In this document: positions 1 through 23,863 of the stretch, piece by piece
Numbering within the stretch: the stretch's first letter is position 1
Layout: every line of letters begins with the position of its first letter
Assembly: GCA_022566155.1 (NCBI GenBank)
Contig: JADFJS010000011.1
Location: 1 to 23,863, forward strand
Source of the DNA: Chloroflexota bacterium
GTDB lineage: Bacteria; Chloroflexota; Dehalococcoidia; Lucifugimonadales; UBA3495
DNA length: 23,863 bases
Direction of reading: 5' to 3'
Translations under genes and position numbers: made by a program
Notes under the pieces: generated by a model
What the model was told of the DNA's origin: nothing
Databases searched by the model: none
Seen by the model: the letters and a program-made list of their open reading frames with translations, nothing else

Positions 1-897
1 GGCTGCGTCGGCTGGCTTGTAGTGAATGAAGAAGAAGTCGTGGGAGTGGAAATTCTCCCTGAGCGTCTCCACCTCGTCGGCGAAGGTTTTGCCGGTTAGT
101 ATCACTTTCATTCCTACCACCGTCGCCAGTCCCCGGTACATCGGATAGGCGGCGATGGCCGCCGGGTTCAGCCGGTAGACCTCCCCCATGGGCGGAAGAC
201 TGGGTAATTTGGCAAATCCCCGCAGCAGGACCATGTTGGCCCGCTCTTCTTCGGCCAGCAATTGCCGCGCCCGGGCCACGAACTGGTTAATCAGGCCGGC
301 AGACCGTTGAGCCTCGGGTTCCAGGGGCTCCGCCGGCAGCGGGAGTAGGGCCACACGCTGTGGGTCGGTCTCCGAGAGAGCGGCGGATAGCCCTTCCCCT
401 CTCAGGCGAAGGACGAACCGGTAATCCTGCACCGGGTACACATTTACTTGGACGCCATCGAGCTCGATCTGATCCAAACGGCGGCACAGGGGCTCGCTGA
501 GATCTGTAGGGATCCGGCCGGCGCGCCGGTCCAACAGCAGTCCGTCTCCGTCCACGGTACAGAAATTCCCCCGGGCCGCCACGTCACCCGGCTGGAGGGT
601 CACGTCGATCCCCAGGGCTTCCAGCGCACCGCGTCCGATCAGGTGCTTCAGGGGGTCGTAGCCGAACAGCGATAGATGACCGGGGCCGCTTCCGGGGGCC
701 ACTCCGGGCATCACCGGGGTGGTCAGGCCACAGGCGCTCTCCCGGGCCATGGCGTCCAGGTTGGGGATCGCGGCCGTTTCCAGCTCGGAGAGCCCGCTAT
801 CCGGATGGGCCAGCCCACCCAATCCATCGACGACCAGCATGACGATCTTTGAGGGGCTGGAGATGTAGCAATCCCGCAAAACTTCCAGGTCAATCAA
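1..897 (-). CDS. apgM: 2,3-bisphosphoglycerate-independent phosphoglycerate mutase, archaeal type (ApgM), partial; C-terminus lies beyond the left window edge
   Basis: My reverse-strand translation is open from position 1 to a TGA at 903-901. It reads ...RENFHSHDFFFIHYKPADAA / VVGMKVILTGKTFADEVETL / VYRLNPAAIAAYPMYRGLAT / RFVLRLRGEGLSAALSETDP / TLQPGDVAARGNFCTVDGDG / GHLSLFGYDPLKHLIGRGALEALGIDV / SKIVMLVVDGLGGLAHPD. The DGLGG N-terminus and the LFGYDP, SETDP and H-x-K-x-D motifs are typical of the metalloenzyme/PhosphMutase ApgM family. It is not in the ORF track because it is edge-truncated. Start is uncertain: TTG 897 (weak GAGAG Shine-Dalgarno), TTG 879 or ATG 840. Confidence 0.8.
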   Translation of the reverse strand, partial: MIDLEVLRDCYISSPSKIVMLVVDGLGGLAHPDSGLSELETAAIPNLDAMARESACGLTTPVMPGVAPGSGPGHLSLFGYDPLKHLIGRGALEALGIDVTLQPGDVAARGNFCTVDGDGLLLDRRAGRIPTDLSEPLCRRLDQIELDGVQVNVYPVQDYRFVLRLRGEGLSAALSETDPQRVALLPLPAEPLEPEAQRSAGLINQFVARARQLLAEEERANMVLLRGFAKLPSLPPMGEVYRLNPAAIAAYPMYRGLATVVGMKVILTGKTFADEVETLRENFHSHDFFFIHYKPADAA

Positions 898-957
898 TGT
901 TCAACTCTCAACTGGCGAAGCTGTATAGCCGCGGAGCCGGTGTGGTTATTTTGATTT

Positions 958-2169
958 TCATGCGTCGGGCAGTGCCGCGATCCCCGGCAACTCCTTGCCT
1001 TCCAGGAACTCCAGGGACGCTCCTCCTCCCGTGGAAACGTGGGTCATCCCGTCCATCAGACCTAACTCTTCGACGGCCTCGGCGGTGGAGCCGCCGCCAA
1101 CCACGCTGGTCACGCCGTTCATCGCCGCGATTGCTTCGGCTACGGTGCGGGTGCCCTGGCTGAAACGGGGCATCTCAAATACGCCCATCGGCCCATTCCA
1201 TATGATAGTGCGGCAATCCCTCAAGCCCTCGCAAAACTGCCGGGCGGTCGCGGCGCCGATGTCCATGATATACCAGCCATCGGGCACCTCGCCCACCGGA
1301 ACGGTTTCCATGCCAGGTGGATCGGCGTCGAATCTGCTGGCCACCACCAGGTCCTGCGGCAGATAAACCGGCAGGTCTCTGTCCTTGGCCTGAGCAAGGA
1401 TCTCGTTGGCGAACTCCAATAAGTTCTCCTCCACGTTGGAGGCGCCCGTGCCATGCCCCTGGGCTCGCAGGAATGTTACCGCCATGCCGCCGCCGATGAA
1501 CAATCGGTCCAGCCTGCCCAGCAGGTTTTCCAGGACGTGGATCTTATCGGCGACCTTGGCGCCCCCCAACAGGGCGGCCAGGGGACGCTCCGGCGCTTCC
1601 AGGGCTTGTCCCAAGGCCTCCACTTCCCGTTCCACCAGCAGGCCCGTGGCGGAAGGAAGGTGCTTGGGCAATCCCACGGTGGAGGCGTGGGCCCGGTGGG
1701 CTACTCCGAAGGCGTCCATCACAAAGCAATCCGCCAAGGCCGCCAGAGACTCGGCAAAATTGGAATCGTTGCCTTCTTCACCGGGGTGAAACCGTAGGTT
1801 TTCCAGCAAGACCACCTGGCCGGGCGCCATGCCTGCCACCGATGCCTGGACGGCGCCGCCAACGCAGTCGGTCAGGGTCTGGACCGGTTGTTCCAGGAGC
1901 TCGGCCAGGCGGCCGCCCACGTGGCCCAGCCGTAGTTGCTCAACGACCTCTCCCGCGGGGCGGCCCAGGTGCGAGCACAGGATCACCCGGCAGTCCCGCT
2001 CCAGCAGATACCGGATGGTCGGCAGGGTTGCCCGGAGCCGATGATCGTAGGAGGCCAGGGCCTCGGTTCCAAGCTCCAGGGGCCCCTGATCGATGGGCAC
2101 GTTAAAGTCCACCCGCACCAAAACGCGTTTGCCGGCGACATCCAGCCCGGCCAGGCTACGCTTGACCAC
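958..2169 (-). CDS. pgk: phosphoglycerate kinase
   Basis: ORF 958..2220(-) contains KRVLVRVDFNVP and a C-terminal VSTGGGASLEFLEGKELPGIAAL, both classical PGK. Alignment with known PGK N-termini (M..IRDVDLKGKRV..RVDFNVP) puts the real start at GTG 2169 (MVKRSLAGLDVAGKRVLVRVDFNVP), 11 nt after an AAGGAG. The track's GTG 2220 adds 17 non-conserved residues and has its GGTGAGG immediately adjacent to the start. Confidence 0.9.
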   Translation of the reverse strand: MVKRSLAGLDVAGKRVLVRVDFNVPIDQGPLELGTEALASYDHRLRATLPTIRYLLERDCRVILCSHLGRPAGEVVEQLRLGHVGGRLAELLEQPVQTLTDCVGGAVQASVAGMAPGQVVLLENLRFHPGEEGNDSNFAESLAALADCFVMDAFGVAHRAHASTVGLPKHLPSATGLLVEREVEALGQALEAPERPLAALLGGAKVADKIHVLENLLGRLDRLFIGGGMAVTFLRAQGHGTGASNVEENLLEFANEILAQAKDRDLPVYLPQDLVVASRFDADPPGMETVPVGEVPDGWYIMDIGAATARQFCEGLRDCRTIIWNGPMGVFEMPRFSQGTRTVAEAIAAMNGVTSVVGGGSTAEAVEELGLMDGMTHVSTGGGASLEFLEGKELPGIAALPDA

Positions 2170-2229
2170 CGTTCCAAACGCTCCTTTCAGAGGATGGACA
2201 TCTTGAAAGATGGGGCCCACACCTCACCA

Positions 2230-3246
2230 TCAGCCGTTGCCCTCCAGGACCCACATGCTCAAAAACTTCAGATCGCCCATCCGGTCCTCGGCCAGTCCGG
2301 CATCGGCCAGGGCCGCCAGTGCCTCGTCGACCAGCTCCCGGGCCTTGGCCTCCGAGCTCTGGCGCGCCTGGGCTTGGTCCAGAATCTCTATCACGCGCGA
2401 CACATCATCGGGTTGCAGCACGCGCTTGGCGTAGATATTCCCCAGTTCCCGCTTGACCGCAAGCTCGGCCGTCTCCATGGCAAGAATCAGCGGGAGGCTC
2501 TTCTTCTTGTTGAGAACATTGCTGGCCGTCATGCCGTCCCCGCGCCTGCCCCAAAAATCGTTGATATCCTGGCCGATCTGCCAGGCCATCCCCAACCGGG
2601 TGCCGGCAGCGCGGACCTGGAGGCAGACACTTTCATCCCCTCCGGCGGCCAGTGCGCCCAGCTCGGCGGAACACCCGGCCAGTGCACCCGTCTTGCGGCC
2701 GATCATGTCGTAGTAGGCGCCGGTGGTTACGAGGAGCTGGTCCTGAAAATCAAGGTCCATGTACTGGCCTTCGCAAAGGGTGAGGCATGCCCCGTCCAGC
2801 AGCCCCACCGCCCGTAGAACCTGGTCCGCCGCCACACCCCTTTGAGCCAGGCGCATTATAGTGGTGCGCCCAAGGGCGTGCAATCCGTCGCCGGCGTTGA
2901 TCGCTTGCGCCGGACCCCAGACCCACCAGATGCTGGGCCGGTCCTGCTGGTCCACCCGGCCCGACTGAACATCACTGTGCACCAGGGTGAAGTTGTACAC
3001 CAGTTCGATCCCCGCGGCGGCCGGCAATGCTGCCTGGAAATCGCCGCTAAGGGCCTCACAGCAGACCAAGGCCAGCAGGGATTGAAGGTGCAGCGCCAGA
3101 GGGAGGTCTTCCGGTTGCCCCCGTTGGTCGGCCCAGCCGAAATGGTACCGGAGCAGGTCGTAAAGGAAACCTTCCCTTCCCGAGAAGACGTCCTTCAATT
3201 CCTCTTCCAGGGCTCGCCGTTGGGCTTCAAAGCGGGATAAGGACAA
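2230..3246 (-). CDS. polyprenyl (isoprenyl) diphosphate synthase family protein (trans-IPPS fold) with degenerate Asp-rich motifs
   Basis: 338 aa. trans-IPPS features are GQYMDLDF and the NKKKSLPLILAMETA region. The first Asp-rich motif reads LVHSDVQSGRVDQQDRPS (canonical LxHDDxxDxxxxRRG) and the second reads WQIGQDINDFWG (canonical FQxxDDxxD). Start ATG 3246 is 5 nt after the tsaC stop. Confidence 0.75.
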   Translation of the reverse strand: MSLSRFEAQRRALEEELKDVFSGREGFLYDLLRYHFGWADQRGQPEDLPLALHLQSLLALVCCEALSGDFQAALPAAAGIELVYNFTLVHSDVQSGRVDQQDRPSIWWVWGPAQAINAGDGLHALGRTTIMRLAQRGVAADQVLRAVGLLDGACLTLCEGQYMDLDFQDQLLVTTGAYYDMIGRKTGALAGCSAELGALAAGGDESVCLQVRAAGTRLGMAWQIGQDINDFWGRRGDGMTASNVLNKKKSLPLILAMETAELAVKRELGNIYAKRVLQPDDVSRVIEILDQAQARQSSEAKARELVDEALAALADAGLAEDRMGDLKFLSMWVLEGNG

Positions 3247-3251
3247 TATTT

Positions 3252-3857
3252 TTACCCCAGGACCGTCTCGAAGGTAAGCGCCCCCTCCCTCACCAGCCGG
3301 GGAGTTCCCGTGGTCACATCGACCACGGTGGAGGGAATCCCCGCCGGGGACGGGCCGCAGCGTATTATGTAATCTACGCCATGGCTAAATTGGGCCTCCA
3401 CTGCTTCAATCGCCAGCAGATCGGCCTCACCGCTGATGTTGGCGCTGGTACCGGTGATGGGACCGCCAAACTCCCTGGCCAGGGCCAGGGGTATGGGATG
3501 GTCCGGCATCCGCACCGCCACGGTGTCGCGGCCGCCGGTCACCAGATCCGGCAACCGGCTGGAACGGGATAGAACCAGCGTCAAGGGGCCGGGCCAGAAC
3601 CGGTCGGCCAAACGGCGGCCGATCTCGGGGATATCTTGGGCCACCGATCCCACCTGCTCCCAATCCGAAACCAGCACCGGCAGGGCCAGCCCCAAGGGCC
3701 GGCCTTTCAAATCAAAGACTCTCCGGAGGGCAGGAACGTTGAACACGTCTGCGCCCACGCCGTACAGCGTGTCGGTGGGGAATACCACCACCCCGCCGGC
3801 CTTGAGGCAGGCCACTCCCTGTCCAATCTCGTCCTGGCAGCTCATGCTCGATGCCAT
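3252..3857 (-). CDS. tsaC: L-threonylcarbamoyladenylate synthase (TsaC/YrdC family, short form)
   Basis: 201 aa. Contains VVVFPTDTLYGVGAD, PLTLVLSRSS and GPITGTSANISGE, the signature of the YrdC/Sua5 fold. A GGAAGG Shine-Dalgarno sits about 10 nt upstream of ATG 3857. Confidence 0.85.
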   Translation of the reverse strand: MASSMSCQDEIGQGVACLKAGGVVVFPTDTLYGVGADVFNVPALRRVFDLKGRPLGLALPVLVSDWEQVGSVAQDIPEIGRRLADRFWPGPLTLVLSRSSRLPDLVTGGRDTVAVRMPDHPIPLALAREFGGPITGTSANISGEADLLAIEAVEAQFSHGVDYIIRCGPSPAGIPSTVVDVTTGTPRLVREGALTFETVLG

Positions 3858-3898
3858 TTAGGCTGGACCTTCCGCACAGATAATCCTCATCCGGCGTG

Positions 3899-3907
3899 AG
3901 TATAGCA
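3899..3907 (-). promoter_or_regulatory. candidate extended -10 promoter (TGcTATACT on minus strand) for the tsaC-ipps-pgk-apgM operon
   Basis: The minus strand reads ...cctatgcTATACTcacgcc about 35-45 nt upstream of the tsaC ATG. It is a TGn + TATACT extended -10. The -35 is poor (TTTTGG). Confidence 0.3.
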
Positions 3908-3968
3908 TAGGCGCCACGCCCCCAAAATATTCAGCACCGGGAGCCTATACTCCGCCCGGCTTCGTGGT

Positions 3969-3974
3969 TATAAT
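3969..3974 (+). promoter_or_regulatory. candidate -10 hexamer (TATAAT) for guaA. Weak -35, giving a ~190-nt leader
   Basis: Perfect TATAAT at 3969-3974 in the divergent tsaC/guaA intergenic region. No convincing TTGACA 16-18 nt upstream. Confidence 0.3.
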
Positions 3975-4166
3975 AACGAGAACAACCTGTCATATCATAC
4001 CAGGTATGGGGTCTCCCGGGCCGACAACTACTCTATCTAGGAGAAAGGGCCACGACAGAAGAAAGACTGTCCCCAGGCCGCCCGGCCGCAACCAGCGGCG
4101 CCCTTGAGGCTTCGGCGCACCCGGAGGCCGCCAAAGGCGCGGCGGCGGAGTCCTCGGCCGAAGCAC

Positions 4167-5710
4167 ATGCCGTCAGTCAAGGGATCGCCGTCATCGACTT
4201 CGGGTCCCAGTACACCCACCTCATCGCCCGCCGGATCCGCGATCTCAACGTATATTCCGAGATCATCCGTTCCTCGGCGTCCTGGGAGTCGGTGCAGCGC
4301 CTCAATCTACGGGGCGTGATCCTTTCCGGCGGCCCGGCCAGCGTGTATGCCGCCGGCGCTCCACAGGTCCCTTCCTGGGTGTTTGAACAACGTATCCCGG
4401 TGCTTGGCATCTGCTACGGGTTGCAGGCGCTGGTCCACCAGTTGGGCGGCAAGGTCGTGCCGGGTCAGAAGCAGGAGTACGGCTCGGCGGTGCTTCATGA
4501 GAATGCCACCGGGTCCCCCTTGTTCAAAGGCTTACCGTCCTCTTTCCAGGTTTGGATGAGCCACGGTGACCGGGTGGAGGAGCTGCCCCCCGGGTTCTCC
4601 AGCCTGGCCTACACCGATAACTCGCCGGTCGCGGCGTTGGGCGACGGAGACCGTATATTTGGCATCCAGTTCCACCCGGAGGTGCAGCACACGCCGCTGG
4701 GCACGACGATCCTGGAGAACTTCATCTTCTCGATCTGCGGCTGCCAACCCGACTGGACGCCGGGCAATTTCGTGGGTATATCCATCGACCGGATACGCCA
4801 CCAGGTTGGTGACGGTAAGGTCATCTGCGCGCTCTCGGGAGGGGTGGATTCAGCGGTTACCGCCGTCCTTCTGCACCGCGCCATCGGCGACCAGTTGACT
4901 TGCATCTTCGTCAACAACGGTCTCATGCGTCTGGAGGAGCCGGAGCGCGTGCAGGCGACCTTCCACGAGACCCTGGGACTACCCTTGCTATACGCCGATG
5001 CCCCGGACCGGTTTCTGGCCGGCCTCAAAGGCGTTATCGACCCGGAAGTGAAACGAAAGGTTATCGGCGAGGAGTTCATCCGGGTTTTTGAAGAAGAGGC
5101 CTCGCGCCTGGGGAAGACCGACTTTCTGGCGCAGGGCACCCTGTACCCCGACGTCATCGAGAGCGAATCCCCCGAGAACCGGTCCTCGGCCCGCATCAAG
5201 ACCCACCACAACGTCGGTGGTCTCCCCGACCATATGAAGCTGAAGCTGGTGGAGCCCTTGCGGTACCTGTTCAAAGACGAGGTGCGTGAGGTTGGTCTGG
5301 AGCTGGGACTGCCCAGAGACATCGTGTTTCGCCAGCCATTCCCCGGACCGGGCCTGGCCATCCGGATCATCGGCGAGGTTACTCTGGAGCGGCTGGACAT
5401 GCTGCGGGCCTGCGACTGGATAGTTCTCGATGAGATAACCAAGGCCAACCTTTATGACGAGCTCTGGCAGAGCTTTGCCGTGCTCAGCGACACCCGCACG
5501 GTGGGGGTGATGGGTGACTTCCGGACCTACGGTTACGTCTGCGCTATCCGCGCCGTCACCAGCCAGGATGCCATGACGGCCGATTGGGCGCGCTTGCCCT
5601 ACGAGGTGCTGGCGGCCATCTCCAACCGTATGGTCAATGAGGTGCCCGGCATAACCCGGGTGGTGTACGACATCACCAGCAAGCCTCCGGGCACCATCGA
5701 GTGGGAGTAA
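4167..5710 (+). CDS. guaA: GMP synthase (glutamine-hydrolysing). The 5' end is disrupted by an apparent 1-nt frameshift in a GGG run (4181-4183)
   Basis: Frame 2 is open from 3977 to 5710 and encodes ...[24 protein letters not shown]...GVILSGGP...GICYG...SGGVDS...[14 protein letters not shown], a full GuaA. There is no ATG/GTG/TTG in that frame before GTG 4292, which would delete the conserved DFGSQY region. ATG 4167 is in frame 0 (MPSVKGS...). Adding one G in the run at 4181-4183 gives [16 protein letters not shown], a textbook GuaA N-terminus of about 514 aa. Track ORF 4104..4319(+) is just this out-of-frame 5' end. Confidence 0.85.
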
Positions 5711-5785
5711 AGCCGCCCTGTCCGTTACCCCAGAACTCGAACGTATACTCGACCGTATATATGCGCAGGTCAAAGGGCTGACGGC

Positions 5786-7108
5786 ATGAAAGTCCTGATC
5801 GTTGGCTCGGGAGCCAGGGAACACGCCCTGGCCTGGCGTCTGGGCCAGAGTCCTTCGATCACCGGCATGTGGGTTGCCAATGGCAACGGCGGTACCGGCC
5901 GCATCGCCACCAATCTAGACATCTCGCCCGAAGACGTTGACGGTGTCGTGGGCGCAGCCCAGTCCTTGCAGATCGATCTGGTCGTCGTCGGCCCAGAGGT
6001 GCCTCTGTCCCTGGGTTTGGTGAACCGCCTGGATGCCTTGGGTATCCCATCCTTTGGCCCCACCCGGGCCGCGGCCCAGATCGAGTCCAGCAAGGCCTTC
6101 GCCCTGGAGGTGATGCAGGCAGCCGGGGTGCCCTGCCCAGACTTTAACGTATTTCATGAGCAGGGTGCCGCCCTGGACTTCCTGAGCCTTCACCGCGATC
6201 CAGTGGTGATAAAGGCGGATGGACTGGCCGCCGGCAAGGGTGTTTACCTGTGCCGGACACCGGAGGAAGCGACCGCGGCGGTGCGGGCTTGCATGGATCA
6301 GCGGGTCTTCGGAGACGCCGGCAACACGGTGGTGATCCAGGAGTACCTGTCCGGGCCCGAGGTGAGCATCTTCGCTTTCTGCGACGGCGAGCACCTATCT
6401 ACTCTGGCGGCCGCCTGCGATTACAAGCGGTTGAAAGACGGGAACGAGGGCCCCAACACCGGCGGTATGGGCAGCTTCGCCCCACCCGGCTTCTGGACTG
6501 CCGGCATGGAGGAGCGTCTCCGGATCACGGTCATGGAGCCGGTGATACGGGAAATGTCCGAACGCGGGACCCCCTACCGGGGCATCTTGTATGCCGGACT
6601 GATGTTGACCGAGGCGGGCCCCAAGGTGCTGGAGTTCAACTGCCGGCTGGGCGACCCGGAAGCCCAGGTGGTGCTGCCTTTGCTGGCCGGCGACCCATTG
6701 GAGATAATGTTGGCCTGCCACGAAGGACGCCTGTCCAAGGTTCCGGTCCGGTGGAGGGCGGACAACTACGTGGGCGTGGTGATGGCATCGGGGGGCTATC
6801 CGGCCGCATACGAAACCGGGTTCGAGATCGTCGGTCTGGATGACGCCGATGAGGAGGCCCAAAACACGATGATATTCCATGCCGGGACCCGTTCTTCCAT
6901 TCAAGATCGGCCGGGCCGGGTGACCACGAGCGGCGGCCGGGTTCTCACCGTGGTCGGACGGGGCGATTCGCTGGCAGAAGCGCGTGATAGGGCTTATCAT
7001 AGGGTGCGGAGGATCGACTTCCGAGGCGCCTACTATCGTACCGATATCGCCGCAATGGAGAGCATAGAAGGGGAATTGGCAGCGAATCCGGCAAAGGCGA
7101 GTGGCTAG
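5786..7108 (+). CDS. purD: phosphoribosylamine--glycine ligase
   Basis: 440 aa. MKVLIVGSGAREHALAWRL N-terminus, ATP-grasp core and a PurD C-domain (GGRVLTVVG). AAGGG Shine-Dalgarno upstream. Confidence 0.95.
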   Translation: MKVLIVGSGAREHALAWRLGQSPSITGMWVANGNGGTGRIATNLDISPEDVDGVVGAAQSLQIDLVVVGPEVPLSLGLVNRLDALGIPSFGPTRAAAQIESSKAFALEVMQAAGVPCPDFNVFHEQGAALDFLSLHRDPVVIKADGLAAGKGVYLCRTPEEATAAVRACMDQRVFGDAGNTVVIQEYLSGPEVSIFAFCDGEHLSTLAAACDYKRLKDGNEGPNTGGMGSFAPPGFWTAGMEERLRITVMEPVIREMSERGTPYRGILYAGLMLTEAGPKVLEFNCRLGDPEAQVVLPLLAGDPLEIMLACHEGRLSKVPVRWRADNYVGVVMASGGYPAAYETGFEIVGLDDADEEAQNTMIFHAGTRSSIQDRPGRVTTSGGRVLTVVGRGDSLAEARDRAYHRVRRIDFRGAYYRTDIAAMESIEGELAANPAKASG

Positions 7109-7190
7109 GCTGCTGGAAAGCATATCGATCAGCCCCGAAGATGGCACTGGTTTGCTATGCCCCTTCTCAAGCAGCCAAGGGCACGGGCGG

Positions 7191-7219
7191 GTGACTTTTT
7201 TCGATATAGTTTGTAATAT
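7191..7219 (+). promoter_or_regulatory. candidate promoter GTGACT-N17-TAATAT upstream of the acidic ORF/purE
   Basis: Hexamers at 7191-7196 and 7214-7219 with 17-nt spacing. Partial matches to TTGACA/TATAAT. Confidence 0.25.
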
Positions 7220-7253
7220 GGGAGCGACCGGGCTTCGGTTGGGGAGGTACTAG

Positions 7254-7712
7254 ATGGCGTGGCGAGACACCTTGGGCAGGCTGCGGGAAGAGCTGGCCGA
7301 TGTGCGGGCGGAACGGCAGCGGCAGGCCGCCGCCGATGAAGCCGAGATCCAGCATCAACGGGAAGAGTTGTCCAAGCTGGTCACTTCCTTGGAGATCAAC
7401 CAATTGCTCAACGAGATGAAAGCCACCCTGCTGAACGGCCAGGGGGAACTAGAAACCATCATCTCTTGGGAAGCACCGGCCGACGGCGACGATGAAGACA
7501 TTAACGACCGTGACGATTCCGAAGAGGAAGAGGGCGACCTCATTGCCAATATATTGATATGGGATGAGGCCGGTGAACGGGAGATCGCGGTGGACCTTGG
7601 GTCGAGTGAAGATGGGACCTACCTCCAGGTTAACGGCGTGGACATTCGCCTGGAGGCCGAAGCCCTGGAGCAGGCGCTGGTGGAGGCTTTCCGCGATGAA
7701 TTGGAGCTGTGA
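7254..7712 (+). CDS. hypothetical acidic protein (predicted coiled-coil N-terminus, D/E-rich middle)
   Basis: 152-aa ORF with a GGGGAGG Shine-Dalgarno 7 nt upstream of the ATG. No recognisable family. Lies between purD and purE. Confidence 0.55.
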   Translation: MAWRDTLGRLREELADVRAERQRQAAADEAEIQHQREELSKLVTSLEINQLLNEMKATLLNGQGELETIISWEAPADGDDEDINDRDDSEEEEGDLIANILIWDEAGEREIAVDLGSSEDGTYLQVNGVDIRLEAEALEQALVEAFRDELEL

Positions 7713-7748
7713 TCTCTTGACCTCCAGTCCGCATATGAGGTGCTCGTT

Positions 7749-8207
7749 TTGCCGTTAGTCGGTGTTATCATGGGAAGCGCTTCCGACGAGCCGGTGGTCC
7801 AGGAGACAGTGGACACCCTGGAGCTGCTCCACATCGACTACGAGGTCAGGGTGATGTCGGCCCACCGGACACCGGAGCGGGTGCAAGAGTACGCCCAAAC
7901 GGCTAGAGACCGTGGAATCGAGGTGTTGATAGCGGCGGCCGGCGGCTCGGCGGCCCTTGGAGGCGTCTTGGCCTCGTGGACTACCCTACCGGTGATCGGC
8001 GTACCCCTGGCCTCCAGCGAGCTGAAGGGCATGGACGCCCTCTTAGCCACGGCGCAGATGCCTCCGGGTATCCCTGTGGCATGTATGGCCGTGGGATCGT
8101 GGGGAGCGCGAAACGCGGCCTTCTTCGCCGCAGAGATTTTGGGGCTGAAGTATGACCACATCAGGCAGGCCTATGAAGAATATCGACAGCAGCTCCGGGA
8201 GCGCTAG
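7749..8207 (+). CDS. purE: N5-carboxyaminoimidazole ribonucleotide mutase
   Basis: PLVGVIMGSASDEP...GIEVLIAAAGGSAALGGVLAS...PVIGVP is the PurE signature. The track starts at GTG 7740 with no Shine-Dalgarno spacing. TTG 7749 (MPLVGVIMGS, like B. subtilis MQPLVGIIMGS) follows a GAGGTG at 7 nt. Confidence 0.9.
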   Translation: MPLVGVIMGSASDEPVVQETVDTLELLHIDYEVRVMSAHRTPERVQEYAQTARDRGIEVLIAAAGGSAALGGVLASWTTLPVIGVPLASSELKGMDALLATAQMPPGIPVACMAVGSWGARNAAFFAAEILGLKYDHIRQAYEEYRQQLRER

Positions 8208-8208
8208 G

Positions 8209-8934
8209 TTGGTCCCCGCGGTACTGGTCGATTTCGACGATACCGCGGCAGAACAGAACGTAGCCAATCTGCTTCTGGAGCGATTTGGAGACCCATCCTG
8301 GCAGTCGGTTCGGGAACGGTTTCGCAGCGGCGAGTTAACTCTGAATGAATATCAGGAGATAACTTTCCGCAACATCCTGGCGGACCGGGCCATGATGCAG
8401 GATTATGTCAAGGAGCACGCCAACCTGCGGCCCTACTTCCACGATCTTTGGAGATACTGTGAAGCCAACCAGTTGCCCATGGCCATAGTCAGCCAGGGGC
8501 TGGACTTTTACATCCAGGCTTTGTTGGAAACGGAGGGGCTTCCCCAGATCCCGGTTTATTCCGTGAACACCAAGTTCACCCCGCAGGGCATCACCTATCA
8601 GTACTACCACACCTTCCCGGGACACGAGCGGGAGGGGAACTCGAAAGGGCTGGTGGTGGACGTTTACAAGAAGCGGGGACATTACATCATCTATGCCGGC
8701 GACGGAATTTCCGACCTGGAAGCCGCGCCCAAGGCCGACCTCCTTTTCGCCCACCGGACATTAGCCGAAGAGTGCCGGCGGAAGGAGATCCCGTTCCGTC
8801 CCTTCAAAGATTTCCAGGCTGTTCTGCTGGCCTTGCGCGAGGTACACCTGAACGGTAATCAGCCAACTTCGGGTGAGGAAGCCCAAGGGAAAGATGGTGA
8901 TAGTGCCGGTGGTGGTGAGGAGGCCCTTAGGTGA
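8209..8934 (+). CDS. HAD-superfamily subfamily IB phosphatase, MtnX-like (2-hydroxy-3-keto-5-methylthiopentenyl-1-phosphate phosphatase family)
   Basis: VLVDFDDT (HAD motif I), an internal cap domain, IYAGDGISDLEAA (motif IV), then ADLLFAHRTLAEECRRKEIPF. The architecture is collinear with B. subtilis MtnX. The track ORF starts at 8152, inside purE. TTG 8209 is 1 nt after the purE stop with a GGAG at 8198-8201. The stop TGA 8932-8934 overlaps the purB start GTG 8931 (GTGA). Confidence 0.7.
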   Translation: MVPAVLVDFDDTAAEQNVANLLLERFGDPSWQSVRERFRSGELTLNEYQEITFRNILADRAMMQDYVKEHANLRPYFHDLWRYCEANQLPMAIVSQGLDFYIQALLETEGLPQIPVYSVNTKFTPQGITYQYYHTFPGHEREGNSKGLVVDVYKKRGHYIIYAGDGISDLEAAPKADLLFAHRTLAEECRRKEIPFRPFKDFQAVLLALREVHLNGNQPTSGEEAQGKDGDSAGGGEEALR

Positions 8935-10289
8935 TCGATCGATATTCGCGGCCGGCGATGAAGCGTGTCTGGTCCGACGACTATAAATACGAAAAATGGC
9001 TTCTATTGGAGCTGGCGGTGTGCGAGGCATGGACCGAGGAAGGGGTCATCCCCCTGGAGGACATGGTCCTTCTTCGCAACGCCAAATACGATAGCCAGCT
9101 CATGCAAGAGATATTGGTCACCGTCCACCACGAGACCAACGCCTTCCTCTCTTCGATAACGAATGGATTGGGTCCGGAGGGACGTTGGCTGCACCTGGGT
9201 CTGACCTCGTCGGATAAGCTGGACACTGCCCTGGGGCTTCAGCTCATGGACGCCGGCAAGCTGCTGCTGGAGGACATGGATGATGCCATCTCGGCCTTGA
9301 AAACCCAGGCCGTCAAGCACAAAGACACGTTGATGATGGGCCGCACCCACGGCGTGCATGCCGAGCCCATAACCTTTGGGCTGAAGCTGGCCGTTTGGTG
9401 GGATGAGATGCGGCGCCAGCGCGCCCGGTTGGTTGAAGCCCTGGAAAGTGTTCGGGTTGGCAAGATCTCCGGCGCGGTGGGCACCCACGCGACTGTGCCG
9501 CCCAGTGTGGAAGAACGGGTCTGCCAACAGTTGGGCCTTCAGGTAGCGCTGGTGTCTAATCAGATAATCCAGCGGGACCGTTACGCCCACTTTGTACTCA
9601 CCCTGGCCCTCATCGCCGCATCGCTGGAGAAATTCGCCACCGAGTTGCGGGCGCTGCAACGCACGGAGATACGCGAGGTGGAAGAGCCCTTCGAAACCGG
9701 CCAAAAGGGCTCCTCCTCCATGCCCCACAAGCGGAATCCGGAGCTGGGCGAGCGCATCTGCGGCATGGCCCGGCTGATCCGTGGCTATAGCGTGACCGCG
9801 CTGGAAAATGTGGCCCTCTGGGGAGAGCGCGACATCAGCCACTCGTCCGCCGAGCGCATCATCCTGCCAGATTCCTGCCTGGCCCTGGACTACATGCTCA
9901 GTATCTTCACCCGCGTCATGAGCGGACTAAGGGTATACCCGGAGAGGATGTTGGCTAACATCGAGAGCAGCCGGGGGCTGGTATTTAGCCAGCGAGTGCT
10001 GCTGGCCATGATCGACAAAGGTATGGCCCGTGAGGCTGCCTACGAGTTGGTACAGCGGAACGCCATGCAGGCGTGGGACGAAAACGAGGACTTCCGCCAG
10101 CTCCTCAGGTCGGACACGGATGTTCTGGGCAGCTTGTCCACCGCCGAGCTGGATGAATTATTCGACTACGATTACTACACCCGATACGTTGACGACACCT
10201 TCGACAGGTTGGGCTTACTGCCGGCGAAGCGGGCAACCGTCAGCCATCAGGCGGCGCAGGTAGACCAACCGGCGCCGGTAGACCAATAG
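8931..10289 (+). CDS. purB: adenylosuccinate lyase
   Basis: MIDRYSRPAMKRVW (compare B. subtilis MIERYSREEMSNIW), a fumarate-lyase signature GSSSMPHKRNP, and an ADSL C-terminal domain. Confidence 0.95.
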   Translation: MIDRYSRPAMKRVWSDDYKYEKWLLLELAVCEAWTEEGVIPLEDMVLLRNAKYDSQLMQEILVTVHHETNAFLSSITNGLGPEGRWLHLGLTSSDKLDTALGLQLMDAGKLLLEDMDDAISALKTQAVKHKDTLMMGRTHGVHAEPITFGLKLAVWWDEMRRQRARLVEALESVRVGKISGAVGTHATVPPSVEERVCQQLGLQVALVSNQIIQRDRYAHFVLTLALIAASLEKFATELRALQRTEIREVEEPFETGQKGSSSMPHKRNPELGERICGMARLIRGYSVTALENVALWGERDISHSSAERIILPDSCLALDYMLSIFTRVMSGLRVYPERMLANIESSRGLVFSQRVLLAMIDKGMAREAAYELVQRNAMQAWDENEDFRQLLRSDTDVLGSLSTAELDELFDYDYYTRYVDDTFDRLGLLPAKRATVSHQAAQVDQPAPVDQ

Positions 10290-10366
10290 GTGGCCGGCCA
10301 GTAGATGGTGAAACCGGCGCCCATGATTACTGATCTCTTTACTATGCTACGCCACGGTGTTATCTG

Positions 10367-11272
10367 ATGCTGATTGAGACTCACCTTCCGGACCTGCTTC
10401 ACCGGGGTAAGGTGAGAGATACCTATGCTCTGGGCGATGACCGCTTGCTGATGGTGGCCACCGACCGGATCTCCGCCTTCGACGTCGTTCTTCCCACCGG
10501 CATACCCGAAAAGGGCATTGTCCTTAACCGGATGTCGGCGTTCTGGTTCAAGAAGACGGAGCACCTGATACCCAACCATTTCCTGTGCCTGGCCGACGGC
10601 CCGGACGCCGCCAGCTGGTCCGATGGCAGCGGGCTGCTGGAGACGCTTCCGGCCGAGGTCGCCAGCCGGGCCATGATCGTCAAGCGGGCCCAGAGGATCG
10701 ACATAGAGTGTATCGTGCGGGGATACATCACCGGTTCCGCTTGGGCGGAGTACCGCCGCCAAGGGACCGTGTCCGGTCAAGCCATGCCCGCCGGACTGGT
10801 GGAGGGCGATCTCTTTCCCGAGCCGATATTCACGCCTACTACCAAGGCGGAGGAAGGTCATGACCAGAACATGACCGGCCAGCAGGTTGTCGATATGGTT
10901 GGGACCACACTGGCCAGGCAGCTAGAGGAGGCAAGCAAGGAAGTCTACCTGTTTGCCCTCGACTTTGCCCGGGAGAAGGGTGTGATCCTGGCGGACACCA
11001 AGATGGAGTTCGGGCTGATTGATGACGAGCTGATCCTCATCGACGAGCTGTTGACCCCGGACTCCAGCCGGTTCTGGGACACAGCCGGCTATAAACCGGG
11101 ACAATCTCAACCCAGCTTCGACAAGCAGTTCGTGCGCGACTGGCTGACGGGCCAAGGCTGGGACCAGTCGCCACCGGCTCCGGACCTGGCCCCGGACATA
11201 GTGGCCAAGACCGGCCAAAGATACCTGGAAGCCTACCAACGGCTCACCGGGGTCAAACTCCACGAGAGGTAA
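10367..11272 (+). CDS. purC: phosphoribosylaminoimidazole-succinocarboxamide synthase (long form)
   Basis: GKVRDTY...LLMVATDRISAFD...LADTKMEFG...FVRDWL motifs of SAICAR synthetase. 301 aa, the long form. Confidence 0.95.
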   Translation: MLIETHLPDLLHRGKVRDTYALGDDRLLMVATDRISAFDVVLPTGIPEKGIVLNRMSAFWFKKTEHLIPNHFLCLADGPDAASWSDGSGLLETLPAEVASRAMIVKRAQRIDIECIVRGYITGSAWAEYRRQGTVSGQAMPAGLVEGDLFPEPIFTPTTKAEEGHDQNMTGQQVVDMVGTTLARQLEEASKEVYLFALDFAREKGVILADTKMEFGLIDDELILIDELLTPDSSRFWDTAGYKPGQSQPSFDKQFVRDWLTGQGWDQSPPAPDLAPDIVAKTGQRYLEAYQRLTGVKLHER

Positions 11273-11277
11273 TCGAG

Positions 11278-11931
11278 TTGCCTTTATCTAGACATCGGCG
11301 CCGCAGGGGCCGCGCCGCCTCCCGGGGGTCAAGAGCTAACGACAACCTGTCTTTAGCCAGGCCGCGCCGGAAAAAGATCAACAAAATCTATCTGATTGCC
11401 ACCATTACCATCGCCGTCTTGGTGATCGGCTCCTTCGGCCTTACCGCCATCCCATTTAGGGGTGGTGGCGGCCAAGGAAGCAGTCAGGATTATGTTGAAG
11501 GCATCGGTGTGCAACAAGACTTCTTAGGGGACACCCATGTGATCAGTGGGGAGATGGTGGAATATGCCTCCTTTCCTCCCACGTCCGGAAACCACTGGCC
11601 TCCGGGGGACCAGGCTAGTTGCGGCTTCTACGAAGACGGAGTGCGCGACGAGCGTGCCGTGCATAACCTGGAGCACGGCAACATCGTGGTAAGTTACAAC
11701 TTCACCAGCCCGGAGCTGGTGGACCAACTGAGGCAAGTAATGGACGGCATCGGCGTATCCAATATCTGGGGTATCACTCGGTCCTACGACAAAATACCCG
11801 AAGGCACGTTGGCGTTGGCCGCTTGGGGAGTCCTAGACACCATGGAAGGAATAGACCCGAACCGGATCCAGATATTCTTCGACATCTACGCCGGCAACCT
11901 GGGCCCTGAGACCGTCCCCTGTTTGACCTAG
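11278..11931 (+). CDS. DUF3105-family membrane-anchored protein
   Basis: Basic N-terminus, one TM helix (IYLIATITIAVLVIGSFGLTAI), then PPTSGNHW and HNLEHGNIVV motifs as in DUF3105. TTG start 5 nt after the purC stop. purS starts 9 nt after its stop. Confidence 0.65.
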   Translation: MPLSRHRRRRGRAASRGSRANDNLSLARPRRKKINKIYLIATITIAVLVIGSFGLTAIPFRGGGGQGSSQDYVEGIGVQQDFLGDTHVISGEMVEYASFPPTSGNHWPPGDQASCGFYEDGVRDERAVHNLEHGNIVVSYNFTSPELVDQLRQVMDGIGVSNIWGITRSYDKIPEGTLALAAWGVLDTMEGIDPNRIQIFFDIYAGNLGPETVPCLT

Positions 11932-11940
11932 TGAGCCGCC

Positions 11941-12222
11941 TTGTACCTGGCCAGAATCTACATCACCCTCAAACCCACGGTAAACGACCCCCAGGGCCGG
12001 ACGGTCCTGGGCAGCCTGCATAACCTGGGGTTTGCCGCCGTGACCGACGTCCGTGTTGGCAAGTACCTGGAAGTCCGGGTGGATGAAACGGACCCCGCCC
12101 GGGCCGAAGCGGCGGTCACCGAGATGTGTCAGAAACTGCTGGCCAACCCGGTCATAGAGCAGTTCCGCTTCGACCTGGAAGCCGAACCCCCAGTGGTCAA
12201 GATCCCCCCACCCTCTCTTTAA
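11941..12222 (+). CDS. purS: phosphoribosylformylglycinamidine synthase subunit PurS
   Basis: MYLARIYITLKPTVNDPQGRTVLGSL...VRVGKYLEV is the PurS fold signature. ~93 aa, TTG start. Confidence 0.85.
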   Translation: MYLARIYITLKPTVNDPQGRTVLGSLHNLGFAAVTDVRVGKYLEVRVDETDPARAEAAVTEMCQKLLANPVIEQFRFDLEAEPPVVKIPPPSL

Positions 12223-12293
12223 AAGTGGGGCACGCTGATTACCAACTACTGAATACTGACGACTGACCACTGAAAGCCTCCGGAGGCAAAACC

Positions 12294-13289
12294 ATGACCT
12301 CAAGCAATGAAAACACCTATGTGTACGCCGGCGCCGAATCCTGCGGACTTTACCGTTTGGCTCCCGGTTCCAGTCAATGGCAAGAACTCACCCATGGACT
12401 GCCCGATGATCCCGTGGTTCCGGGAGTGGCGTTGCACCCCAACAACCCGGAGGTGGTCTTCGCGGGCACCCAGGACGGTCCCTACCGCAGCACCGACCGT
12501 GGCGAGCACTGGGAGCGGCTGGACTATCCCCGCGGCGGCGCGCCGGTATGGTCTTTCTTATTCCGTCCCGGCGATCCCACCGTGATGTACCTGGGCACGG
12601 CGCCCGGCGAGATATACCGCAGCGTCAACAGCGGTGACTCCTGGCAGAAGCTCAGCGCCACCATGGGCTCAAATGAGTGTGCCATGGCCTTCCCAACCCG
12701 CGTTATCGCCCTGGCCGCCGACCCTAGCTACCCCGACGAGATGTACGCCGCCCTGGAGGTAGCCGGGGTGATTCGCAGCTCCGACGGTGGGGATACCTGG
12801 GATGAGATAACGGGCTCCCTGGCCCCCAGCCAGGATACCCTGGACCTACACGGCGTACAGTGCAGCGCCGCCTCTCCCCATACCGTGTTCATCACCACCC
12901 GCCAGGGGCCATTCATCGGGCCGGACCGGGGCAGGGAGTGGATACCGGTGGAATTCGGCCAGTTTTCCCCCATCACTTACACGCGAGACCTGCGGGTGGC
13001 GCCCCATGATCCCAACCTGCTTTACGTCACAATCGGAGCGGCGGCCCGCAGCGCCCAGGGGGCCTTGTACCGCAGCCGTGACCTGTTCCGTACATTTGAG
13101 CGAGTGGACCGGGGCATAAGCGCCAGCGCCACCATGATGGCCGTCGGCGTAGACCCAAGGGCGCCCGGCCACGTCTTCTGCGCCGCCCGCGACGGCCAGG
13201 TCTTCGGCAGCCTGGACAACGGCGACACCTGGACCACCTACCAGTTGCCGGAAAAAGCCAAGGAGATCCGGGGGCTGGCGGTAGGGTAG
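12294..13289 (+). CDS. BNR/Asp-box repeat protein (Ycf48-like / sialidase-like beta-propeller)
   Basis: Five SxDxGxTW-type boxes: STDRGEHW, SVNSGDSW, SSDGGDTW, GPDRGREW, SLDNGDTW. GGAGG Shine-Dalgarno 7 nt upstream. Confidence 0.75.
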   Translation: MTSSNENTYVYAGAESCGLYRLAPGSSQWQELTHGLPDDPVVPGVALHPNNPEVVFAGTQDGPYRSTDRGEHWERLDYPRGGAPVWSFLFRPGDPTVMYLGTAPGEIYRSVNSGDSWQKLSATMGSNECAMAFPTRVIALAADPSYPDEMYAALEVAGVIRSSDGGDTWDEITGSLAPSQDTLDLHGVQCSAASPHTVFITTRQGPFIGPDRGREWIPVEFGQFSPITYTRDLRVAPHDPNLLYVTIGAAARSAQGALYRSRDLFRTFERVDRGISASATMMAVGVDPRAPGHVFCAARDGQVFGSLDNGDTWTTYQLPEKAKEIRGLAVG

Positions 13290-13609
13290 CGGCGCTCGCG
13301 GACCCCATAGGCAACCGGGGTATTGCGGCTCATCCTTGGGCAATGGCGTCGCGTGTGTCGTTCCGGCGAAAGCCGAAATCCAGAGACGTAGGCTTCTATG
13401 GGACGTTCGCCCAAACTGCGGCGTTCGCCCAGACAAGGAAATCCGCGCCTATCCGCCGTAGGCAGACGGCCTACGCCGGAACGACGAGGGAAGTTCGCCG
13501 GGGGCACAGCCGCGACGCTCACTATTTCAATCGCCAGATTCGGATCAGCACGAATGGGAGCGCATCCGCCTGCATTCAAGCCGCTGCGGCCGGCGGCGCA
13601 TCCCCGGCG

Positions 13610-13638
13610 TTGACAGTAACAAGTGCCCCCACTACACT
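13610..13638 (+). promoter_or_regulatory. sigma70-like promoter TTGACA-N17-TACACT for gene A
   Basis: Consensus -35 at 13610-13615, a 17-nt spacer and TACACT at 13633-13638. It lies inside the track's extended ORF 13343.., which argues that extension is not coding. Confidence 0.5.
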
Positions 13639-13705
13639 CGTATTTAGCCCTTTGATTGACCAATACCGTGCAGCGTCCCGGGACGTTGCGGCGGGAGACG
13701 TTGTG

Positions 13706-16207
13706 ATGCCAAGCTGCCCAGCGTGTCAAACAGAGGTGCAGGCGGACTCGAGGTTCTGCCCCGAATGCGGCCACGCCCTGTCTGCCCCGCCTGCCGGCGC
13801 CGCACAGCCGGCGCAACCGTTTCCGCCTGCCCAGGCCGGGAAGCCGGAAGCAACTTCTTTGCCTGCCGAGGCCGAGGAGTCGGCTGAAAGATACCTGCCT
13901 GCCGACGTGCTGGCCCGGCGGATTCAGCCCCGGGAGATGCAGGGCCTCTTCTCCAAGACCCTGGTCATCGAGGAGGGTTATGAGGCGCTCCTCTTGCTGG
14001 GAGGAAGGCTGGACACCACCCTGACGCCTGGGAAGCACTCCATGGGGAATTTTCTATCTTCCCGGACCAGGGACACAACCGTCGTCCTGTTCCGAACCTC
14101 CGACGCGACCCTGAACACCTCCATCGAGCGGGTGTTCACCTCCGATCCGCTGCCCCTGAGCCTGGATTTGCGCATGGTCCTGAAGATCGAGCAGCCCTTG
14201 CGCCTCTGGAGCAACCTGGCGTTGGGCGCCGACTCCTACTCCACGCGCAACCTGGCCGCCGCCCTCTATCCTCTGGCTGAAGAAGGGTGCGAATATTTTT
14301 TCAAGTCTCGCAAGATGCGGGACCTGGACGCCAATCAGAGCACGCGCCAGGAGATAGAACTTGCTTTGGCCTCTCATCTGGAACAGCCCCTGTCCCGGTG
14401 GGGGCTGCGGCTAGTGTCCGCGCAGGCACTGGGGTTAAGGAGCGAGGCCTGGGACGAAATCAGCAAGTCCCGCATAGAGTACGCGGTGTCTGCCTCCCGG
14501 GAGGAGGCCGCACTGGAAGGACGCAAACGTCTCTTCGACGTCCACCAGGAATCGGACATACAAACCATGGCCGAGGAGACATTGGAAGTAGCCGGCGTGG
14601 AGAAGAGGGTAGCCCTCTGGGAACGCATGCGCCAAGCCCTGCTGTCCAATGCCAAGGGCGAGATTCAGTCCCAGGCGGAACTGGAGGACGTGGTCCGCCA
14701 GGCGGATCGGGACCTGCTCCTTAAAGATGATGAACACCAGTCCTTGATTAAGGCCATGTCCGAAGCCGGGGAGGACCATGAGAAGGCCCGCGCCTTCGTT
14801 CTGCGGCGGGTTGAGGCCGAGGGCGAGCACGAGCTGCAGAAACTGGACCTGTGGCACCAATACGGATTGGGCCAGGAGCGGCTGAATTGGGAGATATCCA
14901 CGGCGCGCCAGGAGATGGAGGGCCGCTGGGAGCTGGAGCTTCGGCGCCTGGACCTGCAGATAACCGGACAGCAGAGAGAAGCGGATTTTCGCCGCCAGCA
15001 GGAGGAAGCAGACCAGGATACCGCGCGCAGCAGGCAGTTGGAGAACGCCAGGACCACCGCGGCCATTGGCGACATAGAGCGGGACCAGGACCAGAAAGAC
15101 GCCGATCTCGGCATGAACCTATACAACCAGTACCGGGCTGCTCGGCGGGAGGATGAGATTGCCCGCCGACAGGCCGAGATCGATGCAGAGGAGAGAAGGC
15201 AGAACTTGACCCTGCAGGCGGAGAGCCAGCGGGTGGAGCTACGCCTGAGGGAATCGCAGCAGCAGCACCGTAGCGAGTTGGAGCGCATCGATGCCCTGTC
15301 CAACTTAGGGATCGAGACCCTGATCGCCGTATCTGGAGCCGAGCAGAGCCAGATGCTGGCCCAACTGGCCCGCACCCGTGCGCTGTCCGGCTGCTCTCCT
15401 GAGCAGATCCTGGCCATGCAGGCCCACGAGAGCCCCCAGGTAGCCGACGCCCTCAAGGAGATGCTCACCGCCACGGCCGCTTCCGGCCAGCTGGAGCAGT
15501 ATGAACGTTTGGTGACCGAGCTCAAGGATAGCGCCAGAATGAGCCGGGAGGACTACCAGCAGAACATGGTCACCATGAACCAGATGTTCAATAAAGCCCT
15601 GGACAGCGTCAAGGATACTGCCGTGGCTTTCAGCTCCGTCCCGGCAACCGTCGCCGCGCCACCACCGCCGGACCTGAGGTCCCACACCGCCCCGGATGGT
15701 ACCGTCACCCTGCTATTCAGCGATATCGAGGGCTCCACCGCCATGTTCGACAGGCTGGGCGACCTGCGTGCCCAGGAGGTCCTTCATATCCACAACGACA
15801 TCTTCCGCCAGAGGTTAGAGTCCTTCGACGGCCATGAGGTCAAGTCCATGGGCGACGGTTTCATGCTGGCATTCTCCAGCGCCCGAGACGGGATCCAGTG
15901 CTCCATCGCGGTCCAACGGGCCTTCGCCGCCCACAATAGCCAGGAAGCAAACGAGCCAATCATGGTGCGCATGGGTCTCCACACCGGAGAAGCCATAAAG
16001 GAGAATCAGGACTATTTCGGCAGGAACGTGATCCTGGCGGCGCGTATCTCGGCCAAAGGCAAAGGCGGGGAGATCCTGGTGTCTTCACTGGTCAAGGAGT
16101 TGACCGAAAGCGCGGGGGACATACCTTTCGACGAAGGACGTGACGTGGAGCTTAAAGGACTGGCCGGTGTCACCCGCATCTACCCGGTACACTGGGAAAA
16201 GCCCTGA
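13706..16207 (+). CDS. Multidomain protein A: double zinc ribbon + SPFH/band-7 domain + flotillin-like coiled coil + class III adenylate cyclase
   Basis: ATG 13706 follows a GGGAG at 8 nt. N-terminus MPSCPACQTEVQADSRFCPECGH (two CxxC pairs), then a P/A-rich linker. SPFH N-terminal strands LVIEEGYEALLLLGGRLDTTLTPGKH. An E/R/Q-rich coiled coil of about 400 aa. C-terminal cyclase homology domain (CHD, class III nucleotidyl cyclase): LLFSDIEGSTAMFDRLGD, VKSMGDGFMLAF, QDYFGRNVILAARISA. No TM segment. The track's earlier start (13343) gives an R-rich low-complexity extension that contains the promoter. Confidence 0.8.
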   Translation: MPSCPACQTEVQADSRFCPECGHALSAPPAGAAQPAQPFPPAQAGKPEATSLPAEAEESAERYLPADVLARRIQPREMQGLFSKTLVIEEGYEALLLLGGRLDTTLTPGKHSMGNFLSSRTRDTTVVLFRTSDATLNTSIERVFTSDPLPLSLDLRMVLKIEQPLRLWSNLALGADSYSTRNLAAALYPLAEEGCEYFFKSRKMRDLDANQSTRQEIELALASHLEQPLSRWGLRLVSAQALGLRSEAWDEISKSRIEYAVSASREEAALEGRKRLFDVHQESDIQTMAEETLEVAGVEKRVALWERMRQALLSNAKGEIQSQAELEDVVRQADRDLLLKDDEHQSLIKAMSEAGEDHEKARAFVLRRVEAEGEHELQKLDLWHQYGLGQERLNWEISTARQEMEGRWELELRRLDLQITGQQREADFRRQQEEADQDTARSRQLENARTTAAIGDIERDQDQKDADLGMNLYNQYRAARREDEIARRQAEIDAEERRQNLTLQAESQRVELRLRESQQQHRSELERIDALSNLGIETLIAVSGAEQSQMLAQLARTRALSGCSPEQILAMQAHESPQVADALKEMLTATAASGQLEQYERLVTELKDSARMSREDYQQNMVTMNQMFNKALDSVKDTAVAFSSVPATVAAPPPPDLRSHTAPDGTVTLLFSDIEGSTAMFDRLGDLRAQEVLHIHNDIFRQRLESFDGHEVKSMGDGFMLAFSSARDGIQCSIAVQRAFAAHNSQEANEPIMVRMGLHTGEAIKENQDYFGRNVILAARISAKGKGGEILVSSLVKELTESAGDIPFDEGRDVELKGLAGVTRIYPVHWEKP
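15697..16195 (+). other. class III nucleotidyl (adenylate) cyclase catalytic domain within gene A
   Basis: Metal-binding Asp residues (FSDIEGST, GDGFM), substrate Lys (VKSMGD) and Asp (QDYFG), and transition-state Asn/Arg (GRNVILAAR). Confidence 0.75.
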
Positions 16208-16630
16208 CCGGATACCACCGGGTCCAGCAATGCGCCGAGTGTAAGGAGCAACATAGTCACTGCTGCAACGGCCAACGTCCGACCATATCGCCCGCCAGTG
16301 TTCGGCTTGCTTAATAGAAAATCATCTGCTAGCATTTTGTGGTGGTGAACCAGGAATGCGCCGGATAACCGATTAAAAATCACGCATCCTGGACTTTCTC
16401 GATGAAGATTGAACCAATGAGGCAAAGAGGCTCGGTAGCTGCCTCCTGGCAGGAAACCCGGAGACTTACTCTGATCCGGTAGGATCTTACACCGTTCCCT
16501 GTCGAAACCAAGCCCGGCCAGTGACTGGAAATGTTTCCATTGCCGGACCAGCCTAGTTCAGCGCCGATACCGGCCAACGGCAATAGTAATCACCCAATCT
16601 CAGCAAGGACGGCCAGCAAGGAGGTGCGAT

Positions 16631-18190
16631 ATGACCCTGCGCTCCAATGATGCAGCCGGAGGCTCCGCCGCGACGGCCGACGTTGATGACGACCTGGTAT
16701 TGCTGGAAAGTACCCGCGTACCGGACCTTCCCGGATTTCTAAGCAGAAATGTGGTGCTCGGCCCAGAGGAAACCGGCTTCGTTACGGCCAACGGAAGCGT
16801 AGTCTCGGAGCTGAGCCGCGGTTCCAACAAGGTTGGGTGGTCCTTTTTCGGCTGGTTCGGAAGCAGCAACCGGGAGGTAGTCAAGCTGCACAACCGGCCG
16901 TTCCGGCTGCGCCTCTACTTCACCGGCCTGCTTTCCAAAGGATATGACACCCTGGACGCGATGATCCACCTCACCGTTTCGGTGAGGGACCCGTCCCTTT
17001 TCTACAGCAGAATGGGACGGGGCATGGTCCGCCTGTCGGCCAGCCAGTTGGCGAGCCGGGTCGCCGCCAGCATGGACGACCTGCTCCAGGTCAAGGTCAC
17101 GGAGATAGACGGCCAGGCCCTGCGCCACGACCGCCAGGTGCAACACCGTCTGACCACCGACCTGGAGCCCACGTTGAACCGGGCCCTGGACGAGCGGGGT
17201 GTAAACCTGGAAAGCGTGGACCTGGTCGCCTTCGACAATCCCGGCGAGGGAGACGAGCTCCTGAACGAGCTGGCCGATGCCGACAGGATGATAGCCAGCG
17301 GCACCAAGCCAGGACGTGAGGACATTCAGCGCACTCTGACCCGCCTGCAAGCCGCCGGCCTGGCCACTCCGGAGATGGCGGAGCGGGCCCAACTACTCTA
17401 CGATGGCGGCACCAACGATGCCTTCTTTGGCGTGATGAAAGACATCAGCCGGGCATCTAGGCGCCGGCTGGAGGCCCGGCTGGCCGACCGGTCGGAGCAA
17501 CTCACCCAGAAACTTAATGGCGACGAGACCCCAACATCCGCCGGCATGCTGTCGATGGAACGATTGTTGAAGTTCATCGGTCCGATATGCGCCATTGTGG
17601 GCCTGGTTTACAAGTTTGCATTTACGGGATTCGCCGGCGGTCCGATAGTGCTCATTGGTGGCCTGATCGGAGCCGTGGCCTTCGCCGGCGGATACCTTAT
17701 TATCCGCGCCAAGCGTATCCTGGGCATCGGGAAGGGGGATGAAATCGTGATCCGGCTGGACCGGTGGGCCAAGAAAAACAGCATGGCCACCGACGACTTG
17801 ATCCGCCGCCAGATGGGACGTGAGTTTTCCAACAGCTTGACCGACGTTAAGGATGCCAAGCTCGTGGCCTTCCGCGAGGACAAGAAAGCTGTCGCCAACG
17901 CCTTGAGCGACCTGGAAAACCGCATGGACCTTATGCGTACCGAGGTAGAGTCGGCCCCGGCCGCCTCCACCATAGTATCGGTGAAAAACTTTCCCACCCA
18001 GCGCATATCCCGGATGGTCAGCTTCGAAGAGGAGCTGCTGCGTCAAGCCAGAAACCTTTCCATCCGCTCCCAAACCGCGAAGGAGTCCCTTAGCGAAGAG
18101 GACGTGGAGGCGTTGCGGGTGGGCCTGGACAATTTCCACCGGTCATTCTCCAAGCGCCTTGGCCTGCTGGAAGGATTCAAGGAACTTTAA
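16631..18190 (+). CDS. Protein B: SPFH-like N-domain + internal hydrophobic hairpin + coiled-coil tail
   Basis: AGGAGG 7 nt upstream. N-terminus NVVLGPEETGFVTANGSVVSELSRGSN, paralogous to the SPFH start of A and C. A band-7-like core. A 45-aa hydrophobic stretch FIGPICAIVGLVYKFAFTGFAGGPIVLIGGLIGAVAFAGGYLII (two TM helices or a re-entrant hairpin). A C-terminal helical region. Confidence 0.75.
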   Translation: MTLRSNDAAGGSAATADVDDDLVLLESTRVPDLPGFLSRNVVLGPEETGFVTANGSVVSELSRGSNKVGWSFFGWFGSSNREVVKLHNRPFRLRLYFTGLLSKGYDTLDAMIHLTVSVRDPSLFYSRMGRGMVRLSASQLASRVAASMDDLLQVKVTEIDGQALRHDRQVQHRLTTDLEPTLNRALDERGVNLESVDLVAFDNPGEGDELLNELADADRMIASGTKPGREDIQRTLTRLQAAGLATPEMAERAQLLYDGGTNDAFFGVMKDISRASRRRLEARLADRSEQLTQKLNGDETPTSAGMLSMERLLKFIGPICAIVGLVYKFAFTGFAGGPIVLIGGLIGAVAFAGGYLIIRAKRILGIGKGDEIVIRLDRWAKKNSMATDDLIRRQMGREFSNSLTDVKDAKLVAFREDKKAVANALSDLENRMDLMRTEVESAPAASTIVSVKNFPTQRISRMVSFEEELLRQARNLSIRSQTAKESLSEEDVEALRVGLDNFHRSFSKRLGLLEGFKEL

Positions 18191-18243
18191 CCTGATGCTC
18201 GAATCCCGGGACATGAAGACAGGACTGGAGTAAAGGAGGCGTC

Positions 18244-20199
18244 ATGCCTGCCAAATTATTCAACAATCGTTGGGAGCGGGAGCCGGATGATTTCGCGGCC
18301 GTGTTGAGCGAGAGGGATCTGGCCGGCTTCACTACCAAGAACATCGTCATAGAAGAAGGCACCATGGGCCTCCTTCTGGTCCAGGGCCGCTTCGACCGAA
18401 GGCTGGACCCCGGCGAGCACGCTTTGGAAGGTGGCCTTGGGGCCATCTTTGTGGGCCGTGAGAGAAAGATCGTGGTCCTGGTCAGCCTAGGCGACGCTAT
18501 GCTGCACATCACCCTGCCGCGCCTATTGACCCGAGACCCGGTTCCCTTTGGCGTACAGGTGGCGCTTACCCTGAGATTCAATCCGGGGCGGGAAGCCATA
18601 TTTCTCAGCAACTTTATGTCGGGTAAGGAGTCCCTCACCACCCACGACCTGCGGAACCTGGTCTACTCCGAGATCAACGAGGCCGCCCAGGCTTGGGCCG
18701 GTGGCCACACCATCAGGGAATTGGGCGAAAATATGGCCCTTCGGGACGAGATGGCCCTCGCCCTCGAGGCCCACATCAGGCCGCTGCTGGACCGCTACGG
18801 CCTCACCTTTGGCCGCCTGGAGGTCCGGGATTTCAAGTCGGAGATCTTGGACCGGTCCGTGAACCAGCGGGTGGAAACCTCCCTCCAGGTTACCAAGGAG
18901 CAGGCCGAGTTGGAGGGCCGCAAGAGGTTCTTCGACATCGCCGTGGAGACGGACATCCAAGACGTCACCGAAGAGACCCAGAAGGTGGCCACCTACGAGA
19001 AGCGGATCCTGTTATGGCAGCGCATGCAGCGAGCGGCGAACCAGGAGCAGATTGACAAGATAAGCTCCGAACAGGACCTGACCGACTTCATGCGCCAGAC
19101 CGACCGCGACAACCTGTTGAAAGAGGACGAGTTGGAGCGGTTCAAACAGGCGTTGGTGGACTCCGGTGAGGACCGGGAAAGGCTCCGCGCCCAGATCATC
19201 CGCCTAGCGGAAATGGAGGCCGAGTACGATTACAAACGCAAGGAGCTGTCCCAGCAGGCATCCCTGAGCCAGGAGCAGTTGGAAGGGGAGATGGGCCTGG
19301 AGCGGCTGCGCATGGAGGGCCAGCTTGAGACGGCGTTGAAGCGCACCGACCTGACCCTGGAGCGGGAACGCCGGGAGGCTGAGCAGGCGCGCAACGAGGA
19401 AGACCTGAACGCCGCCGCCCGCTACGAGCGAGAGCTGCGGGAGGCCAGGACCGGGGCCGAAGCACAGGGTATCGCCAGAGAGACCGCCCGGTTGGACGCC
19501 GAGCTGTCCCTGGCGCTGGAGGACCAGCGGGCGGCCCAGGAACGCCTGAATCAACAAGAGCAAGTCAGTATGACACTCCAAAGGCAGGCCGACGAGCAGG
19601 AACTGGCATTTAAGGCTGAGGAGGCCAAGCTAGACCTGCGCCTCCGAGAGCTTAGGGACCAACACCAGCGCGAGCTGGAGTCCATGCAATCCATGGACGC
19701 CGTCTCATTGCACACCTTGATTGCCGTGGCGCCGGGCGAGAAGGCGCCCTTGCTGGCGGAGTTGGCTCGAACCGAGGCACTCAAGAGCCTGTCGCCGGAC
19801 CAGATATTGGCCATCGCCGCCGAGAAGAGCCCCGAACTTGGCGGCGCTTTGGCTGAGATGGCAGCCCAGGGCGGCAGCGAACAGGCCAAGGCGATGTATG
19901 AACGTATCCTGGAAGAGCAGAAGGGCGCTGCCGCCGATATGCGGGAGAGCCAGCGGGAGATGACCGAAACCATGAAGGAGATGTTCAACAAGGCCCTGGA
20001 AACGCAGGCACAGGTGGCCTCGGCCTTCGCCCAAGGGATAGGACAGGCCGCCCAGAATCCAACGCCTGCCGCGGGCTCGGGTTCGCCCGGAGCAGCACCC
20101 CAGCGCGTGGTTGTCTGCCGGCGCTGCCTGACGGAGTCCGCCACGGGGACCAGGTACTGCCCCAACTGCGGCGACAGCATCATGAACGAACCTCGGTAG
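18244..20199 (+). CDS. Protein C: SPFH/band-7 + flotillin-like coiled coil + C-terminal double zinc ribbon (paralog of A without the cyclase)
   Basis: AGGAGG 6 nt upstream. IVIEEGTMGLLLVQGRFDRRLDPGEH aligns with A. QAELEGRKRFFDIAVETDIQDVTEETQKVATYEKRILLWQRMQRA aligns with A's EAALEGRKRLFDVHQESDIQTMAEETLEVAGVEKRVALWERMRQA. HTLIAVAPGEKAPLLAELARTEALKSLSPDQILAI aligns with A's ETLIAVSGAEQSQMLAQLARTRALSGCSPEQILAM. It ends with CRRCLTESATGTRYCPNCGD. Confidence 0.8.
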   Translation: MPAKLFNNRWEREPDDFAAVLSERDLAGFTTKNIVIEEGTMGLLLVQGRFDRRLDPGEHALEGGLGAIFVGRERKIVVLVSLGDAMLHITLPRLLTRDPVPFGVQVALTLRFNPGREAIFLSNFMSGKESLTTHDLRNLVYSEINEAAQAWAGGHTIRELGENMALRDEMALALEAHIRPLLDRYGLTFGRLEVRDFKSEILDRSVNQRVETSLQVTKEQAELEGRKRFFDIAVETDIQDVTEETQKVATYEKRILLWQRMQRAANQEQIDKISSEQDLTDFMRQTDRDNLLKEDELERFKQALVDSGEDRERLRAQIIRLAEMEAEYDYKRKELSQQASLSQEQLEGEMGLERLRMEGQLETALKRTDLTLERERREAEQARNEEDLNAAARYERELREARTGAEAQGIARETARLDAELSLALEDQRAAQERLNQQEQVSMTLQRQADEQELAFKAEEAKLDLRLRELRDQHQRELESMQSMDAVSLHTLIAVAPGEKAPLLAELARTEALKSLSPDQILAIAAEKSPELGGALAEMAAQGGSEQAKAMYERILEEQKGAAADMRESQREMTETMKEMFNKALETQAQVASAFAQGIGQAAQNPTPAAGSGSPGAAPQRVVVCRRCLTESATGTRYCPNCGDSIMNEPR

Positions 20200-20269
20200 A
20201 CAAGGCCAAGGCCATCGTGGCAGCCAACGGACGGTTGCCCGAGGCCATTTCCGGATTTCGCAACCCATC

Positions 20270-20302
20270 GGGAGGGCCTATTGACAGGCCCTCCCGTAGT
20301 TT
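20270..20302 (+). terminator. terminator-like hairpin after gene C (9-bp perfect GC-rich stem GGGAGGGCC/GGCCCTCCC, 8-nt loop, weak U-tail)
   Basis: Stem 20270-20278 pairs with 20287-20295. Loop tattgaca. Followed by gtagtttcc. Confidence 0.45.
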
Positions 20303-20497
20303 CCCGCCTAAACGCCCTCCCCCACTCTCCAGTTAATAGAGGCGGTCACCGATTCAACAGGATGCGGTCCATACTTCAATCCTATTTGCCCTCACACCCA
20401 TGATCCACTGCATCAGGGTATATCTCGCCACGCCCTGAGGCATCAGCGGGTCGCGTGACAACAGGTTGCACGTCGATTGCTCCTTTGCATTCTGTCC

Positions 20498-20525
20498 TTG
20501 ACGTAAATTTTGGACAAACTATAAT
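20498..20525 (+). promoter_or_regulatory. near-consensus sigma70 promoter TTGACG-N16-TATAAT for the surface-protein gene
   Basis: -35 at 20498-20503, -10 at 20520-20525, so the TSS is about 20532-20535. A GAGG Shine-Dalgarno then TTG 20570. Confidence 0.55.
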
Positions 20526-20569
20526 GTCAGCAACCGGACCGGCGTAAAGGCGGCCCGGACGAGGTCTTT

Positions 20570-23500
20570 TTGGCCGAAGACGCGGAAAAAAAGGAAGATC
20601 AGTACGGTATCGGCCCCGCCGGCGATCTGGAGTGGATTTCTCTGGAGCAGGCCGGCGTCCAGGCCATGCGCACCGCCAGAGAGGATCCGGGAAACTACGG
20701 CAGGACCTACTCAGGCACCCGCATGGTCTTCGACGTCACTGAGGAGGAGGACGGGGAAGACTACTACATCATCACCCTTTCCTTCCGCCCCGAGGGTGAC
20801 TTTTCCGGCACACCCGGCCAAGAACAGTTCTTCATAGAGAAAGAGGGCGCGGTTGCCGTTCGCCAGGTGCGCAGCCTGCCCGTCCCGGATCGAAGGCGCC
20901 GGTCCCGTGCCCCGGTCTACATTATTCTGGGTATCGGCGTTGTTATTGCTGGGGTGATTGGGGCCATGTTCGCCGCCGGCGTGCTACCGCCCGGCGCCGA
21001 CGGACCCACGCCCACACCCCCCATAGGACAGCAGGGCCAGGATGCCGTCCAGGTCACGGTGGAACTACTGCCAGGGCAGGCGGCTCGCTTGAACTCGCCG
21101 CAGGGTGATGTGACCGTAGACGTTAGCGCCGGGTCGGTAGACGGACCAATGGAACTTGTGTACCGGGAGCTGTCGCCGGACGAGATACCCGCAATGCCGG
21201 TGGGTTTCAACGCCTCGGACAAGCTATTCGATCTGTCCGTCACCGGTACCCAGGCCTCCACCACCGGCCGATTCTCATTTTCCAAGCCGGCCACCATTAC
21301 GGTGCGCCTCACCGCCGCACACGTAGAGCTTGCGGACAGAGAAGAGTCCAACCTGGTGATCCAGCACTTTGACGAAGCCAGGGGAGAGTGGACGGCTCTT
21401 CCAACTACCGTAGACTTCACCTTATTAACCGCTCGCGCCGAGGTGGAAAGTCTCAGCAAATTCGCCCTCACCATTAGGCAGCTCGGCGAGCAGTCCGTCA
21501 CAACCTCTCCCGGCGATACCTCAGCAGGGGATCAGATCAGTTTTGAGCTCACCGTCAACGGCAGGCAGGTGACCGGCCCAAGCGTAGACACCGCCAACGC
21601 CACCGTCGATGTCTCTCCGCCCCCCAACGCGCCGAATGACAGGTACATCACGGGGACGGAAGTGAAGCTTACGCTGTCCCCTGACAGTGGATACAAGGGC
21701 TCCTGCGATACTTCGTCCGTCTTCATGACATCGGACCTGGAAGTCGGCTGCTCCGTGACCAGGGAAAGCTACACGTTGAGCATTCTGGGCAGGCCGGTTA
21801 CGGGCCCAACGCTTGCCATGGCCGAAGGCACGGTAAACCTCTCGCCAGCCCCCAACGCACCTGGCAACCAGTACATTTCCGGTACCGTGGTGAACGTCAG
21901 CCTCTCGCCGGCCAGCGGATTCGAGGGCTCTTGCGACACCCTGGCGGTGACCATGACCTCCGACCGCAACGTTAGCTGCACCATGACCCAGCAGAGATTC
22001 ATCTTGACCATCGAGGGAGTCCAAGTGCTGGCAGGCCAGATAACGGTGGAAGTGGCCAACGGGGAGATAGACGTTAGCGAGGCCCCAGGATTCGATGGCA
22101 TGTACGCCGGCAACGTCGAGTTGTCTTTATTTGCTTACCCGTATTCCTCAGGCGCCACAATTTTTTGGAATGGGGTCGACACCGAGGGCTTCGAATCCGC
22201 CACCGTTCAGATGTCCAGGGACCGGTTTGTCACCGTGGACATCCTGCCGCTAGACCTCCACGGCGATTCCAGATTTGACGCCACGCCGATCTCGCCCGGC
22301 CTCACCTCGGGCGCCATCGATCCGCCCGGCGACCTGGACTTCTTCCAATTCTTCGCCCAGGCAGGCACCACCTACACGATCGAGGTGATTCCGGACACCC
22401 ACCCCGATACGTTACTCATCCTGTACGACTCCAGGGGCAACTGGCTGGATGAAGACGATGACGGGGGGCGAAGCGGTGGAGAACATCTGGAATGGACCGC
22501 CCCTTCCACCGGCGAGTACTACATCGAAGTCCGCTCCTTCGATCAGAGCTTCGATACAGGTTCCTATACCCTGTCACTGAGCACCGCGGATGACCACGGC
22601 GACTCCATTGATACCGCCACGTTCGTCTCCTTCGGCCTCACACCGGGCACCATTGGCCCGTCCGACGACGCGGACTATTTCGGCTTTTCGGCCCAGGCCG
22701 GCACTGCTTACCTCATAGAAGTGATCCTGGAAAGTCACCCCGATACGGTCCTGACTCTCTACGACTCCCGGGGCAACTGGTTAGATGAAGACGATGACGG
22801 GCGACGGGACGGTGGGGAATCAATCACTTGGACCGCCCTTTCCACCGGCGATTACTACGTGGCAGTCCGCTCCTTCTACCAGGAGTTCGATACAGGTTCC
22901 TATATCGTGTCGATCAATGTGGAGGATGACCACGGTGACTTTATCGGCACCGCCACGACCGTCTTCCTCGGCTTTACATCGGGCAGCATCGACCCGCCCG
23001 ACGACCTGGATTATTTCCGTTTCTCCGCCCAGGCCGGCACCACCTACCTGGTAGAGGTGATCTTGGAAAGTCACCCGGATACGGTCCTGACCCTTTATGA
23101 CTCCCGGGGCAACTGGATAGAGGAAGACGACGACGGGGGACGGGAAGGCGGAGAATCGATCACCTGGACCGCCACTACCAGCGGGAATTACTATTTCGAA
23201 GTCAGGTCCTTCGACCAAAGCTTCGACAGAGGCTCCTATACTCTATCGCTGAGTATTGCTGATGACCACGGCGACTCCATCGAGACGGCGACAGCCGTCT
23301 CCCTCGGCCTCACCTCGGGCGTCATCGACCCGTCCGGCGACTTGGACTATTTCCGGTTCTCCGCGCAGGCCGGCTCGACCTACACCATGGAGTTGATCTT
23401 GGGGACCCACCGCGACACGATGCTCACCCTTTACGACTCCAGGGGAAACTGGTTGGATGAAGACGATGACGGGAGACCGGAAGGTGGAGAGTTGTTGGAA

Positions 23501-23863
23501 TGGACCGCCCCACTGGCCGGCGATTATTACATCGAGGTCCGCTCCTACGACCCGAGCTTCGATATAGGCTCCTACACCCTGTCGCTGAACGTTGAAGTCC
23601 GTGCCGTCGACCGGCACGGCGATTCCATTCAGGCCGCCACGTCCATCGCCACAGGCATCAACTCGGGCGCAATTGACCCTTCCGACGACCTGGACTATTT
23701 CAGTTTCTTCGCCCAGGCAGGCACCACTTACATCATCGAGGTGATCCTGGGCTCCCACCCCGACACTCTGCTCACGATCTACGACTCCCGGGGCAGGTGG
23801 CAAGGTGAAAACGACGATGGGCGGCGCGGAGGCGGGGAACTAGTGGAATGGACCGCCCCGTCC
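20570..23863 (+). CDS. Type II membrane-anchored surface protein: ~105-aa cytoplasmic N-domain, 1 TM, Ig-like region, 2 divergent InlB-B-like repeats, at least 5 PPC (pre-peptidase C-terminal) domains. Partial, continues beyond the right edge
   Basis: Frame 2 is open from the TAA at 20522 to the window end. It is absent from the ORF track because it has no stop. N-terminus ...RRRRSRAP then TM VYIILGIGVVIAGVIGAMFAAGV (positive-inside, so the C-terminus is out). Two ~80-aa repeats with ATVDVSP..Y.GTEV.LTLSP.SGY.GSCDT..V.MTSD..V.C (divergent InlB B-repeat pattern). Five ~112-aa repeats with HGDS..TAT..G.TSG.IDP..DLDYF.F.AQAGTTY.IEVI...PDT.LTLYDSRGNWLDEDDDG...GGE...WTA..G.YY.EVRSFD.SFD.GSYTLSL (PPC pattern). 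Start TTG 20570 preferred over ATG 20666 because of promoter spacing and the Shine-Dalgarno. Confidence 0.75.
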   Translation, partial: MAEDAEKKEDQYGIGPAGDLEWISLEQAGVQAMRTAREDPGNYGRTYSGTRMVFDVTEEEDGEDYYIITLSFRPEGDFSGTPGQEQFFIEKEGAVAVRQVRSLPVPDRRRRSRAPVYIILGIGVVIAGVIGAMFAAGVLPPGADGPTPTPPIGQQGQDAVQVTVELLPGQAARLNSPQGDVTVDVSAGSVDGPMELVYRELSPDEIPAMPVGFNASDKLFDLSVTGTQASTTGRFSFSKPATITVRLTAAHVELADREESNLVIQHFDEARGEWTALPTTVDFTLLTARAEVESLSKFALTIRQLGEQSVTTSPGDTSAGDQISFELTVNGRQVTGPSVDTANATVDVSPPPNAPNDRYITGTEVKLTLSPDSGYKGSCDTSSVFMTSDLEVGCSVTRESYTLSILGRPVTGPTLAMAEGTVNLSPAPNAPGNQYISGTVVNVSLSPASGFEGSCDTLAVTMTSDRNVSCTMTQQRFILTIEGVQVLAGQITVEVANGEIDVSEAPGFDGMYAGNVELSLFAYPYSSGATIFWNGVDTEGFESATVQMSRDRFVTVDILPLDLHGDSRFDATPISPGLTSGAIDPPGDLDFFQFFAQAGTTYTIEVIPDTHPDTLLILYDSRGNWLDEDDDGGRSGGEHLEWTAPSTGEYYIEVRSFDQSFDTGSYTLSLSTADDHGDSIDTATFVSFGLTPGTIGPSDDADYFGFSAQAGTAYLIEVILESHPDTVLTLYDSRGNWLDEDDDGRRDGGESITWTALSTGDYYVAVRSFYQEFDTGSYIVSINVEDDHGDFIGTATTVFLGFTSGSIDPPDDLDYFRFSAQAGTTYLVEVILESHPDTVLTLYDSRGNWIEEDDDGGREGGESITWTATTSGNYYFEVRSFDQSFDRGSYTLSLSIADDHGDSIETATAVSLGLTSGVIDPSGDLDYFRFSAQAGSTYTMELILGTHRDTMLTLYDSRGNWLDEDDDGRPEGGELLEWTAPLAGDYYIEVRSYDPSFDIGSYTLSLNVEVRAVDRHGDSIQAATSIATGINSGAIDPSDDLDYFSFFAQAGTTYIIEVILGSHPDTLLTIYDSRGRWQGENDDGRRGGGELVEWTAPS
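21535..22005 (+). repeat. 2 x ~240-bp tandem coding repeat (InlB-B-like domains)
   Basis: The protein repeats ...VTGPSVDTANATVDVSPPPNAPNDRYITGTEVKLTLSPDSGYKGSCDTSSVFMTSDLEVGCSVT and ...VTGPTLAMAEGTVNLSPAPNAPGNQYISGTVVNVSLSPASGFEGSCDTLAVTMTSDRNVSCTMT. Partial DNA identity. Confidence 0.5.
22259..23863 (+). repeat. at least 5 x ~336-bp tandem coding repeats (PPC domains), truncated by the window end
   Basis: Unit starts near 22259, 22603, 22933, 23269 and 23617 (periods 330-347 bp). Each encodes a DDHGDS...SYTLSL unit. Long near-identical DNA stretches, e.g. ctttacgactcccggggcaactgg. Confidence 0.85.

Follow-up and report, generated by a model that had tools for sequence, protein, structure and literature searches.

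We identified three adjacent SPFH genes in a deep-ocean Chloroflexi (SAR202) bacterium that appear to form an undescribed variant of a known protein family, and their organization suggests that the assembly of a membrane scaffold could be read out as a chemical signal. The window, the whole 23,863-nt stretch of DNA analysed here, carries three co-oriented SPFH paralogues on the + strand. Gene A (13706-16207, 833 aa) encodes a zinc ribbon, an SPFH domain, a long helical core, a Pro-rich linker, and a predicted class III adenylyl cyclase. Gene B (16631-18190, 519 aa) encodes a divergent SPFH domain, helices, a transmembrane (TM) hairpin, and a conserved C-terminal helical domain. Gene C (18244-20199, 651 aa) encodes an SPFH domain, a long helical core, a flexible linker, and a C-terminal zinc ribbon. 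SPFH proteins (flotillins, prohibitins, stomatins, HflK/C) occur throughout life; their cage structures were solved recently and their role is still argued. The fusion of an SPFH protein to a cyclase is a ‘Rosetta stone’ that suggests the assembly state of the scaffold can itself signal, and cAMP would offer a simple readout for what triggers SPFH assembly. In the dark ocean, few bacterial groups are as abundant as SAR202. To our knowledge no member has been cultured, which makes conserved signalling modules one of the few ways into its physiology.

Profile searches supported the SPFH, zinc ribbon, and cyclase assignments that had been made from the sequence alone, including SPFH membership of all three proteins. 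Band_7 (PF01145, gathering cut-off 23.6 bits) matched A at residues 87-240 (13964-14425; E = 3e-9, 37.6 bits) and C at residues 35-223 (E = 4e-9, 37.1 bits), where the SPFH domain spans residues 16-198 (18289-18837). B alone missed the gathering score, and had no Pfam, NCBIfam, or PADLOC match. We observed that B residues 29-201 matched the SPFH profile of A and C (E = 5e-11) and that the B-family profile matched A and C in turn (1e-13 to 1e-18), which places the SPFH-fold domain of B at residues ~23-202 (16697-17236). The SPFH arrangement of an alpha/beta fold followed by a long helix was present. The top Foldseek matches of the C model were HflC/HflK, prohibitin, stomatin, erlin, flotillin, and QmcA, and those of the B model were hetero-oligomeric SPFH cages (HflK/C, flotillin-1/2, prohibitin-1/2, erlin-1/2). 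A PDB sequence search with C returned nothing, flotillin included, and the matches came from fold comparison alone. No Flot domain or other subfamily match was found in A, B, or C with Pfam at E up to 1, and the likeness to flotillins is thus one of fold only. The original prediction had given all three proteins a long coiled coil of the flotillin type. A and C do have a long helical core; B continues past its SPFH domain with shorter helices, the hairpin, and a C-terminal domain of its own.

The start of A was supported by orthologues opening with MPxCPxC; a longer start at 13343 was rejected, as the orthologues begin at the zinc ribbon. What had been described as a double zinc ribbon at this end proved to be a single four-Cys ribbon (C4, C7, C18, C21; residues 4-25, 13715-13780; Zn_Ribbon_1, 26.5 bits), kept in 28 of the 29 orthologues with a complete N-terminus. 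At the other end, a Pro-rich linker (residues ~640-663) precedes the class III nucleotidyl cyclase domain (residues 664-822, 15695-16171; PF00211 Guanylate_cyc, E = 4e-19, 69.5 bits against a cut-off of 21.9). This domain matched Ma1120 of Mycobacterium avium (PDB 4wp3) across the whole catalytic domain (E = 4e-43). Alignment to Ma1120 showed that both metal-binding Asp residues (D673, D717) and the transition-state Arg (R780) are present, and that K713 and D769 form the adenine-specifying Lys/Asp pair of the ATP type (K101 and D157 in Ma1120). The transition-state Asn is missing from A, with Ile776 in its place; this is compatible with activity, since Ma1120, which is active, carries Ala164 there (PMC4215837). 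A and Ma1120 thus share the substrate pair and the metal-binding Asp residues and both lack the transition-state Asn, but Ma1120 is a stand-alone minimal catalytic domain, whereas A joins this domain to a scaffold protein of ~640 residues. With its catalytic set intact (D673, K713, D717, D769, R780), the domain is predicted from these residues to be an adenylyl cyclase. The identical set occurred in 24 of 30 complete A orthologues, and a metal-binding Asp was substituted in six A orthologue clusters.

A and C were alignable along most of their length, as the original prediction had held, with 37% identity across 600 residues and few gaps (E = 5e-110). The helical core was nearly free of indels across the A and C clades, as expected if both proteins fit one lattice. 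C ends in a linker with pLDDT below 50 in its model, followed by a four-Cys zinc ribbon (C625, C628, C639, C642; CxxC...CxxC at 625-642; 20107-20178) that is kept across C orthologues and is of the same type as the ribbon of A: the N-terminal ribbon of A aligned with the C-terminal ribbon of C (E = 4e-5). The ribbons had been thought to be swapped between termini. In a neighbour-joining tree, the A and C clades were sisters, with single-copy double-ribbon proteins outside them. Because these single-copy relatives bear a zinc ribbon at each terminus, the ribbons appear to have been split rather than swapped: after duplication, A and C would each have kept one ribbon of an ancestral two-ribbon arrangement.

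B proved to be the only membrane-spanning candidate of the three, as predicted. Kyte-Doolittle 19-residue windows above 1.6 occurred in B alone, at an internal hairpin (residues ~312-360, 17564-17710) that the structure model renders as two helices at low confidence. Neither A (maximum 0.95) nor C (maximum 1.56) has a hydrophobic segment, and A lacks a membrane anchor of its own. The N-terminal membrane attachment typical of SPFH proteins was therefore found in none of them, the hairpin of B being internal; cytosolic SPFH proteins such as YdjI/SamI offer a precedent. The C-terminal helical domain of B (residues ~375-519, 17753-18187) is the best-predicted part of its model (pLDDT 85-92). We observed that this domain recurs on unrelated, differently anchored lipoprotein-type proteins encoded upstream of C-like genes, in the position of B. 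Its recurrence on a differently anchored protein at the same gene position points to a role as a docking module for C/A, which we propose here.

The three ORFs were consecutive and in the same orientation, each preceded by a Shine-Dalgarno sequence (GGGAGA for A, AAGGAGGTG for B, AAAGGAGG for C). We found less to support a single transcription unit. The site upstream of A that had been taken for its own consensus promoter (13610-13638, + strand; TTGACA-17-TACACT, 10/12 consensus matches) is weak evidence, since sites of this type occurred at chance level in this region (2 observed, 1.7 expected). The original prediction had overlooked the 423-bp spacer between A and B, which holds a promoter-like motif at 16306-16332 on the + strand (CTTGC-N13-ATCTGCTAG, readable as TTGCTT-17-TGnTAGCAT). 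The window contains this motif once (expectation 0). The exact pattern also preceded B in 4 further loci, and a slightly relaxed form lay 140-315 nt upstream of the B start in 10 of 16 SAR202-type loci. Outside the motif, the spacer could not be aligned among SAR202-type loci; blastn of the three intergenic regions against the homologous loci collected gave no matches, and the motif emerged solely by targeted alignment. An Rfam scan of the whole window found no RNA family, so no riboswitch was detected in the long leader before B. A minus-strand ORF of 81 aa in the spacer (16180-16425) was dismissed as spurious, being a singleton cluster with no relatives in any locus. Adjacency and orientation of the three genes thus stand, but the 423-bp gap with its conserved motif suggests that A is probably transcribed separately and that A and B-C are two transcription units. 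Downstream, a GC-rich hairpin with an 11-bp perfect stem lies 70 nt past the C stop codon (20269-20296, + strand; dG −24.7 kcal/mol, z −4.15). The hairpin that had been named as terminator is there, but with only three U in its tail it failed a terminator scan, and we regard it as a possible terminator. Pfam scans of the other ORFs in the window identified pur genes, a BNR protein, and a PPC-domain protein.

Comparison across genomes showed that adjacency is conserved, but that the conserved core is the B-C pair and not the trio. Of 40 non-redundant C-like genes that lack a cyclase, 30 had a partner gene immediately upstream (B-type, carrying the B C-terminal domain, or encoding another SPFH protein). 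These partnered genes extended down to ~25% identity and occurred in varied contexts, in Anaerolineae and beyond, for example in Brevefilum fermentans and Acidobacteriota. Every SAR202-type locus of sufficient length (the window, L001, L005, L086, and L009-L011) retained the A-B-C order, as did one cyclase-less lineage (L088), and relatives (59 to 86% identity) have the trio at the same site adjoining the pur operon. The cyclase fusion was found in SAR202-type loci only, was absent or degenerate in some lineages, and was missing entirely from one A-clade lineage (P0042). This late and patchy occurrence indicates that the cyclase is a later addition to the module. The cAMP output appears to be dispensable for the module, given the cyclase-less lineage and the metal-binding Asp substitutions in the six orthologue clusters.

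These distributions bear on whether A works with B and C at all. The locus could instead hold two independent units, a B-C scaffold pair and a separately transcribed SPFH-cyclase that acts as a homo-oligomer or a soluble sensor cyclase and adjoins B-C solely because it arose by tandem duplication. The 423-bp spacer, whose conserved promoter-like motif is specific to the region upstream of B, could let A act alone; SPFH proteins such as stomatin, with structures among the Foldseek matches, form homo-oligomers. B-C occurs in many loci that lack any A-type gene, and in two loci (L002, L015) an A-like paralogue with neither ribbon nor cyclase is displaced from B-C by two genes. The persistence of A-B-C order in all SAR202-type loci that could be judged, and in the cyclase-less L088, speaks against independence, as do the A and C core lengths, still matched since an old duplication, and the missing anchor of A. 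We consider two independent units possible, though on the less probable side.

Our preferred reading, which we hold tentatively and at slightly short of an even chance, is that the three paralogues together make up an SPFH membrane scaffold whose cAMP output is built in. B would sit in the membrane through its internal hairpin, with its SPFH and C-terminal helical domains both in the cytoplasm, and would bring C, a presumed soluble SPFH/coiled-coil protein with a terminal zinc ribbon, to the membrane. A would be an old duplicate of C that retained the N-terminal ribbon; at its other end, in SAR202, an Ma1120-type cyclase on a flexible, Pro-rich tether (~25 residues) would have taken the place of the C-terminal ribbon. 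Solved assemblies of HflK/C, flotillin-1/2, prohibitin, erlin, and stomatin serve as models here, and from them we infer that A and C interact physically and co-assemble into a ring or dome in which their C-termini converge. Class III cyclases are active as dimers only, so assembly would pair the tethered cyclases and start cAMP production. The cAMP made would thereby signal how far the scaffold has assembled, and so presumably in what state the membrane or envelope is. No cAMP receptor gene was visible in the neighbourhood of the trio.

A hetero-oligomeric scaffold anchored by B, as first suggested, is plausible. HflK/C, flotillin-1/2, prohibitin-1/2, and erlin-1/2 are likewise built from paralogous SPFH proteins with matched coiled coils, and co-assembly is known for these cages, which were the top structural matches of the B and C models. 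The trio differs in having three paralogues rather than two and an enzymatic domain attached, and A and C differ in lacking the N-terminal anchor and in a helical core that is roughly twice as long.

A second comparison suggests what such a scaffold might sense. In Bacillus subtilis, the PspA-YdjGHI (SamGHI) system senses and signals membrane stress; YdjG/SamG has a zinc ribbon, and YdjI/SamI, a cytosolic SPFH protein, is brought to the membrane by its partners there, SamG/SamH (PMC8581546; bioRxiv 10.64898/2026.02.06.704340). The original prediction had noted an echo of YdjG/YdjI, and the recruitment of an SPFH protein by membrane partners is borne out in the literature (PMC8581546). Both systems would combine an anchorless cytosolic SPFH protein (YdjI/SamI there, A and C here) with a membrane partner. 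In the trio, however, the SPFH proteins carry the zinc ribbons as fused domains, B as the membrane partner is an SPFH paralogue, and one paralogue carries an adenylyl cyclase domain. No separate YdjG or YdjH is present and no pspA adjoins the trio, and Pfam scans found no PspA_IM30 among the window ORFs. A link of the trio to membrane or envelope stress may be proposed by analogy.

Stress was not the only role considered; the trio had also been put forward as an anti-phage defence or abortive-infection sensor whose cyclase makes a nucleotide alarm signal. The A cyclase weakly matched Pycsar cyclase models (PycC; best E = 1.5e-5), genes for CBASS-type E2, E1, and JAB proteins occurred near the trio in seven loci (L001, L005, L008, L011, L012, L038, L086), and in L086 an SMC/AAA_23 ATPase gene is inserted just upstream of A. 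These PycC matches were generic and limited to A, no PADLOC model matched B, C, or their relatives, and no effector gene was present at the trio, so that it could not be assigned to Pycsar or CBASS. The Lys/Asp pair is of the ATP type, as in housekeeping-style adenylyl cyclases. The fixed site beside the pur operon is unlike that of an island, a scan of 2.9 million viral contigs yielded no homologues, and B-C persist in lineages in which the cyclase is lost or degenerate. We consider a defence role very improbable.

A further role was suggested by distant relatives in the Anaerolineae, where B and S, a C-like zinc-ribbon/SPFH/coiled-coil protein, are encoded in an operon conserved in ~10 loci (c7-AAA-propeller/TPR/ZnR-c3-B-S-VWA-kinases). 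Its other members include a classical AAA ATPase (Cdc48/Vps4-like), a small coiled-coil protein, a beta-propeller, solenoid, and zinc-ribbon protein, a VWA protein, and Ser/Thr kinases. The Anaerolineae neighbours also include a 446-aa protein with an HEKLGH motif. The AAA protein was closest to Cdc48/VAT D2 and aligned with Vps4B over residues 45-342. The trio might on this evidence be a pared-down version of a larger system for membrane remodelling or trafficking, with the SAR202 cyclase as a signalling arm in place of the kinases. SPFH, coiled-coil, and zinc-ribbon proteins are also reported from archaeal ‘Meth_adaptin’ loci of the ESCRT type, with Vps4 and ESCRT-III genes (around WP_013898571/WP_013898578; Makarova et al. 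2024, PMC10936438), and YdjI acts with PspA. Against this, the operon partner genes were absent from the window and the SAR202 loci. The small coiled-coil protein (246 aa, beside the AAA ATPase) had no PspA, Snf7, or ESCRT-III match, and its ESCRT-III/PspA-like identity was a visual impression that neither a PDB profile search nor Pfam (E up to 1) supported. We regard a reduced remodelling system as quite unlikely as an account of its own, and it complements the scaffold with cAMP output more than it excludes it.

The archaeal loci also qualify the claim that the architecture is undescribed. As described there, the Meth_adaptin protein has the same domain order as C and the single-copy bacterial relatives, so the SPFH/coiled-coil/zinc-ribbon part is not new (PMC10936438). 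The Anaerolineae relatives resemble those loci further in adjoining a classical AAA ATPase, a propeller protein, and kinases. By contrast, no Vps4-like ATPase or ESCRT-III gene was found in the window or the SAR202 loci, and neither a cyclase fusion nor a B-type partner is mentioned in the text consulted (PMC10936438). Neither of these two features was found in the papers or annotations searched, and literature searches for SPFH with class III or adenylate cyclase (also with zinc ribbon), or for SAR202 with adenylate cyclase, returned nothing relevant.

More broadly, and in our view improbably, the B-S pair, a membrane-anchored adaptor with a zinc-ribbon/SPFH/coiled-coil protein that is present in several bacterial lineages, could be the core of an undescribed membrane system that couples SPFH cage assembly to signalling enzymes. 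In SAR202 the coupling would be a direct fusion to a cyclase active solely upon cage formation; in Anaerolineae it would involve the AAA ATPase (Vps4/Cdc48-like), a coat-like propeller-solenoid protein, and Ser/Thr kinases. If true, this would be the first SPFH scaffold to act as an assembly-gated second-messenger generator, and bacteria would possess an ESCRT-like or coat-like apparatus for membrane remodelling. B itself represents a rare, unannotated partner family that is consistently paired with a zinc-ribbon SPFH protein. A contig scan with the B alignment, made through one peptide pattern too narrow to give a distribution, returned 2 loci. The family comprised ~200 cluster representatives among 1.84 billion, a count that includes fragments and A/C-type proteins matched through the SPFH domain alone.

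Genes A, B and C, the three consecutive SPFH genes of the window, encode proteins of 833, 519 and 651 aa on the + strand (ORF calls at 13706–16207, 16631–18190 and 18244–20199, respectively). These coordinates confirmed the predicted consecutive, co-oriented arrangement, although a 423-bp gap between A and B had gone unmentioned; B and C are separated by 53 bp. A Shine-Dalgarno sequence was visible ahead of each gene, as claimed. The promoter assigned to A lost its weight, because the site was present (13610–13638, + strand) but such sites were not enriched here over shuffled sequence. The hairpin after C, read as a terminator, has a perfect 11-bp GC stem (20269–20296, + strand; dG −24.7, z −4.15) but a poor U-tail.

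Pfam placed a zinc ribbon at residues 4–25 of A, an above-threshold Band_7/SPFH domain at 87–240 and a class III cyclase at 664–822. C has a Band_7 domain (residues 35–223) and a C-terminal ribbon, recognized by a weak Pfam match together with four Cys at 625–642. As expected, A and C aligned over most of their length (37% identity across 600 residues, E 5e-110), and their ribbons also aligned (E 4e-5). Because A has four N-terminal cysteines, it carries one ribbon and not the double ribbon of the original prediction. We found no match for B in Pfam, NCBIfam or PADLOC, and BLAST gave faint, N-terminal similarity to C. However, the A/C core profile matched B residues 29–201 (E 5e-11), and the B-family profile matched the SPFH domains of A and C (1e-13 to 1e-18). 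On these reciprocal profile matches, B is a divergent SPFH paralogue. Thus all three proteins belong to the SPFH superfamily, A and C by sequence and B by profile and fold; the long coiled coil proposed for each did not extend to B, where shorter helices follow the SPFH domain.

Membrane-spanning potential was confined to B, as anticipated: a transmembrane-grade hairpin lies at about 312–360, with none in A or C. Its C-terminal helical domain (375–519) was confidently predicted. In the model of C (pLDDT 77.3), the predicted SPFH domain is accompanied by helices of great length and a small helical bundle, with a disordered linker (596–620) before the ribbon; Foldseek matched this model to HflK/C, prohibitin, stomatin, erlin, flotillin, QmcA and vault proteins. 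Pfam gave no Flot-domain match for A, B or C and, contrary to the flotillin type first assigned, none is therefore a flotillin in the strict sense.

The C-terminal class III cyclase of A was borne out. Residues 664–822 were very close to Ma1120 (PDB 4wp3, E 4e-43), an experimentally active adenylyl cyclase of Mycobacterium avium (PMC4215837), which identifies A as a class III adenylyl cyclase. In the alignment, A keeps D673 and D717 as the two metal-binding aspartates, K713 and D769 as the Lys/Asp pair that specifies ATP, and R780 as the transition-state Arg. Where an Asn is usual, A has Ile776 and the active Ma1120 has Ala164 (PMC4215837). The exact catalytic set was kept in 24 of 30 complete orthologue clusters of A. 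In the other six (P0014, P0016, P0027, P0028, P0029 and P0031) a metal-binding Asp was changed to E, N or G, and their cyclases may be inactive. These substitutions suggest that some SAR202 lineages lost catalytic activity while retaining the domain. The cyclase is attached through a Pro-rich stretch of ~25 residues, and we saw no coiled-coil signalling helix ahead of it.

Every close homologue of A, B and C derived from a metagenome bin of SAR202 or another Chloroflexota lineage and was annotated as hypothetical. The trio occupied the same place after pur genes in two related loci (L001 and L086, 59% and 86% identity). A metagenome scan with the A/C alignment extended the family to 79 loci, down to 23% identity, in which ORFs were called and searched with profiles built for this analysis. 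Among these loci, the cyclase was confined to the SAR202 type. In a sister lineage (P0042, L088), the A-type protein carries the N-terminal ribbon but no cyclase, and B still comes after it. Two other Chloroflexota loci (L002, L015) have an A-like paralogue without ribbon or cyclase, two genes upstream of B–C. Nearly all single-copy relatives carry ribbons at both termini, and in a neighbour-joining tree of the core the A and C clades were sisters, with the single-copy double-ribbon proteins outside. From these comparisons we infer that an ancestral ribbon–SPFH–coiled-coil–ribbon gene was duplicated, C losing the N-terminal ribbon and A the C-terminal one, and that in SAR202 a cyclase occupied the C-terminal position left free in A. 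The ribbons were therefore partitioned rather than swapped between termini, as had been thought.

Neighbourhood conservation was assessed with 40 non-redundant cyclase-less C-like genes that had enough upstream sequence. A full B-type gene lay directly upstream of 23, a protein sharing only B's C-terminal domain upstream of five, and another divergent SPFH protein upstream of two. In total, 30/40 had a B-type, B-C-terminal-domain or other SPFH partner. Three of the remaining ten were A-clade paralogues with B further on in their loci. The B family is rare: a search of 1.84 billion cluster representatives returned 213 members at E 1e-3 or better, 62 at 1e-10 and 18 at 1e-30, counts that include fragments and A/C-type SPFH-only matches.

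In several loci, B's position was taken by a different protein whose C-terminal part is homologous to B's (profile positions 379–504). These proteins form a family of ~330 aa encoded upstream of S, the single-copy C-like gene of distant relatives (L042:171–1151, L079:6711–7778, L052:6695–7744, L056:4494–5465); each combines a signal peptide with a CsgG/LpoB-like domain and a single TM helix, followed by a cytoplasmic homologue of the B C-terminus. By homology, the B C-terminal domain is a mobile module linked to S proteins. Because it is the part that stays with the S gene, it is the best candidate docking site for C and A.

In the solved SPFH assemblies (HflK/C, flotillin-1/2, prohibitin, erlin, stomatin), paralogous subunits build rings or domes in which the C-termini converge, and these proteins were structural neighbours of the predicted B and C models. 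In class III cyclases, the active sites arise where two subunits meet. The best-supported model, which we hold tentatively and at somewhat less than even odds, is a B-anchored A/C assembly that gates cAMP; it builds on the observed parts list, paralogy, intact active site and conserved pairing, and its interactions, geometry, activation rule and stimulus are those we infer. B would sit in the membrane with its SPFH and C-terminal domains both cytoplasmic, and would recruit C and A, themselves anchorless. If A and C assemble like the solved proteins, one pole would hold the cyclases together with C's zinc ribbons, all flexibly tethered. Assembly would then raise the local cyclase concentration and, since the active sites need a dimer interface, dimerization would start cAMP synthesis. 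The echo of B. subtilis YdjG/YdjI proposed earlier holds as a functional precedent: in SamGHI (YdjGHI), an anchorless cytosolic SPFH protein is recruited by membrane partners in membrane-stress signalling (PMC8581546). It did not hold as membership of the PspA-YdjGHI module.

The B–S pair, equivalent to B–C, lies inside a conserved operon in Anaerolineae (L029:147–18004; also L033, L035, L045, L048, L051, L060 and L017); one S protein belongs to Brevefilum fermentans. In this operon, B and S are preceded by genes for a 246-aa coiled-coil protein whose tail is acidic, a classical AAA ATPase that comes closest to Cdc48/VAT D2 and aligns along most of its length with Vps4B, a protein combining a PQQ propeller, TPR/solenoid and zinc ribbon, and a 446-aa protein bearing an HEKLGH motif; a VWA protein and 2–3 Ser/Thr kinases with WD40 or FGE-sulfatase domains come after them. 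An SPFH, coiled-coil and zinc-ribbon protein is described in archaeal Meth_adaptin ESCRT-type loci (PMC10936438), and the operon resembles these loci and looks like a bacterial counterpart. This parallel is a lead, because ESCRT-III likeness of the 246-aa protein was not demonstrable. Judging from gene content, signalling enzymes and a membrane-active ATPase accompany B–S in other lineages, and SAR202 has its signalling enzyme joined to one of the scaffold subunits as a fusion. The trio could be a pared-down version of a larger system for membrane remodelling, which we consider improbable and which is compatible with the anchored assembly.

Alignment of the A–B spacers of four loci revealed one conserved island, GGCTTGC-N13-(A)TCTGCTAG, the remainder being unalignable. 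The exact pattern GGCTTGC-N13-ATCTGCTAG occurred once in the window (16306–16332, + strand; 0 expected) and, among all loci compared, upstream of B genes only. It is readable as a promoter in which 17 nt separate a −35 TTGCnn from an extended −10 TGnTAGnnT. A slightly relaxed motif was present in 10/16 SAR202-type loci, 140–315 nt ahead of the B start, followed by a variable leader of that length, for which we found no Rfam match. This strongly conserved promoter-like motif suggests that B–C is transcribed from a promoter of its own and that A lies, at least in part, on a separate transcript. Because its conservation exceeds the need of a generic promoter, the motif may also be a regulator or alternative-sigma site. 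Such a separate promoter, and the many loci without A, would suit an A that works independently of B–C, but gene order is conserved and the A and C core lengths are matched, and we regard independence as rather doubtful.

The defining features tested for flotillin, PspA-YdjGHI, Vps4/ESCRT-linked and Pycsar/CBASS systems were not found in the trio. Of the suggestion that no such system had been described, the novelty of the SPFH–cyclase fusion, of an SPFH paralogue with an internal hairpin and dedicated C-terminal domain, and of the B–S pairing stood, as none was found in the annotations and literature searched; the component parts are familiar, and so is the overall principle of scaffolds made of SPFH paralogues with a recruited cytosolic SPFH protein. 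The fusion gives experimenters a direct way into SPFH function. The defence or abortive-infection role raised originally is very improbable. Only two hints favour it: in seven loci E2/E1/JAB genes of CBASS type lie close by, and L086 has an SMC-like insertion. Against it, PADLOC lacks a model matching B, C or their relatives, the locus includes no effector, 2.9 million viral contigs yielded no homologues, the cyclase residues are ATP-type, and the locus is syntenic, not island-like.

The E2/ThiF-type E1/JAB triads lie close to the trio in seven SAR202-type loci (L001:19984–22418, L005:15537–17916, L008:2637–5251, L011:5086–8457, L012:3421–6792, L038:2785–6023, L086:21026–22430), and their E2 and E1 match CBASS-type PADLOC models. 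As a rule they are convergent and come immediately after C or beyond PPC-domain genes, except in L038, where the triad is upstream of A on the same strand. Their proximity could reflect plain synteny or a functional link; the window stops short of the expected position.

Upstream, the trio is flanked by a purine-biosynthesis cluster (guaA, purD, purE, purB, purC, purS) and a BNR/sortilin-like gene. A 152-aa ORF without a family match lies within this cluster (7254–7712), and its L001 counterpart (4365–4847) keeps position and sequence cluster. The L086 insertion, which in this 86% identical relative separates the BNR gene from A (L086:7169–9652) and comprises an 827-aa SMC_N/AAA_23 ATPase plus a 62-aa ORF, is absent from the window. 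Downstream, a large ORF runs past the window end (20570–23863, >1,098 aa), with four PPC pre-peptidase C-terminal domains and one Y_Y_Y domain, preceded by a strong promoter-like site (20498–20525, TTGACG-16-TATAAT). In L001, L005, L006 and L086, too, the trio is followed by related PPC-domain genes; in L001, a 1.3-Mb contig, these are interrupted by the insertion of a DDE_3 transposase gene and an HTH gene (17410–18524).

Follow-up and report, generated by a model that had tools for sequence, protein, structure and literature searches.

Gene A and its scaffold

The window analysed here (the whole stretch of 23,863 nucleotides from a Chloroflexota bacterium) carries a gene, A, whose product runs from N to C terminus through a zinc ribbon, an SPFH domain, a long helical region, a flexible linker and a class III cyclase domain. 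Residues are numbered on the 833-aa protein that begins at ATG 13706. The features of A that lie outside the cyclase are these:

13610-13638, + strand: promoter-like site for A (TTGACA, 17 nt, TACACT; 10/12 consensus matches, by consensus scan only)
13706-16207, + strand: gene A, 833 aa (open reading frame with translation, Pfam domains)
13715-13768, + strand: N-terminal zinc ribbon (C4, C7, C18, C21; Pfam Zn_Ribbon_1, E 6e-6)
13907-14440, + strand: SPFH/Band-7 domain, aa 68-245 (Pfam Band_7, E 4e-9, 37.2 bits against a cut-off of 23.6)
14444-15634, + strand: helical region, aa 247-643, about 400 residues, probably coiled coil (AF2 secondary structure almost all helix)
15635-15694, + strand: Pro-rich flexible linker from scaffold to cyclase, about 20 residues, SVPATVAAPPPPDLRSHTAP (from the sequence)

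A longer frame of 954 codons (13343-16207) was rejected as gene A: it is over-extended at the 5′ end by a spurious 121 codons, because the promoter-like site lies inside the extension, a ribosome-binding site (GGGAGA at 13692-13697) precedes ATG 13706, and the homologues, which are 786-832 aa long, start at the zinc ribbon. About 50 such homologues from metagenomes share the architecture, and all four zinc ribbon Cys are invariant in 17/17 diverse family members. The reliance on metagenome assemblies and the over-extended frame could raise the suspicion that the fusion is an artefact of assembly or gene calling, but the same continuous frame recurs across many independent samples and assemblers, Tara, JGI and ENA among them, in 17 lineages (at 90% identity), and an artefact is hardly conceivable. 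The fusion of a class III cyclase to an SPFH scaffold is an undescribed architecture; no report of an SPFH protein bearing a nucleotide cyclase was found in the literature searched.

The original prediction had called the scaffold a flotillin. Its fusion of SPFH domain and long coiled coil stands, but the subfamily label does not: A has no Flot-family Pfam domain, and the first flotillin structure ranks only 17th in a Foldseek search with the AF2 model, after stomatin, HflK/C, prohibitin and erlin. The scaffold is SPFH in general, not flotillin in particular. The SPFH domain is modelled at pLDDT 80-93, and the structural matches of A (stomatin, HflK/C, prohibitin, erlin, QmcA, flotillin and MVP, E 1e-9 to 1e-4) are cage-forming SPFH proteins only. 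The helical region is rich in E, A, L, R and Q, with long AF2 helices at 247-317, 390-453, 460-533 and 596-643. The linker that follows is poorly conserved (no consensus in the family alignment), and pLDDT falls below 50 at residues 641-650. Dimerisation of the cyclase had been predicted to be governed by the coiled coil and SPFH oligomerisation; the fusion itself is confirmed, but a Pro-rich, low-confidence linker of about 20 residues argues against rigid coupling of coil and cyclase, and the scaffold can therefore control dimerisation through tethering and local concentration, not through a signalling helix. As predicted, A has no transmembrane (TM) segment in a Kyte-Doolittle scan and no Pfam match to HAMP, GAF or PAS.

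The cyclase domain of A

The cyclase domain and its diagnostic residues lie as follows:

15695-16195, + strand: class III cyclase homology domain of Ma1120 type, aa 664-830 (Pfam Guanylate_cyc PF00211, E 4.4e-19, 69.2 bits against a cut-off of 21.9)
15716-15739, + strand: FSDIEGST, aa 671-678, in frame
15722-15724, + strand: D673, first metal-binding Asp (FSDIEG), aligned to Ma1120 and Rv1900c; Asp in 29/32 family members
15839-15865, + strand: VKSMGD/MGDGFM, aa 712-720, in frame
15842-15856, + strand: K713 (substrate-specifying Lys) to D717 (second metal Asp), in VKSMGDG, by alignment
16007-16027, + strand: QDYFGRN, aa 768-774, in frame
16010-16012, + strand: D769, substrate-specifying Asp (QDYFGRN), equivalent to Ma1120 D157; Asp in 30/30 members
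16019-16045, + strand: GRNVILAAR, aa 772-780, in frame
16031-16033, + strand: I776, the canonical transition-state Asn position, here Ile; aligned with Rv1900c H402 and Ma1120 A164
16043-16045, + strand: R780, transition-state Arg, equivalent to Ma1120 R168; Arg in 29/29 members

These limits agree almost exactly with the predicted interval (15697-16195), and every motif quoted in support of it lies in frame in the + strand reading frame. The closest solved relative of the domain is Ma1120 (4wp3; phmmer E 3.4e-43, 42% identity over 175 aa), and 20 PDB cyclases match at E <1e-3. Both metal-binding Asp residues are present as claimed, D673 and D717 aligning with the pair in Ma1120 and Rv1900c. 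The ATP-type Lys/Asp pair is likewise borne out by alignment: K713 corresponds to K101 of Ma1120 (Glu in the mutant 5d0g) and to Rv1900c N342, and D769 to Ma1120 D157. Across the family, Lys occupies the K713 position in 31/32 members and Asp the D717 position in 29/32.

The claim that all catalytic residues are retained fails at one position. The canonical transition-state Asn, defined as the residue seven after the substrate Asp and four before the Arg, is Ile776 in A, and Ile is conserved there in the family. The Arg of the predicted Asn/Arg pair holds up (R780), but the proposed Asn (N774, in GRN) lies out of register by two residues and aligns with Ma1120 N162, not with the catalytic position. 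A 2005 structure paper in EMBO J reportedly equated H402 of Rv1900c with the catalytic Asn. Ma1120 is an active adenylyl cyclase in which the roles of K101, D157 and R168 are documented by mutagenesis, and restoring the Asn in it (A164N) damaged activity (PMC4215837). Only because this characterised enzyme lacks the same Asn does activity of A still appear likely. Judged from the alignment, the missing Asn is a known variant within class III and the class membership of A stands. Since active Ma1120 shares the residue set, absent Asn included, the predicted assignment as a probably active class III cyclase survives, and the domain is probably active and, by its Lys/Asp pair, ATP-specific.

Two alternatives bear on this assignment. 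First, the domain could be dead, a module for dimerisation or nucleotide binding only; the missing canonical Asn, the loss of a metal Asp or Lys in some members and the natural cyclase-less variants of A would all suit this. The window protein, however, keeps every residue of active Ma1120, and even clades that share only about 30% overall identity have the same catalytic residues, and we consider a dead domain improbable. The domain is also 53-60% identical between clades, against 24-29% for the scaffold, and therefore appears to be under purifying selection as an enzyme. Activity is not indispensable throughout the family, since metal or substrate residues have been lost from one sub-clade (P0027, P0028, P0029, P0031). 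Second, the product could be something other than cAMP (cGMP, cCMP or cUMP), or both purines could be used. At alkaline pH, Ma1120 has a residual activity as a guanylyl cyclase, and a triple substitution lets it use both substrates equally (PMC4215837); a non-canonical residue at the Asn position could also loosen base or ribose positioning. Yet K713, D769 and A779 (the last matching Ma1120 A167) form the exact ATP-type triad of Ma1120, the GTP-type Glu, Gly/Cys and Tyr are absent, and similarity to the pyrimidine cyclases (PycC) is weak, so that another product is very unlikely. PADLOC PycC models match A only in part, at E 2e-5 or worse, and the earlier suspicion that this is not a Pycsar cyclase was sound. 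Ma1120-type adenylyl cyclase remains the preferred assignment.

Neighbouring genes and the wider family

Three further genes follow A in the window:

16307-16335, + strand: promoter-like block in the 423-nt A-B spacer (TTGCTT, 17 nt, TAGCAT)
16631-18190, + strand: gene B, 519 aa, with a divergent SPFH domain (aa 19-202), helices, a TM hairpin and C-terminal helices (hhalign, Foldseek)
17564-17710, + strand: two hydrophobic segments of B, aa 312-360 (Kyte-Doolittle, 19-residue window, maximum 2.25)
18244-20199, + strand: gene C, 651 aa, with SPFH, long coiled coil and C-terminal zinc ribbon (Pfam Band_7, E 4e-9)
20116-20169, + strand: C-terminal zinc ribbon of C (CRRC...CPNC; from the sequence)
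20663-23863, + strand: gene D, partial, running off the window, with a small N-terminal domain, one TM segment and PPC x4 (open frame, TM scan)

A, B and C are SPFH paralogues. Over the SPFH domain, the B family aligns to the A family with an hhalign probability of 97.6% (E 4e-12), and the AF2 model of B matches HflK/C and stomatin (Foldseek E 8e-7). C shares 31-37% identity with A-family proteins across about 590 aa and on this comparison is a paralogue of A without the cyclase. PADLOC has no match for B or C. B has a strong ribosome-binding site (AAGGAGGT) 5′ of it, and the promoter-like block, the only block conserved among the spacers of the window, L002 and the divergent L003, may be its promoter. 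B comes after A in many related loci (L002, L003, L005, L007, L013-15, L019, L021) and C after B in L002, L003, L013 and L019, where the order A-B-C is conserved. The N-terminal domain of D recurs beside the system in L002, L003, L005, L006, L015 and L017, and D is a possible associated component. The hydrophobic pair of B, on AF2 helices 304-330 and 337-363, lies mid-protein and is the only predicted TM anchor among A, B and C. Neither A nor C has a hydrophobic segment that could serve as a membrane anchor, nor do distant family members; SPFH proteins without such an anchor exist (YdjI, vault protein), so its absence does not remove A and C from the family. With A and C devoid of TM segments and the solo A clades lacking a B partner, a membrane location is unproven.

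The family seems to occur in marine metagenomes only; the window clade belongs to SAR202. Within that clade the locus holds a fixed place after the purine operon, though the A proteins are only about 60% identical between genomes. Natural A variants without the cyclase still have B next to them, and in L005 and L007 an incomplete reading frame follows B at the position that C takes in the window; these variants show that the scaffold came first and that the cyclase was added to it as an output. Across the wider family the dominant layout is zinc ribbon, SPFH, coiled coil, zinc ribbon; at two unrelated loci the gene for such a protein lies directly 5′ of Ser/Thr kinases, with FHA proteins close by, and the scaffold thus seems to have been tied repeatedly to signalling enzymes.

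CBASS-type E2/E1/JAB genes, cNMP-binding regulators and a possible signalling path

Fusion lineages have a CBASS-type E2/E1/JAB cluster nearby wherever the flank suffices. It lies 40-137 bp downstream of A in 9/9 solo A lineages and close by, in two different arrangements, in 3/3 window-clade loci with enough flank; at cyclase-only loci it is found in 0/55. In the related loci the three proteins hit CBASS accessory models (E 1e-20 to 6e-42), with the catalytic Cys of E2 and the metal motif of JAB both in place. The window itself, which ends 7.66 kb after A, contains no E2/E1/JAB and no cNMP-binding proteins; in L002, the closest relative, JAB starts 8.65 kb after A, so that the window stops short of where the cluster would be expected. 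Potential readers of a cyclic nucleotide also recur: 6/9 solo A lineages have, upstream and in divergent orientation, genes for a cNMP-binding histidine kinase and a GerE-type response regulator, and one further lineage has a CRP-type factor close by in four near-identical contigs. None of the loci contains a CD-NTase (the sole match to a Cyclase model is an E2 protein at model positions 378-540 of 542, the E2-like C-terminal end), and a separate ubiquitin-like gene is absent from the related loci. The chain of A stops at the very border of the cyclase fold and lacks any flexible C-terminal tail like the one that Cap2 adenylates on CD-NTases.

Class III cyclase domains are active only as head-to-tail dimers, and the rings or cages that SPFH proteins build bring the C-terminal helix ends together. 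The local concentration of the cyclase would therefore depend on scaffold assembly, which would in this way gate cAMP synthesis. We propose that A is an ATP-specific adenylyl cyclase of Ma1120 type, tethered by its linker to the C-terminal end of a zinc ribbon/SPFH/coiled-coil scaffold. In the window lineage this scaffold would probably be a hetero-oligomer of the three SPFH paralogues, in which A carries the enzyme, B would anchor the assembly by its TM hairpin and C adds no domain; its geometry is extrapolated from other SPFH proteins. The cAMP may be read by the cNMP-binding histidine kinase and GerE-type response regulator, or by the CRP-type factor, of related loci, and the CBASS-type E2, E1 and JAB could possibly tune the system by reversible conjugation. 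We give this overall account (tethered active cyclase, cAMP signalling, regulators and conjugation) roughly even chances and regard it as the best available explanation. 

A broader proposal is more tentative, and we think it could well prove wrong: the zinc ribbon/SPFH/coiled coil/cyclase protein and the CBASS-type E2/E1/JAB may form an unrecognised second-messenger module in which an SPFH ring or cage senses, conjugation switches the cyclase on and off, and the histidine kinase and response regulator, CRP or unknown effectors read cAMP, reporting membrane damage or phage attack in abundant deep-ocean Chloroflexota. To our knowledge, the ubiquitin-like conjugation cascade has so far been known to prime CD-NTases only.

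The main rival to the cAMP-signalling account is an anti-phage or conflict system like type II CBASS or Pycsar-like-4, in which SPFH senses infection or membrane damage, the cyclase raises the alarm with a cyclic nucleotide, and priming or resetting of the cyclase falls to E1/E2/JAB. The strong CBASS accessory matches and their tight linkage to the cyclase gene would fit such a system, and a preprint of August 2026 reports a subclade of Pycsar-related cyclases that have E2, E1 and JAB genes linked to them and a predicted preference for ATP (bioRxiv 10.64898/2026.08.12.744502). The nearest sequence relatives of the A cyclase domain outside the family include cyclase-STAND/TPR fusions, a class called immune in the same preprint; some relatives have insertions of transposases and an SMC-like ATPase close to the locus, and in L006 a Tle1-like lipase and an LRR protein lie nearby. 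However, neither the window nor the related loci contain a Pycsar effector (cNMP-binding TIR, TM protein), no nuclease effector is recognisable, and the cNMP-binding neighbours are transcriptional or two-component regulators. PADLOC, silent on B and C, offers weak partial PycC matches for A at most. Moreover, the fixed place after the purine operon in the window clade looks like vertical inheritance, the cyclase domain evolves slowly, and the fusion was found on no plasmid. On balance, a defence function seems rather unlikely, and signalling through cAMP remains the preferred reading.

Comparison with known systems

Ma1120 of Mycobacterium avium (functional orthologue of the pseudogene Rv1120c; 4wp3, 4wp9, 5d0g) shares with A the metal Asp pair, the Lys/Asp/Ala triad and the Arg. 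Both lack the canonical Asn (Ala164 against Ile776) and both keep an Asn two residues earlier. The layout differs: Ma1120 is a single domain of about 200 residues, whereas the cyclase of A sits C-terminally on a 650-residue scaffold behind a Pro-rich linker. An N-terminal helix is said, in a 2015 structure paper, to autoinhibit Ma1120; the N-terminal segment of Ma1120 is unmatched in A.

Cage-forming SPFH proteins (HflK/C, stomatin, prohibitin, erlin, QmcA, flotillin, MVP), the only structural matches, resemble A and B in having an SPFH fold followed by a long helix. Co-assembling paralogue pairs such as HflK/HflC, flotillin-1/2, PHB1/2 and erlin1/2 are the rule among them, as is proposed for A, B and C. 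Here, in contrast, the helical part is far longer (about 400 residues), zinc ribbons are present, A and C have no membrane anchor, and the hairpin of B is mid-protein rather than N-terminal. SPFH proteins are ubiquitous and their bacterial functions mostly unclear; a member with an enzymatic output would make cAMP a direct, measurable read-out of SPFH assembly and sensing by SPFH cages approachable. Closer in some respects are YdjI of B. subtilis, which works with YdjG/YdjH and is PspA-linked, and archaeal SPFH/coiled coil/zinc ribbon proteins in ESCRT-related loci (PMC8581546, PMC10936438). They too involve a partner-dependent SPFH protein without a TM segment of its own and combine SPFH with zinc ribbons (PMC8581546, PMC10936438), but a cyclase and E1/E2/JAB are absent from them. 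Neither a PspA nor an ESCRT-III gene was found in the window (Pfam, main open reading frames) or among the listed called genes of related loci.

Type II CBASS (CD-NTase, Cap2 E1-E2, Cap3 JAB, effector) resembles the related loci in that a nucleotide-signal synthase adjoins E2, E1 and JAB, with no separate ubiquitin-like gene. It differs from them in several ways: the synthase here is a class III cyclase rather than a CD-NTase, E1 and E2 are separate, and there is no CBASS effector and no flexible cyclase tail. Pycsar and Pycsar-like-4 have class III-type cyclases, and Pycsar-like-4 is defined by E2, E1 and JAB neighbours with predicted ATP preference (bioRxiv 10.64898/2026.08.12.744502). Unlike Pycsar, A matches the best PycC model at E 2e-5 over 74 residues only and has no cNMP-binding TIR or TM effector. 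The comparison with Pycsar-like-4 is by description: the preprint (bioRxiv 10.64898/2026.08.12.744502) makes no mention of a coiled coil or zinc ribbon, and it was not among the results of full-text searches that combined SPFH with CBASS or with nucleotidyl cyclase.

The strict linkage to Cap2/Cap3-like E2/E1/JAB suggests that ubiquitin-like priming may extend beyond CD-NTases, and the neighbouring cNMP-binding two-component and CRP regulators point to a complete signalling path. Being apparently marine, and in the window clade from SAR202, the family may matter for the physiology of a lineage that is uncultured and very abundant in the ocean. Sensor domains (HAMP, GAF, PAS, membrane anchors) ordinarily regulate bacterial class III cyclases through a rigid helical connection. 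If the proposal for A is true, the regulator here would instead be a self-assembling SPFH scaffold on a flexible tether, with control by assembly state and local concentration.

Extent and scaffold of gene A

The fusion of a class III cyclase to an SPFH-type scaffold in A is real, and the original prediction described it mostly correctly; the parts that did not survive are a transition-state Asn, the label "flotillin" and an assumed rigid coupling between the two halves. An assembly artefact is excluded, as the same fusion is found in 17 independent lineages (counted at 90% cyclase identity). The gene is shorter than the frame that contains it:

13343-16207, +, open reading frame with the cyclase, as listed (954 codons)
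13610-13638, promoter-like site inside the 5′ extension of that frame

The true start is almost certainly the ATG at 13706: the first 121 codons of the listed frame (13343-13705) are of low complexity and are found in no homologue, they contain the promoter-like site, a GGGAGA ribosome-binding site lies upstream of the ATG, and homologues are 786-832 aa long, every one starting with an MxxCPxC zinc ribbon. The open stretch ahead of the real start would mislead automatic gene callers. In the numbering of the 833-aa protein, used throughout, the cyclase domain occupies aa 664-830 (nt 15695-16195), in agreement with the predicted location, and all the motifs quoted for it are present.

The scaffold begins with a four-Cys zinc ribbon (aa 4-21) and a Band_7/SPFH domain (Pfam, 37.2 bits against a cut-off of 23.6), whose strands and helices occupy aa 68-245 in the AF2 model (pLDDT 80-93). 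The ~400 residues at aa 247-643 are nearly all helix, and a Pro-rich segment of ~20 residues is weakly conserved and of low confidence in the model. Compared with the PDB by Foldseek, the model matched SPFH assemblies only (stomatin, HflK/C, prohibitin, erlin, QmcA, flotillin and vault protein). Flotillin is 17th among these matches, and Pfam detects no domain specific to flotillins; A is accurately described as an SPFH protein whose coiled coil is unusually long. As had been stated, A lacks a transmembrane segment (it has no hydrophobic stretch) and, in Pfam, matches to HAMP, GAF or PAS sensor domains. The presumed rigid coupling is contradicted by the flexible linker ahead of the cyclase: the coiled coil is no rigid signalling helix, and its role would be limited to tethering and concentrating cyclase domains.

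Residues and history of the cyclase domain

The domain matches Guanylate_cyc in Pfam (E 4.4e-19, 69 bits against a cut-off of 21.9). Among all PDB sequences its best match is Ma1120 of Mycobacterium avium (E 3.4e-43, 42% identity over 175 residues), followed by Rv1900c and other class III enzymes; CyaB (3r5g) reaches only E 5e-5, and Rv1625c is absent from the matches at E < 1e-3. Residues were assigned by alignment to Ma1120 and Rv1900c. The metal Asp pair is D673 and D717. The canonical transition-state Asn, thought to be among a complete set of catalytic residues, is missing: its position, seven residues past the substrate Asp and four ahead of the Arg, is Ile776, and N774 in "GRNVILAAR", which had been taken for it, is two residues out of register. 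Ile776 aligns with A164 of Ma1120 and with H402 of Rv1900c. A 2005 EMBO J structure paper reportedly equates the latter with the catalytic Asn.

In the adenylyl cyclase Ma1120, which has been characterised biochemically, K101 and D157 set the preference for ATP, A167 is the site of the GTP-favouring Tyr of Cya2, and R168 is the transition-state Arg (PMC4215837). Their counterparts in A are K713, D769, A779 and R780, and the same positions are marked by the engineered entry 5d0g in the alignment. A product other than cAMP is a lesser alternative, to be weighed against these ATP-type residues. A dead enzyme is another. Ma1120 functions without the canonical Asn, and its A164N variant shows sharply reduced adenylyl cyclase activity and no side guanylyl cyclase activity (PMC4215837). 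Because Ma1120 works without this residue and is harmed by its introduction, activity of A still appears likely from its sequence despite Ile776.

Conservation of the residues was followed in 32 full-length relatives: D673 is kept in 29 of 32, K713 in 31 of 32, D717 in 29 of 32, D769 in 30 of 30 and R780 in 29 of 29. Three homologues only ~30% identical overall (P0126, P0130 and P0137) retain all five, together with Ile776. Clades differ more in the scaffold part (24-29% identical) than in the cyclase domain (53-60%), which implies stronger constraint on the enzyme than on the scaffold. In one sub-clade (P0027, P0028, P0029 and P0031) a metal Asp or the Lys is no longer present, and copies of this type are probably inactive or altered cyclases. 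The replacements are D717G, D673E/N or K713R, and are also seen in P0014 and P0016.

Some relatives of A lack the cyclase altogether (619-648 aa; P0035-P0043), for example on two metagenomic contigs:

L005 1819-3681, cyclase-less A variant
L007 180-2126, cyclase-less A variant

Such genes end in a real stop codon directly past the coiled coil and still have B downstream; in L005 and L007, B is followed by an incomplete frame where C sits in the window. A neighbour-joining tree built on the scaffold region places the cyclase-less variants in two groups, one of which branches first, so the cyclase is a module gained by, or lost from, an older scaffold.

Two further observations concern the fate of the domain elsewhere. 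A lone A homologue amid transposase genes (L004 10001-14047) has a cyclase match that ends at residue 142 of 183, directly followed by an IS-type transposase, and looks like an insertion-disrupted copy. Relatives of the cyclase domain from soil (58-67% identical; L042-L049, L051, L053, L054, L058, L063, L067 and L070; L078, L080, L083 and L089) have different C-terminal partners, namely a conserved ~230-residue extension from "FRCEGEYWTL..." in many and a ~300-residue extension, hydrolase-like by eye, in four; none is linked to the E2/E1/JAB genes described below.

Paralogues and neighbouring genes

A is preceded by a purine-biosynthesis cluster (guaA, purD, putative purE, a HAD-family gene, purB, purC, DUF3105 and putative purS) and, after putative purS, a gene for a BNR-repeat protein. 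The syntenic gene of putative purE has an AIRC domain in L002, L003 and L013. Between the BNR gene and A, L002 carries a gene for an 827-aa SMC_N/AAA_23-type ATPase (7169-9652) that the window lacks. Other features of the window are:

1-900, −, partial frame running off the window start
958-2220, −, phosphoglycerate kinase, adjoining that frame
16208-16630, A-B spacer (423 nt)
16307-16335, promoter-like block in the spacer (TTGCTT, 17 nt, TAGCAT), which if a promoter leaves a ~290-nt leader before B
16631-18190, +, B
18244-20199, +, C
20663-23863, +, large single-pass membrane protein with PPC repeats, downstream of C and open at the window end

The partial frame may encode a cofactor-independent phosphoglycerate mutase-like protein. 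B has no match in Pfam; its first 200 residues match the SPFH domain of A in profile-profile comparison (probability 97.6%, E 4e-12), its AF2 model matches HflK/C and stomatin, and two adjacent hydrophobic helices at aa 312-360 are the sole predicted membrane anchor among A, B and C. C has a CxxC...CxxC zinc ribbon at its C-terminus, behind an SPFH domain and a long coiled coil, and is 31-37% identical to A-family proteins over ~590 residues. The locus thus holds three SPFH paralogues, and their order is kept in related contigs. The promoter-like block is the one part of the A-B spacer conserved even in the divergent spacer of L003, and suggests that B and C may have transcription separate from A; Rfam and tRNA scans of the window, spacer included, gave no match.

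The PPC-repeat protein opens with a ~75-residue domain that belongs to no Pfam family (PGNYGR...EDYYIITLSFRPEGDF...QFFIEKEGAV), with RRRR and a single TM helix behind it. Copies of the domain occur in related loci:

L002 16858-17214
L003 16610-16840
L005 1107-1472, −
L006 597-830 and 2983-3210
L015 8514-8663
L017 16495-16809

Its settings are the window's own clade, the vicinity of cyclase-less variants, the interval between JAB and A in L015, and, in one solo A lineage (a fusion lineage without B or C), the position just past E2. Its protein may be a further component of the system.

A wider neighbourhood was assembled by comparing 80 loci from a metagenome scan with reference proteins by tblastn. 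All nine solo A lineages have a convergent JAB peptidase gene starting 40-137 bp past the cyclase stop, followed by genes for a ThiF-type E1 and an E2. The same cluster is present in the window clade in 3 of 3 loci with enough flank: it lies 7.5-8.7 kb downstream of A, past C and the PPC genes, in L002 and L003, and 1.9 kb upstream of A on the same strand in L015, whose chromosomal context is different and lacks the purine operon. The window itself extends 7.66 kb past A and stops slightly before the cluster's position in its closest relative, L002. The cluster is missing from all 55 loci that share just a closely related cyclase domain (58-67% identical, from soil in most cases). Against PADLOC models, JAB matches CBASS accessory proteins at E 1e-20 to 1e-24, E1 the "E1-E2" models at E 2e-35 to 6e-42, and E2 a CBASS accessory model at E 3e-21; the catalytic Cys of E2 and the HxH...S..D motif of JAB are both present, and these loci contain neither a CD-NTase nor a conserved stand-alone gene for a ubiquitin-like protein.

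Additional regions are seen in two of these proteins (L003 19984-20778, −; L008 12388-13482, −). The JAB protein carries ~110 extra C-terminal residues with a weak RWD (E2-like) match. The E2 protein has a ~200-residue N-terminal extension that in L008 opens with its own zinc ribbon, an echo of those of A and C. Two ideas on the conjugation fared poorly. A small frame beside E2, considered as the missing ubiquitin-like protein, was rejected, such frames being conserved only among near-identical contigs. The C-terminus of A as a CBASS-style E1 substrate is weakened, as the protein ends at the last cyclase-fold strand ("YPVNW" and a stop codon, or "YPVHWEKP" in the window) with no flexible tail.

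Upstream of A and divergent from it, nine contigs from six of the nine solo lineages encode a histidine kinase with an N-terminal cNMP-binding domain (kinase identity 43-100%) and a GerE-type response regulator, and four near-identical contigs of one further lineage have a CRP-type factor near A. Examples are the kinase at L008 6361-7542 and the CRP homologue at L010 13688-14353. These proteins are plausible readers of the cAMP.

Signalling, defence and relation to known systems

SPFH paralogues typically co-assemble into rings or cages in which the helical C-termini converge, as established by published structures of the kind matched by the model of A. The favoured reading is scaffold-gated cAMP signalling: a dimer-dependent cyclase held on a flexible tether at the converging end would make catalysis dependent on assembly, and B would fix the assembly to the membrane in the window clade. 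E2, E1 and JAB could place the system under reversible covalent control, by analogy with the priming of CD-NTases by Cap2 and Cap3 of type II CBASS, although the lack of a tail on A is a gap in that analogy.

The main rival reads the locus as a system for defence. A preprint of August 2026 uses linkage to E2, E1 and JAB to define a "Pycsar-like-4" cyclase subclade and predicts that this subclade uses ATP (bioRxiv 10.64898/2026.08.12.744502), and the next sequence relatives of the A cyclase domain are cyclase-STAND fusions. However, the locus has no recognisable effector, the cNMP-binding proteins linked to it are regulators, its cyclase domain is slow to evolve, and it stays in the same place after the purine operon across genomes that share only ~60% identity in A.

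The homologues of A and B are from marine metagenomes, and the few that are named belong to Chloroflexota of the SAR202 cluster; in SAR202 Io17-Chloro-G9 the B homologue is 89% identical. GC content in the solo A clades is 42-52%. A mobile or plasmid-borne system was considered and rejected, the fusion being found on no plasmid. When 1.8 billion representative proteins were searched with a profile, the full fusion appeared in four clusters at 50% identity, counting top matches only because the profile included cyclase columns and its lower ranks were flooded with unrelated cyclases. The same search revealed a far larger family with zinc ribbon, SPFH domain, coiled coil and zinc ribbon, and the cyclase was the sole enzymatic domain in a Pfam scan of 67 of its proteins. 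In two unrelated contigs a gene of this family is directly followed by Ser/Thr kinase genes, with FHA-domain genes nearby:

L094 7001-10139, wider-family locus with kinases
L095 7001-11052, wider-family locus with kinases

This arrangement hints that the scaffold is tied to signalling enzymes in general.

A genome-collection scan with a single protein query yielded nothing beyond an unrelated Bacteroidetes cyclase, and none of A, B and C is covered by an NCBIfam model. Some members are auto-annotated in IMG as "class 3 adenylate cyclase", and literature searches on SPFH and cyclases, SAR202 and adenylate cyclase, and CBASS and SPFH turned up no account of the architecture. As a cyclase, A is a new architecture within a known enzyme class. 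The system to which it belongs, with SPFH paralogues, a tethered cyclase, CBASS-type E2, E1 and JAB and cNMP-binding regulators, is undescribed; it may represent a novel module of signalling or defence.

Follow-up and report, generated by a model that had tools for sequence, protein, structure and literature searches.

Zinc ribbons at opposite ends of two adjacent SPFH paralogs in a Chloroflexota locus are best read as reciprocal loss after duplication

Cage-forming SPFH proteins (flotillin, prohibitin, HflK/C, stomatin and erlin) have had their structures resolved only recently. The locus considered here lies in a stretch of 23,863 nucleotides, referred to as the window; its host is a marine Chloroflexota, and two of its genes, A and C, are flotillin-like scaffold genes. 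The product of A begins with a zinc ribbon and that of C ends with one, which raises the question of how a pair of paralogs came to bear the same small module at opposite ends, and what this would mean for an assembled scaffold. In a first-pass annotation the arrangement was described as domain shuffling, a swap on a conserved scaffold. The comparison with relatives described below suggests a different history.

The genes A, B and C follow one another on the forward strand (Table 1), and the interval 18244-20199 corresponds exactly to ORF C. The open reading frame of A opens at 13343, and the ATG at 13706 is almost certainly the true start by sequence criteria because GGGAGA precedes it by 8 nt, all orthologs begin with MPxCPxC and a promoter-like TTGACA-17-TACACT element lies upstream. 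The gap between B and C is 53 nt and that between A and B is 423 nt. When the A-B spacer was aligned among the window, L003 and L022, the promoter-like block was the sole strongly conserved block, and A may therefore be expressed independently of B-C. No Rfam family reached its gathering threshold in a scan of the full window, the 416-nt leader of A and the A-B spacer included.

Table 1. Positions of the features discussed, numbered from the first nucleotide of the window.
Feature	Position	Strand	Description	Basis
Promoter-like site 5' of A	13610..13638	+	TTGACA-17-TACACT	Consensus scan, 10/12 matches; pattern match only
Gene A	13706..16207	+	833 aa; Zn ribbon, Pro/Ala-rich linker, SPFH, ~400-aa helical region, class III adenylyl cyclase	ORF and start; Pfam Zn_Ribbon_1, Band_7, Guanylate_cyc
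N-terminal Cys4 zinc ribbon of A	13715..13768	+	aa 4-21, CPAC-x10-CPEC	Pfam PF13240, conserved Cys
SPFH/Band 7 domain of A	13964..14425	+		PF01145, E 4e-9, 37.2 bits (cut-off 23.6)
Class III nucleotidyl cyclase domain of A	15695..16171	+	Ma1120-like	PF00211, E 4e-19, 69.2 bits (cut-off 21.9)
Promoter-like block in the 423-nt A-B spacer	16307..16335	+	TTGCTT-17-TAGCAT, TGC before it	Spacer alignment
Gene B	16631..18190	+	519 aa; divergent SPFH aa 23-202, helices, hydrophobic hairpin aa 312-360, C-terminal helices	
Hydrophobic hairpin of B	17564..17710	+	Only membrane-anchor candidate among A, B and C	
Gene C	18244..20199	+	651 aa; SPFH aa 16-198, helical region aa 200-598, variable linker, C-terminal Zn ribbon	
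C-terminal Cys4 zinc ribbon of C	20116..20169	+	aa 625-642, CRRC-x10-CPNC	Conserved Cys, family profile
Downstream gene, runs off the window end	20570..23863	+	~100-aa conserved N-terminal domain (20570-20893), TM segment, then PPC and Y_Y_Y repeats	

A and C align by BLASTP with 37% identity over 600 residues (17 gaps, E 6e-109). As the match spans the SPFH domain as well as the helical region, it is not an artefact of low-complexity coiled coil; the SPFH and coiled-coil cores are collinear, as had been claimed, and judged from this alignment A and C are collinear paralogs. The Band_7 domain of C (PF01145) scored 37.1 bits against a cut-off of 23.6 (E 4e-9). An AlphaFold2 (AF2) model of C (pLDDT 71.8) retrieved flotillin (9bq2, E 5.8e-10) as the top Foldseek match and HflK/C (7vhq, 7e-10) as the next, with erlin, prohibitin, stomatin, QmcA and vault protein further down; the SPFH cage-type set spans 6e-10 to 1e-8. 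Confidence in the monomer models, both for C and for B, is medium (pLDDT about 71, pTM about 0.4). At E <= 1, the Pfam Flot domain was not found in A or C, nor was PF13421 (Band_7_1) in A, B or C. Among NCBIfam models, HflK and HflC gave no match, B and C matched none, and A matched through its cyclase only. Taken together, scans of the three proteins against Pfam, NCBIfam and PADLOC yielded no named family besides the Band_7, zinc-ribbon and cyclase domains.

B has no Pfam match. The order of strands in its AF2 model is the same as in C, and Foldseek placed HflK/C 7vhq first (E 9e-7), with matches to prohibitin and stomatin as well. The B ortholog of L002 matches the SPFH regions of A and C (E 2e-9 and 1.5e-7, respectively), the B-like protein of L005 scores 23.2 bits for PF01145, and the B ortholog P0170 is annotated with the same domain. 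Conserved together with A and C, B is the third and divergent SPFH paralog, and the SPFH fold is common to all three proteins. The maximum Kyte-Doolittle hydropathy over 19 residues is 2.25 in B, 0.95 in A and 1.56 in C; no such window reaches 1.6 in A or C, which are without a hydrophobic segment. B probably tethers A and C to the membrane.

The ribbons lie where the first-pass annotation had placed them. All four Cys are retained in every full-length ortholog of A (about 40) and of C (about 50; 60%–99% identity), and the Cys columns are 90%–100% conserved compared with 0%–30% in the flanking linkers. In profile searches the two ribbons fared differently: that of A exceeded the Pfam cut-off (Zn_Ribbon_1, 26.3 bits against 25, E 6e-6), whereas that of C fell below all Pfam cut-offs (best 15.8 bits, E 0.025–0.3) and reached 34.6 bits on a profile of the C-terminal ribbons of its relatives, against 17.7 and 21.3 bits on two N-terminal profiles. 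The ribbon in the AF2 model of C consists of short paired strands, residues 622-624 and 631-633, that form a β hairpin (pLDDT about 76). The description of both as of the double-zinc-ribbon type was mistaken: A and C each contain four Cys and match the DZR profile (PF12773) below cut-off and at positions 26-45 of 45, and because only half of the profile is matched, each is a single Cys4 ribbon. A true double ribbon with eight Cys is present at the N-termini of relatives with ribbons at both ends. The ribbons of A and C presumably bind zinc and are most likely small protein-docking modules.

The family to which A and C belong is large and unnamed, with ~1,460 clusters at 50% identity, and consists of soluble SPFH-coiled-coil proteins with zinc ribbons capping both poles. 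Single-copy relatives with ribbons at both ends were found in Acidobacteriota, Anaerolineae, Planctomycetota and one haloarchaeon, and 12 of the 13 single-copy relatives inspected from other phyla have this form. Counted as N-terminal (N) and C-terminal (C) ribbons, 113 full-length-like cluster representatives comprise 47 N2C1, 22 N1C1, 29 N0C1, 4 N1C0, 2 N2C0, 8 N0C0 and 1 N3C1. Of 112 representatives that fall outside the A and C clades, 80 have ribbons at both ends, and of the 32 members within these clades none has, so that ribbon position is informative for tracing the family, as had been proposed. In a distance-based neighbor-joining tree scored for ribbon position (unrooted, with a midpoint root only), all members of the A clade lack a C-terminal ribbon and all members of the C clade lack an N-terminal one. 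Bootstrap values, obtained with capped Kimura distances and core members only, are 97 and 92 for the core clades and 72–90 for A and C together against the rest. Several deep-branching members (P0063, P0192, P0199, P0202, P0208, P0209 and P0296) have no stable clade and switch between A and C among bootstrap replicates. Were the A branch the true position of the root, a single gain of the C-terminal ribbon could replace its loss in A.

In 11 of 12 cases, ribbons of the C clade score 10–20 bits higher on the C-terminal profile than on the N-terminal profiles, and on this sequence evidence the ribbon of C is positionally orthologous to the C-terminal ribbon of the relatives with both. At its other end, the motif NNRWxRxPDDFA of C aligns to GNRWARR..DFA of the relatives, the segment that comes immediately after their N-terminal ribbons, and the pattern is therefore that of a simple truncation. 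The existence of relatives with ribbons at both ends and the positional orthology of the ribbon of C thus indicate differential retention after duplication, and the arrangement in A and C is best read as a duplication followed by reciprocal ribbon loss. The N-terminal ribbon is also absent from 29 representatives outside the A and C clades, some of them perhaps through miscalled start codons; as such loss is frequent there, it need not reflect heteromerization.

True shuffling would mean that a single ribbon module was relocated to, or independently gained at, the other terminus, the N-terminal ribbon of A and the C-terminal ribbon of C being the same element. The two are indeed of one sequence type (E 5e-5). 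The consensus sequences of the first N-terminal, second N-terminal and C-terminal profiles (N1, N2 and C-terminal) are nearly identical, the ribbon of A scores similarly on all three, and several N-terminal ribbons of the A clade, such as those of P0070 and P0076, score equally well or better on the C-terminal profile. However, no relocation is needed given that both positions already bear ribbons in most relatives, the specificity of the C-clade ribbons for the C-terminal profile extends to the VVVC flank, and the N-terminus of C resembles a truncation; we regard shuffling, and with it the swap of the first-pass annotation, as quite improbable. It is harder still to believe that the terminal Cys clusters are chance or relic motifs instead of functional zinc ribbons. 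The failure of the ribbon of C to reach any Pfam cut-off would fit such a reading, which is opposed by four invariant Cys amid almost unconserved linkers, by the Pfam score of A and the family-profile score of C, and by the sharing of the motif with hundreds of relatives.

In A, the position of the C-terminal ribbon of C is occupied by a cyclase. The first-pass annotation, right about where the ribbons lie, had left out both this terminal domain and the third paralog B. The C-terminal 175 residues of A span the full catalytic domain of the active adenylyl cyclase Ma1120 (4wp3, E 4e-43). Residues aligned to those of Ma1120 include the Asp of FSDIEG, the Lys and Asp of KSMGDGF, and the Asp and Asn/Arg of DYFGRNV..AAR, so that A keeps the GRNV..AAR motif, the Asp residues for metal binding and the Lys and Asp for the substrate. 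This Lys and this Asp determine ATP as the substrate (PMC4215837). Orthologs of A at 52%–99% identity have the same architecture. More widely, A-type proteins vary: many are without the cyclase, and that of L002 is without the ribbon. Some cyclase-less forms may end early on short contigs, but contig ends do not account for the form in L007, in which a stop codon is followed by a further 360 nt of contig; the cyclase-less form of A is therefore real. A literature search for SPFH together with adenylate cyclase returned no description of an SPFH-cyclase fusion, the joint mentions being two-hybrid reagents.

The surroundings of the triad are conserved. The order purB-purC-DUF3105-purS-A-B-C is kept in a relative with ~60%–70% identity to the proteins A, B and C of the window, and the adjacency and order of A, B and C are constant across lineages that have diverged to about 30%–45% identity. 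The triad is old, since a deep-branching pair on one contig has the same complementary arrangement, N1C0 - B-like - N0C1. The N-terminal domain of the downstream gene, which also has a PPC match (Pfam, E 1e-36), recurs in triad-flanking genes of L002, L003, L004, L007, L022 and L024, and this neighborhood suggests that the gene is part of the A-B-C system. In four related loci the triad has E2-CBASS-like, E1 and JAB genes in its vicinity, and in other phyla classical AAA ATPases adjoin the A and C relatives. Genes for an AAA ATPase, ESCRT-III or ubiquitin-like proteins are absent from the window. Small unannotated proteins beside the AAA ATPases of acidobacterial loci gave no PspA or ESCRT-III match when compared with PDB sequences.

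In 10 of 11 genome pairs the helical regions of A and C are exactly alike in length, at 401 residues each, compared with 288–591 in the rest of the family, as counted with a profile built from A- and C-type sequences. Low indel rates in the lineage may account in part for this equality, which would fit co-assembly of A and C in one cage. In solved SPFH cages the membrane-bound end is the wide one and holds the N-terminal SPFH domains, and the C-termini lie at the opposite, narrow end; flotillin paralogs alternate and differ only in a C-terminal appendage at the narrow end (PMC11260169). The earlier suggestion that the ribbons mark opposite ends of an assembly is consistent with this geometry, by analogy and given an assembly that we infer.

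A single scheme could join these observations. The ancestor of A and C would have been one protein with N-terminal zinc ribbon(s), an SPFH domain, a long helical region and a C-terminal zinc ribbon. Once the gene had been duplicated in a lineage of Chloroflexota, the A copy would have kept its N-terminal ribbon and lost the C-terminal one, and the C copy would have done the reverse; the freed C-terminus of a subset of A proteins, including the present one, would later have gained an Ma1120-like adenylyl cyclase. A and C would alternate within a single flotillin- or HflK/C-like ring or cage, as in Flot1/2, HflK/C, PHB1/2 and erlin1/2, and B would anchor this cage at the membrane through its hydrophobic hairpin. 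The ribbons of A, on flexible linkers, would lie at the wide, membrane-proximal rim, and those of C would alternate with the cyclase domains of A at the narrow apex, where the gathering of cyclase domains might place cAMP synthesis under the control of cage assembly. In the fullest form of the scheme, described below, candidate docking partners would be the ribbon- or N-domain-tagged membrane proteins beside the triad, or the E1/E2/JAB ubiquitin-like components; such docking would parallel the link of archaeal SPFH-zinc-ribbon proteins to ESCRT and ubiquitin systems. Co-assembly, ligands for the ribbons and assembly-dependent cyclase activity are what we infer for the locus. As one explanation, reciprocal ribbon loss with co-assembly of A and C and a tether in B is somewhat probable. 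The fullest form of the scheme is doubtful and offered tentatively: in it, a single membrane-tethered cage of A, B and C would act as a cAMP-emitting sensor, its apical cyclases, alternating with the ribbons of C, being dimerized by assembly or client docking while ribbons at rim and apex dock partners.

A and C might instead form two separate homo-oligomers with other partners, A as a cAMP-signaling scaffold and C with B as a membrane scaffold, and the ribbon ends would then reflect their clients. The promoter-like site of A, the conserved block in the long A-B spacer, the short B-C gap and the variability of A-type proteins are all compatible with this, and homo-oligomers are common among SPFH proteins (stomatin and QmcA, for example). 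Against it, the order and adjacency of the three genes persist at low identity, the helical lengths of A and C agree in nearly all pairs as the rest of the family varies, and solved adjacent SPFH paralog pairs (HflK/C, Flot1/2, PHB1/2 and erlin1/2) are heteromeric; separate assemblies seem unlikely to us, though with an appreciable chance. Far less credit is due to a Pycsar-type anti-phage system in which infection would prompt the cyclase of A to make a cyclic nucleotide, with the membrane protein B as effector. The hydrophobic hairpin of B and the E2-CBASS-like, E1 and JAB genes of related loci could be cited for it, as could PADLOC matches of the cyclase to PycC models; these are weak and partial (E 1.5e-5 to 1.5e-3) and are ascribed to generic cyclase similarity, for which reason an identity of the domain as PycC was rejected. 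Ma1120, an adenylyl cyclase of housekeeping type, is a far nearer match to the domain, which retains the Lys and Asp that specify adenine; B and C have no PADLOC match, the locus is syntenic with purine biosynthesis genes in the core genome, and many A-type proteins are without the cyclase. A Pycsar function is very improbable.

The locus amounts to a natural experiment, in which duplication divided two ribbon positions over two subunits and an adenylyl cyclase was placed on the freed end. If A and C do co-assemble, they would provide a bacterial parallel to Flot1/Flot2 with terminal modules that are readily mutated, and the first case found of a cyclase built into an SPFH scaffold; the ligands at the poles of an SPFH cage, and assembly as a signal readout, would become directly testable. 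If they do not, the locus is still a clear case of reciprocal loss of domains, and a marker with which to follow the family through Chloroflexota.

Among known systems, the Flotillin-1/Flotillin-2 cage (9bq2; PMC11260169) resembles A and C in several respects: a very long helical wall comes after the SPFH domain, a true N-terminal TM helix is missing, and there are two paralogs of the adjacent type, which in flotillin alternate and are distinguished by the appendage at the narrow end. In contrast, A and C are only ~15%–17% identical to flotillins, have no Pfam Flot domain, and their helical region is longer (~400 residues) and made of several helices. Flotillins are attached to the membrane through hydrophobic residues and lipidation of SPFH1 and have none of the terminal zinc ribbons, the cyclase fusion or the third, hairpin-bearing paralog of the A-B-C locus. 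HflK and HflC (7vhq, 7wi3) are, like A and C, a bacterial pair of adjacent SPFH paralogs, and they form an alternating 12+12 cage. Unlike A and C, each has an N-terminal TM helix and a short wall helix, faces the periplasm and is without ribbons, and the two enclose FtsH.

Zinc ribbons also occur around YdjI of Bacillus subtilis: YdjG starts with one, and the COG that holds YdjI is presumably described as SPFH with a C-terminal zinc ribbon. YdjI is, like A and C, a soluble SPFH protein, and its recruitment to the membrane requires the membrane proteins YdjG and YdjH, encoded in the same operon (PMC8581546), which provides a precedent for the role proposed here for B. It differs in belonging to PF13421, in its size (~320 residues, with no 400-residue helical region) and in its link to PspA, which is absent from the window. 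Archaeal ESCRT-linked 'Meth_adaptin' loci encode proteins with SPFH, coiled coil and zinc ribbon together with a Vps4-type AAA ATPase (Makarova et al., 2024; PMC10936438); by this description they have the three-part architecture of the A/C family. In a literature search on SPFH with zinc ribbon and on COG4260, this architecture was mentioned in that paper alone. Its account has neither a ribbon split between two paralogs nor a cyclase fusion, unlike A and C. Finally, Ma1120 of Mycobacterium avium (4wp3; PMC4215837) is a stand-alone minimal class III cyclase, whereas the cyclase of A is a C-terminal appendage of an SPFH scaffold.

The proteins A and C, encoded by the outer two of three neighboring SPFH-type genes (the triad A-B-C), are collinear paralogs. 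BLASTP aligns them over 600 aa at 37% identity with 17 gaps (E 6e-109), across the SPFH domain as well as the helical region. Each carries a Cys4 zinc ribbon, at opposite termini as the first-pass annotation had described, and the four ribbon cysteines are kept in every full-length A ortholog and every full-length C ortholog. Conservation is 90-100% at the Cys columns and 0-30% in the neighboring linkers, which indicates that the ribbons are under selection. The annotation had assigned them to the double-zinc-ribbon type; A and C each hold one single ribbon. A zinc-ribbon identity was borne out by Pfam for A; the C ribbon lies under the Pfam cut-offs and aligns to the A ribbon. Overlooked in that annotation was a class III cyclase domain at the C terminus of A (PF00211, E 4e-19), in the same position as the linker and ribbon of C.

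A profile built from A-type and C-type proteins, run against one genome per species, returned 19 loci, among which the gene is single-copy in Acidobacteriota, Anaerolineae, Planctomycetota, and one haloarchaeon. These single-copy relatives have an N-terminal double (sometimes single) ribbon together with a C-terminal single ribbon, a both-ended layout also found in the JGI protein P0061. When 1.84 billion cluster representatives were searched exhaustively with HMMER, 1,460 relatives came in at E <= 1e-3, of which 384 reached E <= 1e-30. Among the best 150 matches, 113 proteins looked full-length; a C-terminal ribbon was accompanied by two N-terminal ribbons in 47, one in 22, three in 1, and none in 29, while proteins lacking it had one (4), two (2), or no (8) N-terminal ribbons, and some of the calls of none may be start-codon errors. 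In a neighbor-joining tree of the core region, N-only proteins all fall in A's clade and SAR202-type C-only proteins in C's clade; the others are mostly both-ended. The core A and C clades have bootstrap values of 97 and 92, and A+C separates from the rest at 72-90, varying with taxon sample, in these distance-based, unrooted trees. Both-ended proteins make up 80/112 outside the A+C clade and 0/32 inside, a raw count that ignores phylogeny.

The ribbons of the C clade score 10-20 bits better on the relatives' C-terminal-ribbon profile than on their N-terminal-ribbon profiles (11 of 12 cases), and the N terminus of C (NNRWxRxPDDFA) aligns to the segment immediately after the relatives' N-terminal ribbons. 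By these two matches, C resembles a both-ended protein whose N-terminal ribbons have been trimmed away, and A one that is missing its C-terminal ribbon. Since the single-copy relatives are both-ended and the C ribbon fits the C-terminal profile, the A/C pattern is, judged from sequence, best read as duplication and reciprocal loss, in place of the domain shuffling or swap originally put forward. The N-ribbon of A, which scores about equally on all three ribbon profiles, may derive from either the first or the second ancestral N-terminal ribbon. The same complementary triad is also present in a deep-branching pair on a single contig, where P0208 (N-ribbon only) is followed by a B-like gene and then by P0183 (C-ribbon only); on these comparisons, the split is ancient and has been kept stably.

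Features of the triad, its surroundings, and related loci in other genomes (L numbers)
Feature	Location	Strand	Details
Gene A	13706-16207	+	833 aa; listed ORF 13343-16207
Gene B	16631-18190	+	519 aa; between A and C
Gene C	18244-20199	+	ORF, 651 aa
A ribbon	aa 4-21		CPAC-x10-CPEC; Pfam Zn_Ribbon_1, 26.3 bits (cut-off 25)
C ribbon	aa 625-642		CRRC-x10-CPNC; under Pfam cut-offs; aligns to A ribbon at E 5e-5
Class III adenylyl cyclase domain	15695-16171		complete; C terminus of A
ORF between purD and purE	7254-7712		152 aa
Leader/intergenic region before A	13290-13705		416 nt
Promoter-like site in A leader	13610-13638		by pattern
A-B spacer	16208-16630		423 nt
Promoter-like block in A-B spacer	16307-16335		TTGCTT-17-TAGCAT, TGC upstream; sole spacer block conserved with L003 and L022
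~100-aa conserved domain	20570-20893		opens gene after C; ..YISLEQAR..A...A...PG.YGR....MAFEV...E.EDYY.ITLS.RP.G.F.G..G.EQF.IEKEG
Ribbon-ended neighbors of both-ended SPFH gene	L001:28-2697; L018:1349-3913; L017:565-3084 and 4348-6657		
AAA ATPases	L005:2469-3638; L008:2864-4084; L011:749-1852 and 3878-5092; L024:2180-3406		
E1/JAB regions	L003:11025-13278; L022:13749-17003; L024:13508-16653; L026:1-2062		

The true start of A is almost certainly the ATG listed in the table, as read from the sequence: GGGAGA lies 8 nt upstream and MPxCPxC opens every ortholog. This start sets the length of A; the frame stays open upstream, which inflated the mechanical ORF to 954 aa. The leader before A matched no Rfam family. 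The spacer between A and B is unusually long, with a G+C content below that of its surroundings, and a search of Rfam gave no match. Because its conserved block resembles a promoter, B-C and A may be separate transcription units. The genes 5′ of A serve purine biosynthesis and other housekeeping roles (pgk, guaA, purD, purE, purB, purC, DUF3105, and a BNR-repeat protein); the small ORF between purD and purE is without a Pfam match. A long PPC-repeat protein follows C and continues past the window end. G+C is ∼0.6 across the whole window, and the nearest homologs are in SAR202 and other Chloroflexota MAGs.

Modeled with AF2 (pLDDT 71.8), C shows an SPFH β-rich domain (aa 16-198), helices (200-598), a disordered linker, and a small β hairpin at the ribbon. 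In the PDB, the model is closest to flotillin, HflK/C, erlin1/2, prohibitin, stomatin, QmcA, and the vault protein, all cage-forming. B has no Pfam match. Its model, like that of C a monomer of medium confidence, shares the strand order of C in aa 23-202 and resembles HflK/C, prohibitin, and stomatin in Foldseek; the B ortholog of L002 aligns to the SPFH region of A at E 2e-9 and to that of C at E 1.5e-7. From model and sequence together, B is thus best assigned as a third, divergent SPFH paralog. The only hydrophobic segment among the three proteins is a hairpin in B (aa 312-360). B is conserved together with A and C, between them, and in other phyla a B-like gene immediately precedes the both-ended one. 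A, B, and C are SPFH superfamily members by profile and fold; none has profile membership in the flotillin, HflK/C, or YdjI (PF13421) families.

The cyclase of A is ∼50% identical to Mycobacterium avium Ma1120 (PDB 4wp3; E 4e-43), and the alignment shows retention of the Asp residues that bind metal and of the Lys and Asp that specify ATP. Only some A-type orthologs have this domain. The A-type protein of L007 ends without it at a genuine stop codon, and that of the L002 lineage has neither ribbon nor cyclase.

Neighboring genes in related loci offer leads on what the ribbons may bind. The same kind of Cys4 ribbon is found at the end of other proteins in loci of both-ended relatives, namely PQQ propellers in L001 and L018 (in L001 at the start of the protein as well) and CARDB and PKD proteins in L017, where it appears to be a shared tag. 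Such loci also encode classical AAA ATPases and, in some, Ser/Thr kinases, VWA, CHAT, or RT genes. The ATPases, whose closest PDB matches are Cdc48 D2 and katanin, are repeatedly found a few genes before the both-ended gene, and one lies upstream of the deep-branching triad in L024. In four triad loci (L003, L022, L024, and L026), E1 (ThiF) and JAB genes lie no more than a few kb away, with an E2-CBASS-like gene in L022 and L024, and the triad may be linked to a bacterial ubiquitin-like conjugation system. The window itself holds none of the AAA ATPase, kinase, VWA/CHAT/RT, E1/E2/JAB, or ribbon-ended partner genes. The ∼100-aa domain after C has no Pfam match; after it come a TM segment and extracytoplasmic parts that vary (PPC repeats in the window; RDD, PsbP/DcrB, or others elsewhere). 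Because one to three genes with this domain flank A-B-C in every triad locus inspected (including L002, L003, L004, L007, L022, and L024), their products may be clients or anchors of an SPFH assembly.

SPFH-coiled-coil-Zn-ribbon proteins are carried by archaeal ESCRT-linked loci (Makarova et al., PMC10936438). This architecture has one mention in the searchable literature. Literature searches returned no description of the both-ended family as such, of ribbons partitioned between two paralogs, or of a hairpin-bearing third SPFH paralog, and full-text searches none of an SPFH-cyclase fusion.

Solved structures of SPFH cages have a wide, membrane-bound rim made of the N-terminal SPFH domains, and the C termini meet at the narrow end (PMC11260169). 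The adjacency and order of A-B-C are kept across lineages diverged to 30-45% identity. Between fixed anchor columns of a profile built from A/C-type sequences, the helical region has the same length of 401 residues in A and in C for 10 of 11 genome pairs (398 versus 401 in the remaining pair) and counts 288-591 elsewhere in the family; equal lengths would be expected if the two helices pack next to each other within a single wall. Adjacency and matched lengths together lead us to propose a cage in which A and C would alternate. The A ribbons, borne on a ∼45-aa Pro/Ala-rich linker, would be located at the rim, and at the apex C ribbons would alternate with A cyclase domains. Class III cyclase active sites form across the dimer interface, so that cAMP production could become coupled to assembly when these domains crowd together at the apex. 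Membrane tethering of the cage would fall to B; in a precedent, the soluble SPFH protein YdjI is brought to the membrane by operon-encoded membrane proteins (PMC8581546). The flotillin cage alternates 22 Flot1 with 22 Flot2 subunits, which differ only in a C-terminal appendage (PMC11260169). HflK/C, PHB1/2, and erlin1/2 are paralog heteromers as well.

What the first reader, a model, noticed from the sequence alone, without database searches (positions are those of the whole stretch)
20570..23863. Large type II membrane protein with tandem PPC domains but no protease domain, under its own consensus promoter
PPC domains normally sit at the C-termini of secreted peptidases. Here at least five tandem PPC domains and two InlB-B-like repeats follow an N-terminal cytoplasmic domain and a single TM, and no catalytic domain is visible within the window.

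The cytoplasmic ~105-aa domain (GDLEWISLEQAGVQAMRTAREDPGNYGRTYSGTRMVFDVTEEEDGEDYYIITLSFRPEGDF...) matches nothing I recognise. Its position just downstream of the A/B/C module raises the question of a functional link, such as a surface sensor.
Basis: partly seen in the sequence, partly recalled or inferred. Interest (0 to 1): 0.55.

Follow-up and report, generated by a model that had tools for sequence, protein, structure and literature searches.

The report
SAR202 membrane-anchored PPC surface protein
This is a large non-enzymatic surface protein of a wall-less marine SAR202 bacterium, held in the membrane by an undescribed inside-the-cell anchor domain that this lineage attaches to hundreds of different exported proteins, and carrying next to the membrane a domain shaped like the self-cleaving module of animal adhesion receptors.

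Summary
An open frame starts at a conserved TTG (20570) and runs off the window end (1098 codons). Its order is: a 95-residue N-terminal domain, one membrane helix, an ectodomain, and five tandem PPC domains. No catalytic domain is present. An intact orthologue (P0197, 1126 aa, SAR202 MAG Io17-Chloro-G9) also ends without a peptidase.

1. The N-terminal domain has no Pfam, NCBIfam or PDB sequence match. It is a lineage-wide module: 829 cluster representatives, almost always at residues ~12-107 and followed by a single helix, fused to at least 85 Pfam ectodomain types. It is confidently predicted as a cystatin/PepSY-like fold. It is cytoplasmic.
3. There are three B-like repeats, not two.

The gene after the SPFH/cyclase trio A/B/C is an N-domain gene in 11 of 14 informative loci. 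Its ectodomain varies, the slot is empty in two loci, and PPC-type copies are often disrupted.

Most likely this is a tethered, possibly sheddable, binding protein. A functional link to A/B/C is plausible but unproven.

The parts
20270..20297 (+). GC-rich stem-loop after gene C (terminator-like, weak U tract)
   Evidence: 11-bp stem, -24.5 kcal/mol, z -3.9. The stem is kept by compensatory changes in L002 and L003. The consensus terminator scan did not call it.
20498..20525 (+). sigma-70-type promoter TTGACG-N16-TATAAT of gene D
   Evidence: 11 of 12 matches; 1 site found against 0.2 expected. Invariant hexamers and spacing in W, L001, L002, L003 and L028.
20535..20549 (+). conserved leader motif CGGACCGGCGTAAAG between the -10 box and the start codon (function unknown)
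   Evidence: Conserved as CGG[AG]CCGGCGTAAAG in all five orthologous loci.
20570..23863 (+). gene D, partial CDS (1098 codons, TTG start, 3' end beyond the window)
   Evidence: The family N-terminus aligns with this start.
20603..20887 (+). N-domain (aa 12-106): cytoplasmic cystatin/PepSY-like alpha+beta4 domain, a SAR202-specific family with no Pfam model
20909..20974 (+). single transmembrane helix (aa 114-135), N-in/C-out
   Evidence: AF2 helix at 114-135. Hydropathy and positive-inside statistics across 185 members.
21047..21481 (+). juxtamembrane ZU5/GAIN/FIIND-like beta-sandwich (aa 160-304)
21452..21457 (+). Leu295-Ser296, a two-residue turn between the last two strands of the ZU5-like domain; candidate self-cleavage site
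   Evidence: Strand map. L, S, F, A, L of the LSxFAL block are invariant in 15 homologues and 95% conserved in 19. This is the position of the His-Leu-Thr/Ser site in GAIN domains, as described in PMC10328401.
21533..22246 (+). three ~78-aa all-beta repeats (aa 322-400, 401-478, 479-559), weakly InlB-B-repeat-like
   Evidence: AF2 secondary structure. Pfam Flg_new_2 E 0.0018, below the cut-off. Weak Foldseek hits to multi-ubiquitin (beta-grasp) and CCP modules.
22250..23863 (+). array of five PPC (pre-peptidase C-terminal / collagen-binding-domain-like) modules, the fifth cut by the window end
   Evidence: Pfam PPC E 1.2e-36. Repeat alignment with invariant DxHGD, DxDxF and DDG acidic clusters. 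Profile against PDB: ColH collagen-binding domain 3jqw E 5.7e-6. TRF period 336.
13343..20199 (+). upstream context: A (Zn-ribbon + SPFH + coiled coil + class III cyclase; probable true start 13706), B (SPFH-like + membrane hairpin, 16631-18190), C (SPFH + coiled coil + Zn-ribbon, 18244-20199)
   Evidence: Pfam. The B profile hits the N-terminal region of C at about 1e-8 to 1e-11. B homologues are all SAR202/Chloroflexota. Start of A from comparison with orthologues.

Best explanation
Gene D encodes a non-catalytic cell-surface protein of a SAR202 (Chloroflexota, Dehalococcoidia) bacterium.

Topology and architecture. The protein is bitopic, N-in/C-out. From the N-terminus it consists of:
- a short acidic tail;
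- a 95-residue cytoplasmic cystatin/PepSY-like 'N-domain';
- one membrane helix;
- a ZU5/GAIN-like juxtamembrane sandwich;
- three small beta repeats forming a stalk;
- at least five PPC modules related to clostridial collagen-binding domains, with acidic clusters that look like calcium sites;
- by homology, one or two further non-enzymatic C-terminal domains beyond the window.

Proposed function. SAR202 cells are monoderm, lack peptidoglycan synthesis genes and have only an S-layer-like coat. Exported proteins must therefore be tethered to the membrane. The N-domain plus helix is the lineage's common tether, used for hundreds of different ectodomains. D is the version that displays a long array of binding modules. 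It most likely captures or adheres to a polymeric or particulate ligand.

What is shown:
- the architecture and the topology;
- the size and modularity of the N-domain family;
- the fold assignments;
- the absence of a peptidase in intact orthologues;
- the gene's own conserved promoter;
- the conserved position after A/B/C.

What is inferred:
- Binding function, from PPC/collagen-binding-domain homology.
- Self-cleavage at Leu295-Ser296, leaving the ectodomain held non-covalently and releasable. I put this at about 0.35.
- The conserved cytoplasmic N-domain docks these proteins to a cytoplasmic partner, with the neighbouring SPFH/cyclase trio as the leading candidate. I put this at about 0.3.
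For: Architecture and PPC domains.

Topology:
- RRRRSR precedes the helix.
- Family-wide positive-inside bias of 3.0 against 0.6 K+R.
- Ectodomains belong to extracytoplasmic families such as SBP_bac_5, OpuAC, PD40 and cupredoxin.
- Three proteins carry a Ser/Thr kinase N-terminal to the N-domain.

N-domain:
- No known family matches.
- 829 representatives, nearly all with the domain at residues ~12-107.
- 85 Pfam families among the ectodomains of 91 members.

No peptidase:
- P0197 is intact at 1126 aa with PPC only.
- The L002 read-through ends in domains with no Pfam match.

ZU5-like domain. ZU5-superfamily autopeptidase domains have been noted before in bacterial surface proteins (PMC3482391).

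Cell envelope: SAR202 isolates are monoderm, lack peptidoglycan synthesis genes and show an S-layer-like coat (PMC10444878).

Selection: dN/dS between the window and L001 is 0.31 for D, against 0.06-0.14 for A, B and C. D is therefore under purifying selection, but a weaker one.

Promoter.

Synteny.
Against: - No ligand, expression or processing data exist; everything rests on prediction.
- The 3' end of this copy lies outside the window.
- The ZU5 relation is at fold level only. No Pfam ZU5 or GPS match appears at E<=10.
- The P2 residue is Ser, Asn or Arg rather than the usual His, so self-cleavage may not occur.
- PPC-type orthologues are often broken: an IS3 element in L003, an IS630-type element in L021, and in-frame stops in L001, L002 and L003. 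The slot is empty in L012 and L017. The protein is therefore dispensable.
- N-domain genes elsewhere (L026, L027) have no SPFH neighbour.
- The pur genes upstream are also syntenic in most loci, and the JAB/ThiF/E2 genes downstream in several, so adjacency to A/B/C may simply be inherited.
Confidence: 0.72

Rival explanations
1. Signal-transducing receptor. Ligand binding or pulling on the PPC array extracts the last strand of the pre-cleaved ZU5/GAIN-like domain. The ectodomain is shed. The destabilised stub is then processed or changes state, so that the cytoplasmic N-domain signals, for example to the adjacent SPFH/adenylate-cyclase complex. This would resemble RsgI anti-sigma factors or adhesion GPCRs.
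For: - Architecture parallels RsgI: a conserved N-terminal cytoplasmic domain, one helix, a juxtamembrane self-cleaving domain and variable binding modules (PMC10328401).
- A ZU5/GAIN-like fold with an invariant Leu-Ser at the equivalent hairpin.
- The N-domain lies between a Ser/Thr kinase and the membrane helix in P0009, P0216 and P0240.
- The neighbouring protein A carries a class III cyclase domain.
- In L004, L005 and L024 the N-domain gene follows C by only 25-49 nt.
Against: - Most N-domain proteins carry enzymes or solute-binding proteins and lack the ZU5-like domain. The N-domain is therefore not a dedicated signalling output.
- No sigma factor, site-2 protease or response regulator gene was seen among the window genes that were scanned.
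- There is no His at P2.
- In this lineage D has its own promoter and a stem-loop separates it from C.
Confidence: 0.2
2. Ordinary secreted pro-enzyme. A peptidase or glycosidase domain lies just beyond the window end, and the PPC domains are its usual C-terminal or accessory modules.
For: In Pfam the PPC family is described as a pre-peptidase C-terminal domain. The window cuts the gene.
Against: - The intact orthologue P0197 (65% identical over aa 141-590, same locus structure) ends after four PPC modules and a ~110-aa domain with no Pfam match. The next gene is convergent.
- L002, L020 and L021 end the same way.
- The N-terminus is a signal anchor, not a cleavable signal peptide.
Confidence: 0.03
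3. A decaying accessory gene. The slot after A/B/C is a variable region, and this copy has little or no function.
For: - Orthologues are disrupted in L001 (TAG), L002 (TGA), L003 (TAG, TGA and an IS3 element) and L021 (an IS630-type element).
- The slot is empty in L012 and L017 and invaded by a prophage in L022.
- D has the highest dN/dS of the four genes.
Against: - This copy is open for all 1098 codons seen, and P0197 and the L020 copy are intact.
- dN/dS of 0.31 still indicates purifying selection.
- The promoter, leader and TTG start are conserved.
- The in-frame stops in L002 and L003 come from ~5x long-read contigs. A sister contig from the same assembly (L023) shows many split housekeeping genes, so some of these stops may be errors.
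Confidence: 0.08
4. A structural component or membrane anchor of the S-layer-like coat of SAR202.
For: SAR202 isolates show an S-layer-like coat on a wall-less monoderm cell (PMC10444878). D is a long, repetitive, probably calcium-binding, membrane-anchored ectodomain.
Against: The gene is absent or broken in several related lineages, and its ectodomain is replaced by unrelated ones. This is unexpected for an essential coat protein.
Confidence: 0.07

Closest known systems
RsgI anti-sigma-I factors of Clostridium thermocellum and Bacilli (PMC10328401)
   Same: - Bitopic, N-in.
- A cytoplasmic N-terminal domain conserved across many paralogues.
- A conserved juxtamembrane extracytoplasmic domain that self-cleaves in a beta-hairpin and holds the two halves non-covalently.
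- Variable C-terminal binding modules.
   Different: - The N-domain has a cystatin/PepSY-like fold and no RsgI_N match.
- No sigI-type gene is adjacent.
- The juxtamembrane domain is a ZU5-like beta-sandwich with Leu-Ser near its C-terminal strand. RsgI has an alpha/beta/alpha domain with Asn-Pro after its first strand.
- Cleavage of D is untested.
ZU5 superfamily: ankyrin/UNC5/PIDD ZU5, the GAIN domain of adhesion GPCRs, FIIND of NLRP1/CARD8, and bacterial ZU5 autopeptidase domains in polymorphic toxins and surface proteins (PMC3482391)
- Membrane-proximal position, as in GAIN.
- Invariant Leu (P1) and Ser (P1') in the tight turn before the last strand.
- ZU5 domains have already been reported in large bacterial surface proteins with adhesion modules.
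   Different: - No sequence-profile similarity to Pfam families.
- Lacks the CxH / His-Leu-Thr signature; P2 is Ser, Asn or Arg.
- The domain follows the membrane helix rather than preceding it, so the stub left in the membrane would be the large N-terminal part.
PPC domains and collagen-binding domains of clostridial collagenases ColH/ColG (PF04151)
   Same: Clear Pfam membership. A profile of the repeats matches the ColH collagen-binding domain 3jqw at E 5.7e-6. The repeats carry conserved acidic clusters.
   Different: There is no peptidase in the polypeptide. Five or more copies are arrayed on a membrane-anchored stalk. Copy number varies among orthologues, from two intact copies in L003 (plus a frameshifted fragment) to five or more here and in L002 and L021.
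PepSY and cystatin-like domains (YpeB, YpmB, fungalysin propeptide)
   Different: Known PepSY domains are extracytoplasmic; this domain is cytoplasmic. There is no sequence match to PF03413 or to any other Pfam family.
SPFH/flotillin scaffolds with client membrane proteins (FloA/FloT, HflK/C-FtsH)
   Same: Three SPFH paralogues, one with a membrane hairpin, lie next to a single-pass membrane protein gene. This could be a scaffold-client pair.
   Different: No client relationship has been shown. One SPFH protein is fused to a class III cyclase, which I did not find described. The trio has no PDB sequence relatives.

Membership tests
PPC (PF04151, bacterial pre-peptidase C-terminal domain) | Match to the Pfam model above its gathering score | tested here: met
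   125.8 bits against 25.9, E 1.2e-36, four stretches plus a fifth truncated one.
PPC (PF04151, bacterial pre-peptidase C-terminal domain) | Located C-terminal to a secreted peptidase domain, the family's typical context | tested here: not met
   No peptidase in the window or in the intact orthologue P0197.
Collagen-binding domain of ColG/ColH | Sequence-profile relation to solved collagen-binding domains | tested here: met
   ColH 3jqw E 5.7e-6 over 93 columns. Collagen or calcium binding itself cannot be tested here.
InlB B-repeat / Flg_new_2 (PF18998) | Match to the Pfam model above its gathering score | tested here: not met
   18.7 bits against 23.6, E 0.0018, one short stretch. The fold is small and all-beta, with only weak beta-grasp-type Foldseek hits.
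ZU5 superfamily (ZU5/GAIN-GPS/FIIND) | ZU5-type beta-sandwich fold | tested here: met
ZU5 superfamily (ZU5/GAIN-GPS/FIIND) | Sequence-profile similarity to ZU5 (PF00791) or GPS (PF01825) | tested here: not met
   No such hit at E<=10. No PDB sequence hit with the family profile.
ZU5 superfamily (ZU5/GAIN-GPS/FIIND) | Self-cleavage motif: a general base (His, sometimes Arg) at P2, Leu or Phe at P1, Ser or Thr at P1', in the turn before the last strand | tested here: inconclusive
   P1 Leu and P1' Ser are invariant and correctly placed. P2 is Ser in most members, Asn in 2 and Arg in 2 of 18, and never His.
ZU5 superfamily (ZU5/GAIN-GPS/FIIND) | Actual autoproteolysis | not testable with these tools
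   Needs recombinant protein, or peptide evidence for a new N-terminus at Ser296.
PepSY (PF03413) | Pfam match and extracytoplasmic location | tested here: not met
RsgI-type anti-sigma factor | RsgI_N anti-sigma domain, and a cognate sigI gene adjacent | tested here: not met
   No Pfam match for the N-domain. The neighbouring genes are A, B and C upstream and, in the orthologous locus L028, JAB/ThiF/E2 downstream. No sigma factor is present.
Type II (N-in) single-pass membrane protein | One hydrophobic helix, positive-inside flank, no N-terminal signal peptide, extracytoplasmic C-terminal domains | tested here: met
   Kinase fusions on the N-terminal side.
SAR202 N-domain family (defined here) | Match to the profile of alignment A2 at the extreme N-terminus, followed by a single helix | tested here: met
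   hmmsearch E 1.1e-44 for the window ORF. Family properties.

The most novel reading that the evidence does not exclude
The N-domain would be the common cytoplasmic docking handle of a SAR202-specific membrane organisation and signalling system. Hundreds of different exoproteins, receptor kinases included, would be coupled through it to the SPFH/adenylate-cyclase cage A/B/C. In members like D, a GAIN-like juxtamembrane domain self-cleaved at Leu295-Ser296 would act as a ligand- or force-triggered release switch. That would make D a bacterial counterpart of adhesion-GPCR/Notch-type mechanosensing, feeding into cAMP.
Probability: 0.1. Interest if true: 0.85.

Novelty: new variant of a known kind. 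Interest (0 to 1): 0.55.

Why it matters
SAR202 is one of the most abundant bacterial groups in the dark ocean. It has an unusual envelope: monoderm, without peptidoglycan. How it displays and retains transport proteins, enzymes and binding proteins on its surface is not known.

This gene exposes a lineage-wide solution. A conserved 95-residue cytoplasmic domain plus one helix is reused on at least 85 kinds of ectodomain. I found no model for it in the libraries searched and no description in the papers searched.

The ZU5/GAIN-like juxtamembrane domain offers a simple test: does a fragment of about 165 residues cut itself at Leu-Ser? A positive result would extend GAIN-type self-cleaving, releasable receptors to free-living bacteria.

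The recurring position next to an SPFH trio fused to a cyclase gives a concrete candidate partner. SAR202 strains are now in culture, so these are testable questions rather than annotations.

Tried and rejected
- Exact look-up of gene C to recover the source contig: not on record. The true 3' end of this copy therefore stays unknown.
- Genome-contig scan with the B profile: only 2 loci.
- Metagenome-contig scan with the B profile: 14 loci, mostly short.
- Sequence searches of the N-domain, the ZU5-like domain, B and C against PDB chains: nothing significant.
- phmmer of the PPC region against PDB: nothing. Only the repeat profile reached the ColH collagen-binding domain.
- Pfam at E<=10 for the N-domain and for the two C-terminal domains of orthologues: no hits.
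- PADLOC: only weak PycC-like hits to the cyclase of A, and nothing for B, C or D. I do not call this a defence system.
- Rfam on the whole window: no family.
- afdb50 fold library: unavailable. I could not test whether the N-domain fold with its helix occurs outside SAR202.
- Literature searches for a prior description of the N-domain, or of SPFH-cyclase operons: nothing relevant.
- Stop-codon recoding as an explanation for the in-frame stops in orthologues: rejected. The codons differ (TAG, TGA) and fall at unrelated positions.
- First exact-pattern search for the promoter and leader: failed because my spacing was wrong. Redone with a regular expression.
- dN/dS of the first 140 codons (0.47): not interpreted, because the L001 gene start is frame-shifted relative to the window.

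Full report
**1. What is in the window**

The frame containing 20570 is open from 20525 to the last base, 23863. The only start codon that precedes the conserved family N-terminus is TTG at 20570. It is preceded by GAGG. Orthologues begin at the same place, as MAEDxEKKE.

A sigma-70-type promoter, TTGACG-16-TATAAT, lies at 20498-20525. It matches 11 of 12 positions, with one site found against 0.2 expected. The hexamers, their spacing, a leader motif CGG[AG]CCGGCGTAAAG and the TTG start are all conserved in five orthologous loci (window, L001, L002, L003, L028). The rest of the 350-520-nt spacer is poorly conserved.

A GC-rich stem-loop at 20270-20297 follows gene C. It folds at -24.5 kcal/mol with z -3.9 and is kept by compensatory changes. 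In this lineage D therefore looks like its own transcription unit.

The window is from a SAR202 bacterium. The neighbouring gene B is 89% identical to a protein of SAR202 cluster bacterium Io17-Chloro-G9 (Chloroflexota, Dehalococcoidia).

**2. Domain map of D** (aa numbered from the TTG)

| Region | Residues | Basis |
|---|---|---|
| Acidic tail | 1-11 | sequence |
| N-domain | 12-106 | |
| Basic stretch RRRRSR | 108-113 | |
| Membrane helix | 114-135 | |
| Pro/Thr-rich linker | 136-159 | sequence |
| ZU5/GAIN-like domain | 160-304 | |
| Linker | 305-321 | |
| Three ~78-aa beta repeats | 322-559 | |
| PPC1 to PPC5 | 561-673, 674-785, 786-897, 898-1013, 1014 to beyond 1098 | |

Pfam confirms PPC at E 1.2e-36. 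The DNA shows a 336-nt tandem repeat with 4.3 copies. A profile of the repeats matches the ColH collagen-binding domain 3jqw at E 5.7e-6. The repeats share invariant acidic clusters, DxHGD, DxDxF and DDG. From general knowledge of collagen-binding domains, I read these as probable calcium sites.

The three repeats before the PPC array are only weakly InlB-B-like. Flg_new_2 reaches E 0.0018, below its cut-off. No catalytic domain is found by Pfam or NCBIfam.

**3. The full-length protein has no peptidase**

P0197 is annotated as a hypothetical protein (PKB81863.1) in Io17-Chloro-G9. It is an intact 1126-aa orthologue, 65% identical to D over aa 141-590. It has the same domain order, four PPC modules and a ~110-aa C-terminal domain with no Pfam match. 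In its locus (L028) it follows A, B and C. A convergent JAB/ThiF/E2 cluster begins 185 nt after it.

The L002 read-through (1297 aa) adds a further ~150-aa C-terminal domain, also with no Pfam match. The 'ordinary secreted enzyme' reading is therefore very unlikely.

**4. The N-terminal domain**

It matches nothing in Pfam (even at E<=10), NCBIfam or the PDB sequences. A search with the first 577 residues found it on proteins with quite different ectodomains.

A profile of the domain alone (A2) was run against 1.84 billion representative proteins. It finds 829 proteins at E<=1e-3 and 615 at E<=1e-10. In nearly all of the 150 best hits listed, the match lies at about residues 12-107.

Among 185 members examined:
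- the median start of the domain is residue 13;
- 93% have a strong hydrophobic helix just after it;
- 169 have exactly one such helix;
- the cytoplasmic-side flank has 3.0 K+R against 0.6 on the other side.

Ninety-one members carry 85 different Pfam families after the helix. These include CarboxypepD_reg, PD40 propellers, TPR, alpha/beta hydrolases, SBP_bac_5, OpuAC, LamG and PPC.

Three proteins place a Ser/Thr kinase domain, or the remnant of one, N-terminal to the N-domain (P0009, P0216, P0240). Together with the extracytoplasmic nature of the C-terminal domains, this puts the N-domain in the cytoplasm.

- the YpeB PepSY domain (7.6);
- the fungalysin propeptide (7.2);
- YpmB (6.9);
- then NTF2/VirB8-like proteins.

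Paralogues with unrelated ectodomains keep 40-70% identity in this domain. Invariant charged residues are D64, R73, E85, K91 and R98. That points to a conserved partner or ligand.

All hits that carry a source name are from SAR202 or Chloroflexota. I found no description of this module in the papers searched.

**5. The overlooked juxtamembrane domain**

- GAIN domains of adhesion GPCRs: CD97 10.2, BAI3 8.9, with CELSR1, GPR126, GPR97, latrophilin-3 and GPR56 between 8.6 and 6.8;
- UNC5B (9.9);
- the FIIND of CARD8 and NLRP1 (8.5, 7.6).

Foldseek agrees: ZU5 TMt 0.64 at probability 1.0, and BAI3 GAIN at probability 1.0.

These domains form the ZU5 superfamily of self-cleaving domains. [quoted passage not shown]

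In D the last two strands are TARAEVES (287-294) and KFALTIR (297-303), joined by the turn Leu295-Ser296. L, S, F, A and L of the LSxFAL block are invariant in 15 homologues and form the best-conserved block of the domain. This is the position of the His-Leu-Thr/Ser site of GAIN domains. There Leu is P1, Ser or Thr is the P1' nucleophile, and His or Arg is the base (PMC10328401). Here P2 is Ser, Asn or Arg and never His.

There is no sequence-level match to ZU5 or GPS models or to PDB chains. As a sequence family the domain is small and marine. Self-cleavage is therefore a reasoned hypothesis, which I put at about 0.35. It is not a finding.

**6. Relation to A/B/C**

A carries a Zn-ribbon, an SPFH domain, a coiled coil and a class III cyclase. 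By comparison with orthologues it probably starts at 13706. B has no Pfam match, but its profile hits the SPFH region of C, and it has a mid-protein hydrophobic hairpin (read from the sequence, not tested). C carries SPFH, a coiled coil and a Zn-ribbon. The three are therefore paralogous. B homologues are all from SAR202 or Chloroflexota.

Loci were fetched through B or through D.

An N-domain gene is the first gene after C, on the same strand, in these eleven:
- the window, L001, L002, L003 and L028 (ZU5 plus PPC type);
- L020 and L021 (PPC type without the ZU5-like domain);
- L004 (BNR propeller);
- L005 (unassigned ectodomain, followed by a second N-domain gene);
- L008 (a divergent N-domain);
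- L015 (cut by the contig end).

L024/L025 is also positive but was left out of the count of 11 in error, so the true tally is 12 positives.
- It is a different upstream context without pur genes.
- Three N-domain genes lie downstream of the trio and five upstream on the other strand.

The gap from C to this gene is 25-49 nt in L005, L024 and L004, which is operon-like. It is 123-826 nt elsewhere.

Exceptions are L012 and L017, where C is followed directly by JAB/ThiF/E2, and L022, where a Mu-like prophage or IS sits there.

Apart from L024, the other flanking DNA fetched with the B-containing loci holds no intact N-domain gene; L009 has a short N-domain fragment upstream of A, and L019 a borderline hit at E 0.001. 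Two N-domain paralogues sampled at random (L026, L027) have no SPFH neighbour.

The association is therefore real. It concerns the N-domain rather than the PPC ectodomain, and it is not obligate. It is also confounded by inherited synteny, since pur genes upstream and JAB/ThiF/E2 downstream are conserved too. The rearranged L024 context and the operon-like spacing are the best arguments for a functional link, which I put at about 0.3.

**7. Evolutionary behaviour**

- PPC copy number differs among orthologues, from two intact copies in L003 (plus a frameshifted fragment) to five or more here and in L002 and L021.
- dN/dS between the window and L001 is 0.31 for D, against 0.11, 0.14 and 0.06 for A, B and C.
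- PPC-type copies are interrupted by an IS3-family element (L003), an IS630-type element (L021, a 20x contig), and in-frame stops (L001 TAG; L002 TGA; L003 TAG and TGA).
- Some of these stops may be errors of ~5x long-read contigs. A sister contig, L023, has many split housekeeping genes.
- The copy in the window is intact as far as it can be read.

This is the pattern of a dispensable, fast-changing surface protein.

**8. Mechanism proposed**

Cultured SAR202 are monoderm, lack peptidoglycan synthesis genes and show an S-layer-like coat (PMC10444878). Exported proteins must therefore be membrane-tethered. The N-domain plus helix is the lineage's standard tether.

D displays a long stalk and a multivalent array of collagen-binding-domain-like modules. 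It most likely binds a polymeric or particulate ligand. If the ZU5-like domain cleaves, the array would be held only by one beta-strand. It could then be released by force or ligand, as in GAIN domains and, in a different fold, RsgI.

Whether the cytoplasmic N-domain merely fixes topology and oligomeric state, or docks its proteins to the SPFH/cyclase trio, cannot be decided here.

**9. Comparison and novelty**

D is a true member of the PPC family but lacks that family's usual peptidase context. It is ZU5-like by fold but fails the sequence test, and the catalytic-motif test is inconclusive. It is not a PepSY or RsgI family member.

In how it may work, it is closest to RsgI-type receptors and to ZU5-bearing bacterial surface proteins.

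The N-domain family appears undescribed. The protein as a whole is a new variant of known kinds of modular surface proteins rather than something categorically new.

I keep interest at 0.55, for three reasons. There is a lineage-wide unknown module in a globally abundant clade. There is a cheap and decisive cleavage experiment. Every functional statement is still inference.

Noticed in passing
window 13343-20199 (A, B, C): A, B and C are three paralogous SPFH-type proteins found only in SAR202/Chloroflexota. A is fused to a class III adenylate/guanylate cyclase and an N-terminal Zn-ribbon. C has a C-terminal Zn-ribbon. B has a mid-protein membrane hairpin. None has a PDB sequence relative. I did not find an SPFH-cyclase fusion described in the papers searched.
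   Followed up: partly
window 13343-13705: The long ORF for A (954 aa) probably over-extends. Orthologues are 805-809 aa and begin at MPSCPACQ / MTVCPSCD, which corresponds to 13706 in the window (833 aa).
   Followed up: partly
L001 8776-8778; L002 11924-11926; L003 ~9930 and 12599-12601, with IS3 at 12833-14063; L021 14774-15888: Orthologues of D are repeatedly disrupted, by in-frame TAG or TGA stops and by two different IS insertions, while A, B and C beside them stay intact. This may reflect selection against a surface protein (a phage receptor, for example) or simple dispensability. Some stops may be errors of ~5x long-read contigs.
   Followed up: partly
L028 11889-15083; also L002, L004, L012, L021, L024: A convergent JAB / ThiF (E1-like) / E2-CBASS gene cluster lies on the far side of the D slot in most related loci. 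It probably lies just beyond the end of this window. The D slot is a variable region between two conserved blocks.
   Followed up: partly
L024 172-6732 and 13588-17382: Eight N-domain genes, with SBP_bac_5, PD40 propeller, cupredoxin and unassigned ectodomains, flank the A/B/C trio on both sides. This genome context differs from the pur-gene context of the window.
   Followed up: partly
P0009, P0216, P0240 (found): These are receptor-kinase-like fusions: a Ser/Thr kinase, then the N-domain, then the membrane helix, then an ectodomain (ZU5-like plus CARDB, or RskA_C-like). The N-domain can therefore sit between a signalling domain and the membrane.
   Followed up: partly
window 20535-20549: The leader motif CGGACCGGCGTAAAG lies just after the -10 box of D. 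It is conserved in five orthologous loci within a variable spacer, and could be an operator or an RNA element. No Rfam match.
   Followed up: no
L022 13370-21401: A Mu-like prophage or IS (portal, Mu F, HicB, S78 protease, DDE transposase) is inserted directly after gene C, in the place where D sits elsewhere.
   Followed up: no
window 7254-7712: A 152-aa very acidic protein with a coiled-coil-like N-terminus is encoded between purD and purE. Genes of similar size and position with no Pfam hit occur in L020-L023. Function unknown.
   Followed up: no
L002 11930-13900; P0197 C-terminus; L005 3481-5112 C-terminus: A ~110-aa Cys-containing C-terminal domain (GFYVG...GxVTGxVxxxPPHIGSxD...C.Y...YxC) recurs at the end of D-slot proteins, including ones whose middle parts differ. 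It has no Pfam match.
   Followed up: no
L023 (whole locus): Many housekeeping genes (purB, purC, the HAD gene, DUF3105, A, B) are split in this 4.85x contig of assembly ERZ26167216. Low-coverage contigs of that assembly are therefore error-prone.
   Followed up: no
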